The notes: a model not told the origin generated them from the sequence alone. 64,000 nucleotides of DNA from an uncultured Candidatus Rokubacteria bacterium (GCA_963747235.1 CAVVEU010000040.1:480001-544000), one strand, 5' to 3'. Numbered from the stretch's first letter, positions 1 to 64,000 are shown. Translations and numbers: made by a program.

Positions 1-312
1 CGGACCCTGGGCGACACCGTCGTCGCCCCAGTCGAGGCTCGGATTGATGACCACCGCGCGGCCGGCCAGCGCCGGGTCGGCGCCCGCGCCGACGGCGGAG
101 ACCTCCCCGGCGCCGTCCGAGCCCAGGATGACGCGCTGGCGGAATCCGCCCGCGTACGCGCCGGTGCCGCTGCGAATCCACACGTCACGATGATTGAGGG
201 CGGCGGCGCGGAGCCGGACCACGACCTCCCCCGGGCCGGGCGTGGGATCGTCCACGTCCTCCAGCCGCAGGTTCTCGGCCGGGCCCGGCTCGCGCAGCAC
301 CGCCGCCCTCAT
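1..312 (-). CDS. Zinc-binding alcohol dehydrogenase/quinone oxidoreductase (MDR family), N-terminal part; runs off window
   Basis: Manual translation from ATG 312: MRAAVLREPGPAENLRLEDVDDPTPGPGEVVVRLRAAALNHRDVW...ILGSDGAGEV, a typical MDR GroES-like N-terminus. Confidence 0.85.
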   Translation of the reverse strand, partial: MRAAVLREPGPAENLRLEDVDDPTPGPGEVVVRLRAAALNHRDVWIRSGTGAYAGGFRQRVILGSDGAGEVSAVGAGADPALAGRAVVINPSLDWGDDGVAQGP

Positions 313-316
313 CGCG

Positions 317-1675
317 CTACGCCTCGTAGATCTTCTTGAGCTCGATCTCCGCCCAGTGCACGGCGTCCTCCGCCTTCATGCCCTGCGCGGCCTTGGCGTA
401 CATGTCGGTGATGATGTACTTGGTGAAGACCTCGGTGGACTTGGCGGTCGACGGCCCCGCGTAGCCGAAGAGGCGGCTGCTGCGCGCGGCGGTGCGGAAC
501 ATCTTGAGCGGCTCGTCCACCCGGCCCCACATCGCGTGGTTCTCCCAGACCTTGGTGGCGCCCACGCTGTAGGCCTCCTGGGTGAGGAACCACTTCTCGT
601 AGTTCTCCTTCTTGTGCACCCAGCGGATCAGGTCCTTGGCCAGCTTCGGGTTCTTGCTGTGCTTCATGACCGCGTGGCCGTGGTTCAGGAAGAGCAGGTA
701 GGCCCCCGCCGGGCCGGCCGGGAGCGGAGCGTGGTCGATGTCGGTCCACATCGGCTCGCCCTTGTCGTCCTTGATCTTCTCCTTCTGCCGCTTGGCCACC
801 AGGTAGATGCTGGCCCCGTTCAGCGTCGCGGAGAGCTCCCCCGCGTGGAAGGCACGGTTGTTGTTGGTGTCGTCCCAGGCGAGCCCGCCCTCGTCGCACG
901 CGTCCTTCCAGAAGGCCTGCATGAACTTCACCGCCTCGATCGCGCCCTTGCTGTTGAGCACGACCTTCTTGCCGGTCTGATCGGTCTCCGCCCCGCCGAA
1001 GGCCCAGAGCATGGTGTAGGTGAACACCGGCGCGTCGCCGAAGGTGTGGCCGAGGGTCTGGCCGTAGGGCTTGCCCTTCTTCTTGAGCGCGGTGAAGACC
1101 TTGCGGGCCTCGTCCCACGTCTTCGGGTACTGCGTGGCGCCCACTTCCTTGAGCCACGACTTCCGGTACGCCACCGCGTTGCCCACGATCGAGTGCGGCA
1201 CCGCGAGCCACTTGCCGTTGACCTGCATGGACGGCGGGTAGATGTCGTAGAAGCCGCCCTCCGCCTTGGCCAGATCGCCCGCCACGTCGCTCACGTCCAC
1301 CACCGCGTTCTGGTAGAGGTGCGCCCAGTTGTACTGGAACATGAAGATGTCGGCGCCGGAGCCGGACTGGATCGCGGCGGTGATGCGCGGCTGCAGGTCG
1401 TTGGCGTTGATCGTCTCCAGCACCACCTCGGCCCCGAGGGCCTTGGAGGCCTCCGGCATCTGCCGCTTCAGCTCGACGTCGGACTCGGGCACGAAGTCCA
1501 CCCAGCGCACCCAGTGCAGCTTGGTTCCCTGCGCGAAGGCGGGGGCCCGGCGCGCGGCCAGGATGCCCTCGATGCCGCCCGCGACCGCGGCGGCCGCGCC
1601 GGCGGTCTTGAGGAAGGCGCGACGACCGACCGGCGTCGCGCTCACCGAGTCCTTGCTCTCTTCGAGATCAGCCAT
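317..1675 (-). CDS. ABC transporter extracellular solute-binding protein (sugar-type), Tat signal
   Basis: C-terminal part of ORF 317..2611 from MADLEESK; GRRAFLK twin-arginine motif; AGGAGG RBS upstream. Confidence 0.9.
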   Translation of the reverse strand: MADLEESKDSVSATPVGRRAFLKTAGAAAAVAGGIEGILAARRAPAFAQGTKLHWVRWVDFVPESDVELKRQMPEASKALGAEVVLETINANDLQPRITAAIQSGSGADIFMFQYNWAHLYQNAVVDVSDVAGDLAKAEGGFYDIYPPSMQVNGKWLAVPHSIVGNAVAYRKSWLKEVGATQYPKTWDEARKVFTALKKKGKPYGQTLGHTFGDAPVFTYTMLWAFGGAETDQTGKKVVLNSKGAIEAVKFMQAFWKDACDEGGLAWDDTNNNRAFHAGELSATLNGASIYLVAKRQKEKIKDDKGEPMWTDIDHAPLPAGPAGAYLLFLNHGHAVMKHSKNPKLAKDLIRWVHKKENYEKWFLTQEAYSVGATKVWENHAMWGRVDEPLKMFRTAARSSRLFGYAGPSTAKSTEVFTKYIITDMYAKAAQGMKAEDAVHWAEIELKKIYEA

Positions 1676-1713
1676 GCTGTGTCCTCCTGGACGTGGGATG
1701 TGGGGATTTCGAC

Positions 1714-2611
1714 CTACCGGAGCACGCCGGCGCCCTGGAGCGCCGCCCGGATCGCGGTGGCCTGGGCCGGCGACGTGGCCGGCATGGGCGCGCGCGGCAC
1801 GCCGGCGGGGCGGCCCATGAGGGCCTGACAGTGCTTCACGTTCGCGGGCAGGTTGTCGTGGAAGATCGCGTTCCAGATCGGCAGCAGCTTGCCGTGCAGC
1901 GCCAGCGCCTGCTTGTGATCGCCCGCCTGCACCGCGTCCCAGAGCTGCACGCAGAGACCGGGCACCGCGGTGAGGATCGCCGCGATCGCGCCGTGGGCGC
2001 CCAGGATGAACGAGGGATACAGGAGCGCGTCCACCGCGGTCATGATGCGGGCATCGTCGCCCACCAGCAGCAACAAATCGGCGAGCAGCTTCATGTCGCC
2101 CGCGCTCTGCTTGACCCCGATCACCCCGGGCACCGTCTTGATGATGCGGGCCAGGAGCTGCGGCGAGAGATACGTCCACGGGACGACGTTGTAGATGATG
2201 ATCGGCATGCCGGTGCGGGTGGCCAGGGTGTCGAAGTGGCGAACCATCGCGTCGTCGTCCGGCCGGAACAGGTAGTGCACCGGCGTCACCTGGAGCGCGG
2301 CCACCCCCAGGTCCTTCACCGCCAGCCCCCGCTCCACCGCGGAGGCGGTGCTGTCGGTGATGACGCCGGTGATCACCGGCACGCGGCCCCGCACTTCCTC
2401 GACCACCGCGGCGGTGATGCGGCGCACCTCGTCGGTGGAGAGGACGTGGCCCTCGCCGGTGCTGCCGGTCACCGCGAGGCCGTGCACCCGCGCGGTCTCG
2501 ACCATGAAGCGCGCCTCCGCGCGCAACGCCGCTCTCGTCGATGGTGTCGTCGGGACGAAACGGGGTGGTCATCGGGGGAACGATGCCGAAGATCCGATCA
2601 GGGCTGTTCAT
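1714..2611 (-). CDS. Dihydrodipicolinate synthase family aldolase/lyase (frameshift ~2530)
   Basis: GIVPPMTTPF, GSTGEG, IIIYNV and GVKQS (Schiff-base Lys) motifs split over two frames. Confidence 0.88.
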
Positions 2612-2649
2612 GTGAGCCTTTCTGGATTCCGTCTCCGTCTCTCTAGACC

Positions 2650-2696
2650 GGTGGGGGGCGTCCGGGGAGGAGCGGCGGTCGCTCCCCCCGGATTAG
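2650..2696. repeat. REP-like intergenic hairpin, family A, copy 1
   Basis: ccggggaggagcg-gcggt-cgctccccccgg stem; similar to the reverse complement of 24729..24771. Confidence 0.65.
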
Positions 2697-2697
2697 A

Positions 2698-4417
2698 CTA
2701 GACCACCAGGCGCTCGTACATGCCCTGCACGTCGGCGGCGTGGAAGCGCGCCACGTGATTGGTCGGGGGCAGCGCCTCCGCGTAGAAGAACTCGGGCAGC
2801 TCGTCGTCCTTGGCGGTGAAGCCGGCCCGCTTGTTGAACTCGTGCTCGAGCTTGAGCGTCTCGCGGCCGAGGGCCTCGAAGAAGTCCTTGGTGAGGCTCG
2901 TGCCGTGGGCCGCGTTGATCGTGTCGGTGAGCCACTCGGTGTTCGGGATTGGTCACGCTCATGCCGAAGATGCAGAGGCCGAGCGAGTCGTTGGCCGCCA
3001 CCCGCGCCTGGTGGGCCACGCTCTGCTCCACGATGGCGGGCGTCTCCATCTCGCGGGTCTTGAGCCGCGGCAGGTTGCCCGCGGTGTGATCGGCGCCCTG
3101 GGCGGTGGCCATCATGGTGATGCCGGTGGCCTCGACCACGCGGGGATCGTAGGCGCTGATCGCCTGCTTCTTGATGACCGGCACGCGCTTGACCTTGTAG
3201 TGCTCGCCCACCCGCCAGGTGCCCTGGGCCCAGATGCGGCCCTTCTCGGAGCCCTGCCGGATCTCGGCCAGGCAGTCGGCCATGAACGCGCACGTCGCCG
3301 AACGCGCCGAGCCCCGCCTCCATCAGCACCGCGATCATGGCCCCGAGTCTCGATGGTGTCCACGCCCAGGTCGTTGGCGATGTAGTTCATCTGGGCGAGA
3401 TCGTCGGGATCGGTGAGCCCGCAGTTGGTGCCGAGCAGCCCGAGGGTCTCGTACTCGACCGGCGAGACCACTTCCTTGCCGTTCGCGTCCGCGTAGATGT
3501 TGCTGCACTGGATCACGCAGCCGGGCATGCAGGCGTGGGTGTGCTCGCCCCCGCGCGAGACGTTGAGCTGGCTGATGTACTCGCCGCCCATCTTGAACTT
3601 CTCGCCCGTGGAGACGTCCACCTGCTGGCCCACGCTGAAGTTGTTGACCGGCAGGCCGCCCAGGGTGTTCTGCAGATCCGCCATGCCCATGGTGCCGACC
3701 TTCGCGTAGAAGTTGGTCACCATGGAGTCGGCCTGCAGCATCTTCGCGTAGTTCTTGATGGCCGCGTTGACCTTCTTCGGATCGGAGAACGGCGGGATCT
3801 TGTCGAGGTCCACCACGACGGCCTTGACCTTCTTCGATCCCATCACCGCGCCCACGCCACCCCGGGCCGAGAGGCGCGCCGGGCGGCCGTCCTTGTCGCT
3901 GAACGCGATGCCCGCGATCAGGCCCTGGTACTCGCCGACCGGGCCGCAGAGCCCGATCGTGACCTTCTTGCCGTACTTGGCGTGCAGCATGTTCTGGGCC
4001 TCGAAGTTGCCCTTGCCGAGATACGGCGCCGCGTCGTCGAACTCGATCGTGCCGTCCTTCTTGAAGTGGATGACCACCCAGTCGGGCGAGGCGTCCAGCA
4101 GGGTGAAGCCGGCGATCTTCTGCTGGCCGAGCCCGTAGCTGAAGCTGCCGCCCCCGTTGGCCTCCTTGATGCCGCCGGTGAGCGGGCTCTTGCAGCCCAC
4201 GCTGGTGCGATTGGCGTTGGAGAAGCTGGTCCCCGCGAAGGGCCCGGCCGAGAAGATCAGCGGATTGGCCGGCGAGAGCGGATCCACCGTCGCGGCGCCC
4301 AGCTCGAGCAGGGTCTTGGCGATGAAGTAGCGGCCGGCCTTCACGATGGCCTCGCCTTCCAGCTCGCGCTTCGTGATCGTTCCGGTCGCTCAGGCGGATG
4401 TCGTAGTAGGTGCGCAT
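2698..4417 (-). CDS. aor: Aldehyde:ferredoxin oxidoreductase (W/Mo-pterin AOR family), several frameshifts
   Basis: KSPLTGGIKEANGGG, ARGGVGAVMGSKKVKAVV, CMPGCVIQC, EYET, NDLGVDTIE, DSLGLC motifs across frames; start MRTYYDIRL, end ...MYERLVV*. Confidence 0.88.
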
Positions 4418-4437
4418 CGCGTGCTCCTCTTGTTCGG

Positions 4438-5286
4438 TCAGGATGATGGAGGCTTGGCCTGCGGCTGCAGCTCGGCGCTCGTCGACTGCTCGCTCGCGCC
4501 CGGCTCGACCAGCTCGATACTCTCCGCGGGCGGCATCTGGGACGGCTCCAGCGGCCGCCGGGCCCGGAAGCGGATCTGGGGCAGCCGGCCCACCGCCTGG
4601 CGGAGGGCCTGCTCCCAGCGCATGCCGATCTTGATGAGGTCGGGGTCGCCGGCGGGAAACCGGCGCAGCCGGGTGATCTCGAGCTCGTCCACCTCGTAGG
4701 CGAGCAGGTCCACCGGCGGGCCCACCGTGACGTTCGAGCGCATCGTCGAGTCGAGCGAGAGCAGCGCGTACTTCGCCGCTTCCTCGAGCGTGGTGCGCTC
4801 GAAGCGGATGCCGCGGTCGAGGATCGGCCGGCCGTACTTGGTCTCGCCGATCTGCAGATACGGCGAGTCCACGCTCGCCTGCAGCGGGTTGCCCTGCGGG
4901 TAGATGATGAAGAGCCCGGGCGACTCGCCCCGCACCTGCCCGCCCAGCACCAGGTTCACGTTGAACTTGAAGTCGTCGCGCTCGAGCGCGTCGCGGTCCA
5001 TGTCGGAGACGCGGCGCACCTGCTCGCCGATGATCCGGGCCGCGTCGTAGAGGGACGGGGCCTGCGCGAGCCCCCGGCCCTGGTCGAAGTCCCGCTGGAT
5101 CAGGGTGATGATGGACTGGGTGCAGGAGAGGCTGCCGCTGCTGAGCAGGATGAACACGCGCTCGCCCGGCTGGACGAAGGTGTGCATCTTGCGCGCGACG
5201 TTGACCTGGTCGTGGCCCGCGTTGGTCCGGGAGTCCGACGCCATCACCAGCCCGTACTTGGTCCAGATCCCGACACAGTAGGTCAT
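4438..5286 (-). CDS. Anbu-type proteasome-like Ntn protease
   Basis: MTYCVG...SDSRTNAG-D, IYPQGN, QIGETKYGRPILDR, SLDSTMRSNVTVGPP; catalytic Thr directly after Met. Confidence 0.92.
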   Translation of the reverse strand: MTYCVGIWTKYGLVMASDSRTNAGHDQVNVARKMHTFVQPGERVFILLSSGSLSCTQSIITLIQRDFDQGRGLAQAPSLYDAARIIGEQVRRVSDMDRDALERDDFKFNVNLVLGGQVRGESPGLFIIYPQGNPLQASVDSPYLQIGETKYGRPILDRGIRFERTTLEEAAKYALLSLDSTMRSNVTVGPPVDLLAYEVDELEITRLRRFPAGDPDLIKIGMRWEQALRQAVGRLPQIRFRARRPLEPSQMPPAESIELVEPGASEQSTSAELQPQAKPPSS

Positions 5287-5413
5287 AAACCCCTTGAGTC
5301 TCTCTATATCCGCTCGGCTCGCCGTTGGCTGCACCTCGCCCAACGGGAGTCATGTTACCAGAACCGCGCGCGATCCGATTGACCGGCACACCAGCGAGGA
5401 TTACCGTGGCCTC

Positions 5414-6229
5414 ATGCGGATCCACATCGGGCACGAGCTCGTCTTCGAGGTGCCCCGACCCACGCCGATGCTCCTCATGCTCTATGTCCGACCGGAGGTG
5501 GCGTCGGCGCTTCAACAGCCGGAGGGCATCGTGGCCGACCCGGCCGGAAATGTCGAGAGCTTCGTGGACTGGTTCGGCAACCGAGCCGCTCGGATCGTGG
5601 CGCCCGCCGGCTCGCTCCGCCTCCGCTACGACAACGTCGTGGAAGACTCGGGCCGGCCCGACCCGACCATCGAGGGGCTGCCACTCCGGCCGATGGCGGA
5701 GCTGCCCGCCGAGAGCTGGCGGTATCTGCTCGCGAGCCGGTACTGCGAGGTCGACCGCATGTCGGCGATCGCCTGGGACCTCTTCGGCTCGACACCCGAG
5801 TCCTGGGAGCGCGTGCAGGCGGTGCTGGAGTGGGTGCACAACAACGTGACCTTCGGCTACCAGTACTCCCGGCCCACCAAGACCGCCTTCGACGTCTTCA
5901 CCGAGCGGCAGGGCGTCTGCCGGGACTTCCAGCACCTGGCCATCACCTTCCTGCGCGCGCTGAACATCCCGGCCCGCTACACCACCGGGTACCTGGGCGA
6001 TATCGGCGTGCCGCCGGATCAGAACCCCATGGACTTCTCGGCCTGGCTCGAGGCCTATCTGGGCGACGGCTGGCACACGCTGGATGCCCGGCACAACAAG
6101 CCGCGCATCGGGCGCGTGCTCATGGGCCGCGGCCGGGACGCGGTGGATGTGGCGCTGACCACCTCCTTCGGCAGCACCACCTTGACGAAGTTCACCGTCT
6201 GGACCAGCCAGCTTCCCGAGAGCGCATGA
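5414..6229 (+). CDS. Transglutaminase-like protein
   Basis: YLLASRYCEVD, GVCRDFQHLAITFLRALNIPARYTTGYLGD, DFSAWLEAYL, GRGRDAVDV. Confidence 0.92.
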   Translation: MRIHIGHELVFEVPRPTPMLLMLYVRPEVASALQQPEGIVADPAGNVESFVDWFGNRAARIVAPAGSLRLRYDNVVEDSGRPDPTIEGLPLRPMAELPAESWRYLLASRYCEVDRMSAIAWDLFGSTPESWERVQAVLEWVHNNVTFGYQYSRPTKTAFDVFTERQGVCRDFQHLAITFLRALNIPARYTTGYLGDIGVPPDQNPMDFSAWLEAYLGDGWHTLDARHNKPRIGRVLMGRGRDAVDVALTTSFGSTTLTKFTVWTSQLPESA

Positions 6230-7071
6230 TCGCGACGCCCGAAGGCCATTTCACGATCGACACCGCGGGCCCCGCCACCGGCCCGCTGGTCCTGCTCCTC
6301 CACGGCTACCCGCAGACGCGGCACACGTGGCGCCACCAGCTCCCCGCGCTCGGCGCGGCCGGCTATCGCGCGGTCGCGCCCGACCAGCGCGGCTACTCCC
6401 CCGGCGTGCGGCCGGATCCGGCCAAGGGCCTCGACGCCTACGCGATCGACCGGCTGGTCCAGGACGTCCTCGACCTGGCCGACGCGGCCGCCGCGCCCGG
6501 CGAGCGGTTCCACCTGGTCGGGCACGACTGGGGCGGGCACGTGAGCTGGGTCACCGCGCACCGCCATCCCGCGCGCATCCGCTCGCTGACCGTCCTCTCG
6601 CGCCCGCATCCCGCGGCCTTCCGGCGGGCCTTCAAGGAAAACGCCGACGAGCAGCGGCACCGCTCCCGCCACCACAAGATCTTCCACGACCCGACCACGG
6701 GCCCCCGGCTCCTGGAGGACGGGGCGCGCCGCCTGCGGGCCCGGCTCAGCGAGCAGGGCGTCCCGGAGGCCGCGGTGGCCGAGTACCTCTCGGTGCTGGG
6801 AGAGCCCGCCGCCCTGGAGGCCGCGCTGGCCTGGTACCGGGCCGCGGGGACCCTCACCGCGGTGGACGTGGGCCCCGTCACGGTGCCGACGCTCTACTTC
6901 TGGGGCGACGCGGACGCCACCGTCGGCCCCTCCGCGGCCCGCTTCACCGCCGATTTCGTCACCGGCCCCTTCCGGTTCGAGGTGCTGCCCGGAATCGGCC
7001 ACTTCGTCACCGACCAGGACCCGGAGGCGGTCACCCGCGGGCTCCTCTCCCACCTCGCCCGCCATCGGTGA
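6226..7071 (+). CDS. Alpha/beta hydrolase (epoxide hydrolase-like)
   Basis: LLHGYPQ, APDQRGYS, VGHDWGG nucleophile elbow, GHF; ATGA overlap with upstream gene. Confidence 0.9.
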   Translation: MIATPEGHFTIDTAGPATGPLVLLLHGYPQTRHTWRHQLPALGAAGYRAVAPDQRGYSPGVRPDPAKGLDAYAIDRLVQDVLDLADAAAAPGERFHLVGHDWGGHVSWVTAHRHPARIRSLTVLSRPHPAAFRRAFKENADEQRHRSRHHKIFHDPTTGPRLLEDGARRLRARLSEQGVPEAAVAEYLSVLGEPAALEAALAWYRAAGTLTAVDVGPVTVPTLYFWGDADATVGPSAARFTADFVTGPFRFEVLPGIGHFVTDQDPEAVTRGLLSHLARHR

Positions 7072-7129
7072 TATTCTCTCTGCGGTCGGGCGCCGCACCG
7101 CAGGGGCGCCGACAACGGAGGATTCCATC

Positions 7130-8053
7130 GTGGCGAAAGACCTCAAGATCTGGATGAACGGGCGGCTCGTCCCCCAGGCCGAGGCCGTCCTGCCCGTGAA
7201 CAGCGCGGCCGTGTTCTACGCGACCAACGTGTTCGAGGGGCTGCGGGCCTACTGGAACGAAGCCGACGGCGAGGTCTACTGCTTCCGCCTCGGCGAGCAC
7301 TTCGCGCGCCTGCGCGAGTCCATGAAGATGATGCGCTTCACGGTCCCCTACACCGACATGGACCTCTACGAGGCGGTGCGGGAGGTGCTGCGCGGCAACG
7401 AGATCCACGAGGACGTCCACATGCACCTGGTGGCCTACGTGGCCGGTCCCGGGCTCGACGCGACCACCCCGACCGGGCTCTACATCAATCCCCGGCGGCG
7501 CGCCCGCATCATCGACGGCCATGGGCTCCGCTGCTGCATCACCTCGTGGCAGCGCACGAGCGACAACGCGATCCCGATTCGCCTCAAGTGCGGCGCCAAC
7601 TACCAGAACGGCCGGCTCGCCACGCTGCAGGCCAAGGCCGACGGCTACGACGCGCCGATCTTCCTGAACCAGCACGGCACGGTCGCGGAGGGCTCGGGCG
7701 CCACGTTCTTCATGGTGCGCCGCGGCCAGCTCGTGACGCCGCCGATCACCAGCGACATCCTCGAGTCCATCACCCGCACCACCCTGATCGACGCGGTGGC
7801 GCCGGCGCTGGGCATGGACGTGGTGGAGCGCGACATCGCGCGCACCGAGCTGTACGTGGCCGACGAGGCCTTCTTCTGCGGCAGCGGCTACGAGATCACC
7901 CCGATCCTCTCGGTGGACAAGTTCCCGCTCGGCGACGGCGGCGTCGGCCCCATCACCCAGCGGCTGCTCACCGCCTACATGAACGTGGTCCGGGGCGCGG
8001 ACCGGCGATTCCCCGAGTGGCGGATGCCGGTCTACAAGCCCGTCACGGTCTGA
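7130..8053 (+). CDS. Branched-chain amino acid aminotransferase family (PLP fold IV)
   Basis: VFEGLRAY, KCGANY, EGSGATFF, ILESITR, ADEAFFCGS. Confidence 0.9.
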   Translation: MAKDLKIWMNGRLVPQAEAVLPVNSAAVFYATNVFEGLRAYWNEADGEVYCFRLGEHFARLRESMKMMRFTVPYTDMDLYEAVREVLRGNEIHEDVHMHLVAYVAGPGLDATTPTGLYINPRRRARIIDGHGLRCCITSWQRTSDNAIPIRLKCGANYQNGRLATLQAKADGYDAPIFLNQHGTVAEGSGATFFMVRRGQLVTPPITSDILESITRTTLIDAVAPALGMDVVERDIARTELYVADEAFFCGSGYEITPILSVDKFPLGDGGVGPITQRLLTAYMNVVRGADRRFPEWRMPVYKPVTV

Positions 8054-8070
8054 TCCTTCGCCCCTGTCCT

Positions 8071-8109
8071 CCCTCTCCCCCGCCGAGGGGGAGAGGGCAG
8101 GGTGAGGGG
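8071..8109. repeat. REP-like repeat family B, copy 1
   Basis: Hairpin CCCTCTCCCC...GGGGAGAGGG plus 22-bp core GGGGAGAGGGCAGGGTGAGGGG identical to the copies at 62.1 and 62.8 kb. Confidence 0.85.
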
Positions 8110-8139
8110 GCTCCCCCGGTGAAGCAAGGAGACTCCCCC

Positions 8140-9762
8140 ATGCCCAACGCCGTGCGTGTCCTCGCGCTCCTCCTGATCCTCTCCGGCCTCGCCGCGCTGC
8201 CTGCCGCCGCGCAGGCCCCGGCGCCCACGGTGCGGGAAGGCAAGCCGGGCGGCATCCTGCGCATGGTGCTCCGCGAGGACCTGCCCCAGGGCTTCTCCGT
8301 CCACGAGACCGCGACCAACTCGGTCACGTGGCCGTCCATGCCCTGCTACAGCAACCTCGTCGTCTACGATCAGACCAAGCGGCTCGGGCGGATGGATACC
8401 ATCGTCCCCGAGCTGGCCGAGAAGTGGTCGTGGCAGGACAACTACCGGAACCTCGTCTTCTTTCTCAGAAAAGACGTCAAGTGGCACGACGGCCAGCCCT
8501 TCACCTCGAAGGACGTGAAGTTCACCTTCGACACCGTGCGCGAGGCCGCCGACGCCCCCGCCAAGCTGCGCATCAACCCGAGAAAAGAGTGGTACGCCAA
8601 CGTGGACGCGGTGGAGGCGCCCGATCCGCACACGGTGGTATTCCGCCTCAAGCGGCCGCAGCCCTCGCTGGTCGCCATGCTCGCCTCCGGCTACTCGCCG
8701 GTGATCCCGGCCCACGTGCCGATCGCCGAGCACCGCGCGCGCTGCATCGGCACCGGCCCCTTCAAGTTCAAGGAGTGGAAGCGCGGCCAGACGGTCGACC
8801 TGGTGCGCAACCCGGACTACTTCGTCAAGGGCCGGCCCTACCTCGACGGCGTGCGCTACACCGTCATCGTCGAGCGCGGCACGCGGGTCGCCGCGCTCCA
8901 GGCCAACCAGATCGACGTGGCCTACCCGGGCGAGACCACGCTCTCCATCGCGGAGCAGCTCAAGGGCGCGGTCCCGAGCATGGTCTTCACCGAGACCGCG
9001 AGCAACGTCAGCGAGAACCTCCTGCTCAACACCAAGAAGCCGCCCTTCGACAACGTCAAGGTGCGGCGCGCGCTCAGCTTCGCGATCGACCGCCGCGCCT
9101 ATACCCAGACCGTGCACCGCGGGGCCGCGGTCATCGGCGCCTCGCTGGCGCCCAAGCCGTGGGGCGTGTGGGGCCTGGTGGACAAGGATCTCAACCAGCT
9201 CCCGGGCTACGGGGGCGCCGCGGAGGGCCGCGCGACGGCCAGGAAGCTGCTGGCCGAGGCCGGGTTCGGACCGGGCAACCCGCTCAAGGTCGAGATCGTC
9301 ACGCGCGCCATCGCGATCTACCTCGACTTCTCGGGCTTCGTGGTCAGCGACCTGAAGCAGGTGGGCGTGGAGGCCACGCTCAAGCAGATCGAGACCGCGC
9401 AGTGGCACCCGATGGTCACGCGCCGCGAGTTCCACATCGGCGCCAATCTCACCGGCCTCGGGGTGGACGATCCCGACGCGAACTTCTACGAGAACTACGC
9501 GTGCGGCTCGTCCCGGAACTACGGGGACTATTGCAACGAGGAAGTGAGCAAGCTCATCGAGCAACAGTCGCAGGAGATCGATCAGAAGAAGCGCCTCGCC
9601 CTCGTCTGGCAGATCCAGAAGAAGCTCGAGGAGGACGCGGCCCGCCCGACCATGGGCTGGCGCACCGACCGCTTCGCGCACTACCCGTACGTGAAGAACC
9701 TGATCCCGAACCAGGTCACCTACAACTGCTGCCGGCTGCAGGAAGTCTGGCTCGACAAGTAG
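8140..9762 (+). CDS. ABC transporter substrate-binding protein, family 5 (peptide/nickel)
   Basis: Signal peptide; PELAEKWSW, LRKDVKWHDGQPFTSKDVKFTFD, GTGPFKF; AAGGAG RBS. Confidence 0.92.
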   Translation: MPNAVRVLALLLILSGLAALPAAAQAPAPTVREGKPGGILRMVLREDLPQGFSVHETATNSVTWPSMPCYSNLVVYDQTKRLGRMDTIVPELAEKWSWQDNYRNLVFFLRKDVKWHDGQPFTSKDVKFTFDTVREAADAPAKLRINPRKEWYANVDAVEAPDPHTVVFRLKRPQPSLVAMLASGYSPVIPAHVPIAEHRARCIGTGPFKFKEWKRGQTVDLVRNPDYFVKGRPYLDGVRYTVIVERGTRVAALQANQIDVAYPGETTLSIAEQLKGAVPSMVFTETASNVSENLLLNTKKPPFDNVKVRRALSFAIDRRAYTQTVHRGAAVIGASLAPKPWGVWGLVDKDLNQLPGYGGAAEGRATARKLLAEAGFGPGNPLKVEIVTRAIAIYLDFSGFVVSDLKQVGVEATLKQIETAQWHPMVTRREFHIGANLTGLGVDDPDANFYENYACGSSRNYGDYCNEEVSKLIEQQSQEIDQKKRLALVWQIQKKLEEDAARPTMGWRTDRFAHYPYVKNLIPNQVTYNCCRLQEVWLDK

Positions 9763-9774
9763 CCGGAGCGCCGG

Positions 9775-10512
9775 ATGCGGGTCGTCTTCTGGAACATCCG
9801 CGCGGGGGGCGGCGTGCGCGCCGCCGCCATCGCGCGGCAGATCGCGGCCTGGGAGGCGGACGCGGTGGCGCTGGCCGAGTTCCGCGGCACGCCGCCCAGC
9901 GGGGAGCTGGCCCGCGACCTGGCCCGGCTCGGGCTTCCCTACCAGTGGACCACCGCGGACCCCGCGCGGCCCGGCGTCAACGGCCTCTTGCTGGCCTCAC
10001 GCTGGCCGCTGCGCCGGCTCCGGCTCCCCTGCGCGCCCAGCGAGCCGTGCCGCTGGCTGCTGGCCCGCGTCCTGGCCCCGGAGCCGCTCGCGCTCGGCGT
10101 GATGCACGTGCCCAACCGGGTCGGCGGCCGCAAGTACCCGTTCCTCGACGCGGTGCTCACCACCGCGCGGCGGCGCTGGGCCACCCCCGCCCTGCTGGTC
10201 GGCGACACCAACTCGGGCCGCATCGGCCTCGACGAGGAGGTCCCCGCGTTCAACCGGATCGAAGACGGCTGGATGCGCGAGCTCGACGAGGCGGGCTGGA
10301 CCGACGCTTACCGCCATCTGCGGGGCACCGCGCGGGCCTACACCTGGTACTCCCCGAACGGCGGGAACGGCTTCCGGATCGACCAGGCCTTCCTCAATCG
10401 CGCGCTACAACCCCGCCTGCGCCGCTTCCGCTACGACTGGGGCCGACGGTCCCGTCTCACCGGCCGCCCCGCAAGCGATCACGCGGCCATGATCCTCGAC
10501 CTGGCCGGCTGA
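9775..10512 (+). CDS. Endonuclease/exonuclease/phosphatase (EEP, ExoIII-like) family protein
   Basis: WNI, LAE, GDTN, WTDAYR, YTWYS, RIDQAF and SDH motifs. Confidence 0.85.
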   Translation: MRVVFWNIRAGGGVRAAAIARQIAAWEADAVALAEFRGTPPSGELARDLARLGLPYQWTTADPARPGVNGLLLASRWPLRRLRLPCAPSEPCRWLLARVLAPEPLALGVMHVPNRVGGRKYPFLDAVLTTARRRWATPALLVGDTNSGRIGLDEEVPAFNRIEDGWMRELDEAGWTDAYRHLRGTARAYTWYSPNGGNGFRIDQAFLNRALQPRLRRFRYDWGRRSRLTGRPASDHAAMILDLAG

Positions 10513-10513
10513 C

Positions 10514-12028
10514 CTAGTCGCGAGGGCGGCGCACTCGCGCAGATGGGCCTGTTTCGCGCCCTCGCCCGGCGGGCGTCGCGTTGGCTTCCTGGCAGAGCCG
10601 CTTCCAGTCCGTGGCGTTCAGCGAGCAGTCGATCGTCGCGGTGTTCGCCTCCGCGACCCGGCCCGTCTTGCGGAGCAGCCGGATCTTGTGGGGCATCCAG
10701 CGCGGGGCGCCGCCGAAGGCCTTCGAGGCCTGGTCGGTCCACTCGAGCGCGGCGGGCAGGTTGCCGGCGCCCTCGTGGGCCACGATCAGGTCCTCGTACA
10801 CGTTGGGCACCGGCTCGCTCGAGGTGACCGCGCGCCGGAGCGCCTCGATGCCCTCGCGCGAGCGGCCGAGCGCGAAGGCCGCGCGGGCGAGCACCCAGTT
10901 CGGGTACGCGTCGGTGGCGGTGCGCCCGGTGATCGCGGTCCGCGCGGTGGCATAGGCCTCCTGGTTCTTGCCCTGGTCGAGCTGCTTCTTGGCCAGGAAC
11001 GCCTGCTTGTAGTTGCGCAGCACCAGGGCCACCTCGGGCCGGGCCCGCAGCGCCTTCCACGATGCGCTCGCGGGCTCCACCAGCGCGCGGGTGCCGTAGT
11101 GCCGCTCGAAGTACTCCGCGGCGTCGGTGATCCGCTCCTCGGTCTTGGGGTGGCTCACCGACACCGAGCTGAGCATCTTCTGGTACGCCATCCCCATCGC
11201 TTCGTTGACGTTCCGCTGCGAGGTCTGGCTCATGCGGTTCCAGAACGCCTCGTCGGTCTCCGCGGTGGCCTTCTCCCACGCCTGGAGCTTCTCGAGCATG
11301 GTCACCAGCGCGGGCGCCGACTGGCGGGTCTCCGCGAGCAGGTCCAGGCCGAGGAGATCCGCCTCCTTCTCCTGGCCGCGGCCCCACGCGGGCAGCACGA
11401 GCTTGTCGGTGGCGTCGGTGGCGAGCTGCACCTGCTGGATGGTCCGGGCGTCGCTCTTGGCCACCGTGCTCCGGCCGCTGAGCGCCGCCTTGGCGCCCAC
11501 GCCCATCTCGAAGAGGGCCTGCCCCTTCTTCTGCATGTCGCCGAGCACGTCGGAGGTGTGATGCTTGAGCAGCACGTGCGCGGTCTCGTGGGCGAGGATC
11601 GCCGACACCTCGTCCGCGTTCTCGAGCGTCTCGATCAGCCCCATCGCCAGGTACACGTTGCCGTCGGGGGTCGAGAACGCGACGAAGCCGGGATTGGCGA
11701 GGATCATCACCTTGCCCGGCACCCCGGTCTTGCCGACCGCCGCGATGAGGCGCGCCCGCGCCTCGTTCAGGTACTGCTCGAGGACCGCCGATCGCACGAA
11801 CCCGAGGCCGTCGCCCCGGTGCTGGGCGATGTCCTTCGCCTCGCCGATGGCCAGCGTGGACGGCTCGTAGGGACCGGGCTTGACGGTGGAGAACACGGTC
11901 ACGTTGGCGGGCTTGCCGCCCAGCCAGGTCGGCGCGGAGACACCGCTCCCCTGGCCGCCGCCCGCGCTCGTCCCCGCGCAGCCGGAGAGGACGAGCAGCG
12001 CCAGGCTCGCCGCGAGGCGACCGATCAC
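10514..12028 (-). CDS. M48 family metallopeptidase lipoprotein with C-terminal TPR-like region
   Basis: GTG start at 12028; lipobox LSGC; HETAH (HExxH), EKEADLLG, SHP motifs; helical TPR-like C-terminus. Confidence 0.88.
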   Translation of the reverse strand: MIGRLAASLALLVLSGCAGTSAGGGQGSGVSAPTWLGGKPANVTVFSTVKPGPYEPSTLAIGEAKDIAQHRGDGLGFVRSAVLEQYLNEARARLIAAVGKTGVPGKVMILANPGFVAFSTPDGNVYLAMGLIETLENADEVSAILAHETAHVLLKHHTSDVLGDMQKKGQALFEMGVGAKAALSGRSTVAKSDARTIQQVQLATDATDKLVLPAWGRGQEKEADLLGLDLLAETRQSAPALVTMLEKLQAWEKATAETDEAFWNRMSQTSQRNVNEAMGMAYQKMLSSVSVSHPKTEERITDAAEYFERHYGTRALVEPASASWKALRARPEVALVLRNYKQAFLAKKQLDQGKNQEAYATARTAITGRTATDAYPNWVLARAAFALGRSREGIEALRRAVTSSEPVPNVYEDLIVAHEGAGNLPAALEWTDQASKAFGGAPRWMPHKIRLLRKTGRVAEANTATIDCSLNATDWKRLCQEANATPAGRGRETGPSARVRRPRD

Positions 12029-12426
12029 TTGCACTCTCCGACCCCGCGGGTGGCCCCGGTCTTCGGGAGCTTGCCCGCCACCATGGCCCCGCACTCCCGG
12101 TCCCGGTCGATCACCACCGGCTTCTCGGTCTCGACCGCGAAGGCGCGGACGCAGTACTCCACGCGATCCACCTGCACCTTGAGGTAGAGCGGCGAGGCCG
12201 GATCGCGCGTGGCCATCCACGGGCCCTTGAAGTCCTTGCGGGCCACGTCCATCTGCGGCTTGCGCTTGTCCCGGTCCGGGTTGCAGTCGTAGAGCGTCAC
12301 CTTCTCGGTGCGCAGCCCCTTGACCGTCCAGGTCTCCTCGGCGGCCGCGGCGGGCCCGGCGCTCGTGCCCCCCAGGAGCAGCGCGATTCCGAGCGCCTCA
12401 CGCCACCGCATGCGTCGTCTCCCCAT
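12025..12426 (-). CDS. Small secreted hypothetical protein with four Cys and C-terminal GATRGVGECK
   Basis: Signal peptide; overlaps both neighbours; GGAG RBS upstream. Confidence 0.75.
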   Translation of the reverse strand: MGRRRMRWREALGIALLLGGTSAGPAAAAEETWTVKGLRTEKVTLYDCNPDRDKRKPQMDVARKDFKGPWMATRDPASPLYLKVQVDRVEYCVRAFAVETEKPVVIDRDRECGAMVAGKLPKTGATRGVGECK

Positions 12427-14191
12427 GAGTCGTCTCCTCGTGATCCCCTCGCACGCAGAGCGTGAAGAGCCAGTCCACCGCGGCGAGCACCCCCGGCCCG
12501 ACGCCCCACTCCTCGGGCCGCGGGTGGGCCCGGCGGAGCGCGAAGTACTTCCCGGCCGCCTCGTCGGCGTGCCGCATGAGATGCCGCGCGATCTCGAAGA
12601 AGGCCACGTACGCCACGATGTTGCGCGGACCCAGGTTGATCGGCGGCAGGAAGCTCACCACCGCCGCGCCCACGAAGAGCACCGAGGTCGCCACGAAGAG
12701 CACGTCGCGCGCGACCAGCGCCTTGTAGATGAAGTAGCCGGGCAGCACCACGAGCAGCAGGCCCGCCTCGACCCCGTACCGCGTGTCGACGAGCAGGAAG
12801 AGCACGGCGGCCACCGCCAGGATGCCGACGCCGAGGAACGAGACCCGCAGGAACTGTCTAGCTGAGACCGGCTGGGGCGGGCGGGTGGCGGCCAGGTGCA
12901 GGACCGCGACCACCCCCAGCAGCAGCGGGACCAGGAGCAGCACCGCCGACAGGCTCGTCGGGAAGGCGAACGTGATCCCGATCAGCAGCAGGGCCACCCC
13001 GAGCGCGAGCCACTTGATCGCGGGACGCACCGCGGCGAGCTGTTCGAGCAGGGCCCGGGCGAACGCGGGGGGCTTGTCCACCAGCAGCAGCAGCACGACC
13101 GTGAAGAGGAGGAGCAGGCCGTTGACCACGCTCGAGAGCGAGAGCCCGTGGTGATCGGCGCGCTTGTAGGCGGCCTTGAAGGTCACCAGGTTGTCGTAGG
13201 CCATCGCGTGGAGGTAGACGCCCGGAAGATCGTCGTAGACCGGCGAGATCACCCGGTCGCCCACCATCTGGAAGTTGCCCCCGTAGAAGATCGCCTTCTT
13301 CCCGACGGCCTTCTCCACCCCGGTGTTGTGGGGCCCGAGGAGGTGGAGCACCGAGATCGTGTTCGTGTGCGGGCACGTCCGCTTGGCCGCGAGCGGGTTC
13401 TCCCGGAGGATGTTGACGAGGTGGCGCAGCGCCCCCTCGCTGGAGCAGTGCATCCAGCTCTCGTTCAGGTCCGAGGCGAGATTGCCCCAGATGATCTCCA
13501 TCGGCTGGGCGTCCTTCGGCGAGAGCCGCGGCTTGGACTCGGCGCGGGCGTACACGTCGTACATCGCGAAGGCGGGGGTCCACGTGAACCCGGAGGTCCC
13601 CCCGCCGTGCGCGTAGGTGAGCACGCCGCTCACCCCACGCTCGGCGTCCATCTGCGCGTTCACCGCCTCCGCGCACTCGAGCAGCGCCGGGTTGACCCGG
13701 ACGCCCTCGTCGCGGCCTCCGCTCGGGGCGGGCGCGGCCAGGTAGACCGGCACCTTCCCGCGCGCGTTCAGATCGCAGATCGCGCGCGTGAGCAGCGCCT
13801 GATCCTCGGGGCTGCGCGCGTCGATGAAGGCGAAGTCCACGAACACCGCGCGCGGCCCGTAGCTGGCCAGCGCCTCGAGCACCTCGGCGTGGCGCGCGTA
13901 GGAAACGGGGAAGGACTCGCCGAGCTCGGCGAGGTTCTCCTCCCGGAACAGGACCACGGTGGTGTCGCGCTGCCCGGTGGCCGGGTACGCGTACTTCACG
14001 ACGCCGTTGACGATGGCCTGCGACCACGGCGTCAGGTGGAGCGAGATGCCGTGGAACATGAAGAGCATGGCGCCGACCGCGGAAAGGAAGAGGAACTGGG
14101 CGATGGCGCGCGCCGCCGGGCCCGGCCGCCGGACGCGGACGGCAGCGGACTCGATGACCGCCGATCCGTCTCCTACGAGGGGCTGACTCAC
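12398..14191 (-). CDS. CHASE2-domain multi-pass membrane protein without cytoplasmic output domain
   Basis: FPVSYARHAEVLEAL, PRAVFVDFAF, GKKAIFYG, DRVISPVYDDLPGVYLHAMAYDNL CHASE2 motifs, then multiple hydrophobic segments. Confidence 0.82.
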   Translation of the reverse strand: MSQPLVGDGSAVIESAAVRVRRPGPAARAIAQFLFLSAVGAMLFMFHGISLHLTPWSQAIVNGVVKYAYPATGQRDTTVVLFREENLAELGESFPVSYARHAEVLEALASYGPRAVFVDFAFIDARSPEDQALLTRAICDLNARGKVPVYLAAPAPSGGRDEGVRVNPALLECAEAVNAQMDAERGVSGVLTYAHGGGTSGFTWTPAFAMYDVYARAESKPRLSPKDAQPMEIIWGNLASDLNESWMHCSSEGALRHLVNILRENPLAAKRTCPHTNTISVLHLLGPHNTGVEKAVGKKAIFYGGNFQMVGDRVISPVYDDLPGVYLHAMAYDNLVTFKAAYKRADHHGLSLSSVVNGLLLLFTVVLLLLVDKPPAFARALLEQLAAVRPAIKWLALGVALLLIGITFAFPTSLSAVLLLVPLLLGVVAVLHLAATRPPQPVSARQFLRVSFLGVGILAVAAVLFLLVDTRYGVEAGLLLVVLPGYFIYKALVARDVLFVATSVLFVGAAVVSFLPPINLGPRNIVAYVAFFEIARHLMRHADEAAGKYFALRRAHPRPEEWGVGPGVLAAVDWLFTLCVRGDHEETTHGETTHAVA

Positions 14192-14327
14192 GCGACCTCC
14201 TACCGAAAGAGTTTCAACAGTCTAGACGGAAATCGGCCGCCGTCAAGTGAGCCGCGCCCCTTGCGACGCTCCCGGCCATGTGCTAGACGAGAGGGCCACC
14301 GACCCACCGATCCCCCGTGCCGGGAGA

Positions 14328-15290
14328 ATGAGCATGGACGTCACTGTCACCCCCCACCGCCGCACCGCCGTCGTGCTGCTGGCCGTCACGCTGCTGGCCG
14401 GCTGCGTGTCCCAGGACTACTACCGCGCCACCGGCCAGAGCGCCGCCGCCGGCGCCATGCAGGGCGTGCGGGAGGGGATTGCCGGCATCCAGGAGCCGCT
14501 CCGGCAGACTTTGCATGGGGCCCTCGTCGATGACCCGATGCTGAAGGACGCCGCCCGCGACATGACCCGGTCCGCGATGGAGGTCCTCGAGGCGCGCCTC
14601 GGCTCGCCCGAGATGCGCCGACAGGTGGACGCGCTCGTGGCCCAGGCGATGGCAAGCCTCCAGCGCGACAGCGACAAGACGGTCCGGGAGCTCGTCACGG
14701 CGGCGGGGGGCACGCTGGAGGCGGAGCTCCGCCGCGTGGCCACCGCCAGCATCCTGGCCGCGACCACCACCCTGCGTGACTCGCTCGAGCGGGACGTGAC
14801 CCCGGCCGCGCAGCGGCTGGCCAGCCGCATGGGGGAGGAGCTCGTGATCTCGGTGGTCAAGGGCCTGGAGGGCCCGCTCCAGAAGACCATGCTGCAGGCC
14901 GGGCGCAACATGTCGCAGGCCCTGATCAAGGGCGCGGCGGAGGGCGCCGAGGATCCGATCAACCAGGCCGGGTTCGGCGGGCTCACCAACCACGTGATGC
15001 TGCAGGCGGTGCGCGGGGCGCGGCAGGGCATGACCGAGGGCCTGCCCGACCAGGCGCAGATCGCGCTCATCTCCGGCATGGTCCTGCTCGGCGCGCTGGT
15101 GCTGGCGACCAGCGGCGGCCTCGGCTTCTTCTGGTGGCGCTACCAGCAGAGCGCCAAGACCCTGACCATCGTGGCCAAGAGCATCAACAATCATCAGTCG
15201 GGCGCGCTCAAGGACACGATCAAGAAGAGCACCCACGACAACTACGTCGGCCCCTGGTTCAGCAGCTTCCTGAAGCGCCGCGGCCTCTGA
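14328..15290 (+). CDS. Hypothetical lipoprotein with long helical region and C-terminal TM helix
   Basis: LLAGC lipobox; Ala/Leu-rich helical body; TM IALISGMVLLGALVLATSGGLGFFWW. Confidence 0.72.
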   Translation: MSMDVTVTPHRRTAVVLLAVTLLAGCVSQDYYRATGQSAAAGAMQGVREGIAGIQEPLRQTLHGALVDDPMLKDAARDMTRSAMEVLEARLGSPEMRRQVDALVAQAMASLQRDSDKTVRELVTAAGGTLEAELRRVATASILAATTTLRDSLERDVTPAAQRLASRMGEELVISVVKGLEGPLQKTMLQAGRNMSQALIKGAAEGAEDPINQAGFGGLTNHVMLQAVRGARQGMTEGLPDQAQIALISGMVLLGALVLATSGGLGFFWWRYQQSAKTLTIVAKSINNHQSGALKDTIKKSTHDNYVGPWFSSFLKRRGL

Positions 15291-15294
15291 TCCG

Positions 15295-16566
15295 GTGAGG
15301 CTCCCTCGCGTCGTCGCCGGCGCCCTCGCCGTCGCGATGCTGCTGTCCGTCCCGGCCCACGCCGGGCTCGCCGAGGACCTCGCGCGGTGCCAGAACACGG
15401 TGTGGCCGCGCTTCGCCGGCTGGTCGCTCTCGCGCCAGCAGGGGCCGGACAGCCCGCGGACGCCGGACGACTTCTACTGCCTGGCCCTCGGCCACTGGTC
15501 CGGCCAGGGCCCGTTCCAGGGCAAGGATCCGGTGAAGGCCGCCGGGTACGCGCGGACCGCGGCCGAGCAGAACCATCCGGGCGCGCAGGGCCTGCTGGGC
15601 TTCTTTCTGAGCAAGGGCATCGGCGTGAAGGCCGACCCGGCCGCCGCGGTCGACTGGTGGCGCAAGGGCGCGGCGCAGGGGCACGCGGACAGCCTCAACG
15701 CGCTCGCCGCCGCGTACGAGAGCGGCGAGGGCGTGGCCGCCGACCGGCAGGAGGCGGTGCGCCTCTATCGCCAGGCCGCGGAGCGCGGGAGCAAGGAGGC
15801 GCAGCAGCGGCTGGCCGCGCTGGGGCCGGCGAAGGCAGCGGCGGCCGGCCAGGCCGAGTTCGACGAGGGCACGCGTCTGTACAAGGCGGGCCAGCACGCC
15901 GCCGCGGCGAAGCAGTTCCTGCGCGCGGCCGAGCTCGGCCACGCGCGCGCGCAGCTCCAGATCGGCTACCAGTACAACTACGGCGAGGGCGTGCCGGTCA
16001 ACGCGAGCGAGGCGGTGAAATGGTACACGCGCGCGGCCGGCCAGGGCGACGCGACCGCGCAGTCCAACCTCGGCAGCATGTACGAGCACGGCGGAGGCGT
16101 GCGCGAGGACTGGGTCGAGGCCGCGCGCTGGTACGCCAGGAGCGCCGCCCAGGACCACGCGGCGGGCCAGTTCAGCCTGGGCCGCGCCTACCAGTTCGGC
16201 ATCGGCGTGCCGCAGAACCGCAAGCTCGCCATCGAGTGGTTCCAGAAGGCCTCGTTCCAGGGGCACGCGCAGGCGCGCTTCTTCGCGCAGCATCTCCTGA
16301 GCCGGGGGAACTTCATCGGCTTCCGCGACGAGCAGGAGGAGGCGCACGTGATCGCGGGGAAGCTGCGCACCGGGCTGCTGTGGGAGGAACCGGTCGGCAT
16401 GCTCTTCCACCACTCGGGCGAGCGGCTCGCCTACATCAAGAACCTGCGCTACCGCGTGGACCGCTACGAGGCCTACACGGCGTGGGTGCTGCGGCGGAAC
16501 GACTACGACGACTGCCAGCGCAGCAGCCGGTCGGGCTGCCGCGATCCGGGGCCGGCCCCGCCGTAG
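15295..16566 (+). CDS. Secreted Sel1-repeat (TPR-like) protein
   Basis: Repeated AQxxLGxxYxxGxGVxxDxxxAxxWYxxAA units; signal peptide. Confidence 0.9.
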   Translation: MRLPRVVAGALAVAMLLSVPAHAGLAEDLARCQNTVWPRFAGWSLSRQQGPDSPRTPDDFYCLALGHWSGQGPFQGKDPVKAAGYARTAAEQNHPGAQGLLGFFLSKGIGVKADPAAAVDWWRKGAAQGHADSLNALAAAYESGEGVAADRQEAVRLYRQAAERGSKEAQQRLAALGPAKAAAAGQAEFDEGTRLYKAGQHAAAAKQFLRAAELGHARAQLQIGYQYNYGEGVPVNASEAVKWYTRAAGQGDATAQSNLGSMYEHGGGVREDWVEAARWYARSAAQDHAAGQFSLGRAYQFGIGVPQNRKLAIEWFQKASFQGHAQARFFAQHLLSRGNFIGFRDEQEEAHVIAGKLRTGLLWEEPVGMLFHHSGERLAYIKNLRYRVDRYEAYTAWVLRRNDYDDCQRSSRSGCRDPGPAPP

Positions 16567-16570
16567 CGCG

Positions 16571-18743
16571 TCAGCCGGCCAGGAGCGCGTCCACCGCCCG
16601 CGGGTCCACCGGCTTGGCGAGGTGGACGTCGAAGCCGGCGTCACGCGTCTTCTGGCGATCCGCGTCGGTCCCGTAGCCGGTGAGCGCCACCAGCCGCGGC
16701 GAGCCCAGCTCGTCCATCATCCGCACCCGGCGCGCCACGTCGTAGCCGCTCATCCCGGGCAGCCCCAGGTCGAGGAACACCACGTCGGGGCGATAGCGCT
16801 CGATCTCGTCGAGCGCGCTCGGCCCGTCGTGCGCGGTGCGCACCTCGTGGCCGCGCAGGCGGAGGAAGAGGGCCAGCGAGTCGGTGGAGTCCTGGTGGTC
16901 GTCCACGACCAGGATGCGACGGGCCGGGCCCGCCGGGCCGTTCGCCGCCGCCGGCTCCGCCACCACCGCAGGCTCGGTGGCCTCCGCGGCCACGCGTGGC
17001 AGGCGAATCGTGAAGGCGCTGCCGAGCCCCGGCCCGGCGCTCGCCGCCTCCACGCGCCCCCCGTGCATCTCCACCAGCCGGCGCACGAGGGTCAGGCCGA
17101 GGCCGAGCCCGCCCTGCTTGCGCTCGAGCGAGCGGTCGGCCTGGATGAAGAGATCGAAGACGTGCGGCAGGAGCTCGGGATCGATGCCCACGCCCGCTGT
17201 CCTCGACCACGATCACGACCTCGTCCGCCTCGCTCCGCGCCCGGAGCCGGACCCGTCCGCCGTCGTCCGTGTACTTGATCGCGTTGTCCAGGAGGTTGCC
17301 GACCGCCTGGGCCAGCCGCGCCGGATCGCCGTCCACCCAGCCCGCGTCCTCGGGCACGTCCACCTCGAGCGCCTGCCCCCGGCTCTCCGCGGGCGGGCGC
17401 GCCGCCTCCACCGCCTGGGCCAGGACCTCGCGCACCGACACCGTCGCGCGCTGCAGCGTGATCTTGCCCGACGTGATGCGGGAGACGTCGAGCAGATCGT
17501 CCACGAGCCGGGTCATGAGCCCGACCTGCCGCTCGATGACGCCCGAGACCCAGCGCACCCGGTCGTCGCCCGTGCCGAGCAGGGCCAGCGTGTGGGCCGC
17601 GTTGCGGATGGGCGCGAGCGGGTTCCGCAGCTCGTGGGCCAGCATGGCGAGGAACTCGTCCTTGCGCCGGTCGGCGTCCTCCAGCGCGCGCTCCGTGCCC
17701 CGCCGCTCGGTGATGTCGCGGAAGACCAGCACCACGCCCACGATGCGGCCGCGGGTGTCGCGGATCGGCGCGCCGCTGTCGTCGATGGGCAGCTCGCGGC
17801 TGCCGTCCTTGGCGATCAGCACGGTGTGGTTGGCGAGGCCCACGATCGTGCCGAGGCGGATCACCTGCCTCACCGGGTTCTCCACCGTCTCGCGCGTCGC
17901 CTCGTTGACGATGCGGAACACCGTGTCCAGGGGCTGGCCCAGCGCCTCGCCGCCCCAGCCGGTGAGGGCCTGCGCCACCGGGTTCAGCAGGGTGATCCGC
18001 CCCTGCGCGTCGGTCACCACGACCGCGTCGCCGATGCTGGTGAGCGTGGTGCGGAAGCGCTCGCGCTCGGCGTGCAGCACGTCGGCGGCCCGCTGCCGGG
18101 CGGCCAGGTTGCGCGCGACGAGCGCGATGACCATCGTGACCAGCACGAGCCCCAGCCCGAGCCCGACGATCGTGGTCGCGAGCGCGGTGCGGGTATTGGC
18201 GCGCGAGGCCGCGTCCCGCCGGGCGAGCAGCGCGCGCTCGAGCTGCTGCATGCCGTAGATCTCGTCGCGGATCAGGTCCATCAGGCGCTTGCCCTCGCCC
18301 TGGAGCAGGTACTGCCGGGACAGCGTGAGGGCCCGGGTCTTGTCGGGCTCGGCCTGGAAGCGGTCGATCCCCCGCCGGAGCACCGCCAGCCGCTCGGCGG
18401 TGAGCTGCTCGAGCTTGAGCGCGTGCGCGGTCTGCGGGGGGTTGTCGATGGTGAGGTCGCGAAGCCGGTCGAGCTGCCCCCGGATTCGCGCCACCGCCTG
18501 CTCGTACGGGTCGAGGTAGGGGCGTTCTCCGGTCAGGAGATAGCCGCGCTGGCCGGTCTCGGCGTCCTTGAGGGTGGAGACCACCTGCTCGAGCTGGCCC
18601 AGCACCTCGTGGGTGTGGGACACCCACTGCACGCTGGTGGCGACCTCGCGGATATTGTGCAGCGTGAGGACCGCGTCCGTCAGGAGCGCGGCGACCAGCA
18701 GGACGATCGCGACGGTCTGGCCGCGCGTCAGGCTCCAGGGCAT
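16571..18743 (-). CDS. Hybrid sensor histidine kinase CHASE3-PAS-HisKA-HATPase-REC (frameshift ~17195)
   Basis: DAETGQRGYLLTG (CHASE3), PAS, LAHELRNPL, NLLDNAIKYT, GGLGLGL, receiver LDLGLPGMSGY. Confidence 0.9.
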
Positions 18744-18765
18744 GCGAGGCGTCCCCGCGAGCGCG

Positions 18766-19780
18766 TCAGCGGCCGCCCGCGAGGGCGGGCGCCACCTCGG
18801 CCAGGAACCGCTTGAGCTGGCCGCGCTGGTCCCAGGACGTGAGCCGGAGCGCGATGTGGCCGAGGCCCGCCTCCGCGTAGTCGCGCAGCTCGGCGATGCA
18901 CTGGGCCGGGCTCCCCGCCACCGTCCAGCCCTCGACGAAGGCGGGCGAGAACTTGGACGTGTAGTAGGTGTCGAGGAACGCCTTGCTCTCCTCGAGCGCC
19001 CGCCGCGCGGTCCTCGTTGATGTTGATGTTGTGGTAGAGCGCGCTGCCGAGGGCGTCGGGGTTGCGGCCTTCCTCCCGCGCCATCTTCGCGATCCGCGCC
19101 CACTGCTCGCGGAACTGGGCCGGGCTCACCTTGTTGGTCATCCAGCCGTCGGCGTAGCGGGCCACGCGGCGGAGACCGCGCTCCACCGCCGCGTCGGAGG
19201 CGCTGGCCCCGCCCTTCCAGGTCAGGCCGGTCGGGTTGCTCGCGATCCAGATCGGGCACGGCTGCTGCGCCGGCCGGGGCTCGATCTTGACGCCCTCGAA
19301 CTGGTAGAACTCGCCCTGGTGCGAGACCTTCTCGCCGCTCCAGACCTTCCGGAGGATCTGGATGCCTTCCTCCAGGCGGCCCACGCGCTCGCTCGAGCGC
19401 ACGCCCATGACCTTGTGCTCGAGCGCCTGCGCGGCGCTCTGCTCGTCGGGCCCGCCCAGGCAGACCGCCAGCAACGCGCGACCGCCCGAGATCACGTCGA
19501 GGCTCGCCCACTGCTGCGCGAAGAGCAGCGGGTGACGGTGCACGAAGGTGGCGAGGCAGCCGACCGCGAGCTTGAGGCGCGAGGTGGCGCCGGCCAGGGC
19601 GGCGAGGAGGGCCACCGCCTCCAGGCGCGGCTTGGCCAGGAGGCTGTCGCCGACCCAGAGCGTGTCGAAGGCCCCCGACGTCTCGGCCTGCTGCGACAGC
19701 TCGATCAGATCGCGGGCCTGGATCGCGCCCAGCACCACCGCTCGATTCGCCAGGATCAGCCCGAAGGATGCGCGCGCCAT
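18766..19780 (-). CDS. LLM-class flavin-dependent oxidoreductase (frameshift ~19005)
   Basis: FDTLWVGDS, WASLDVISGGR, RVARYADGW; C-terminus continues in another frame. Confidence 0.87.
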
Positions 19781-19934
19781 GAGGTCCTCCCCCGCGCCAA
19801 TTTAGGGGTCGCGATGGGACACGTCAAGCGCGAGCCCGGGTGGGCGCGGGCCGCGAGATCACCGGGAACATTTCTACCCGATTGACCCGTGACCGGACTC
19901 CTCGGCTACGGTCTCCGGCGGAGACAGAGGATCG

Positions 19935-20854
19935 ATGAGCGCTCAGCCGGCCTTCTCCGTGGCTCTCAGCCTGACCTGGTTCGCGCTGTCGCTCGGCGCG
20001 GCGCTCACCCAGGCCGTGCAGTTCGCCGTCGTCAAGGGACGCGCGCGGGAGATCCCCCCGCTGGTGATCGTCGCGTGGACGCAGGCCGTGGCCTGCGCGG
20101 CGTGGGTGGTCTTCTTCGTGGTCTCGGGTCACGCGTTCGTGCCGCCCGGCGCCGCCTGGCCCGCCATCGCCGCCTCGTCGCTGCTCGTGATCGGGATGAG
20201 CGGCCTGCTCGCGCGGGCCAGCGCGCGGGGCGACATCTCGATCGTCGGGCCGATCCTGGCCCTGAGCCCGATTTTCACGATCCTGCCGGACGCGGTGCTC
20301 TCCGGCGGGTGGCCCAGCGCGCTCGGCTGGATCGGGCTGGGCCTGTCTCTCACCGGCACCGTCAGCCTGTCCGGCGGGCCCGGCGCGGTGGGCCTGCTCG
20401 GGCGCGTCCGCGTCCTCTTCGCGCGGCGCGATGCCCTCGACGCGCTCGGGGCCGCGTTCTTCCTGGGCTTCCTGGCCGCGGTGGACCGCTGGGCCGCGCT
20501 GGCCATCGGGCCGCCCAGCTATCTCGTGTCCTCGCACGGCACGACCGCGGTGGTCACGACGTTGATCGTGCTGCTGACCAACCCGCGCGGGCTGGCCGCG
20601 AGTTTCGTGCCGCGCAACCTGGTCACCCTGGTGAGCCACGGGCTCCTCGGCGTCACCGGCACCGGGATGCAGACGCACGCGCTCACGATGGCGCCCGCGG
20701 CCTACGTGAACGCGATCCGCCGCATGTCCGCGGTGCTGGCCGTCCTCCTCGGCCGCACGCTCTTCGGCGAGCCCGACCTCGCCCGCCGCCTCACCGCCGC
20801 CCTCCTCGCCTGCCTCGGCGCCGCCTGCCTCCTCCTCGCGTCGGGGCGAAGTAA
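19935..20854 (+). CDS. EamA/DMT family transporter (3' end probably frameshifted; likely stop TAA at 20852-20854)
   Basis: About 10 hydrophobic segments; GDISIVGPILALSP, AAYVNAIRR. Confidence 0.8.
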
Positions 20855-20856
20855 TC

Positions 20857-20939
20857 GGGGTCAGGTCTTGCATTCCGACATTTCGGCCGCGCCCGAGGCA
20901 CTCGTGGCCGCGAAATGTCGGAATTCAAGACCTGACCCC
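20857..20939. repeat. 83-bp palindromic REP/MITE-like element between convergent genes
   Basis: GGGGTCAGGTCTTGCATTCCGACATTTCG ... CGAAATGTCGGAATTCAAGACCTGACCCC; 29-bp arms with one mismatch. Confidence 0.85.
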
Positions 20940-20942
20940 AAG

Positions 20943-21905
20943 CTAGTCGTAGAGGTGGCAGGCTACCAGACGGTCGGACGTCCGGCGGAGGGCGGGCGGG
21001 TCGGTGGCGCAGCGGGGCATCACGTGAGGGCAGCGCGTGTGGAAGCGGCAGCCCGCGGGCGGGGCGAGCGGGCTCGGCACCTCGCCGGCGAGCACGATCT
21101 CCTGGCGGGGCGTGTCGAAGTCGATCGGCAGCGCCGCCGCGAAGAGGGCCTGGGTGTAGGGATGGCGTGGCGTGAGCGCCACCGCCGCCGCGTCGCCCCA
21201 CTCCACGATCTGGCCCAGGTACATCACCGCGATGGTGTGGCTCATGTGCGCGACCGCGGCCAGGTCGTGGGCGATGAACAGGTACGACACGCCGAGCCGC
21301 TGCTGCAGATCGCGCAGCAGGTTCAGGATCTGCGCGCGGATGGAGACGTCGAGCGCGGAGACCGGCTCGTCCAGCACCACCAGGCGCGGCGACAGCGCGA
21401 GCGCCCGCGCGATGGCCACGCGCTGCCGCTGGCCGCCCGAGAACTCGTGCGGGAAGAGCTCGGCCGCGCGCGCGGGCAGGCCGACCAGGTCCAGCAGCTC
21501 GAGCACGCGCCGGCGGCGCGCGGTCCGGTCCATGGGATCGTTGATCACGAGGGGCTCGGCGACGATCGCGCCCACGCGCATGCGCGGATCGAGCGACGCG
21601 TACGGATCCTGGAACACCGCCTGGACTCGCCGGCGGTAGCGCCGCATCCCGACGCGATCGAGCGTCAGCACGTCCTCGCCCTCGAACCGGATGGCCCCCG
21701 CGGTCGGCCGCTCGAGGCCCAGCACCAGCTTGGACGTGGTGGTCTTGCCGCAGCCCGACTCGCCCACCAGGCCGAACGTGGTGCCGGTCTCGATCGTGAA
21801 CGAGATCGAATCGACCGCGCGGACCAGCCCGGTGGACCGGCCCAGCAGCCCGCGGCGGACCGGAAAATGCTTGGTCAGCCCCTCGACCTCGAGCAGCGCG
21901 CTCAC
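20943..21905 (-). CDS. Oligopeptide/dipeptide ABC transporter ATP-binding protein (OppF/DppF-like)
   Basis: GESGCGKTT, FSGGQRQR, DEPVSALD, C-terminal GCRFHTRC. Confidence 0.93.
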   Translation of the reverse strand: MSALLEVEGLTKHFPVRRGLLGRSTGLVRAVDSISFTIETGTTFGLVGESGCGKTTTSKLVLGLERPTAGAIRFEGEDVLTLDRVGMRRYRRRVQAVFQDPYASLDPRMRVGAIVAEPLVINDPMDRTARRRRVLELLDLVGLPARAAELFPHEFSGGQRQRVAIARALALSPRLVVLDEPVSALDVSIRAQILNLLRDLQQRLGVSYLFIAHDLAAVAHMSHTIAVMYLGQIVEWGDAAAVALTPRHPYTQALFAAALPIDFDTPRQEIVLAGEVPSPLAPPAGCRFHTRCPHVMPRCATDPPALRRTSDRLVACHLYD

Positions 21906-22896
21906 GCCGGCGCCTCGAGCCAGCAGCGCGCCACGTGCCCGTCGCCGACGGGCGCTCGGGCGGCGCCTCCACCCGGCACCGCTCCATGACGTGCGGGCAG
22001 CGCGGCGCGAACGCGCAGCCGCCGGGCAGCCGCGCCAGGTCCGGCGGCTGGCCCTCGATGGCGGTGAGGCGCTCCGCGCGCGCGCCGAGGCGCGGGATGG
22101 ACTCGAGCAGCGCCCGGCTGTAGGGATGCGCGGGCCGGGTGAAGAGGCGCCGCACCGGCCCCATCTCCACGATGCGCCCGGCGTACATCACGGCCACCCG
22201 GTCGCAGATCCTCGCCACGATCCCGAGATTGTGCGTGACGAAGACGAGGGCGAACCGGTGCCGCTGCTGGAGCTCCTTGAGCAGGCCCAGGTACTGCGCC
22301 TGGATCGTGAGATCGAGGCTCGTGGTCGGCTCGTCCGCGATGAGCAGGCGCGGCGGCGCCGCGATGGCCATGGCCCCCACCACCCGCTGGCGCATGCCGC
22401 CCGAGAGCTGGTGCGGGAACGCGCGCAGCCGCTGGCGCGGCGACGGGATGCGCACCGCGGCCAGCAGCGCGGCCGCCCGCTCGGTGAGCGCCCGCCCGCG
22501 GAGGCCGTGATAGAGCGCGACCGGCTCGCGCATCTGCATGCCGATCGAGAACACCGGGTTGAGCGAGCTCATCGGATCCTGCAGGATCATGCCGATCCGC
22601 CGGCCGCGGATCTCCCGCATCTCGTCCTCGCTCCGGGTGAGGAGGTCCAGGCCGTCGAGCAGCACCTGCCCGCCCAGGATGCGCGCGGCGGGCCGCGGCA
22701 CCAGCCGCACCAGGCTCAGGCACGTCATGCTCTTGCCCGAGCCGGATTCGCCCACGAGCCCGAGCGTCTCCCCTTCCCCGATGGCGAACGAGACCCCGTC
22801 CACCGCCTTCACGGTGCCCCAGCGGGTGACGATGTGGGTGCGGAGGTCGCGGACGTCGATCACGGGGGGCGGCGTCACGGAGGATCGGGCGCTCAG
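21902..22896 (-). CDS. Oligopeptide/dipeptide ABC transporter ATP-binding protein (OppD/DppD-like; frameshift ~21960)
   Basis: GESGSGKS, LSGGMRQR, DEPTTSLD, GCAFAPRC within ORF 20791..23715; start CTG 22896 or GTG 22878. Confidence 0.9.
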
Positions 22897-23777
22897 AGCT
22901 GGCGGAGCTTCGGGTCGAACGTGTCGCGCAGCCAGTCCCCGAGCAGGTTGAACGCGAGGACGACGAGCAGGATCGCCAGTCCGGGAAACAGCGACACCCA
23001 CCACGCGCTCGTCACGACGTCGCGGCCCTCCGCGATCATGGAGCCCCAGGCCGGCGTGGGCGGCGGGATGCCCGCGCCCAGGAAGGAGAGCGAGGCCTCC
23101 ACGATGATCACGTAGCCGATCTGCAGCGTCACCAGCACCATCAGGGTGCCGAGCGTGTTCGGCAGGAGGTGCCGGGTGATGATGCGCCAGGCCCCCGCGC
23201 CCGCGATGCGGGCCTGCGCGATGAAGTCGAGCTGCATCAGGGTCAGCACCTGGCCACGGATGACGCGGGCGTAGCGCGCCCACAGGATCACCGCGATGGC
23301 CACCACCACGTTGGTGAAGCTCGGGCCCACCGTCACGGCCAGGATCAGGGCCAGCAGGATGACCGGGAAGGACATCGTCGCGTCGGTCACGCGCATCAGC
23401 ACCGCGTCCACGCGGCCGCCGTAGTAGCCCGCGGTCAGCCCCACCGCGGCGCCGAAGGCGCTGGCGAGCAGGACGGTGACCACGCCCGCCGAGAGCGAGA
23501 TCCGCGAGCCCCAGACGATCCGCGAGAGCATGTCGCGGCCCAGCCGGTCGGTGCCCAGCGGATGGGTCCAGCTCCCGGCTTCCTCCCACACCGGCGGCTT
23601 GAAGCGATTCCGCAGCGATTGCGCGTGCGGGTCCGGCAGGCCGAGCAGCGGGGCCACCAGGGCCATCAGCAGGAAGAGGCCGATGACCCCGAGCGGGAAC
23701 ATGGGCAGCCGCCACCCGCGGGAGGCGGGCGGGGCCGCGACCTCGGGCAGGACGAGGGCCGCCGGCTCAGCGGGCAT
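22893..23777 (-). CDS. ABC transporter permease (OppC/DppC-like)
   Basis: HPLGTDRLGRD, RHLLPN, EASLSFLGAG, FNLLGDWLRD. Confidence 0.93.
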   Translation of the reverse strand: MPAEPAALVLPEVAAPPASRGWRLPMFPLGVIGLFLLMALVAPLLGLPDPHAQSLRNRFKPPVWEEAGSWTHPLGTDRLGRDMLSRIVWGSRISLSAGVVTVLLASAFGAAVGLTAGYYGGRVDAVLMRVTDATMSFPVILLALILAVTVGPSFTNVVVAIAVILWARYARVIRGQVLTLMQLDFIAQARIAGAGAWRIITRHLLPNTLGTLMVLVTLQIGYVIIVEASLSFLGAGIPPPTPAWGSMIAEGRDVVTSAWWVSLFPGLAILLVVLAFNLLGDWLRDTFDPKLRQL

Positions 23778-24687
23778 AGCGGATGCGCGGGTCGATCCAC
23801 GCGTAGAGGCAGTCCACGCCGAGGTTCACCACCGCGACGATCGCCGCGGTCGTCAGCACCACCGCCTGGATCACGGGAAAGTCGCGCGAGCTGATGCCCT
23901 CGTAGGCCAGGCGCCCGATGCCGGGCCACGCGAACACGGTCTCGACCACGATGGCGGTGGTGACCAGGATCGCGAAGTAGATCCCCGCGAAGGTGACCAC
24001 CGGGATCAGCGCGTTGCGGAGGGCGTGCAGCCAGATGACCCGGCGCTCCGACACGCCCTTCACCCGCGCCAGCTTCACGTACTCCGAGTCGAGGACCTCC
24101 AGCATGCCGGAGCGGAGCAGGCGCATGAGCCCGGCCACCACGAACCACCCGAGGGTGAAGCCGGGCAGCACGTAGCTGGAGAAGCCGCTGATGCCGCCCG
24201 CGGGCAGCCACTGCAGCCGCCCGGCCACGAACTCCACCAGGAGAATGGCCACCCAGAAGGTGGGCAGCGATTGCCCGAGCACCGAGATGACCTGGGCGGT
24301 GCGATCGAGCCCGGTGCCCTTCTTCACCGCGGCCATGATGCCGAGCGGGAACGCCATCGCGAGGGACACGCCCATCGCGAAGGCGGCGAGCTTGAGCGAG
24401 TTGGGCAGGCGCTCCCGGATCAGCTCGCTCACCGGGCGCCGCGCGCGCAGCGACATCCCGAAGTCGCCGGTGACCGCGCGCCCCACGAAGGAGAGGTACT
24501 GCTCGACGTAGGGGCGGTCGAGCCCCAGGTAGCGGCGGGCGTTGTCGAAGTCCTCCTGGGACGCCGACATCGGGAGGATCAGGTAGAGCGGGTCCCCGGT
24601 GGCCCGCGCCAGCACGAAGACGACCACCGACACGATGGCGAGCGCGATCAGGGACTGCAGCAGGCGGGCGGCGATGAAGCGGAGCAT
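23767..24687 (-). CDS. ABC transporter permease (OppB/DppB-like)
   Basis: GLDRP, GDFGMS, ARVKG, HALRNALIP, VETVFAWPG, DPRIRY. Confidence 0.93.
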   Translation of the reverse strand: MLRFIAARLLQSLIALAIVSVVVFVLARATGDPLYLILPMSASQEDFDNARRYLGLDRPYVEQYLSFVGRAVTGDFGMSLRARRPVSELIRERLPNSLKLAAFAMGVSLAMAFPLGIMAAVKKGTGLDRTAQVISVLGQSLPTFWVAILLVEFVAGRLQWLPAGGISGFSSYVLPGFTLGWFVVAGLMRLLRSGMLEVLDSEYVKLARVKGVSERRVIWLHALRNALIPVVTFAGIYFAILVTTAIVVETVFAWPGIGRLAYEGISSRDFPVIQAVVLTTAAIVAVVNLGVDCLYAWIDPRIRYAR

Positions 24688-24728
24688 GGCGCGGGGTACG
24701 GTTACCGTTTAGAGCCTTGAGGCTTGTT

Positions 24729-24771
24729 CTAATGGGGGGGAGCGGCGGCGCTCCTCCCCCATGCCCCCACC
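24729..24771. repeat. REP-like intergenic hairpin, family A, copy 2 (opposite orientation)
   Basis: ctaatgggggggagcggcggcgctcctcccccatgcccccacc resembles the reverse complement of 2650..2696; lies between SBP and permease genes. Confidence 0.65.
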
Positions 24772-24807
24772 ACACGATCATCCGCGCGCGACCATTCCGG
24801 CGTTCGC

Positions 24808-26394
24808 TTATTTGCCGGAGGCGAGCTGGTCGAAGAAGAGGTCGTACATGACGCTGCCCACGTTCCACTTGGCCAGGCTCTTGGACGTCGCGTACGGCGA
24901 GTGCAGGTAGACCACCGGCACGCCGTAGTGCTCGCTGCGCAGCCGCGTGTAGACATTGCGCATCAGCGCGTTGATCTTTTCCCGGTCCGTCTGGCGCATC
25001 ACCTGCGACAGCATCCCGTCGATCTCCGCGTCGTTGACGGTGTCGGAGGGCTTCGACGCCGAGTACGCCTGCTTCTCGAGCAGGGCGTAGGCGCCGATCC
25101 AGTCCCGGTTGGCGATGTTGAAGTAGCCGACCGCGCCGGGGGCGCTGCGATCGAACCACGCCTTCCGGAAGGCCGGATAGTCCACCGGGATCAGCCGCGT
25201 CTTGATCCCGAGCTTCTCCCAGTAGCCGGCGACCGCCTCCGCCATCGTCTTGCCTTCGGGGAGCCCGGGGAGCTGGTAGGCGTACATGTCCAGATTGAAG
25301 CCCGCGCCCACGCCCGCGTCGGCCAGCAGCTTCCTGGCGCGCGGCACATCGTAGGGGTACATCATGTCCTGCGTCGGCTTGAAGCCCACGTCCTTGAAGG
25401 ACCAGGAGAGCCCGAGCGGGACGGACGCGGGCTCGGCCTTGCCCCCGAAGATGGACTGGGCGATCTCGGCGCGATCGATCGCGAGGTTGAGCGCCTCCCG
25501 GACCCGCTTGTCCTTCGACGGCCCCACCCGCCCGTCCGGTCCCAGGACCCACCACATGGTGAGGATGGATTCCTCGCGCCGGTAGTGGATCGGGAATCCG
25601 TCCTTCTCCACGTCCTTCACCCGCTCGCGGCTCAGCTCGGCCACGTCCACCTCGCCCCGGCGCAGCAGCGCGATGCGGGTGGTCTCCTCGGGCACCAGCC
25701 GGAAGGTCATGGTCTTGTACTTCGGGGTGCCGATGCGCCAGTGGTTGTCCCCCGCGGTCAGCGTGATGTGCGAGCCGGTCACCTGCTCCACGAACTTGTA
25801 GGGCCCGCTGCCGATCGGCTTGCGCGCGAAGACGTCGTCCCCCACCGACTCGATGTACTTCTTCGGCGTGATCATGCCCTCGGTGGAGAGCGAGCGGGAC
25901 AGGTAGAGCGGGATGATCAGCGTGGGCTCCTTGGTCACGATGACCACCCGGTCGGGAGCGGGCGTCTCGATGTCCTGGATCAGGGTGCGCAGCGGCCCCG
26001 CGTACCCGGTGGTGGAGCGCTTGCCGATGTCGCGCATGATGCTGAACTTCACGTCCTCGGACGTGAGCTCGTCCCCGTTGTGGAACTTGACGCCCTTCCG
26101 CAGGTGGAAGGTCCAGCGCTTGAAGTCCGCCGAGTTCTCCCAGCGGGTGGCGATGCCGCCATCGCGGGAGGGCTGGCCGTCCGGCGTCGTGCCCACGAGG
26201 TAGTCGAACATCATCGAGAGGTAGTACTTCACGAGGTGGCCCCCCAGGGGCGGATCGAGCACCTCGGTGGCGAAGCTCGACAGGGCGATCGTGAGCTCGG
26301 TCTTGGGCTGGGCCCAGCCGGTTCCGACCACCACCATGCCCAGGAGCGCCAGGACCAGCAGGAAGACTCGGGCCATCGCCGTCGCACGCTTCAT
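24808..26394 (-). CDS. ABC transporter substrate-binding protein, family 5
   Basis: LRKGVKFHNGDELTSEDVKFS, PIGSGPYKF; GAGGAG RBS before ATG 26394. Confidence 0.92.
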   Translation of the reverse strand: MKRATAMARVFLLVLALLGMVVVGTGWAQPKTELTIALSSFATEVLDPPLGGHLVKYYLSMMFDYLVGTTPDGQPSRDGGIATRWENSADFKRWTFHLRKGVKFHNGDELTSEDVKFSIMRDIGKRSTTGYAGPLRTLIQDIETPAPDRVVIVTKEPTLIIPLYLSRSLSTEGMITPKKYIESVGDDVFARKPIGSGPYKFVEQVTGSHITLTAGDNHWRIGTPKYKTMTFRLVPEETTRIALLRRGEVDVAELSRERVKDVEKDGFPIHYRREESILTMWWVLGPDGRVGPSKDKRVREALNLAIDRAEIAQSIFGGKAEPASVPLGLSWSFKDVGFKPTQDMMYPYDVPRARKLLADAGVGAGFNLDMYAYQLPGLPEGKTMAEAVAGYWEKLGIKTRLIPVDYPAFRKAWFDRSAPGAVGYFNIANRDWIGAYALLEKQAYSASKPSDTVNDAEIDGMLSQVMRQTDREKINALMRNVYTRLRSEHYGVPVVYLHSPYATSKSLAKWNVGSVMYDLFFDQLASGK

Positions 26395-26489
26395 GTCGGA
26401 CGCTCCTCGGTTGGGGGGCCGGTGAAGTTTCACTCGCGGGCAAACCTTAGCCCGGGAGGGGGCCCGACGGCAAGCCCCGCGGGCGGCGA

Positions 26490-27158
26490 TCAGTCCCGCG
26501 GGGCGCTGGACTTGGTGAGGTCGAGGACGGCGGGAAGCTGCGGGGCCTGGCGGGACAGCTCGAGCCGGGTGATGCGGGACATGTTCCGGACGGTGTCGCG
26601 GATCTGCTCGGCCGACTTGATCGCGCGCTGGACGTACGCGGCCGCCGGCTCGGGCACCTGCCCGCGCGCCATCATGAGCTGGAGGCTCGCCATGATCACG
26701 GTGAGCGGGTTGTTGATCTCGTGCGCGGTCGCGAGCGCGAGCTGGCCGACGGAGCGCAGGGCCTCCGCCTCGCCCGCCCGCGCATCGGACCGCTTGATGT
26801 CGGTGATGTCGTGGGCGTGGCCGAGCACGTAGTCCGGCCCGCCGGGCTCCCGGCCGCGCACGTTGCTGTACGTCCAGATGCGCTCGTCCCCGTCCCGCGT
26901 CACCACGAGCATGAGCCCCTCGTCGGTGGCATCGCGCCGGATCCGGGCGAGGTACTCGGGGAAGAGATGCCGGACCGGGGGGGCGAGCAGGTCGCCCATG
27001 CTGCGCCCGACCAGCTCGTCCGGGGTGTAGCCGAGGCGCTCGGCCGCGGCGCGATTGACCGAGAGCAGGACCCCGGCCAGATCGTGGGTGCAGATCAGGC
27101 CGCGGCTCTGCTCCACCAGCTCGCGATAGCGCTGCGGGGACAGCTCGACGCGGGGCAC
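26490..27158 (-). CDS. PAS + HisKA protein lacking HATPase domain
   Basis: PAS (ICTHDLAGVLLSVN...LGYTPDELVG), H-box AHEINNPL; ends ~60 aa later. Confidence 0.78.
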   Translation of the reverse strand: MPRVELSPQRYRELVEQSRGLICTHDLAGVLLSVNRAAAERLGYTPDELVGRSMGDLLAPPVRHLFPEYLARIRRDATDEGLMLVVTRDGDERIWTYSNVRGREPGGPDYVLGHAHDITDIKRSDARAGEAEALRSVGQLALATAHEINNPLTVIMASLQLMMARGQVPEPAAAYVQRAIKSAEQIRDTVRNMSRITRLELSRQAPQLPAVLDLTKSSAPRD

Positions 27159-27172
27159 CGCGGGCTCTCCGC

Positions 27173-27547
27173 TCAGGCCAGCGAGAAGGCCCGCTGCACC
27201 GCGCCGACCAGGTCGGCGATGGTGAAGGGCTTGGCGAGCACGGGCACGCCGCTCTGCCGGAGGAACTCGTCGTACTCCTCGGCCTCCGCGTACCCGGTGA
27301 CGAACACGAGGCGGCTCTGCGAGGCCGGGTAGTGTAGCTCGACCTCGCGGAAGAGCCCGCGCCCGTCCATCTTCGGCATCGCGAGATCGCTCACGATCGC
27401 GGAGTAGACGTTCTCGGCCAGGAGCCGCAGCGCGTCCGTGCCGTCCACCGCGGTGTCCACGTGCTCCCACTCCTCCCGCAGGATCTCCGCCTCCAGCTCC
27501 CGGACGTTCGTCTCATCCTCGACCACCAGAATGCGCGGTTCGGACAC
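27173..27547 (-). CDS. Single-domain response regulator
   Basis: ILVVEDE, SDLAMPKMDG, FVTGY, KPF; GAGGAG RBS before GTG 27547. Confidence 0.88.
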   Translation of the reverse strand: MSEPRILVVEDETNVRELEAEILREEWEHVDTAVDGTDALRLLAENVYSAIVSDLAMPKMDGRGLFREVELHYPASQSRLVFVTGYAEAEEYDEFLRQSGVPVLAKPFTIADLVGAVQRAFSLA

Positions 27548-27606
27548 GGGCTGCTCCTCTCGGTACCGGAAATGGCCGGGCTCACGGGCCCGGCGCGGCA
27601 TTTTTG

Positions 27607-27622
27607 TGCAAGAAGTGCACCA
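27607..27622 (-). promoter_or_regulatory. Putative sigma-54 (-24/-12) promoter for the RR + PAS-HisKA pair
   Basis: Minus strand TGGTGCACTTCTTGCA = GG-N10-GC ending TTGCA. Confidence 0.55.
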
Positions 27623-27640
27623 CGGGCCAGGCCACACAAA

Positions 27641-28177
27641 TCAAGGGCTTATCAGGGACTTACGAGACCGGCGGGAGCGGGGAGACTGCTGGGAAATGTC
27701 AGTGCGGGCGCGCCTACGGTCAGCGTGGGCGCGCTTGCGCGCGGCGCGGGTCTCGGCCTCCTCGACGGAGTGCGACGCGGTGAGCGTCGTATCGCGCTTG
27801 GCGATCTGGGCGAGCGTCTGGTAGTGCCGGTGCAGGGTCGCCACCTCGTGCTCGGTCAGATCCTCGACGTTGATCAGCCGGTTGCTCGCGCCCTGCAGCA
27901 CCGCCACGATCTCGTTCAGCTTGAGATGGATCGCCAGCGAGTCCTTGTTCTGCGAGCGCTGGATCAGGAACACCATGAGGAAGGTGACGATGGTGGTGCC
28001 GGTATTGATGACGAGCTGCCAGGTATCCGAGAAGTGGAAGACCGGCCCGAGCAGGGCCCAGACGATGATGACGCCGACCGCGCCCGCGAAGGCCTGCGAG
28101 CTACCCGTCCAGACCGTGACCGCCCGCGCGGAGCGCTCCAGCCACCTGCTCCCGTCCGTCTGCCGTCGCTTGGCCAT
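27641..28177 (-). CDS. Low-affinity iron permease family membrane protein
   Basis: FSDTWQLVINTGTTIVTFLMVFLIQRSQNKDSLAIHLKLNE signature. Confidence 0.88.
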   Translation of the reverse strand: MAKRRQTDGSRWLERSARAVTVWTGSSQAFAGAVGVIIVWALLGPVFHFSDTWQLVINTGTTIVTFLMVFLIQRSQNKDSLAIHLKLNEIVAVLQGASNRLINVEDLTEHEVATLHRHYQTLAQIAKRDTTLTASHSVEEAETRAARKRAHADRRRARTDISQQSPRSRRSRKSLISP

Positions 28178-28197
28178 CGCGTGATCCTCCGGAGCGC

Positions 28198-29575
28198 TCA
28201 GCTCATCGGCCAGCGGGAGCGCGGGAACGAGACGCCGGTGCGGGCCTGCAGCCGCTCGCCGATCTCCTGCACGCGCGCGAAGAGGCGCGGCTCGTCCACG
28301 AAGCTCTGCCGGTAGGCGTCCACCACCACCCGCCCGTCGATCACCACGGTGTGCACGCTGCGGCCGTCCGCGTTGTAGACCAGATTGTTGACCGGGTTCC
28401 AGAGCGCCTGCCATTCCGGGCGCAGGGTGTCGAAGCAGACGAGATCGGCCTTCTTCCCGACCTCGATCGAGCCCAGCTCGTCGCCCAGCCCCATCGCCTG
28501 CGCGCCCTGGAGCGTCGCCATCTCGAGCGCGGTCTCCGCGGGGACCTGGCGCGTGTCCTGGCGCGCGTCCTTGTACTGGATCGCCGCCATGTTCATGGTG
28601 CGCACCATGTCGAGGTGGTTCGAGTTGTTGGGCGAGTCGCAGCCGAGCGCGACCTTCACGCCGCGGGCGAGGAACTCGGGCATGCGGCCGTGCTGCGGCA
28701 CGCCGCGGCCGCCCTTGGCCGCGGTGACCGGGCACATCGCGATCGCGGTGCCGGTCTGCGCGACCACGTCGATCTCCGCCTCGTCGAGGCCCAGGCAGTG
28801 GGCCAGCAGCACGTTCGGCCCCAGCACCCCGATGGACTGCAGGTAGGCGGTCGGGCTGTGCCCGTACCGGGCCACCGCGTCCTCGCGCGCCTTGGTCCCG
28901 CTGTTGTGGTGCAGCGTGAGGCCGCTGCCGCGCTCGTCCACCACCCGCTTGAGCGCCTGCAGCAGGCCCGCGCTGCACGTCTCGTACGAGAACGGCATCG
29001 CCCACGCCCGGATCCGCCCGTCGAGCCGGCCGTTCCACTTCTCGATGAACGACGTGGTGCGGGCCACCGCCTCCGGCGCCGGGTAGCGCGGGCAGCTTCC
29101 ACGGCGCCTCCTGGTCGGTCACCGCCTCTCCGAGCACGACGCGGATGCCCGCGTCCTCGTAGGCCTGCAGGCACGCGTCGGGGAACTGCGTGCTCCCGGG
29201 GTCGAGGAAGCACACCGTGCCGTTGCGGACCAGCTCGACCAGGCCGAGCAGGGTGGCGTGGTACTCCTCGTCCTCCGTCATCGCCGATTGCAGGTTGAAG
29301 ACGTGGAGCAGCGGGCTCGCCTGCTCGTCGGGAAAGATGCCGCGCACCGGATGCGCGTAGCTGATGTGCATGTGCCCGTTGAAGAAGCCGGGGGTGATCA
29401 CGAGATGGCGCCCGTCGATGACGCGGGCGGCGCGCGCGTCGGCCAGCTCGGCCGCCTTGCCCACCCGGGTGATGCGGCCGCCCTCCACCAGGATGGCGCC
29501 GTCCTGGATGATGCGGCGCTGGCGATCGACGGTCAGGATGTACCGCGCGTGATCGATCTTGAGACTCTCTGCCAT
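28198..29575 (-). CDS. Amidohydrolase family (SsnA/deaminase-like; frameshift ~29090)
   Basis: PGFFNGHMH, LAHC, ALGCD, GSIEVGKKADL, V-IDGRVVV. Confidence 0.88.
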
Positions 29576-29696
29576 GGAGCGCCGCCTCCCGGAACGGGGA
29601 TGATGAGCCGCCCGGAGTCTACGTCGGCGGGCGGGCCTTGTCCATCGGACGCCCCTCCCCGATGGTCGGACGTCATGGATGCTATGGTCGGGCGTC

Positions 29697-30586
29697 ATGA
29701 CGCTCGCGCATACGGCCCTCGTGCTCGCGGTGGTGGTCATCTGGGGCCTCGCCTTCGTCGCCACCCGATGGGCGCTCGACGACTTCTCGCCGCCCCAGCT
29801 CACCGCGCTGCGCTTCCTCATCGCGGCCGCGCCCGCGCTCGTGCTGGCGCGCCCGCGCGTGCCCTGGCGCATCCTCGTTCCGATCGGCCTCACGCTGTTC
29901 ATGGGCCAGTTCCTCCTGCAGTTCTTCGGGATCGCCTCGGGCATGCCGCCCGGCCTCGCCGCGATCGTGGTCCAGACCCAGGCGCTCTTCACGATCCTCT
30001 TCGCCGCGCTGGCCCTGGGCGAGCGCCCCGGCCGCCGCGAGTGGACCGGCACCGCGCTCGCGTTCGCCGGCCTCGGGCTGATCGCGCTCACCGTCGGTCG
30101 CGACCTGACCGCGGCGGGCCTCGCGCTGACCGGGCTCTCCGCGGTGAGCTGGGGCGTCGGCAACGTGCTCGTCAAGCGGCTGCCGCCGGTGGACATGCTG
30201 CGGCTCATGGTGTGGCTGAGCGTGATCCCGCCGCTGCCGTCGCTCGCGCTGTCCCTCGCGCTCGACGGCCCGCGCGCGCTCGGCGACGCCCTCGCGGCCA
30301 GCTCGTGGCTCGGCCGCGGCGCCGCGCTCTACCTGGGCCTGGTCGCCACCGTGCTCGCGTACGCGATCTGGGGCGGCCTGCTGCGCCGCTACCCCGCCGC
30401 GACCGTCGCGCCGTTCGCGCTCCTGATCCCGTTCGTCGCGGCCTACGCTTCCTCGCTCGCGTTCGGCGAGCGGTTCGGCCCGCTCCGTCTCGCGGGCATG
30501 GGGCTCGTCCTGCTCGGACTCGCGGTGATCGTGGCGCCGATCGGCGCGACGGGCCGGGCCCGTCGCATTCCGGTGACACCGGGTAA
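29697..30586 (+). CDS. EamA family exporter (3' end uncertain)
   Basis: IWGLAFV, ALRF, GMPPGLAAIVVQTQALFT, VAPFALLIP; no in-frame stop where expected. Confidence 0.83.
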
Positions 30587-30592
30587 AACCGC

Positions 30593-30611
30593 CCGGGAAG
30601 AAACTTCCCGG
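30593..30611. terminator. Perfect 8-bp hairpin downstream of EamA gene (possible terminator or operator)
   Basis: CCGGGAAG-AAA-CTTCCCGG; no poly-U tail. Confidence 0.35.
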
Positions 30612-30683
30612 AGGCCGGCCGGAGGGGCCACGCCCTCGGGCGCACTCCGCCATGGTGACGCGGGTTTCTCCACGCACGGTCGC

Positions 30684-30699
30684 TGGCACGTCAGTTGCT
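30684..30699 (+). promoter_or_regulatory. Putative sigma-54 promoter for the MEDS hybrid kinase
   Basis: TGGCACGTCAGTTGCT matches consensus TGGCACG-N4-TTGC(T/A). Confidence 0.7.
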
Positions 30700-30714
30700 G
30701 TTCACTCTCCGCCC

Positions 30715-33174
30715 ATGTCCGATCCGGAGCCGTTCGAGCACTTCGTACAATTCTACGAGGCGGATCCCTCTCTCTACGACTCGCTGGTGACCTTCATCGG
30801 CGGCGGCCTCGCGGCCGGCGAAGCCGGGATCGTGGTCGCCACCCCCGAGCACCGGGACGAGCTCGAGCGGCGCCTGCGCGCGACGGGCATCGACCTGGAC
30901 GCGGCGCGCGCCGCCGGGACCTACGTGACCCTCGACGCCGACGAGACCCTCGCGCGGATCATGGTGGACGGCATGCCGGATCCGCAGCGCTTCGCCGAGG
31001 TGATCGGCGGCGAGCTGACGCGCGCCGCGCGGGGCGGGCGCGGGCTCCGCGTGTTCGGCGAGATGGTCGGCCTGCTGCTCGCGCGCGGCCACGCCTCCGC
31101 CACCATTCGCCTCGAGGAGCTCTGGAACGAGCTGCGACGGACACACGCGTTCCGGCTCTTCTGCGCCTATCCCCTCGACCGGCTCGGAGACCGCGGGCTG
31201 GCGCACCCGATCGCGGAGGTCTGCGCCCGCCACTCCCGCGTCATTCCCGCCGGGAGCCACGCGTCCGACGCCGCCGCCAGCGAGCGGCTGGGCGAGCTCG
31301 AGGCGCAGATCGAGGATCTCCGCCAGCTCCACGAGACCAGCGTGCGCCTGACCAGCCTGCTCGACGTGGAGTCCGTGCTGCGCGAGGTCCTGCGCGCGGC
31401 CATGGCGGTGCAGGCCACCGGGCTCGGCCTGCTCTCCCTCTGCGATCCGGAGCAGGCCGGCCTGCGCCTCGGGGTGCACGCGGGGCTCGACGACGAGTTT
31501 CTCCGGCAGCGTCGCGGCGGTGCCCCCGGGCGGCGGCGCCTGCGGCACCGCCTACGCGGAGCGGCGACGGGTGGTGGTCGAGGACACCGAGGCGGATCCG
31601 ATCTACGCGCCCTATCGCGAGGCGGCCCGCAAGGCCGGCTTCCGCGCCTGCCACAGCACGCCCCTGATCAGCCGGCGCGGTGACATGATCGGCGTGCTGT
31701 CCGTCCTGTTCGTGGAGCCGCATCGGCCGTCGGACCGCGAGACGCGTCTCATGGATCTCTACGCGCGGATCGCGGCCGACTCGATCGAGAATGCCCGGCT
31801 GCACCAGCGCCTGCAGCAGGAGCTCGAAGACCGCCGGCAGTCGCTGACCCGCGAGCACACCGCGCGCGCGGAGGCCGAGACCGCCAACCGGATGAAGGAC
31901 GAGTTCCTGGCCACCGTCTCGCACGAGCTGCGGACGCCGCTCAACGCGATCCTGGGCTGGTCGCACATCCTTGCGCTCGGGCAAGCCCGACGAGGCCACG
32001 GTGGCCCGGGGCGTCGAGGTGATCGAGCGCAATGCCCAGACCCAGGCCCAGCTCATCGAGGACATCCTCGACGCCTCGCGCGTGATCACCGGCAGCCTGC
32101 GCCTCAACCGCGGCCCGGTGGACCTGGCCACCGTGATCAATGCCGCGGCCGACTCGGTGCGGCTGGGCGCGGAGGCCAAGGGCATCCAGCTCGCGGTGAT
32201 CCTCGATCCCGCCGCGCGCCACCTCACCGGCGACGCAAGCCGTCTCCAGCAGGTGGTCTGGAACCTGCTCGCGAACGCCATCAAGTTCACCGCCGCCGGC
32301 GGCCGGGTGGAGGTGCGGCTCGAGCGGGCGGGCGGCCAGGCCCAGATCACGGTCACCGATACCGGGGAAGGCGTCGCGGCCGAGTTCCTCCCCTTCATCT
32401 TCGACCGCTTCCGCCAGGCCGACGCGACCATCACGCGGCGCCACGGTGGCCTGGGCCTGGGCCTCGCCATCGTCCGCAACCTCGTCGAGCTGCACGAGGG
32501 CAGCGTCCAGGCCGAGAGCGCGGGCGAGGGCTACGGCGCCTCGTTCATCGTGCGGCTGCCCCTGGCCGAGACGGTCGAGGGCGCGCGGACCGGTCGCCGC
32601 CGCCGCCGACGGCAATCGGCCGGCCCTGCAGGGGACGCAGATCCTGGTGGTGGACGACGACCAGGACGCGCTCGACATGCTCACGGTCGTGCTCACCGAG
32701 GCGGGCGCGGCGGTGCGCACCGCCGCCTCCGCGACGGAGGCGCTGGCCCTGCTGCGCTGGATCCGGCCGGACGTGCTGGTCTCGGACCTCGCGATGCCCG
32801 ACGAGGACGGGTACTCCCTGATCCGCAACCTCCGGGCGATCGAGCGCGCGAGCGGGCGCGAGACCCCCGCGGTGGCCCTCACCGCCTATGTGCGCGTCCA
32901 GGACCGCGCCCGCGCGGAGGCCGCCGGCTTCAACGTGTTCGTGGAGAAGCCGGTGGATCCCGAGGAGCTGATCGCGGTTCTCGCGGGGATCGCCGAGTCG
33001 CGCGGGGGGAAGTCGCCGCGGGCCCCGACGAGCGGCCTCGCCCTCGGCCACGAGCTGAGCCGCGGGCCAGCCTGCCCGAGGGCATCCGGGCAGGTCGGCC
33101 GCCGTCACTCCGTAGACGCTACAGCATCTCCTTGCGGGCCTGCTTGGCCCGCGCCGCGCCGATGGCGGTCTTGA
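30715..33174 (+). CDS. Hybrid histidine kinase MEDS-GAF-HisKA-HATPase-REC (frameshifts ~31510, ~31970, ~32590)
   Basis: HFVQFYE...RVFGEMV...LEELWN...LFCAY (MEDS); GAF ACHSTPL; [15 protein letters not shown]; NAIKFT; [11 protein letters not shown]. Confidence 0.87.
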
Positions 33175-33712
33175 CCTCGCGCTCCTCCTCGGGCGGCGGC
33201 AGCACCGCCGGGAGGCCGAGCGACGCGATCCACAGCTCCCGCGTCCATCCCTGCGTGTGGTAGAGGTGCTCGTCCTCGTCCTCCTCCACGTCTTCCACCG
33301 CCTGCTTGAGCGCCTTGCCCTTCTCCCCCTTGACCGCGTCGGAGGCCTGGTGGAGCAGCTCCCAGTTCAGGTGGTCCTTCGTCTCCGCCTCCACCACGCA
33401 CTCGGCGGCCACGAGCTGCGCGGCCTCCGGATTGCCGGACTCGAGCGCCATCTCCATCGCCCGCACCAGCGACTCCCCGATGTGGCGCACCACCCGGCGG
33501 CCCGGCGTGTCCGCTTCGGGATCGAGCTCGAACGCCTCGAACACCCGCAGCACGCTCCGCTCGTGCCGGCGGGTCTGCTCCAGATACTCCTGCCACTCCT
33601 CCTTCAGCTCCTCGTTGACGACGCAGCGCAGCGCCGTCTCGTACACCTGGATCCCGCCCTGCTCCGTCTCCAGGGCCTGGTACAGCAACTCGTTGAGCTG
33701 TTCGGTCTTCAT
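33119..33712 (-). CDS. Ferritin-like (DUF892-like) stress protein
   Basis: LYQALETEQGG, EQTRRHE, AETKDHLNW, EEDEDEHLYH di-metal motifs. Confidence 0.85.
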   Translation of the reverse strand: MKTEQLNELLYQALETEQGGIQVYETALRCVVNEELKEEWQEYLEQTRRHERSVLRVFEAFELDPEADTPGRRVVRHIGESLVRAMEMALESGNPEAAQLVAAECVVEAETKDHLNWELLHQASDAVKGEKGKALKQAVEDVEEDEDEHLYHTQGWTRELWIASLGLPAVLPPPEEEREVKTAIGAARAKQARKEML

Positions 33713-33772
33713 GACGATGCTTCGTCGTCTCCCTGACGGGCGGTACGTGGTTTCGTCGCTGGAATACGGCGT

Positions 33773-34227
33773 CTATCCCCGGCGCCCGGCCTTCTCCGTC
33801 TTGCTTCGCGCATCTCCCGGCCCGCCTCCTCGAGGCGCGCCCGGTCCCAGAGCTGGCCGATCCGCGGGAAGATGTCCTGCTCCTCCTGCCGGATGTGATT
33901 CTCGAGCGCGGCCTTGATCTGCCGCACGGTGGCCAGCCAGCGCCCGTCGTGCGGGTCGAGGCCCTCGGTCTCCTTGATCAGGCCCTCGACCTCGTACACC
34001 TCGTCCTGATGGCGGTCCGACACCCACTCGGACAGCGCGCGATCCGACGCGCCGTCCCGGGCGAGCGGCCCGTAGAGGCACTGCTCCTCGATCTTCTCGT
34101 GGGCCTTCAACTCCGGCTTCAGCTCGCTCCAGAGCGCGCCCCGCGCCTCGGGCGCGGCGGCCACCAGCGTCTCGAACGCGCGCTTCGCCTTCTGGTGCTC
34201 CCGCTGGAGAAACTCGATCGCGTCCAT
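33773..34227 (-). CDS. Hemerythrin-domain protein (C-terminus uncertain)
   Basis: MDAIEFLQREH, HEKIEEQCLY, HIRQEEQDIFP. Confidence 0.85.
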
Positions 34228-34393
34228 GGCGGTCTCCTTTTCGGAGAGAAGCCAAAGCATTTCGCGTGCTAGATGCGCGGGTGGCGGAGGAGGCCGTTGC
34301 GCGGCCGGATGAGGGCCGCGCCCGGCTCCGGAGCGGTAACGCTTACCGGGAAGGAGCGAGGGCCCGGGAAGGTCTTACTACGCGAACTTCGGA

Positions 34394-35225
34394 TCATGGC
34401 TGGTCCTTTCGGGTCGCGAGCGGCGGATCGACGCGCCCGCCCAGGAGGGCCGAGATGGCGCGCGCGGTGGCCCGCACCTCCGCGGCGAGCGCCTTGAGCC
34501 GCGGGCGGACGCGATCGGTGGGCCCGCCGATCGCGCAGGCGCCGGCCACGCGGCCGTCGCGGTCGAAGATGGGCGCCGCGATGCCCGCCGCGCCCAGCGC
34601 CAGCTCGTCGAGGTTCACGCAGACCCCGGTCTGGCGCACGTCCTCGAGCGCGGCGCGCAGCGCGGGCAGGCTCGTCACGGTGCGGTCGGTGTAGCGCTTG
34701 AGCGGAAGCGCGCGGAGGATCCGCTCGCGCTCCGGAGCCGGGCAGGAAGGCCAGGATCACCTTGCCGCTCGAGGTGGCGTGGAGCGCCCGCCGATCGCCC
34801 ACCCCCGCGGCGTAGCGGATGACCTGCTCGCTCTCGACCTTGTCCACGAAGACCACCGCGGTGCCGTCGCCGCCGAGGGCCCCGAGGAAGACGGTCTCCC
34901 CGGTGCGCTGCATCAGCGCCCGCAGCGCGGGCCGCGCGATCTCCGGCCACGCGCGGTGGGCGGGCGAGCCCATTCCCTGCTCGAGCGCCTTCGGGCCGAG
35001 CCGGTACTCGCCGAGCTGCCCCTGCTCGAGATAGCCCCGGGCGGTCAGGGTGCGCAGCAGCGGGAGCAGGCTGCTCTTCGGCGCCTCGAGCTGCGCGCTC
35101 AGCTCGCGCAGGGCCAGCCCCTCGCGGGTGCGGACAACGAGTTCGAGGATGTCCATCACGCGCCCGGCCGCGCGATGGGCGCCGGTGGCCGCGCCGTGAC
35201 GCTCGCGGACCGCGCCGGTGGTCAC
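34394..35225 (-). CDS. IclR family transcriptional regulator (frameshift ~34740)
   Basis: HTH ELSAQLEAPKSSLLPLLRTL; TGETVFL, HATSSGKVILA, GIAAPIFD. Confidence 0.88.
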
Positions 35226-36424
35226 GCGCGCCCCGCCGGCACCTCGAAGCCGAAGAAGCGCGCCGCGTTGAGCCCGAGCACGTTGGCCCGCGCGGTCTCC
35301 GACAGGTGACCCATGGTGCGCTCGATCGCCTGAGCCGAATGCGGCCAGGTGCCCTCGTGGTGCGGGTAGTCGTTGCCCCACATGAAGCGGTCGGCCAGGC
35401 GCATGGGCTCGGCGAGCGCGAGCCCGGCCGGGTCCTCCTGGAACGACGCCCAGCAGTGCTCCCGGTAATACTCGCTCGGCAGGCGCTTGAGCTTCGGCCG
35501 CACCCAGAAGTGGTGCTTCTTGTAGGCCTCGTCCATCGCGCCCAGGAACCAGGCGATCCAGCCGATACCCGCCTCGATGGTCGCCGCGCGCAGGCGCGGG
35601 AACCGCTCGAACACGCCGGAGGCGCAGAGGTTGGCCACCGGCTCGATGGTGGGCGAGAGCGAGTGCGAGACGTAGTTGATCACCGCGCCGCCGTTGCCGC
35701 GCGCGGCGCGCGGGTCGCGCCCGGTCGAGACGTGGAAGGTCACCGGCAGGTTCACGTCCTGGATCACGCTCCAGAGCGGGTCGAACATCGGCAGGTTGTA
35801 GTTCGGGTGATCCACGTCGTGCCCGCCCCAGATCGGCTTGCACGGCAGCGTGAGCACGCGGAAGCCGAGCTTCGCCACGCGCTTCACCTCGGCGATGGAG
35901 CCCTCCAGATCGCCGGTGGCCAGCGCGGCCGCCGGAGCCATGCGGTCGCGGAAGGGGCCGAAGGTCTCGTGCGCCCAGTCGTTGTAGACGCGGCACTGGG
36001 CCATGGCGAAGACGGAATCGGGCGTGGCCCACATCGCGAGGCCCTTGTTGGGGAAGATCACCTCGATGTCGATGCCGTCCCGGTCCATGTCGGCCAGGCG
36101 CTCCACCGGATCGGCGCCCACCCGCTGGCGGAGCCCGTCCTCGCCCTCGAGGGCGTCGGTGCGCAGGCGGTCCGGCCGGTGGCCCTCGGAGACGCGCCAC
36201 TTCACACCGTTCTCGTCGGTGATCACCTTGGGCACGCGCGCCCGGTACTTCTCCTCGATCCGCGTCGCCCAGAGGTCGTGGGGCTCGTTGGCGTGGCAGT
36301 CCGCCGAGACCATGAAGTACTTCCGCGGATCGTCGGGGCGGGCGCTGCGGGGCCAGCCCGCGTGCCCGGGCGTCGTGAGCCGCCACTGGTTGGGCTCGTT
36401 GACCACGATGTCGGTGGGCGTCAT
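35222..36424 (-). CDS. Amidohydrolase_2 family protein
   Basis: SADCH, DMDRDGID, YNDW, FHV, EAGIGW, WGNDYPHHEGTWP. Confidence 0.9.
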   Translation of the reverse strand: MTPTDIVVNEPNQWRLTTPGHAGWPRSARPDDPRKYFMVSADCHANEPHDLWATRIEEKYRARVPKVITDENGVKWRVSEGHRPDRLRTDALEGEDGLRQRVGADPVERLADMDRDGIDIEVIFPNKGLAMWATPDSVFAMAQCRVYNDWAHETFGPFRDRMAPAAALATGDLEGSIAEVKRVAKLGFRVLTLPCKPIWGGHDVDHPNYNLPMFDPLWSVIQDVNLPVTFHVSTGRDPRAARGNGGAVINYVSHSLSPTIEPVANLCASGVFERFPRLRAATIEAGIGWIAWFLGAMDEAYKKHHFWVRPKLKRLPSEYYREHCWASFQEDPAGLALAEPMRLADRFMWGNDYPHHEGTWPHSAQAIERTMGHLSETARANVLGLNAARFFGFEVPAGRA

Positions 36425-36867
36425 GGCGTCATCCTCCACTGGACGAGCGTGAACGGCGGCGTGGCCTCGTCGTGCGGCTCGAACACCGCCTCGACCGGCC
36501 CGCCGATCTGGACTGCTTGCCGGGGATCTCCGAGCAGGTTGCCGAGCATCCGCACGCCGCCCGCGTCGGGCAGCTCCACCAGCACCACGATGTACGGCCC
36601 GTGATCCTTCAAGGCCGGGTGCACCGGATGCCAGGCGCGCTCCCACGAATAGATGCGGCCGCGCGGGGCCACCGTCACCCATTCGAGATCGAAGGCGAGA
36701 CAGCGATGGCAGATCCACTCCGGCCCCCACTGCCAGCCGTGGCAGGCGCGGCAGCGCTGGATCCGCAGCTCCCCCGCCCGCGTGCCCTCCCAGTACGGCC
36801 GGTCGAGGCCGTCGGGCTCGGCGACGGGGCGCGGCATCCCCGCGGGCAGATAGCTGGTCGCGCTCAC
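36421..36867 (-). CDS. DUF35 Zn-ribbon + OB-fold protein (thiolase partner)
   Basis: PYWEG..QRCRAC..ICHRC, GRIYSW, PYIVVLVEL. Confidence 0.9.
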   Translation of the reverse strand: MSATSYLPAGMPRPVAEPDGLDRPYWEGTRAGELRIQRCRACHGWQWGPEWICHRCLAFDLEWVTVAPRGRIYSWERAWHPVHPALKDHGPYIVVLVELPDAGGVRMLGNLLGDPRQAVQIGGPVEAVFEPHDEATPPFTLVQWRMTP

Positions 36868-38048
36868 CGGATTGCCTCCGTGCCCAGCAGCATGCTGGAG
36901 ACCGGCGTCACCATCGGGCCGGAGATGACCAGCGCGGTCCGCGCCCCCGGCACCTGGTTGGGCGACTCGCCGCGGAGCTGGCGCACCGCCTCGATCTGCA
37001 GCTCGAGCCCGTGCATGTAGCACTCGGCGAGATTGCCGCCGCTGGTGTTCAGCGGCAGCCGGCCGGCGGGCGCGATCAGGTTCTCCGGCGTGAGGAAGTC
37101 GTTGGCCTCCTCGGGCGCGAAGAAGCCGTGCTCCACCAGGCTCATGAGCACGCCGCCGGTGAAGTTCTCGTAGCTCTGGACCACGTCCACGTCCTTCGGC
37201 CCCAGGCCCGCCATCTCCCAGAGATGCGGCGCCACCGTGGTGAAGCTCGAGCTGGCGTAGACCGGCGCGTTGTGGCCGCGCGCCGCGTTGCGGTGCTCGG
37301 AGCCCTGCGCGACACCCAGGACGTACGCGGGAGGCCGGCGCAGGTCGCGCCCACGCTCCGCGGAGACCAGCACGAGCGCGGCGGCGCCGTCGTTCTCCAT
37401 GCAGCAGTCGAAGAGGCGGAAGGGCTCGACGATCCAGCGCGAGGCGTCGTAGGCCTCCGCGGTCAGCGGCCGCCCGTGCATGACCGCTCTGGGGTTGGCC
37501 TGCGCATGATGGTAGGAGGCCAGCGCGATCGCCCGCTGCGCCTCCTGGCGCACCCCGTGATCGTGCATGAAGCGCATCACGCGCATCGCGAAGCGCTGCG
37601 CGGGCGAGATGAGCCCGTACGGGAAGGTGAGCGCGGCCTCGCCGCTGACGGTGCCGCCGGGCGGGGCGGCGCCGAAGCGCTGGAACTGGCCCTGGGCGAG
37701 CGCGCGGAAGACCACGACGCAATCGGCGTACCCCGCGGCCACCGCGGCCGCCGCGTTGCCCACCGCCGCCGAGCCCCCGCCCCCGCCGCCGCCCCACTGC
37801 ATGTTCGAGAAGCGCAGCTCGGGCAGGCCGAGGGCGGCGGCCAGCCGCGAGGGATCGTTGCGGTCGTTGCTGTAGGAGGCGAAGCCGTCCACCTGCCTCG
37901 GGTCGATCCCCGCGTCCTCGCAGGCTCGGAGGATGGCCTGGAGCGCCAGGGCGAACTCGGACTCGGGCGCCCGGCCGTGCTTGTAGTAGGTCGTCTCCCC
38001 CACCCCGACGACCGCGACCTGCCCTCGGATGGTCCGCTCCCGGGTCAT
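36864..38048 (-). CDS. Thiolase-like protein (SCP-x/Ltp2 type)
   Basis: VAVVGVGET, NPRA, DCCMENDGAAA, YENFT, NTSGGNLAECYMHG, EAVRQLRG. Confidence 0.88.
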   Translation of the reverse strand: MTRERTIRGQVAVVGVGETTYYKHGRAPESEFALALQAILRACEDAGIDPRQVDGFASYSNDRNDPSRLAAALGLPELRFSNMQWGGGGGGGSAAVGNAAAAVAAGYADCVVVFRALAQGQFQRFGAAPPGGTVSGEAALTFPYGLISPAQRFAMRVMRFMHDHGVRQEAQRAIALASYHHAQANPRAVMHGRPLTAEAYDASRWIVEPFRLFDCCMENDGAAALVLVSAERGRDLRRPPAYVLGVAQGSEHRNAARGHNAPVYASSSFTTVAPHLWEMAGLGPKDVDVVQSYENFTGGVLMSLVEHGFFAPEEANDFLTPENLIAPAGRLPLNTSGGNLAECYMHGLELQIEAVRQLRGESPNQVPGARTALVISGPMVTPVSSMLLGTEAIR

Positions 38049-38094
38049 TTCCCCTGGCCCTCCGCGCTCCGGCTGGAGTCGCCCATTCACATTA

Positions 38095-38116
38095 CCGAAT
38101 ACCATTCCGCATTCGG
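38095..38116. promoter_or_regulatory. Inverted repeat upstream of thiolase operon (possible IclR operator)
   Basis: CCGAAT-N10-ATTCGG in an AT-richer promoter region. Confidence 0.35.
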
Positions 38117-38173
38117 CACGAGCACCTTAGTCGAGGCGCCCCGGCTTGTCACGCCCGATCTGCGGGCGCGCCC

Positions 38174-38608
38174 TCAGTGCGGCGAGCCCGAGGACACGGG
38201 CAGGAACGGCTCGTGCGCGCGGACCCACGGCACGTCCAGGCGACGGAGCAGCCGCTCGACGACGGGCTCGTCGGGCACGAGCAGGCGGCCGCCGGCCACC
38301 GCGAGGGCAGCATGGAGCCGGCCGACCTCGAGCGCCACGCGCAGCCCCTCGCGCGGGGTCCGCGGCGTGATCGCCAGCAGCGCCTCGGGCGCGGCCTCCA
38401 CCGTCACGTACCACCCGGGCCCCACGTGCAGCACGCGGCCGGGCACGAGCACGTCGCCCGCGGGGAGCGCGAGCGTGAAGACGCGCCCGGCCCGCGTGAC
38501 CACGCGGCGCCGGGCGCGCCGGCGCTCCTGCGCGGTCAGCTCGACCGCGTCCGCCTCGAGCCCGGCCAGCTCCCGCGCGTCGGGCGCGGGAGGCAGGGCC
38601 GCGATCAG
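38174..38608 (-). CDS. UreE-like metallochaperone
   Basis: ERRRARRRVVTRAGRVFTLALP, VTVEAAPEALL, ALEVGRLH (cf. GNRH), VERLLRRLDVPW, PFLP; start probably CTG overlapping upstream stop. Confidence 0.72.
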   Translation of the reverse strand: MIAALPPAPDARELAGLEADAVELTAQERRRARRRVVTRAGRVFTLALPAGDVLVPGRVLHVGPGWYVTVEAAPEALLAITPRTPREGLRVALEVGRLHAALAVAGGRLLVPDEPVVERLLRRLDVPWVRAHEPFLPVSSGSPH

Positions 38609-39303
38609 GATCGCGTCTCCCGCGCCGATTCGAGATGCTCCCGCCAGTAGTGATGCGTCTTCGCCACCACCGTGATCACGCTCTTGACCTGGTCCTCGAG
38701 GGCGAACCCCGGGCCGGCCGGCACGAGGAGCCGCGGGCCCTCCATCCGCGCGTCCACGTTCTCCAGGATGATGGTGGCGCAGAGCCAGGCCGCCATGCGC
38801 GGGCTCGCGCACGTGATCGCGATCCACCCCGGCTCGGCCGGCCCCGCCGGCTCGGTCGCGAGCCCGGTCGTCTCCTCGATCCCGCGCCGGAGCTCGGCCG
38901 AGATCTCGGGCGTCGACGCGGCGGCGCGATCTCCGATCGCGGGGCCGCGCAGCGCCTGGAGCGCGCCGCGCTGCGGCGGGCCGCCGTGGAGCGCCAGATC
39001 GCAGAACGTGGTCCACATCGCGCCCCAGTCCGGCCGCCCGTCGCGGCGCCAGACGAACGGGGCCGACGCCATCGCGTCCGGATCCGGCGCCTCAACGTCG
39101 CGGATCTGACCGGGGCCGCGGCGGAGCACGGGCTGGACCGCGTCCAGCGTCTCGATGGGCACCGCGGCCAGCGTCACCGGCATCCCCGCGCGCTGGGCGA
39201 GCGCCGCGGCCGCGTCATCGCAGGCGGCCCGCGCGCCGGCGGGCACGCTCGCATCCACGATCAGCACGATGCGGCCCGCGATGTCGTCCATCTGATCCGC
39301 CAT
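38605..39303 (-). CDS. Hypothetical protein with FCDLALHGGPP and KTHHYW motifs
   Basis: 232-aa ORF coupled to the UreE-like gene; globular, aromatic-rich sequence. Confidence 0.75.
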   Translation of the reverse strand: MADQMDDIAGRIVLIVDASVPAGARAACDDAAAALAQRAGMPVTLAAVPIETLDAVQPVLRRGPGQIRDVEAPDPDAMASAPFVWRRDGRPDWGAMWTTFCDLALHGGPPQRGALQALRGPAIGDRAAASTPEISAELRRGIEETTGLATEPAGPAEPGWIAITCASPRMAAWLCATIILENVDARMEGPRLLVPAGPGFALEDQVKSVITVVAKTHHYWREHLESARETRS

Positions 39304-39348
39304 GTGCGCGGATCATAGCATCGCCCGCGACGCGCGCCGCGCCGCCCG

Positions 39349-40146
39349 CTACGGGAGGAGCGCGAGCTGGCGGGACTGGGCCACGAGGGCGCCGGTCGAG
39401 TCCCAGATCTCGAAATCTTCCTCGTGGTAGCCGCCGATGACGAAGCGGGTGGCGACGCGGCACGCGAGCCAGCCCGGCGCCGGGTGGCCCCGCAGGTGCA
39501 CGGTCAGCTCGATCGTCGCGGAGGCGGTCTCGCCGAGCTCGAGCACGGGCGGCGCGGCCGCGTCCACCAGCGAGGCCAGGCTCAGCAGATCGGGCTCGCG
39601 CCCGTCGCGATACCGCATCCAGAACTCCTGGCTCGGCCGCCCACTCGGCTTGCCCTGTGCCCAGCCCGGCCACGCCGCGGCGCGATACTCCACGCGCTGG
39701 GCGATCGAGAGCTCGGGGATGACGCGACCGCCCATGAGGTCCAGCGCCTGATCCGGCGGCGGCAGCTCCGGCCGGGCCGCGAGCACCACCGTGCGGCCCG
39801 CCGCCTGGCGCAGATCCGAGAAGGCCGCCGTCACGCGCACGGACTCCTTGCCGTCCTGGTAGAGCGTCGCCTCGCCGGTGGCGATGCGGCGCCCGCTCCG
39901 GATGACCGCGGTCCGCACCTCGGCGGGACCCGGCAACACCGGGCGCAGGAAGAACGCCGAGACCACGAGCGGATCGGGCGCCGGCATGACGCGCGTGAGG
40001 GCCTGGAGACACACGCCCATGACGTAGCCGCCGTTGGGCCGCCCGCCCAGCACGTTCCAGCGGTCCGTGATGGCCGCCGCGAACCGGTGGTCCGCGACGG
40101 CCTCCACCGCGGTGTCGACGTCGAACTCGTGGAGCGCCGCGCTCAC
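39349..40146 (-). CDS. Acyl-CoA thioesterase family (double hot-dog, TesB-like)
   Basis: PNGGY, FLRP, RSGR, TIELTVH, EEDFEIWDSTGALVAQSRQ. Confidence 0.88.
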   Translation of the reverse strand: MSAALHEFDVDTAVEAVADHRFAAAITDRWNVLGGRPNGGYVMGVCLQALTRVMPAPDPLVVSAFFLRPVLPGPAEVRTAVIRSGRRIATGEATLYQDGKESVRVTAAFSDLRQAAGRTVVLAARPELPPPDQALDLMGGRVIPELSIAQRVEYRAAAWPGWAQGKPSGRPSQEFWMRYRDGREPDLLSLASLVDAAAPPVLELGETASATIELTVHLRGHPAPGWLACRVATRFVIGGYHEEDFEIWDSTGALVAQSRQLALLP

Positions 40147-40454
40147 CCCGCCATCTCGCGCAGCCGCGTGAGTCCGACGACTTCGAGCAGCGTGAACAGT
40201 AGCACCGCGGCGGCCACCGCGGCCACCGCCTCGACCCGGCTGACCGTGACGCGCGCGGCGTTGTACAGCAGGGCGCCCGCGTAGACCACCAGGAGGGCGC
40301 CGACCACCCGCGCGATGCCCGGACCGGCCAGGCCCATGAGCGCGGAGATGTGCCGGGCGGCGGCCAGCAGCAGGATCCCGCACAGACCCGAGGCGATACC
40401 GTCGAGCTGGAGACTCCGGCGGAGAAATGTCGTGCGGTCCGTGGGCGCGCTCAT
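40143..40454 (-). CDS. Small integral membrane hypothetical protein
   Basis: FLRRSLQLDGIASG plus three hydrophobic segments; GAGGAG RBS. Confidence 0.7.
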   Translation of the reverse strand: MSAPTDRTTFLRRSLQLDGIASGLCGILLLAAARHISALMGLAGPGIARVVGALLVVYAGALLYNAARVTVSRVEAVAAVAAAVLLFTLLEVVGLTRLREMAG

Positions 40455-40578
40455 CGGGGCTCTCCTCGGGTCGGGGTAGTGTACTTCGCTTCGGGCAAGC
40501 CGGTCGCGCGAGGCATCTGCCGCTCCGTCACCGTTGCGTTGACCATGCTGATCTCCTCGCGGGACGGGCATGGCCGCA

Positions 40579-40595
40579 ATTACCCGGGAGGTAAT
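40579..40595. promoter_or_regulatory. Palindromic operator-like site between divergent genes
   Basis: ATTACC-CGGGA-GGTAAT. Confidence 0.45.
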
Positions 40596-40630
40596 GCCCG
40601 ACTTCAGCGCGGGTGTAGGCTCTAGTCATC

Positions 40631-41353
40631 ATGCTCGCGCTGGCCCGACGCTTCGATTTCGAGCGGGACACGTTCACGTTTCCGAACGAGCTCGTGTGGG
40701 AGTACCACTTCGACGCGGCGTTGGGTCAGACCCGCGCGGTCCGCCGCCGGCCGGCGCCCCGCTACGCGCTCCGCTGCTTCGTGCTGGTCCGCGCCGCGCG
40801 ACAGTTCTTCTATCACGCGCGGTTCGAGCCGGCGGAGCCGCCCGCCGACGACCTCACGTATCGGCGATTGATCCGCGCCGTGCTCGTCCGGCCCCCACGG
40901 CGACCGTCTCCGCCCGAGGAGCGCGTGGTCATCCCGGGCTACGCGGGGCTGCGGGAGCTCAGCGCGGCGCGCGAGCCGGTCGTGAAGGCGGCCTGCGGCG
41001 GGGCGTGGCGGTCCTACGTGCAGCACAGCCACTGGCGGATCGTGGTCCCGGTCTCGCGCGCGCACCAGCACCGCACCGCGGGCGAGCTCCTGAACGCGGT
41101 CGCGGATCACAGCGCGCCGCTCGTCCACCTGCTCCGCTTCCCGTCGCTCGCCATCAACCACGGGATGGTGGTGTTCGAGGGCGCGCGCACGAGCGAAGGG
41201 GCTCAGTTCCTCGCCTACGACCCGAACGACCCGGAGCGCCCGGCGCGCCTCACGTATGACCGGGAGCGCCGGAGCTTCTCGCTGCCCGCGAATCGTTACT
41301 GGCACGGCGGCGCGCTCAACGTCTTCGAGATCTTCCGCCGCTGGTACCTCTAG
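40631..41353 (+). CDS. Hypothetical protein, possible papain-like Cys-His-Asp hydrolase
   Basis: RCFVL ... NHGMVVF ... AYDPN in papain-like order. Confidence 0.7.
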   Translation: MLALARRFDFERDTFTFPNELVWEYHFDAALGQTRAVRRRPAPRYALRCFVLVRAARQFFYHARFEPAEPPADDLTYRRLIRAVLVRPPRRPSPPEERVVIPGYAGLRELSAAREPVVKAACGGAWRSYVQHSHWRIVVPVSRAHQHRTAGELLNAVADHSAPLVHLLRFPSLAINHGMVVFEGARTSEGAQFLAYDPNDPERPARLTYDRERRSFSLPANRYWHGGALNVFEIFRRWYL

Positions 41354-41367
41354 CCGGCCGCGGCCGG

Positions 41368-41871
41368 CTACCGGTCGCGCCCGTGCCCCTTCCCTTTCCC
41401 CTTGCTCTTGCCGTGCCGGTCGTCGCGATCGTCGTCGTCGCGGTCCCGGTCCCGTGACTTCCACTCGCGCTTGTCGGCCCACTCGCGCCCCCAATCCTCC
41501 TGCCAGCGCGGAGGCCGCTCGGACGCCCACTTCTTCCAGTGACCGGGCGGGACGTGGTAGTACCGCACCGGCACGAACAGCACGGGCCGGGGCACGAATT
41601 CGGGGGCGACGACGACCCACGGACCGTTGTAACCGCCGCTGACGTACCACCCGCCGCTCGCGAACGCCCAGTACTGCCCGTTGTAGAAGAACAGGTTGCC
41701 CGGAGCGGCGGGGGCCGCCACGTAGCGCACCGCGGGCACCTGTGGCACGACGATCAGCCGGGGCGGAGCGGGGAGACGGATGCCGATGTCGACGTGCACC
41801 TGCACCTGCGCCTGCGCCACGGCGGGCGCGACGATCACCAGCGCGATCAGCGTCATCGTCACGATGTGCAT
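41368..41871 (-). CDS. Secreted Pro/aromatic-rich hypothetical protein with charged tail
   Basis: Signal peptide; PPRLIVVP, FFYNGQYW, YNGPW, PPGHWKK; tail DRDDRHGKSKGKGKGH. Confidence 0.75.
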   Translation of the reverse strand: MHIVTMTLIALVIVAPAVAQAQVQVHVDIGIRLPAPPRLIVVPQVPAVRYVAAPAAPGNLFFYNGQYWAFASGGWYVSGGYNGPWVVVAPEFVPRPVLFVPVRYYHVPPGHWKKWASERPPRWQEDWGREWADKREWKSRDRDRDDDDRDDRHGKSKGKGKGHGRDR

Positions 41872-41945
41872 GCGGGTCCTCCCTGTCCGGTATTCTCTCC
41901 CATGAGAATTGTTGCGCCTACGCCTTTGACCGGCCGCGACCGGCG

Positions 41946-42548
41946 CTAGGGCTCGCCCAGCGTCGCGATGAAGTGGACCAGGCTCACGATCTCGTCGTCG
42001 GTGAGCGGCTGCGTGGCCACCGTCATGGTCCCGTCGAGATCGGAGGCGGTCCGGGCCTTGAAGCCGCGCAGCAGGCGCAGGAGATAGTCGAGGTCCTGGC
42101 CGGCCAGGCGCGCGGCCTGCTCCTGCCCGACGAGCCCGGGGCGATGGCACGAGGTGCAGTGGTAGAGATCGGCGAGCGGCTGCCCGGCCGCGACCCGCGC
42201 CGGATCGGTGGCCGCCGGGCGCCGGCGCGGCCGCTGCGCGGCGTAGTAGGCGGAGAGATCGGCCATGTCCGCGTCGCTCAGGATCGCGGCGAAGGGCGCC
42301 ATCACCGGATCCTTGCGCCGGCCGTCCCGGTACTTGATGAGCTGCCAGTGCGTGAAGTAGACGGGCTGCCCGGCGAGGGACGGGGTGCCCGGCATGGTCG
42401 CGTTGCCGTCGCGGCCGTGGCAGGCCGCGCACGGCTCGGCCTTGCGCCGTCCCGCCTCGAGGTCCGCCGCGAGCGCCGGCGCCCCGCCCGCCATCGCCAC
42501 GAGGGCGACGGCGAGCGAGAGGCCGGCAAGGACGCGCGGCGCGCTCAG
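41946..42548 (-). CDS. Di-heme cytochrome c4
   Basis: CAACH and CTSCH, two LAGQ motifs; full signal peptide only from CTG 42548. Confidence 0.88.
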   Translation of the reverse strand: MSAPRVLAGLSLAVALVAMAGGAPALAADLEAGRRKAEPCAACHGRDGNATMPGTPSLAGQPVYFTHWQLIKYRDGRRKDPVMAPFAAILSDADMADLSAYYAAQRPRRRPAATDPARVAAGQPLADLYHCTSCHRPGLVGQEQAARLAGQDLDYLLRLLRGFKARTASDLDGTMTVATQPLTDDEIVSLVHFIATLGEP

Positions 42549-43735
42549 GGCTGGTAGGTGACCCGGTAGATCGCCCCGGCGTAGTCGTCGGCGATCAGGA
42601 GCGAGCCGTCCTTCATCTGCCGCGTGTAGACCGGGCGGCCCCAGATCTGATCGCCCTGGAGCCAGCCTTCGGCGAAGACCTCGTACTTCGGCACGTCGCC
42701 GGTGCGGAGGGTGACCATCATCACCGTGAAGCCGCTCTTCTTGGTCCGGTTCCAGGAGCCGCGCTGGGCCAGGAACACGCGGTTCTTGTACTCGGCGGGG
42801 AACATCGAGCCGGTGTAGAACTCGACGCCGTTGCCGGCCACGTGCGGGCCGGTCTTGATCAGCGGCGGCGCGAACTCCGAGCAGGAGCGACCCTTGCCGA
42901 ACTCGGGATCGAGGATGTCGCCCTGGTGGCAGTACGGGAAGCCGAAGTGCAGGCCCTTCTTCGACGCCACGTCGAAGCGGTCGCTCGGCACGTCCTCGCC
43001 GAGCCAGTCGCGCGCGTGGGTGGCGAAGTAGAGCTCCTTGGTCACCGGGTGCCAGTCGAAGCCCACGCTGTTGCGCACCCCGTGGGCCACGTACTCGAAG
43101 CCGCTGCCGTCGGGATTCACGCGCGAGATGTTGGCGTGGGTGTCGGGCGGGATGCAGATGTTACAGGGCGCGCCGATGTTGAAGTAGAGCTTGCCGTCCG
43201 GCCCGAAGGCCAGGTACTTCCAGCCGTGCGGCAGATCGCGCGGCAGGATGTCGTAGACCACGTCCATCTTGGGCGGGCTGTCGAGCTTGTCCTCGATGCC
43301 CACCATCTTGGTGATCTGCGAGATCTCCGCGATGTAGAGCGTGCCGTCCTTGAAGGCCACCCCGTTGGGCAGGTTGAGGCCCTTGGCGATGACCTTGACC
43401 TCGCGCTGGCCGCCCTTGTCCACCACCGCGTAGACGTTGCCGGCCACGCGGCTGCTGACGAACAGCGTGCCCTTGTCGCCCCAGGCCATCGCCCGGGCGT
43501 TGTTGATCCCGTGCGCCCAGAGCGACACCTTGAAGCCCGGCGGCACCTTGATCTTGTCCACCGGGATCTCGCCGGGGGCCTTGGGCGCGGGCGGCTGGGC
43601 GATGGGCGCCAGCGGCGAGTTGGCCATCTCGGCGGGCTGGCCCTGCTTCCAGGACGGCGGCGCCTGGGCGAGGGCCGGGAATGCCAGCGCGAGCGTGAGC
43701 AGGACCGCGAGGGATATCGAGATCAACGGCCGCAT
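42545..43735 (-). CDS. PQQ-dependent sugar/sorbosone dehydrogenase family
   Basis: PNGVAF, HGWKYLAFGPDGKLY, GAPCNIC, GVRNSVGFDWHP, RGSWNR, GRPV. Confidence 0.9.
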   Translation of the reverse strand: MRPLISISLAVLLTLALAFPALAQAPPSWKQGQPAEMANSPLAPIAQPPAPKAPGEIPVDKIKVPPGFKVSLWAHGINNARAMAWGDKGTLFVSSRVAGNVYAVVDKGGQREVKVIAKGLNLPNGVAFKDGTLYIAEISQITKMVGIEDKLDSPPKMDVVYDILPRDLPHGWKYLAFGPDGKLYFNIGAPCNICIPPDTHANISRVNPDGSGFEYVAHGVRNSVGFDWHPVTKELYFATHARDWLGEDVPSDRFDVASKKGLHFGFPYCHQGDILDPEFGKGRSCSEFAPPLIKTGPHVAGNGVEFYTGSMFPAEYKNRVFLAQRGSWNRTKKSGFTVMMVTLRTGDVPKYEVFAEGWLQGDQIWGRPVYTRQMKDGSLLIADDYAGAIYRVTYQP

Positions 43736-43839
43736 GGTGGACCTCCCCGTTGAGGAGTCGAGTGAAGATCGGACCGTTTCGGCAGCGGGACGATACGGCG
43801 TGGCCTCGCCGCTTGTCAAGACGTGGCCGCTGGCGGATC

Positions 43840-45840
43840 ATGCGCCCCATGCCCACCCCACGCGCCATGGTCCCGCAGGATCTCACCCGCATCCGCTTCG
43901 CCAGCGATCCCCAGATCGCCCCCGACGGCCGCACGGTCGCCTTCGTGGTCACCACGCTGTCCGAGGACAAGGACGAGTATCTCTCCAACATCTGGGTGGT
44001 GAGCGCGACCGGCGGCGAGCCCCGCCGCTTCACGACCGGCCCGCGGCGGGACACCAGCCCCGCGCTGGTCGCCCGACGGCTCGCGCCTGGCCTTCATCTC
44101 CGAGCGCGAGCCCGGCAAGAAGGGCCAGCTCCACGTGATGCCGGCCGCGCGGCGGCGAGGCGACCCGCCTCACCGATCTCCGGCACGGCCTGAGCGCGCC
44201 CGAATGGTCGCCCGACGGCACCCGCCTCGCCTTCGCCGCGCGAGTGGGCGGCCCGCCGGAGCCCGTGTCCGAGGAGGACAAGCGCAAGTCGAAGCCCCCG
44301 CGCGTGATCACCACCATGAAGTACCGGTTCAACGGCGAGGGCTTCACCTATGATCGGCGCCCGCAGATCTTCGTGGTGGCCGCCCCAGGCAGTGGATCAG
44401 AGGCCGGCGCGCCGCGCCAGCTCACCGAGGGCGACCACGACCACGCCGATCCCGCGTGGTCCCCGGACGGGCGCGCGATCGCCTTCACGTCGGCCCGCCA
44501 CGACGAGCGCGACCACGACGACGTCACCGACGTCTGGCTGGTGGCCGCCCCAGGCCAGTGGATCAGAGGCCGGCGCGCCCCGCCGCCTGACCTCCACCGC
44601 GGGCCCCGCCGGCCACGCGGCCTTCTCGCCCGCCGGCGACACGATCGCCTACCTGGGGCGAGCGGAGACCAACGCGTTCGGCGGCAATATCCGGCTCTTC
44701 GCGATCCCGACCGCGGGCGGCGCGCCCCGCTGTCTCACCGCCGACTTCGATCGGTCCTGCTCACCGCTCGGCGTCCAGCCGGTCTGGAGTCCCGACGGCG
44801 GCACCATCACCGTGGCCGCGGAGGACCAGGGCAGCCTCGGCGTCTACCGGGTGCCGGCTGACGGCGGGCCGGTCACGCGAATCGTCGCGGGCGAGCGCGT
44901 GATCAGTGGCTTCTCGGTGTCCCGCGACGGCCGGACCATAGCCTTCGCGGCGAGCGAGCCCGATTCCCCGGCCGAGGTCTTCGTCTGCGGGGCGGACGGC
45001 GGCGGCGAGAAGCGACATCACCGACCTCAACCGGGACTGGAAGCGCGAGGTCACGCTGAGCCGCCCGGAGCGATTCCGCTTCGAGCGGGCCGGCATGACG
45101 GTGGACGCCTGGATCATGAAGACCGTTCGGCTTCGAGGCCGGCACCCGCTATCCCCTGCTCGTGAACGTGCACGGCGGCCCGCACGCGCAGTACGGCTAC
45201 CCGTTCCTCGACGAGTTCCAGGTCCAGGCGGGCGCGGGCTACGGCGTGCTCTACACCAACCCGCGCGGCAGCCAGGGGTACGGCGAAGCCTTCACCCGCG
45301 CGGTGGTGGGCGACTGGGGCGGCGGCGACGCGGCGGACGTGCAGGCCGGCCTCGACGAGGCGCTCGGACGCTACGACTGGATCGATCCCGCGCGGCTGGG
45401 CCTGCTGGGCGGCAGCTACGGCGGGTTCATGACGAGCTGGATCGTGGGCCACTCCACCCGCTTCAAGGCCGCCTGCTCGGAGCGCGCGGTGAACAGCCAC
45501 GTCACCATGTTCGGGTCGAGCGACATCGGCCACCTCTTCAACGTGGGCGAGCTGGGCGGCGTGCTCCCGTGGGAGAACATGGCGAAGTACCTCGAGCGCT
45601 CGCCGCTGACCTACGCGCGAGACATCACCACCCCGCTGCTGATCATCCACTCCGAGGACGACCTGCGCTGCCCGATCGGGGAGGGCGAGCAGCTCTTCGT
45701 GGCGCTCAAGACGCTGCGCCGCGAGGTGGTGTTCGTGCGCTTCCCGGACGAGAACCACGAGCTCTCGCGCTCGGGCAAGCCGCGGCATCGTCTCGAGCGC
45801 TTCCGGATCATCCTCGACTGGTTCGCGAAGTACGTCTACG
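43840..45840 (+). CDS. S9 family (acylaminoacyl) peptidase, multiple frameshifts
   Basis: WSPDG propeller repeats, VHGGP, NPRGS, GGSYGG, D-RCP, ENHELSRSG. Confidence 0.88.
44374..44579 (+). repeat. 40-bp direct repeat inside the S9 gene (44374..44413 and 44539..44579)
   Basis: TGGTGGCCGCCCCAGGC(C)AGTGGATCAGAGGCCGGCGCGCC twice, differing only by one extra C. Confidence 0.85.
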
Positions 45841-46902
45841 CGGAAGGCGGGCATGACCTGGGCGCCGAAGCGCTTCATCGAGTCCACGATGCGCTCGTGG
45901 CCCAGGTAGCCGAAGCTCATCTGGCAGAGGATGTGCTGCACCCCGGCGGCGCGCAGCTCCGCCACCTGCTCGGCGACCCGGCGGGCGGTGCCGTAGAGCG
46001 CGCCGGTGGCCAGCGACTGGCGCACCGCCTCGTCCTCCGGCACGCTCGGATCGTTGAACGCGTTCACCACCGCGGGATCCACGCGGTAGTCCTCGGGATT
46101 GTGCGCGGCGCGCGCGCCCAGCATGTGCCGGCGCGTGTGCGCGAGGGTGTCGGCCAGCCGGTCCTCGGCCTCGGCGTGGCTCTCGGCCACGTAGACGTGG
46201 CGCCACACCGCGACGTCGCGGCGGAGCCGGTCGCGGACCGGCGCCGGGTACCCGCCCGCGAGCAGCCCGTCTTCGTAGAGCTTGAGCCGCTCGCCCAGCA
46301 CGCCGAGCGGCCAGCCGCGAGGTCAGGATGGGCACGCCCTGCCGGCCGCACTCGGCGAACGAGCCCGGCGTCACGACGCTGCGCCAGATCGGCGGGTGCG
46401 GGCGCTGGTACACCCGCGGGCGTAGCGCGGGCAGGCTCACCTGGAAGAACTTGCCCTGGTAGCTGAAGGGCTCCTCGGTCCACGCGCGGGTCAGGATCTC
46501 GAGGGCCTCCGCGCTGCGCTCGCGGCTGTCGTCGCTGCGCAGCCCGTAGCCCACGTACTCGTACTCGTTGTAGAGCGTGCCGCGCCCCACCCCCACGTCG
46601 AGGCGCCCCCGGCTCAGATTGTCCAGCAGCGCGAGCTGCACGGCCAGGCGCACCGGATGCCGGAGCGCGAGCTGGATGACCGCGAAGCCGATCCGCACGC
46701 GCGTGGTGCGGGCGGCCAGCGCGCTCGCGAACGGGATCGGATCGCAGTAGACGGCCTCGCCGGTGAAGTTGTGCTCGGTGAGCCAGACCGAGTCGAAGCC
46801 GACTTCCTCGGCCAGGCACGCCTGGGTGAGCTGCTCCTCGATGGCGGTGTAGTCGTCGGCCGCCGACGGCGAATGCGAGAGGGTCAGCCAGCCGAAGCGC
46901 AT
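45836..46902 (-). CDS. LLM-class flavin-dependent oxidoreductase (frameshift ~46310)
   Basis: GFDSVWLTEHNF, HPVRLA, LDNLSRGRLDVGVGRG, QRPHPPIW. Confidence 0.87.
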
Positions 46903-46906
46903 CGGA

Positions 46907-46922
46907 CCTCCTTGTATCATGT
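46907..46922. repeat. 16-bp direct repeat, copy 1
   Basis: CCTCCTTGTATCATGT, identical to 48192..48207. Confidence 0.85.
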
Positions 46923-47651
46923 GAGTCGTGCGAATCCGATCTCGTAGATGAGGAACAGCCCGAAGCCCACGCTGAGCAGTCCGGCGGCCAGGGTCAGGAC
47001 ACGGTTCACGCCGAGGAGCCTCCGCGCCGAGTACACGAACGGCAGCGCGATCGCCAGAGTGATCAACATCATGCCCGCGATCGTCCCGAGACCGAAGACG
47101 AAGAGGTACGCCAGATACAGGAGCGGGTCGTGGATGGTCGCGACCACGAGCAGGGCCACCGCCGCCGATCCGGCGAGACCGTGGACCACGCCGACCACGA
47201 ACGGGCGCGCGGCCTGGTAGAAGCCGAGCCCGCCGAAGCGCCGGTCGAGCCGGCCGAGCGGCGTCTCGTGCACCCCGTGCCCGTGGTGCTCGGCGTCGTG
47301 GCCGCCGGGATGAGCATGGACGTAGTCACCGTGGGCGTGTGGGCCGGACTGCTGTCGCCGGACCCCGGCAACGCCGAGGGCGCCCAGCACGATGAGCATG
47401 AGGGCCACCGAGAGCTCCATGGTGAGTCCCACCTGCGCCGGAACCACCAGACCGAAGAAGGCGATGACGCCGCCGGCCAGCAGGATCGTGAAAGTATGCC
47501 CGAGACCCCACAGGACCCCGATCAGTGCCGCATTTCCGATCGTCCGCTCGCGGCTGACGATCGTCGCAACCGCAACCACGTGATCCGGATCGGTGGCGTG
47601 GCGCATCCCGAGGAAGAACCCCAGCGCGGCGAGCGGCAGGAGGGAGAACAC
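46917..47651 (-). CDS. Nickel/cobalt permease (HoxN/NixA/UreH-like)
   Basis: GMRHATDPDH, WGLGH, His-rich loop HAHGDYVHAH, VHGLAGS. Confidence 0.87.
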   Translation of the reverse strand: MFSLLPLAALGFFLGMRHATDPDHVVAVATIVSRERTIGNAALIGVLWGLGHTFTILLAGGVIAFFGLVVPAQVGLTMELSVALMLIVLGALGVAGVRRQQSGPHAHGDYVHAHPGGHDAEHHGHGVHETPLGRLDRRFGGLGFYQAARPFVVGVVHGLAGSAAVALLVVATIHDPLLYLAYLFVFGLGTIAGMMLITLAIALPFVYSARRLLGVNRVLTLAAGLLSVGFGLFLIYEIGFARLT

Positions 47652-47666
47652 GCGGCGACGTGAGGA

Positions 47667-48185
47667 TCAGGCGCCGATCAGGGTCCGCGCCAGCTCGATC
47701 TCCCCCAGATGCGTCATGCCGTGGGTGAGCCCGACCTGCCCCAGGCACTGGACGACCGTCATCTCGCCGAGCGGCTTGACCATCACCGTCTTCTCGAGGA
47801 GCTCGGGGGTGGCCGCGGCGAAGAGCTCCTCGGTGCCGGCCCACACCTTCTGCGTGTACTCCTGGAAGAGCGGGATGTCCTTGATGCGCAGCGCCTGGGC
47901 CTCCTCGGTGGACATCCCGGTGCCCTGCGCGGCGGGCGGCAGCCCCAGCTTCTGGCCGTAGCCGCTCTCGGTCCAGATCGGCGGCCGCCGGTCCTGGATC
48001 ACCCAGCGCACGATGTTGTCCTCGGTGCGCACGTAGTGCCAGATCCCCCACCCGATGGTGTTGGCCTTCGGGTGCCCGGCCGGCACCGTGTGGAGCTGCT
48101 CCGGCGTGAGCTCGGCCAGTGCCTTGTCGAGACCTTTGTGAAGCCGCTTGAGATTTGCCCGGATGAAGTCCGCCGCGGTCAGCAT
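47667..48185 (-). CDS. DinB/YfiT-like family protein
   Basis: NTIGWGIWHYVRTED, THGMTHLGEI; AGGAGG RBS. Confidence 0.85.
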   Translation of the reverse strand: MLTAADFIRANLKRLHKGLDKALAELTPEQLHTVPAGHPKANTIGWGIWHYVRTEDNIVRWVIQDRRPPIWTESGYGQKLGLPPAAQGTGMSTEEAQALRIKDIPLFQEYTQKVWAGTEELFAAATPELLEKTVMVKPLGEMTVVQCLGQVGLTHGMTHLGEIELARTLIGA

Positions 48186-48191
48186 GGTGAG

Positions 48192-48207
48192 CCTCCTTGT
48201 ATCATGT
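48192..48207. repeat. 16-bp direct repeat, copy 2
   Basis: CCTCCTTGTATCATGT, identical to 46907..46922. Confidence 0.85.
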
Positions 48208-48212
48208 ATAAT
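48207..48212 (+). promoter_or_regulatory. Sigma-70 -10 box for the riboswitch-ahcY transcript
   Basis: Perfect TATAAT ~16 nt before the riboswitch. Confidence 0.55.
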
Positions 48213-48228
48213 CGTGGCCGGTACACAG

Positions 48229-48312
48229 CTCCGAGGAGCGTTGCGACGGGAGCCCTTCCCGCCAGGCTCGGAGTGGCCGACCCCTCGGGTCGGCTGTGGG
48301 CAACGGCGCTCG
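48229..48312 (+). ncRNA. SAH riboswitch
   Basis: CTCCGAGGAGCGTTGC...GCCAGGCTCGGAG...CAACGGCGCTCG matches the SAH aptamer consensus, including the pseudoknot; directly upstream of ahcY. Confidence 0.9.
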
Positions 48313-48342
48313 CAAACTCCCATACCATAAGGAGAGCGCGAG

Positions 48343-50130
<1,788 letters not shown>

Positions 50131-50136
<6 letters not shown>

Positions 50137-50983
50137 CACTGCCGTGCAGGGCGGCGGCCGGGCTGTACCGGTCGACGGTGGCTACCGGGTCACCGGTCGC
50201 TGGCCATTCGGCACCGGGTGCCAGGAGAGCCCCTGGATGCTGGGCAGCTTCCAGATCCTCGATGGCGACCAGCCGCGCCGGAGCCCGGATGGCGCCTCGG
50301 TCTACTGGCGCGGCGTCTTCCATCGCGCCGAAACGCAGATTGTCGCGGGGAGCTGGGATGTGTCCGGGCTCCGTGCGACCGGCAGCTTCGACTGGACGGT
50401 CGACGACGTCTTTCTGCCGGAGCGGCGGACGATGGTCCACGCCGGTGTCCCGCTCGACAACCAGTGGAGCCACTGGCCGGGAATCTCGTACGCGCTGCCG
50501 GCGCAGGCCTGGGTCGGGCCACATCACAGCGCCGTGATCACCGGCATCGCCCGGGCCGGCATCGACGCGCTGATCGAGCTGGCCGTCGAGAAGACGCCCC
50601 GCGGCCGGACCAGTCGTCTCTGCGACAACCCGCAAGTGCAGGACGCGATCGGCCGGGCCGACGCGATCCTGAACGCGGGCCGCGCGTATCGCAGCGCGAC
50701 GATCACGGAGGTGTGGAACACGATCGCGGCCGGAGAAGATACGACCCTGGAGCAGCGCGCCCGGTGCCGGCTGGCCGCCGTCCACGCCGCCGACTGTGCC
50801 CGTGAGGCGATGGACCTGGTGTACCGGCAGGGTGGCAGCACGTCCTACCGGCGCGAGAGCCGTCTGGCCGAGTGCTGGCGCGATCTCCAGGTCGTCGGTC
50901 AGGCGGTCACCATCATGCCGGAGTGGTACCCGATGGGCGGCCGGGTCTTCATGAAGATGGACCCGGGCCCGCGGCTGCGCTAG
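50131..50983 (+). pseudogene. Acyl-CoA-dehydrogenase-fold flavin hydroxylase (HsaA-like), N-terminally truncated
   Basis: GGYRVTGRWPFGTGC, WDVSGLRATGS, GGSTSY, CWRDL; starts mid-protein with no RBS. Confidence 0.78.
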
Positions 50984-51058
50984 CTCCACGGCGTGACGAT
51001 CGTGGATGCCGGCCCGCCGCGCCTCCGGTAGGCCACCCGGAGCGCCGGGCGGCGCGCC

Positions 51059-52672
51059 TCAGGCCCCGCCGATCTTCTCGCGCCGCACGCGGATGCCGGC
51101 CGCCTCGCGGTCCCAGGTGTCCGGCGTCACGCCTTCGGCGCGCAGGCGGTGCTTCTCCGCCTTCTGCGTCGGCGTCTTCGGCAGCTCGGCGGTGATGCGC
51201 ACGTAGCGGGGAATCATGAAGTGCGCCAGGCGCGGCCGCAGGAACTCGATCAGCTCCGCCGGATCGAGGCGGGCGCCGGGCAGGAGCGCCAGCACCGCCA
51301 TGACCTCGTCCTCGCCGTGCTCGCTCGGCACCGCCACCGCGGCGGCCTCGCGCACCGCGGGATGCGACAGGAGCTCGATCTCCACCTCGTAGGAGGAGAT
51401 GTTCTCGCCGCGGCGGCGGATCGCGTCCTTCACCCGGTCGACGTAGTAGTAGTTGCCCAGGGCGTCCTGGCGGAAGGCGTCGCCGGTGTGGAACCACCCG
51501 TTGCGCCAGGCGCGCGCGGTGGCCGCCGGGTCGTTGTGATAGCCGTGGTTGAGCGCCCAGGGCCTGGCCGTGCGCAGGATCATCTCGCCGACCTCGCCCG
51601 GCGCCACCGCGCGGTCGTCGGCGTCGACCAGGCGCGCCTCGCTGCCGGGGCGCAGGCGGCCGCAGAAGCCGCGGCCCTGCGGCTGGGGCTCCGACACGAT
51701 CGGGTTGTTGATCTCCGTCATGTTGAACACGGTGCGCACGTCGATGCCGAAGCGGGCGGCGAAGCCCGGCACGTCGTCGACCAGCGGCACCATGAACGCG
51801 AGCTTCAGCGGGTGGTCGCGATCTCCCGGCCCGGGCGGGCGCTTCCACAGGAAGCTCGCCATCGCGCCGAGCAGGAAGACGACCGTCGCCTCGGTGCGTC
51901 GCACCAGGGGCCAGAAGCTCTCGGTGTCGAAGCTCGGCACCACCGCGAGCGAGCCGGCGCGGAAGGTCATGCAGTTGACCAGGCCGGTGCCGCCGACGTG
52001 GAACATCGGCATGGTCATGAAGTAGCGGTCGGCGCCGGTGATGAAGGGCCACGCCTCCGGCCCCATCATCGACCAGCCCTGGCAGTAGGACGACAGCACC
52101 GCCTTCGACGGCCCGGTGGTGCCGGAGGTGAAGATCACGGTCTGGGTGTCCCACGGCTCGATCGGGCGGGCGAGCGGCGGCAGCGCGCGATCGCTCGGGG
52201 CCAGCGCCTCGGGGCCGTGCGCGACGAGCCGCGTCGCCGCCGTGCCGCCGAGGACGACGACGGCCTCGAGCCGGGCCGGCTCGATCTCCTGCAGGCGCGG
52301 CACCAGGTCGGCGTGCGCCACCATCAGCCGCGCATCCGATACGCGGATCACGTGCTCCAGCAGCCGGCCGCGATAGGCCAGGTTCACGGGCACGTAGACG
52401 GCGCCGAGGTGGTTCAGGGCCAGCATGAGCAGGATGCTGTCGGGGCCGGTCGGCAGCCAGCTCAGCACGTGCTCGCCCTGGCGGACGCCGAGCCGCGCCA
52501 GGCCGCAGGCCATCTGCACGATACGATCGTGCGCGCCGCGCCAGGTCAGCGTCGGCGCGTCGGGGAATACCAGGAACGGCCGGTCGCCGTGCTCCGCCGC
52601 GTTGCGCTCCACCAGATAGCGCGCAACGCACACCTCCCGTGCCGGTACCTCGGCAAGCGACCCGCTCATCAC
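51059..52672 (-). CDS. AMP-binding acyl-CoA ligase (crotonobetaine/carnitine-CoA ligase-like)
   Basis: IFTSGTTGPSK, NMTE, WFHTGD, DRVKDAIRRRGENIS, LPKTPTQK. Confidence 0.92.
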   Translation of the reverse strand: MMSGSLAEVPAREVCVARYLVERNAAEHGDRPFLVFPDAPTLTWRGAHDRIVQMACGLARLGVRQGEHVLSWLPTGPDSILLMLALNHLGAVYVPVNLAYRGRLLEHVIRVSDARLMVAHADLVPRLQEIEPARLEAVVVLGGTAATRLVAHGPEALAPSDRALPPLARPIEPWDTQTVIFTSGTTGPSKAVLSSYCQGWSMMGPEAWPFITGADRYFMTMPMFHVGGTGLVNCMTFRAGSLAVVPSFDTESFWPLVRRTEATVVFLLGAMASFLWKRPPGPGDRDHPLKLAFMVPLVDDVPGFAARFGIDVRTVFNMTEINNPIVSEPQPQGRGFCGRLRPGSEARLVDADDRAVAPGEVGEMILRTARPWALNHGYHNDPAATARAWRNGWFHTGDAFRQDALGNYYYVDRVKDAIRRRGENISSYEVEIELLSHPAVREAAAVAVPSEHGEDEVMAVLALLPGARLDPAELIEFLRPRLAHFMIPRYVRITAELPKTPTQKAEKHRLRAEGVTPDTWDREAAGIRVRREKIGGA

Positions 52673-52778
52673 GGCTCCTCAGTGTAGCCGATCGGCCGCT
52701 TGCCGAGGTGGACGACGGCTCCGGTAGCCTACCCCGGCCGGCCCGGGCCTCTCTCACCGGGCGGACAGAGGAGACGCG

Positions 52779-53958
52779 ATGAAGATCACGAAGGTGGAGT
52801 CCCTTCATGCCGACGGGGGCTGGCGCAGCCTCGACTTCCTCAAGATCAGCACCGACGAGGGCCTCGTCGGGTGGAGCGAGTACAACGAGTCCTTCGGCGG
52901 CGTCGGGGTCTCGGCGGCCATCGCCGGGCTCGCGCCGATGCTCATCGGCAAGGATCCGCGCCCCTGGGAGGCTCACGTGGCCCTGCTGTCCGCGGTGCGC
53001 CGGCAGGCCGCCGGCGGGGTGATCCAGCAGGCCATCGGGGCCATCGAGAACGCGCTCCTCGACATCAAGGCCCGCTCCCTCGGCGTGCCGGTCTACTCCC
53101 TCTTCGGCGGCCCGGTGCGCGACCGCATTCGCCTGTACTGGTCGCACTGCGCCACCTACCGGGTGAGCCGCGCCAAGGAGATGAGCATCCCGCCGGTGCG
53201 CACGCTCGACGACATCGTGGCGATGGGACGCGAGGTCGTGGCCAAGGGCTACACCGCGCTCAAGACCAACGCGCTCCTGCTGGGCGACAACCCGCGCGCG
53301 CACGTGCCCGGCTTCGGCCGCAGCGCCGGCTTCCCCGAGCTCAACGCCGACCGGCACGTGCTCGACGCCATGCGCGCCGAGCTCGCCGCCTTCCGCGAGG
53401 GCGCGGGGCCCGGCATGGACATCCTGGTGGACCTCAACTTCAACTACAAGACCGAGGGCTTCCTCAAGATGGCGCGCGCCATGGAGCCCTACGATCTCTT
53501 CTGGGTCGAGATGGACACGCGCGACGCGAAGGCGCTCGCCTACGTGCGCAGCCGCACCACGATCCCGGTCGCCTCGTGCGAGTGCCTCTTCGGCCGGCGG
53601 GACTACCGGCCGTTCTTCGAGCAGCAGGCGGTGGACGTGGCCATCATCGACACGCCGTGGAACGGCGTGGGCGAGTCGCTCAAGATCGCGGCGATGGCCG
53701 ACACCTACGAGATCAACGTGGCCCCGCACAACTTCTACGGCCACCTGGCCACCATGATGAACGCGCACTGGAGCGCGGTCGTCCCCAACCTGCGCATCAT
53801 GGAGACCGATCCCGACATGGTGCCGTGGCAGGACGACCTGGTGACCGTGACGCCGCGGATCGAGAACGGCCACCTGCTGCTGCCCACCGGCCCCGGCTGG
53901 GGCACCGAGGTGAACGAGGAGGCGGTCCGCGCGCACCCGCCGGAAGACCGACGGCTAG
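52779..53958 (+). CDS. Mandelate racemase/muconate-lactonizing (enolase superfamily) enzyme; indel near stop
   Basis: [36 protein letters not shown]. Confidence 0.88.
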
Positions 53959-55595
53959 CGCAGCGCCGCGTCCACGATCTCCTGCGCCTCGCGCACGATC
54001 GCGTCGAGGTGCGCGACGTCCCGGAAGCTCTCCGCGTAGATCTTGTAGATGTTCTCCGTCCCGGAGGGTCGCGCCGCGAACCAGCCGCTCGCGGCCACGA
54101 CCTTGAGGCCGCCGATCGGCGCGTCGTTGCCGGGCGCCCGGGTGAGCGTGGCGGTGATGGGCTCGCCCGCGAGCTGCGACGCCTTCACCGCGGCCGGCGA
54201 GAGCTTCCCGAGCCGCGCCTTCTGCTCGGGCGTCGCGGCGGCGTCGATGCGCGTGTAGCGGGGCGTGCCGAGCTCGGCGGCCAGCGCGTCGTAGTGCTCG
54301 CCGGGGTCCCGGCCGGTGCGCGCGGTGATCTCGGCGGCGAGCAGGTCCATGATCAGGCCGTCCTTGTCGGTCGCCCACGCGGTGCCGTCGCGCCGGAGGA
54401 AGCTGGCGCCGGCGCTCTCCTCGCCGCCGAAGCCGAGCGAGCCGTCGAGCAGGCCGGGCACGAACCACTTGAACCCCACCGGCACCTCGTACAGGCGCCG
54501 GCCCAGCTTCCGGGCCACCCGGTCGATCAGCCCGCTGCTGACCAGCGTCTTGCCGACCGCGGCGCCCGCGGGCCACGCGGGCCGGCTCGCGAACAGGTAG
54601 GCGATGGCGACGGCCAGGTAGTGGTTCGGGTTCATCAGGCCCGCGCCGGGCGTGACGATGCCGTGGCGGTCCGAATCCGGATCGTTCGCGAAGGCGACGC
54701 GATAGCGATCCTTGAGGCCGACGAGCCGGGCCATCGCGTAAGGGCTCGAGCAGTCCATGCGGATCTTGCCGTCGTGATCCACCGTCATGAACGAGAAGGT
54801 GGGATCGATCGTCGGGTTCACGATCGCCACGTCGAGCCCGTAGGCCGCGTTGATCGGCTCCCAGTAGGGCCGCGACGCGCCGCCGAGCGGATCCACCGCG
54901 AGCCGGAGCCCCGCCCCGCGAATGACGTCCATGTCCACCACGTTCCGCAGATCGTTCACGTAGGGCAGGACGAGGTCTTCCTGGTGCGTGGTCGCGACGC
55001 GGCATGCGCGCTCGTACGGCACACGCGCGACGCCCGCGTTGCCCGCCCGCAGCAGCGCGTTGGCGCGGTCCTGGACCCAGCCGGTCACGTCGGTGTCGGC
55101 GGGGCCGCCGTCGGGCGGGTTGTACTTGAAGCCGCCGTCCTCCGGCGGGTTGTGCGAGGGCGTCACCACGATGCCGTCCGCCAGGTGCGCGGCGCGGCCG
55201 CGGTTGTAGACCAGGATCGCGTGCGAGATGACCGGCGTCGGCGTCACGCCGTCCTCGCGCTGGATGATCGTCTCCACCCCGTTCGCGGCCAGCACCTCGA
55301 GCGCGGTGCGCTCGGCCGGCCCGGACACCGCGTGGGTGTCCTTGCCCATGTACAGCGGCCCGTCGATGCCGCGGCCGCGGCGGTAGTCGCAGATCGCCTG
55401 GGTGGTCGCCAGGATGTGCGCCTCGGTGAAGGACCCGCGCAGCGGGGAGCCGCGGTGCCCGCTCGTGCCGAACGCGACGAGCTGGTCCGGGTCGTCGGGG
55501 TCGGGCCGGCGCGCGTAGTACTCGCGCTCGAGGGCGCCGACGTCCACCAGCATCTCGCGCGGGGCCGGCTTCCCCGCGAGGGGAGAAACCGTCAC
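53955..55595 (-). CDS. pgm: Phosphoglucomutase
   Basis: [33 protein letters not shown]. Confidence 0.96.
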
Positions 55596-56288
55596 GGGCC
55601 ACCGGCGGCCGGGCGCGGGCCGCTCCAGAGCGCGTCGTCCGAGGCGACCCGCTGGTGCGCGTCACTCTGCTCGAGCGCCCGCATGACCTCGCGGGCCATC
55701 ATCTCGTACCAGTCGGCGACGTCCGTCGGGTAGTCGGCGTGGCTCTCCAGATCCTTGAGGATCGGCCCTTCCACGGTGGGGATATCGTGCTCTCCGTCGA
55801 ACTGCCGCTCATAGGGCCGGCCCTTGGCGGCGGCGGTCTCGGCGTCGATGGTCGCGTCGAGCTTCAGCCACCGGCCGTCGAGATAGGCCTCACCGAGGGA
55901 ATGGCGGGGCAGCGTGCGGTCGCCCCACAGGCGCCGGACTTCCTCGGACATGAACGGCTTGTCCGGACAGTGGAGCTGCTGGAACCCGATGCGCGCGGGG
56001 ATCCCGACCGCGCGGCACAGCGCGACGAACGAGCTGGCCTTGCCCATGCAGAAGGCGTGGCCGGCCTGGAGCACGTCGCTCGCGCGGTTGCCGGCCCTGG
56101 GCCAGGTAGCGAAACGAGGCGAGGATGTCGTAGGGCATGTCGCGCACGAAGTAGTAGATGCGCTCGAGCTTCTCGCGCTCGCTCGCGCAGCCCTCGGTCA
56201 GGCGCCGCGCCCGGGCGATCACGTCCGCGTGATCCGAATCGATGAACCGGGTGGGCTCGAGATAGCGCCGCCGCTCGTCGGCCTCCAT
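55592..56288 (-). CDS. Transglutaminase-like protein (frameshift ~56090)
   Basis: [51 protein letters not shown] (C-H-D). Confidence 0.85.
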
Positions 56289-56312
56289 GCTGTCGTCCTT
56301 TCTCGCTGACAC

Positions 56313-57328
56313 CTAGGGAACCGCGAACTCCTGGCGCAGCGCCGGGAGCACCCGGCGCCCGACCAGCTCCAGCGCGGGGCTCGAGGCCACGTCCGGAATC
56401 GTGAACAGGAAGTGCCGCACCCCCGCCCGGACGTACTGCCGGATCCGCGCGACGCACGCCTCCGGGCGTGCCGGCCACGTGCCCCTCGCCCGGGATCCCC
56501 GCGAAGCGCTCCCGCGTCGCGGCGGCCCGCCCCGCCTCGGTGTCGGCGATCAGCAGCGCGGTGACCGAGCGCGCGAGCGCGGCCGGATCGCGGCCGGCCT
56601 CGCGGCACGCCGCGTCGAGATAGGCGGCGCGCCCCGCGATCCGGTCCGGGCCCCACCAGCGCACGTTGACCCCGTCCGCCGCGCGCGCGGCCAGCCGGTG
56701 CACGCGGTCGCCCTCGCCGCCGATCCAGATCGGCGGATGCGGCCGCTGGCGCGGGGGCGGATCGCACAGCGCCCCGTCGATGGCGTAGTGCCGGCCCTCG
56801 GAAGCGCGGGTGCGCCTCCGTCCACATGCGCCGGATGATCTCGACGCCCTCCGCGAGCTGGTCGATCCGCTCGCCGATGCGCGGGAACGGGATGCCGTAG
56901 GCGCGGTACTCCTGCTCGAACCACCCGGCGCCCAGCCCCAGGTCGAGCCGCCCCTCGCTGATCACGTCGAGGGTCGCCGCCATCTTGGCCAGCACCGCGG
57001 GCGACCGGTAGGAATGGCACAGCACGCTGGTGCCGAGGCGGAGCCGGGTGGTGTCGCGGGCGAGCGCGGACAGCGCGGTCCAGCATTCGAGCAGCGGCAT
57101 CGAGCGCGTCTCCGGGCCACGCGCGCCGCCGCCCGCGCGCCCCGCGATGCCCGCGTCCTCGACGTAGGCGTCGGGCGCCAGGGTGAGGAAGTGATCGCAG
57201 AGCCAGATCGAGTCGAAGCCGAGCTCCTCGGCGAGGCCGGCCACTCGACGCATGTCTTCGTAGGACGTCACCGCGAGGCCGCGGATCGTGAGGGCGAGGA
57301 TGAGGCCGAAGTGCAGGTCCCTGGGCAA
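56313..57328 (-). CDS. LLM-class (possibly F420-dependent) oxidoreductase, frameshifts ~56465 and ~56800
   Basis: GFDSIWLCDHF, LECWTALSALA, LAKMAATLDVISEGRL, GLGAGWFEQE. Confidence 0.85.
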
Positions 57329-57453
57329 GGCCGATCTCCACGCGGAGCCTATCACAGCGCCGCGGGGGCCGGGAGTGGACGCCGCCGCGGCGCGCGTGTT
57401 ATAAGGCTGTCGCGTCAGCCTCACATCTCGCGCCTCAGAGCGGAGGAATCACC

Positions 57454-58713
57454 ATGAAGCCCACCACGCGGCGAACGATGCTCAAGACCCTCGCGGGAGC
57501 CGGCGCGGTCAGCGCGGTCTCCGGCTTCCCCTTCGTCAACCGGCTCGCCCTGGGCCAGCAGGCGCTCAAGCTCGGCGTGGTGGTGCCCATGACCGGGCCG
57601 ATGGCGCTCGAGGCCCAGGAGATGCTGACCGCCACCCAGATCGCGGTCGAGGACATCAACGCGGCGGGCGGCGTGATGGGCCGGAAGGTCGAGACGGTCA
57701 TCCGCGACTCCGAGTTCAAGCCCGAGGTGGCGAAGCGCAAGGCCACCGAGCTGATCGAGGTGGAGAAGGCGGCGTTCCTGGTCGGCGCCATCGTGGGCTT
57801 CGAGGGGATCGCGATGGCGGAGGTCGGCTGCAAGAACGACGTGATCGTGGCCTTCTTCGGCCAGAACTTCCTGACCATCAAGGGCAAGATGTGCAAGTAC
57901 CAGTTCGGCAACAACCTCACGCCCTACCAGACCGCGGCCGCCGCCGCCCACTTCGTGGATGCGCAGAAGATGGGCAAGAAGTGGCACATGCTCGCCAACA
58001 ACTACTCGTGGCCGCAGATGTTCGAGCGCGCCTACTCGCTGGTGGCCAAGCAGGTCGGCGCCGAGTGGACCGGCGTGACGTGGGCCCCGCTGGGCACGCG
58101 CGACTTCCTCCCCTTCCTGCCCAAGGTGGCCGCGGCCAAGGCCGACGTCGTCTTCATCACCACGTGGGCCGCCGACCAGGTGGCGTGCGCGAAGCAGGTG
58201 CAGGAGTTCGGCCTCGCCAAGCAGTCGCGGGTCATCCACTCCATCACCGAGCTCACCTTCGCGGAGGCCGCGGGCGCGGGCGTCTACGAGAACTTCTACT
58301 CGGGGATGCCGTGGTACTGGCACCTGAAAGACAAGTTCCCGGCCGCCAAGCGCTACTACGACCGGCACGTGGCGCTCCGCAAGCGCGCCCCCTCCGGGTA
58401 CACCGCGTCCACCTACTCCACGGTGCGCCTGCTGCTCGAGACCGCGAACGAGGTCAAGTCGCTCGAGACCGACAAGGTGACCCGCGCCCTCGAGGGCCGG
58501 AAGTTCCAGCACCTCAAGGGCCCCGAGCAGATCCGGGCCTGCGACCACGTGAACCAGCAAGAGGTCTACCTCTGCAAGGGCAAGCCCGCCTCTGCGATGA
58601 AGGACGCGTGGGACTTCTTCGACATCGTGCAGAGCGTGAGCGGCGAGACGATCTCCGAGTCGTGCGAGGGCGAAGGCTTCGATTCGAAGAAGCCCCTGAG
58701 CCAGCAGATCTGA
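57454..58713 (+). CDS. Branched-chain-amino-acid-type ABC substrate-binding protein (Tat)
   Basis: TRRTMLK signal; INAAGGVMGRKVE; IRACDH. Confidence 0.9.
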   Translation: MKPTTRRTMLKTLAGAGAVSAVSGFPFVNRLALGQQALKLGVVVPMTGPMALEAQEMLTATQIAVEDINAAGGVMGRKVETVIRDSEFKPEVAKRKATELIEVEKAAFLVGAIVGFEGIAMAEVGCKNDVIVAFFGQNFLTIKGKMCKYQFGNNLTPYQTAAAAAHFVDAQKMGKKWHMLANNYSWPQMFERAYSLVAKQVGAEWTGVTWAPLGTRDFLPFLPKVAAAKADVVFITTWAADQVACAKQVQEFGLAKQSRVIHSITELTFAEAAGAGVYENFYSGMPWYWHLKDKFPAAKRYYDRHVALRKRAPSGYTASTYSTVRLLLETANEVKSLETDKVTRALEGRKFQHLKGPEQIRACDHVNQQEVYLCKGKPASAMKDAWDFFDIVQSVSGETISESCEGEGFDSKKPLSQQI

Positions 58714-59612
58714 CGCTCTTCGGCTTTCCGCTCGACGTCTGGTACGCGCAGCTCTTCATCGGCCTGGTGAACGGCTGCATCCTGATCCTGGTCGCGCTGG
58801 GCCTGTCCATCGTGTTCGGGCTCATGGGCATCATCAACTTCGCCCATGGGATCTTCTACATGCTGGGGGCCTACGCGGGCTGGCTCACCATCCAGCTCAC
58901 CGGGAGCTTCTGGCTCGCCCTGCTCACCGCGCCGCTGGCGGTCGGCCTCGTCGGCGTCCTCGTCGAGCGCGGCGTGCTCAAGCGCATCTACGGGACCAAG
59001 AACGCGAACTTCGCGGGCGTGCTGGTGACCTACGGCCTCGCGATCATGATTCCGGACCTGGTGCGGATGACCTTCGGCCGCCCCGGCAAGCCGTTCGCGA
59101 TCCCGGAGGCGCTCTCCGGCTCGCTCTTCCGGATCGGCGCCCTCGACGTCCACAGCTACCGCGTCTTCATCCTGGTCGTCACCGCGGCGCTGCTGCCGCT
59201 GCTCTGGCTCCTGCTGAACAAGACCAACCTCGGCCTCGTGATCCGGGCCGGCACCAGCGACAACCTCATGGTGCAGCTCCTCGGCATCAACGTGGCCCGC
59301 ACGTGGACGACCACCTACGCCCTCGGCGCGGCGCTCGCCGCCTTCGCGGGCGTGATCACCGCCCCGCTGGTGGCGGTGGCTCCGGAGATGGGCGGGCTCG
59401 TGCTCATCGAGTGCTTCATCGTCACGGTGGTCGGCGGCATGGGGACCTTTCTGGGGGTGGTCGCGGGCGGGCTCCTCATCGGCGAGACCCTGGCCCTGAC
59501 CGGCATGGTCTACGACGTGCTGGCCGACGTGGTCATCTACCTCGCGATGGCGCTCGTGCTGCTCGTGCGGCCGCGGGGATTGTTCGGCCAGGAGGGGATG
59601 TCCGAGGAGTGA
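58710..59612 (+). CDS. LivH-like ABC permease
   Basis: GLSIVFGLMGIINFAHG, GLVIRA, VVGGMG, RPRGLFG; probable CTG start overlapping upstream TGA. Confidence 0.9.
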   Translation: MTLFGFPLDVWYAQLFIGLVNGCILILVALGLSIVFGLMGIINFAHGIFYMLGAYAGWLTIQLTGSFWLALLTAPLAVGLVGVLVERGVLKRIYGTKNANFAGVLVTYGLAIMIPDLVRMTFGRPGKPFAIPEALSGSLFRIGALDVHSYRVFILVVTAALLPLLWLLLNKTNLGLVIRAGTSDNLMVQLLGINVARTWTTTYALGAALAAFAGVITAPLVAVAPEMGGLVLIECFIVTVVGGMGTFLGVVAGGLLIGETLALTGMVYDVLADVVIYLAMALVLLVRPRGLFGQEGMSEE

Positions 59613-61367
59613 GAGGCCTGGTTCTGGCCGCGCTGGTGCTCGTCACCGCGCCGCTCTACGCCGACTACACGCCGTTCTACCTGGGCCTGCTCACCGAGGT
59701 CCTGGTCTTCGGCCTCTTCGCCCTGGCCTACGACGTGCTGCTCGGCCACGCGGGCGTGCTCTCGCTCGGGCCACTCCGCGTTCCTCGGCGTGGCCGCCTA
59801 CGTCACCGGCATCCTCCTGGCCCGCTACCATCTCCCGCTCGAGCTGAGCCTCCTGGCCGGGGCGGTCGGGGGCCTCCTCACCTCGCTGATCCTCGGCGTC
59901 CTGGTCCTGCGCAAGCGCGGCGTGTATCTGGCCATGCTCACCCTGGCGCTCTCGCAGGTCTTCTACTACGTCGTGCTCATGTGGACGCCGGTGACCGGCG
60001 GCACCGACGGCCTCGGCAACCTGCCCATCCTCTACCTGAGCGATCCTCTCGGCTGGCGACTCTCCAAGCGGCCGATCACGCGCTACTACGTGATCGCCGC
60101 GTGCATCTTCCTCGCGATGCTCGCCATCCGCCACCTGCTCCGCTCGCCGCTCGGGCGCGTGATGCGCGCGGTGAAGGCCAACGAGACGCGCGCGTCCGCG
60201 TGCGGCTACGATACCCGCCGCGTCCGGCTCGCCGCCTTCGCGATCTCGGGCTTCTTCTCGGGGCTGGCCGGCGCGCTGCTCACCATCGTCCTCGAGTTCG
60301 TGCCGATCGAGAACATCCACTGGACCATGTCGGGCTCGGTGCTGATCATGACGCTCTTCGGCGGCACCGGCACCCTGCTGGGCCCCTTCGTCGGCGCCGG
60401 CGTCTTCATCTGGATGCGCGATTTCCTGAGCAAGTACCTCGAGTACTGGGAGGTCTTCGTCGGGGGCGCCTTCGTGCTGATCGTCCTCTTCCTCCCCGAC
60501 GGCATCGTGGGCAGCCTGACCCGGCTCATCGCGGGACGCCGGGCGCCGGCGCCGGTCGCCGCGGCCGAGGGCGACCAGGTCCTGGAGCCCGAGCGGCTGG
60601 TCGGCGCGCGCCGCCGGCCGAGGCCGGAGGACGGGCGGCTGCTCGAGAGCCAGGGCCTCACCAAGACCTTCGGGGGCCTCACCGCGGTCAACCGGGTGGA
60701 CTTCCAGGTGCAGGCGGGCGAGCTGCGCTCGGTCATCGGCCCGAACGGCGCGGGCAAGACCACCTTCTTCCATCTCCTCACCGGCGTGCTGCCGCCGTCG
60801 AGCGGCCGCATCCTGTTCAGGGGCCGGGACATCACCGGGCTGCCCGCGCACGCGGTCTCGCGCCTGGGCATCGCGCGCTCCTACCAGGTGACCAACATCT
60901 TCGGCGACCTCACCGTCTTCGAGAACGTCCGCATCGCGGCCCAGTCGCGGGTCACCCACTACCGCTTCTGGGGCAACGCGGACGGGCTCACCGCGGTGAA
61001 CGAGCGCGCCGACGAGATCCTCCGCCACCTGGGCCTGGCCCCCAAGCGCCTCGCGCGGGCCAGCGAGCTCTCGCACGGCGAGCAGCGGTACCTCGAGATC
61101 GGCATCGCGCTCGCCACCGACCCCGACTTCCTCCTGCTCGACGAGCCGACCGCGGGCATGAGCCCGGACGAGACCCAGCGCACCGCCGCCTTCGTGCGCC
61201 GGCTGGCCGGCCACGTCACGATCGTGGTGGTGGAGCACGACATGGAGGTGGTGATGGGGATCTCCGACCGCATCACCGTGCTCAACTACGGCGAGATCCT
61301 CGCCGAGGGCAGCCCGGCCGAGATCCGCGAGAACGCCGACGTGCGGCGCGTCTACCTCAGGGACTGA
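59609..61367 (+). CDS. LivM-LivG fusion (permease + ATPase; frameshift ~59770)
   Basis: GVYLAMLTLA, TGGTDG, PDGIVG, then GPNGAGKTT, LSHGEQR, DEPTAG, VEHDM in one frame. Confidence 0.88.
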
Positions 61368-61388
61368 GCCGGGGGGACCGAGCGGGCC

Positions 61389-62093
61389 ATGCTGCGGGTC
61401 GAGAGCGTCGATGCCTACTACGGCCTGAGCCACGTGCTGCAGGGCGTGTCGCTCACCGTGGAAGCGGGCGAGGCGGTGGCGCTGCTCGGGCGCAACGGGG
61501 CGGGCAAGACCACCACGCTCAAGACGATCATGGCGGTGCTGCGCGCGCGCCGGGGCCGGATCACGTGGAACGGCGAGGACATCACGGCCCTGGCTCCCTA
61601 CCGCATCGTGCAGGCGGGCATCGGGTACGTCCCCGAGGAGCGGCGGATCTTCCCCAACCTCAGCGTGTACGAGAACCTCAAGATGGCCCGCCTCACCACC
61701 GACGGCGGCCGGCACATGGAGGAGTACGTCGCGCGCGTGCTCGAGCTCTTCCCGCCCCTCGCCGATCGCCTGTCCAGCAAGGGCAAGACGCTCAGCGGCG
61801 GCGAGCAGCAGATGCTGACCATGGCGCGGAGCCTCGGCACCAATCCCAAGCTCCTGCTCATCGACGAGCCCACCGAGGGGCTCATGCCCGCCTTCGTCGA
61901 GACGATCGGCCGCACGATCACCGAGATCCAGCGCCAGGGCGTCGCGGTGCTCCTGGTGGAGCAGAACACGCGGCTCGCGCTCGAAGCGACCCAGCGTGTC
62001 TACGTGATCGAGAAGGGCATGATCAAGCACGAGGCGCGCTCGAGCGACCTCGCGGGCGACGCGGAAGCCCGCCGCCGCTACCTCGGAGTGTGA
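61389..62093 (+). CDS. LivF-like ABC ATP-binding protein
   Basis: GRNGAGKTT, LSGGEQQML, DEPTEGL, VEQN. Confidence 0.93.
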   Translation: MLRVESVDAYYGLSHVLQGVSLTVEAGEAVALLGRNGAGKTTTLKTIMAVLRARRGRITWNGEDITALAPYRIVQAGIGYVPEERRIFPNLSVYENLKMARLTTDGGRHMEEYVARVLELFPPLADRLSSKGKTLSGGEQQMLTMARSLGTNPKLLLIDEPTEGLMPAFVETIGRTITEIQRQGVAVLLVEQNTRLALEATQRVYVIEKGMIKHEARSSDLAGDAEARRRYLGV

Positions 62094-62099
62094 TCCTCC

Positions 62100-62165
62100 C
62101 CCTCTCCCCTTGGGGGAGAGGGCAGGGTGAGGGGCCCGGGGGTGAGGGGCCCGGGGGTGAGGGGC
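62100..62165. repeat. REP-like repeat family B, copy 2, followed by 15-bp tandem expansion
   Basis: Hairpin + 22-bp core, then unit GGTGAGGGGCCCGGG repeated ~2.7 times from 62126. Confidence 0.85.
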
Positions 62166-62174
62166 TGCGAGGGG

Positions 62175-62753
62175 CTACGGCAGCAGATCCGCCACCGAGA
62201 TGCGCGCCCCCGGCGCCACGAGCGGCGCGGCCGACGACCCGGAGGACAGCACCTCGGTCCACGCGTAGCGCCACCCAAAGCGCGCGGTAGGATCCTCACG
62301 CGGCTCGCGGTAGACCTCGAGCACCCGGTCCACGAGGTTCAGGATCCAGTAGTCGGCGACGCCGGCCTGGGCATAGAGACTCCCCTTGTGCTCGCGGTCG
62401 AGCGCGAGGCTCGACTCGGCGACCTCGACGACGAGCGCGGGGCGCGAGGGATGCTCGTCGCGGTAGTCGCGTCGGGTGCCGCGCGTCACCGCGACGTCGG
62501 GCTCCGGCTCGGAGTCGTCGGTGAGCGCGAGCGGCCCCTGGGATCGGACCAGCCATCCCCGCCCGAGCGCGGCCCGGAGCGCGTCGTCCACGAGACCGAT
62601 CGCCGTGTAGTGCGCGCTCCCCTGGGGCTCGCTCACCATCAGCTCCCCGCCGAGCAGCTCGACCGGCTCGCCCGGCTGGAAGATGCCGGCCTCGATCAGG
62701 CGCGCGTACTCGGCGCGTGTCCAGCGGCGGAGACGGGCGGGATGGGTCTCCAT
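62175..62753 (-). CDS. Uma2 family (PD-(D/E)xK) endonuclease
   Basis: VELLGGEL, SEPEPDVAV, LVVEVAESSLALDREHK, YAQAGVADYWILNL. Confidence 0.92.
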   Translation of the reverse strand: METHPARLRRWTRAEYARLIEAGIFQPGEPVELLGGELMVSEPQGSAHYTAIGLVDDALRAALGRGWLVRSQGPLALTDDSEPEPDVAVTRGTRRDYRDEHPSRPALVVEVAESSLALDREHKGSLYAQAGVADYWILNLVDRVLEVYREPREDPTARFGWRYAWTEVLSSGSSAAPLVAPGARISVADLLP

Positions 62754-62812
62754 GCGCGAAGGCTAGCGCGCCGGAGAAGCGGGCGTCAATGTCGGGAGGG
62801 AGATACCCCCTC

Positions 62813-62847
62813 CCCCTCACCCTGCCCTCTCCCCAGAGGAGAGAGGG
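62813..62847. repeat. REP-like repeat family B, copy 3 (inverted relative to copy 2)
   Basis: CCCCTCACCCTGCCCTCTCCCC (reverse complement of the core) followed by AGAGGAGAGAGGG. Confidence 0.85.
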
Positions 62848-62867
62848 GGAGAAGGAGGAGAGGCGCT

Positions 62868-64000
62868 CTACAGCTTGCCGAGGGCGCGGAGGATGACCTC
62901 GGGAGTCATGGGGACGCGGCTGACGCGCGCCTTGAACGGGCTGAGCGCGTCGTTGACCGCGTTGAGGATCGCGCCGGGCGCGCCCGCGACGCCGCCCTCG
63001 CCCGCGCCCTTGAAGCCGCCCTCGGAGTAGGCGGTCGGCGTCTCGACGTGCGCGACCCCGATGTCGGGGAGCTCCACCGCCATCGGAACCAGGTAGTCCA
63101 TCATGGTGGTGGTCAGGAGCTGGCCCTGCTCGTCGTAGACGCAGTGCTCGAAGAGCGCGTCGCCGATGCCGTGGGCGACGCCGCCCGCGCACCTGCTCGT
63201 CCACCAGCATCGGGTTGATGATGCGGCCGCAGTCCTCCGCGACCCAGTGGCCGAGGAGCTTGACGAAGCCGGTCTCCACGTCCACCTCCACGTAGGAGAG
63301 CTGCACGCCGTTGGTGTAGGCGAGCGGCTGATGCCGGGGCACGTAGTGGCGCGTCACGGTCAGCTCGGACTGGAAGTCCTTGGGGAGCTGGTCGGGCCGG
63401 AAATACGCCACCCGCCCGAGCTCGGAGAGCGGCAGGCGCGACTCGCCGGTCCGCGCGTCGACGATGTGGCCGCCGCGGACGTCGAGATCGAGCGCGTCCA
63501 CCTCGAGCACGACCGCCGCGACCTTGAGGATGTTCTCCTTGAGCGCCCGGCCGGTCAGGATCGTGGCCTCGCCGCCGATGCCCGCGCCGCGGCTGCCCCA
63601 GGTGCCGCCGCCGTACGGCGTGACCATGGTGTCGCCGGTGACGACGCGCACGTCCTCGATCGGGACGCCCACCGTCGCCGCCGCCACCTGGGCCAGGATC
63701 GTGTCGGTCCCCTGCCCCTGCTCGGTGACGCTCGAGATGACGGTCAGCTTGCCGGTCGGCTCGAGCCGGATCGTGGTGCCGTCCTGCGACGAGATGCGCG
63801 CCCCGCCGGTGCCGTAGGTCTGGGCGCCCGGCACGGTGAGGTCGATGAAGACGCAGAGGCCGAGCCCGCGGTAGACGCCCTGCGCGCGCAGCCGATCGCG
63901 CTCCGCGCAGAGATCCTGGTAGCCGGCCAGGGTCAGCACCGCGTCGAGCGATTCCTCGTGCGAGAGCTTCTCGAAGAACAGGCCGGTGGGCGCGGTGTAC
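62868..64000 (-). CDS. Xanthine dehydrogenase/CoxL family molybdopterin subunit, C-terminal part (frameshift ~63190)
   Basis: QGQGTDT, GTWGSRG, VEVDVETG, DCGRIINP, KGAGEGG, NAVNDAL. Confidence 0.9.

Follow-up and report, generated by a model that had tools for sequence, protein, structure and literature searches.

Three overlapping minus-strand genes occupy positions 10514-14191 of the window, the 64,000-nucleotide stretch of DNA that we analysed, from an uncultured soil bacterium of Candidatus Rokubacteria. They encode a CHASE2 membrane protein, a small, probably secreted protein and an M48 lipoprotein protease (Table 1). The ORF coordinates confirmed both overlaps given in a preliminary description of the locus. 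The stop codon of the CHASE2 gene (TGA, 12398-12400) falls within the small gene, whose ATG lies at 12426, giving an overlap of 29 nt (12398-12426), while the sequence GTGA at 12025-12028 contains both the stop of the small gene and the start of the M48 gene (4-nt overlap). Shine-Dalgarno-like sequences precede all three starts: AGGAGG, 5 nt upstream of the GTG of the CHASE2 gene; GAGGAG, 7 nt upstream of the ATG of the small gene; and GGAGAG, 5 nt upstream of the GTG of the M48 gene. The latter gene is nested in a longer ORF (10514-12220, 568 aa), over which we preferred the GTG start at 12028 because the relatives are ~490 aa long. Third-position GC is 0.95, 0.94 and 0.91 in the CHASE2, small and M48 genes, respectively, as is typical of real genes in a window of ~71% GC. 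A sigma-70-like promoter sequence was found upstream, and a scan of 10300-14400 retrieved no terminator-like site within the operon. The three genes thus form a genuine operon with translational coupling, in a genome of the Methylomirabilota/Rokubacteria. A search of the three proteins and two neighbours against the PADLOC anti-phage defence models yielded no family at E<=0.01.

Table 1. Coordinates of the operon features in the window, with the evidence for each.
Feature	Position	Strand	Basis
Sigma-70-like promoter TTGACG-16-TAGACT, upstream of operon	14219..14246	-	Consensus match only; 1 site versus 0.1 expected in shuffles
Gene 1: 597-aa membrane protein; N-terminal TM helix, periplasmic CHASE2, 6-7 helices, ~50-aa tail	12398..14191	-	ORF, Pfam, hydropathy, AF2
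CHASE2 domain, residues 56-370	13082..14026	-	Pfam PF05226, 52.3 bits
Extra membrane module, residues 372-545	12557..13078	-	Without Pfam, Atlas or PDB match
Loop LPPINLGPRN, residues 515-524	12620..12649	-	Mean majority fraction 0.99 (58 sequences)
Gene 2: 133-aa protein, probably secreted	12025..12426	-	ORF, profile searches
Signal-peptide-like N-terminus, residues 1-29	12340..12426	-	Basic stretch followed by a hydrophobic one and AAA
Beta-barrel core, residues 30-100, weakly SH3b-like, with Cys48/Cys92	12127..12339	-	AF2, Foldseek
C-terminal loop Cys112...KTGATRGVGE-Cys132, invariant Arg127, family signature	12031..12093	-	Family alignment
Gene 3: 504-aa lipoprotein, M48 zinc-metalloprotease domain and TPR-like C-terminal half	10514..12028	-	ORF, Pfam, relatives
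Lipobox LSGC, residues 14-17	11978..11989	-	Pattern match only, after hydrophobic stretch
HETAH zinc-binding/catalytic motif, residues 147-151	11576..11590	-	H147, E148 and H151 invariant (47 sequences)
QEKEAD, residues 219-224	11357..11374	-	E220 invariant (47 sequences)

The product of the first gene matched the CHASE2 profile at about twice the gathering score (cut-off of 26.3 bits), and four cysteines of the domain (Cys139, Cys173, Cys249 and Cys273) were invariant among 58 sequences. No other Pfam or NCBIfam domain was found in this protein, its last 218 residues matched no Pfam family at E<=10, and Pfam detected no sigma factor, anti-sigma or DNA-binding domain. Hydropathy placed one N-terminal segment before CHASE2 and six clear hydrophobic segments after it; the topology of the extra helices is drawn from this profile and from an AF2 model (mean pLDDT 70), which adds an amphipathic helix at residues 522-555. 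The C-terminal tail comprises 52 aa. Pfam, hydropathy and AF2 agree with the preliminary description, which had reported CHASE2, about six to seven TM segments and a short tail without an output domain. That description had also considered that orthologues might carry an output domain lost only here. Among the matches listed, however, 120 out of 120 relatives (51-93% identity, 399-638 aa) carry CHASE2 only, so the lack of output is a family trait and not a local loss. No internal duplication was found in the extra membrane module (hhalign probability 0.4%). Its TM6, TM7 and helix 8 are better conserved than the CHASE2 domain (0.83-0.99 versus 0.74), and the best-conserved stretch of the entire protein, nearly invariant among the 58 sequences, is LPPINLGPRN, a loop predicted by the positive-inside rule to face the periplasm.

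The small protein, which ends in ECGAMVAGKLPKTGATRGVGECK, contains four cysteines (Cys48, Cys92, Cys112 and Cys132). It has no Pfam or NCBIfam match and, judging from the profile searches, appears to found an undescribed protein family, for which 87 cluster representatives were retrieved at E<=1e-3. An N-terminal hydrophobic 10-mer was present in 57 out of 58 representatives of this family. The core was modelled by AF2 with a pLDDT of 84-90 over residues 31-100, and its top Foldseek matches in the PDB were SH3b-type (probability up to 0.99, best E 0.028-0.8), with no match at E<=0.001 and TM-scores of 0.3-0.4. The Atlas look-alikes included one SH3_3 cluster (rank 26, score 0.91), and no Pfam SH3 match was found among 23 family members. 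Cys48 and Cys92 covary among the 58 representatives, both being present in 28, neither in 30 and one alone in 0. From residue 101, the AF2 confidence drops (block means 63, 48, 47 and 42; below 50 at residues 113-121 and 127-133), which suggests that the Cys112-Cys132 loop is flexible. The TRG motif, on whose conservation the preliminary description depended, lies in the best-conserved part of the protein: conservation is 0.57 in the C-terminal loop and 0.68 in the motif, compared to 0.41 in the core, and Arg127 and Cys132 are invariant in the 58 aligned members. The loop signature C-x(n)-[AT]-[TV]-R-G-x-G-E-x-C was recovered in 71 of the 87 representatives, the other 16 including truncated entries and chimeras. 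DUF928 proteins carry a G-x-T/S-R-G motif, and a link to them had been proposed. It found no support here, as none of 23 small-protein members matched Pfam DUF928 at E<=10 in a search whose HMMER filters can drop very weak matches.

The third product matched Peptidase_M48 (PF01435) over residues 87-304, with 78.2 bits against a cut-off of 20.3. In its C-terminal half, TPR_16 scored 24.8 bits, below the cut-off of 32.7, other TPR models gave E-values of 0.036-0.045, and a few relatives bear a precomputed PF13432 annotation. A lipoprotein with an intact HExxH had been described at this position, and the LSGC lipobox and the HETAH motif, invariant at its three key residues in 47 relatives, bear this out; at least 90% of these relatives retain the lipobox Cys17, and a C-terminal Cys468/Cys479 pair is conserved as well. 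The best solved match was E. coli BepA (6sar, E 1.1e-9), spanning the protease domain only. E220 aligns with the NEQEAD of BepA, and from this alignment Glu220 is likely the third zinc ligand. Assignment of the protein as BepA (NCBIfam NF052400, 45.8 bits versus a cut-off of 570) or as LoiP (NF052399, 38.2 versus 365) was rejected. Given scores so far below these cut-offs, the function of BepA is not transferable to it.

The order CHASE2-small-M48 was kept in 12 out of 12 related loci, all from one lineage (Methylomirabilota/Rokubacteria by flank similarity). Within that lineage, this speaks against the possibility, raised in the preliminary description, that the three genes do not co-occur elsewhere. 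Six loci repeat the CHASE2/small overlap of ~29 nt, tight small/M48 junctions occur in further loci, and coupled, overlapping starts persist across loci with only 43-48% small-protein identity. The flanks are syntenic too, with a divergent lipoprotein in 9 out of 12 loci and an EEP gene also in 9 out of 12; solute-binding protein and aminotransferase genes belong to the shared neighbourhood as well. Since the loci represent one lineage and their flanks are syntenic, co-occurrence separates poorly from common descent, and only locus L007 and the same-strand coupling argue for the trio as a unit. L007 keeps the three genes next to a downstream flank that encodes a Tle1-like hydrolase and a luciferase-like oxidoreductase and has no EEP gene. 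The Sel1 gene that adjoins the trio block in the window is missing from all 12 loci, indicating that some flanking genes turn over while the trio stays. Chimeric database ORFs were also retrieved, one of which (P0204) fuses the C-terminal end of CHASE2 to the small protein and two of which (P0235 and P0264) fuse the small protein to the N-terminus of the M48 lipoprotein. Longest contigs of equal size pair the protein clusters (7 small/CHASE2, 4 small/M48 and 11 CHASE2/M48), a circumstantial correspondence made by eye and not from contig ids.

A multimer prediction for the CHASE2 and small proteins had been suggested in the preliminary description. The complex of the CHASE2 protein, taken at full length, and the small protein in its mature form scored 0.43 (runs 0.32, 0.43 and 0.59), whereas the best of three controls scored 0.00. 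Contact agreement between the runs was at least 64% and the pLDDT of the small-protein partner at least 65; no interface was given. In the calibration of this test, the mark was passed by 116 out of 157 solved complexes and by 2 out of 215 mismatched pairs, but at scores of 0.60 or less, it was passed by only 18 of the 157 complexes together with both passing mismatches; these counts are approximate here, as the alignments were self-made. At a score of 0.43, wrong predictions outnumber right ones except for pairs that were likely beforehand, and 7 out of 44 blindly picked neighbour pairs pass the test. The result is a weak pass, which lends weak support to the possibility that the small protein binds the CHASE2 protein.

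The trio looks like an undescribed cell-envelope sensing module, whose mode of action we infer. All three products would face the periplasm. In the reading that we prefer, although we hold it tentatively and would not expect it to prevail, the small protein would be a periplasmic partner of the CHASE2 protein, either a co-receptor or an encoded ligand, and its exposed arginine loop would be what the M48 lipoprotein protease acts on or is retained by. The amount of small protein occupying the CHASE2 sensor would then be set by proteolysis, and the signal would travel through the conserved helix bundle and the tail to a partner, or take effect within the membrane. Proteolysis of the loop, the direction of its effect and the nature of the output are what we infer in this scheme. 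The operon encodes no cytoplasmic partner, regulator or second-messenger enzyme, so that signalling is itself an assumption. A bolder version, which we consider distinctly unlikely, takes the loop as an encoded CHASE2 ligand made or destroyed by the M48 protease, and the helix bundle with LPPINLGPRN as a new membrane output, such as a gated pore or a docking platform. If true, the three genes would by themselves make up an envelope signalling device gated by a protease, and with the small-protein loop a CHASE2 domain would for the first time have a defined binding partner.

Some secreted metalloproteases have a small periplasmic inhibitor encoded next to them. Metalloproteases are blocked by small beta proteins such as the serralysin inhibitors (AprI/Inh) and Streptomyces SMPI, and the Prc protease has a TPR lipoprotein, NlpI, as its adaptor. 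The operon could, in the same vein, specify an envelope quality-control module, with the small protein as an inhibitor, chaperone or adaptor of the M48 protease, its loop in the active site, and the CHASE2 protein as an anchor, regulator or client. A compact beta core with a flexible, disulfide-bracketed loop and one invariant basic residue fits this picture. So do the 4-nt overlap of the small and M48 genes, the chimeric ORFs that join them elsewhere, the absence of an output domain or regulator from the operon, and the nearest solved relative of the protease, since BepA (E ~1e-9) is an outer-membrane-protein quality-control protease. We nevertheless regard it as somewhat unlikely: the CHASE2/small coupling is just as tight (29-nt overlap), the NCBIfam scores fall far under the BepA and LoiP cut-offs, and the weak pass of the CHASE2/small complex, with controls at 0.00, points to the sensor and not only to the protease. 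That weak pass also weighs against co-inherited neighbours with separate functions, in which the CHASE2 protein would be an orphan or a decoy, the M48 lipoprotein would have a housekeeping role and the small periplasmic protein would be unrelated to either. The pass rate among blindly picked neighbour pairs (7 out of 44) speaks for such neighbours. The synteny of the whole neighbourhood (divergent lipoprotein, EEP gene, solute-binding protein and aminotransferase) and the confinement of all loci to Methylomirabilota/Rokubacteria would be expected of mere neighbours. The coupled overlapping starts kept at 43-48% small-protein identity, the retention of the trio in L007 despite an altered flank, and its persistence in the 12 loci that lack the Sel1 gene make such independence quite improbable.

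The CHASE2 protein might also be the protease substrate, with the small protein as a ligand-dependent adaptor or shield and the freed or remodelled bundle and tail as the output. The three products of this one operon are all extracytoplasmic or membrane proteins, and the near-invariant LPPINLGPRN, together with the strong conservation of the late helices, hints at a specific site for recognition or function in the membrane protein. Metacaspase-CHASE2 fusions are described in cyanobacteria (PMC3501461, PMC2853523), but the known CHASE2-protease fusions have cytoplasmic caspase outputs rather than periplasmic metalloproteases. As sigma factor, anti-sigma and DNA-binding domains were also undetected in the CHASE2 protein, we find this arrangement highly improbable.

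Among known systems, the CHASE2 protein resembles CyaD1, CyaD2 and CyaK of S. meliloti, Dgc2 of Leptolyngbya and the Trichodesmium metacaspase-CHASE2 protein in its extracytoplasmic CHASE2 domain with one TM helix before it and TM helices after it. The canonical receptor layout, as given in PMC3501461, places a single TM helix ahead of the domain and three behind it, whereas here one helix precedes the domain and six clear segments and one amphipathic helix follow. In place of the canonical cytoplasmic output (cyclase, histidine kinase, GGDEF/EAL, Ser/Thr kinase or caspase), the protein has four further helices and the 52-aa tail, and its gene shares an operon with those of a dedicated, probably secreted protein and a periplasmic protease. 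CHASE2 is usually seen as a small-molecule receptor (PMC8195603), which counts against our preferred reading. A precedent in its favour is that the S. meliloti CHASE2 cyclases answer a proteinaceous signal, with the outer-membrane protein NsrA as the intermediary (PMC13001267). CHASE2 and DUF928 genes are neighbours in a Nostoc punctiforme cluster (PMC5587647). In the cyanobacterial CHASE2/DUF928(/CHAT) clusters, as in our operon, the CHASE2 gene adjoins one that encodes a secreted protein whose function is not known, but the protease of our operon belongs to the periplasmic M48 metalloproteases and is not CHAT.

The third product is similar to BepA (E. coli YfgC) in that a helical, possibly TPR-like half follows the M48 domain, with the HExxH and the downstream Glu aligned; it differs in being a lipoprotein with the conserved Cys468/Cys479 pair. 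BepA acts in outer-membrane protein assembly. The core of the small protein weakly resembles SH3b domains (the TagH C-terminal domain, NlpC/P60 proteins, LytB and phage endolysins, its top Foldseek matches), whereas its disulfide-closed arginine loop is without counterpart in those of cell-wall hydrolases. ExoR, a Sel1-repeat periplasmic regulator of the histidine kinase sensor ExoS (ExoS/ChvI), is controlled by proteolysis. Our preferred reading parallels this system as a functional analogy only, in that a secreted protein would bind the periplasmic domain of a sensor and a periplasmic protease would remove it; in the present operon, a small, weakly SH3b-like protein would take the part of ExoR, and the sensor carries no kinase.

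The trio in the window, which encodes a CHASE2 membrane protein (gene 1), a small, probably secreted arginine-loop protein (gene 2) and an M48 lipoprotein protease (gene 3), is a real, conserved and undescribed operon, in which two known domain families of unusual form are combined with one new small-protein family. The layout read from the sequence alone in the preliminary description was borne out: there are three overlapping minus-strand ORFs, the gene 1 stop sits 29 nt within gene 2, and a GTGA is common to the gene 2 stop and the gene 3 start. The GC content of the window is about 71%, the third-position GC of all three ORFs is of the coding type (see table), and a Shine-Dalgarno-like purine run precedes each start. 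The gene 3 start was assigned to the GTG because its relatives have about 490 aa. A scan of 10300-14400 detected a sigma-70-like site directly upstream of gene 1 and no terminator-like site. Gene 3 and the convergent EEP (endonuclease/exonuclease/phosphatase) gene stop one base apart, with no terminator-like site between them. No paralogues of the trio were found within the window.

Features of the trio and its surroundings, in window coordinates
Feature	Position	Strand	Remarks
Gene 1 (CHASE2 protein)	12398-14191	minus	597 aa; third-position GC 0.95
Gene 2 (arginine-loop protein)	12025-12426	minus	133 aa; third-position GC 0.94
Gene 3 (M48 lipoprotein)	10514-12028	minus	504 aa from GTG 12028; third-position GC 0.91
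Sigma-70-like site	14246-14219	minus	single match vs 0.1 expected
Gene 3/EEP stops	10512-10516		convergent
up347 (divergent lipoprotein ORF)	14247-15290	plus	347 aa; lipobox LLAGC; C-terminal hydrophobic segment; no Pfam family
Sel1-repeat gene	15295-16566		Pfam Sel1, 141.6 bits
Hybrid histidine kinase	16571-18800	minus	CHASE3-PAS-HisKA-HATPase_c-receiver
Hybrid kinase, first ORF	16641-19511		HATPase_c positions 1-48
Hybrid kinase, second ORF	16571-17191		HATPase_c positions 48-109 and receiver
SBP_bac_5 ORF	7546-9762
Proteasome-subunit-like ORF	4438-5343	minus	26.9 bits
Transglutaminase-like ORF	5294-6229	plus

Scanning GTDB species genomes with the gene 2 alignment yielded 12 loci, and tblastn placed the CHASE2, small and M48 genes in the same order in all of them, with contig ends cutting the CHASE2 gene in L002, L006 and L007 and the M48 gene in L001 and L005. 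The CHASE2/small overlap of about 29 nt recurs in L001, L004, L005, L008, L009 and L010. In L008 (8522-9882), the M48 match is broken in two, with residues 33-137 in one frame and 139-486 in another, a frameshift or assembly error in that MAG. Nine loci are assigned to Methylomirabilota or Rokubacteria, and the remaining three (L004, L005 and L009) are labelled Nitrosotalea, Dormiibacterota and Verrucomicrobiia. Since the aminotransferase gene of L004 and L009 shares 92-95% protein identity with that of the window, and since L005, which ends before this gene, matches the window's up347 and CHASE2 genes at 64% and 52%, these three contigs are probably mis-binned Methylomirabilota/Rokubacteria. 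All 12 loci belong to one lineage. The most divergent of them, L007 (CHASE2 44%, M48 53% identity), keeps the trio, which is followed there, in place of EEP, by a Tle1-like (DUF2235) alpha/beta hydrolase gene (3210-4460, minus strand; Pfam 243 bits) and then by a luciferase-like oxidoreductase gene. Adjacency of CHASE2 and small or of small and M48 was seen independently in three chimeric database ORFs (P0204, P0235 and P0264). The same 'longest contig' size, compared by eye and hence circumstantial, is shared by 7 small/CHASE2, 4 small/M48 and 11 CHASE2/M48 cluster pairs. Neither gene 1 nor the distant gene 2 relative P0200 had a tblastn match among 72,556 plasmids.

The flanks of the trio are also syntenic, with the divergent lipoprotein gene and the EEP gene each present in 9 loci; around the SBP_bac_5 ORF, synteny across loci was seen at the DNA level only. 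In 9 loci, up347 is the neighbour of the CHASE2 gene; it may encode a fourth part of the system. The Sel1-repeat gene is missing from all 12 loci and was, therefore, not counted in the unit. Beyond it lies a seemingly frameshifted hybrid histidine kinase, whose HATPase_c domain is split between two ORFs by a frame break near 17190 that could be a sequencing error or mark a pseudogene. The proteasome-subunit-like and transglutaminase-like ORFs, which stand back to back, are unrelated to the trio.

Gene 1 matches Pfam CHASE2 with 52.3 bits over residues 56-370 and has no other family match in Pfam or NCBIfam. Hydropathy shows one N-terminal hydrophobic segment and six clear ones C-terminal to the CHASE2 domain, and the AF2 model (mean pLDDT 70, pTM 0.68) shows a further, long amphipathic helix (522-555). 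Counting by the positive-inside rule favours a chain that crosses the membrane eight times and leaves its 52-aa tail in the cytoplasm. At E<=10, Pfam has no family for the last 218 residues, the extra helices have no usable Atlas look-alike, and the full AF2 model has no Foldseek match in the PDB at E<=0.001. A sequence-profile search of the PDB returned nothing below E 0.6 and no solved CHASE2 structure. With an hhalign probability of 0.4%, the idea that the extra helices arose as a copy of the first three (TM2-4) was rejected. Four Cys are invariant in the CHASE2 domain of the family. Across 58 sequences, the mean majority fraction is 0.99 in the loop LPPINLGPRN (515-524), 0.89 in TM6, 0.84 in TM7, 0.83 in helix 8 and 0.74 in the CHASE2 domain; by this measure, the tightest constraint in gene 1 is on the extra membrane module, not on the sensor domain. 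An output domain carried by orthologues, which the preliminary description had named as a refuting outcome, did not appear: in a search open to proteins of 328-1045 aa, all of the best 120 of 257 relatives (399-638 aa, 51-93% identical) carry CHASE2 and no other domain.

The gene 2 product begins with a basic stretch, a hydrophobic stretch and AAA, has Cys at 48, 92, 112 and 132, and matches no Pfam or NCBIfam family. An initial search retrieved 57 relatives, and a profile search retrieved 87 at E<=1e-3 (57 at E<=1e-10), mostly of 115-145 aa, from among 1.84 billion representatives. The conservation anticipated for the C-terminal TRG-type loop was confirmed. Its pattern, C-x(n)-[AT]-[TV]-R-G-x-G-E-x-C, occurs in 71 of the 87, the other 16 including truncated entries and chimeras; in the 58 aligned representatives (23-86% identical to the window's gene 2 product), Arg127 and Cys132 are the sole invariant residues, and Cys112, Gly130 and Val98 reach 90% conservation or more. 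Family conservation is highest in the loop (0.57; motif 0.68), against 0.41 in the core. Cys48 and Cys92 occur together in 28 representatives, are both missing from 30 and never occur singly, which argues for disulfides 48-92 and 112-132. Seven relatives (P0058, P0060, P0181, P0185, P0187, P0192 and P0197) carry, past the last Cys, a Pro/Gly-rich extension of 25-40 aa, with a PAGTPG-x-RP-like ending that recurs among them; the window's protein is without it. In the AF2 model, residues 31-100 form a beta core of high confidence (pLDDT 84-90), after which pLDDT drops (block means 63, 48, 47 and 42) to below 50 at 113-121 and 127-133. The PDB folds ranked best by Foldseek belong to bacterial SH3-like domains in enzymes of the cell wall, none at E<=0.001, and one Atlas look-alike carries SH3_3; sequence searches of the PDB gave chance-level matches only (best E 0.15).

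Gene 3 encodes a lipoprotein (lipobox LSGC) with HETAH at 147-151 and a Pfam Peptidase_M48 match of 78.2 bits; its TPR match is below threshold (24.8 vs 32.7 bits). The catalytic residues are intact, and H147, E148, H151, E220 and a C-terminal Cys468/Cys479 pair are kept in the protease family. The window's protein is about 12 residues longer at its C-terminus than those of the loci, which end ...TPAGRAAR.

The pairing of the CHASE2 and small proteins was assessed by complex prediction, with full-length gene 1 and mature gene 2 both given as alignments. The score of 0.43 (runs 0.32, 0.43 and 0.59; best of three controls 0.00) lends weak support to the proposed partnership, but falls in a band, up to 0.60, that in the calibration holds only 18 of 157 solved complexes and both passing mismatches. 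The mark was reached overall by 116 of the 157 solved complexes and by 2 of 215 mismatched pairs, counts that are only approximate for this pair because our own alignments were used. The runs share at least 64% of contacts, with partner pLDDT of at least 65. After the prediction, we place the odds of binding at roughly even, not more.

The preferred reading of these features is a three-part module that faces the periplasm. In it, the CHASE2 protein would have the small protein as its partner, the exposed arginine loop of the latter would either be a target of the lipoprotein or hold it in place, and output would be carried by the conserved helix bundle and tail of gene 1. What is established is the operon and its conservation, the family signatures, intact catalytic residues and the missing output domain; binding has weak support, and the steps beyond it are those that we infer. 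As a whole, this mechanism is a tentative and somewhat doubtful proposal. ExoR-type regulators, serralysin inhibitors, SMPI and NlpI-Prc may serve as analogies.

A protease with an inhibitor or adaptor, acting in quality control, is a rather unlikely alternative to this module; among solved structures, gene 3 is closest to E. coli BepA (E 1.1e-9, with the match confined to the protease domain), and it scores far under the NCBIfam cut-offs for BepA (45.8 vs 570) and LoiP (38.2 vs 365). The protease might also cleave the CHASE2 protein itself, which we consider highly improbable. The co-occurrence put forward in the preliminary description holds for gene order throughout the loci, but in one lineage only and with flanks syntenic as well; that the three are unrelated neighbours inherited together nevertheless seems improbable. 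A defence-system reading was discarded, PADLOC giving no match.

The CHASE2 sensor domain is widespread in bacteria, and the operon, by tying a CHASE2 protein to one small, probably secreted protein and one protease, gives it a concrete candidate partner. It also brings to light two families of sequences that had not been described, the small protein with the arginine loop (87 cluster representatives) and a conserved four-helix membrane module that stands in place of the usual CHASE2 enzyme output. Should binding and cleavage be borne out, the three-part module would open a way to study how CHASE2 senses and how a signal can be passed on with no enzyme in the cytoplasm; otherwise, the trio would be an envelope operon confined to one lineage of uncultured soil bacteria.

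In the accessible parts of the literature on CHASE2, the domain is called a small-molecule receptor (PMC8195603), the CHASE2 cyclases of S. meliloti, which are among the best-studied cases, answer a proteinaceous signal through NsrA (PMC13001267), and no directly bound ligand was found named. A CHASE2/DUF928 cluster was found reported once in these parts, in Nostoc punctiforme (PMC5587647). Kinship of gene 2 with DUF928 found no support, as none of 23 family members matches DUF928, or any Pfam family, at E<=10. Neither the operon, nor CHASE2 paired with an M48 protease, nor a gene 2-type protein was found described in the searched literature on CHASE2 with M48/metalloprotease, DUF928 or Rokubacteria/Methylomirabilota. 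Canonical CHASE2 proteins, as portrayed in two papers (PMC3501461, PMC2853523), combine one helix before the domain and three after it with an enzyme in the cytoplasm; the gene 1 family, in contrast, matches the domain profile and departs from them in both helix layout and enzyme output.
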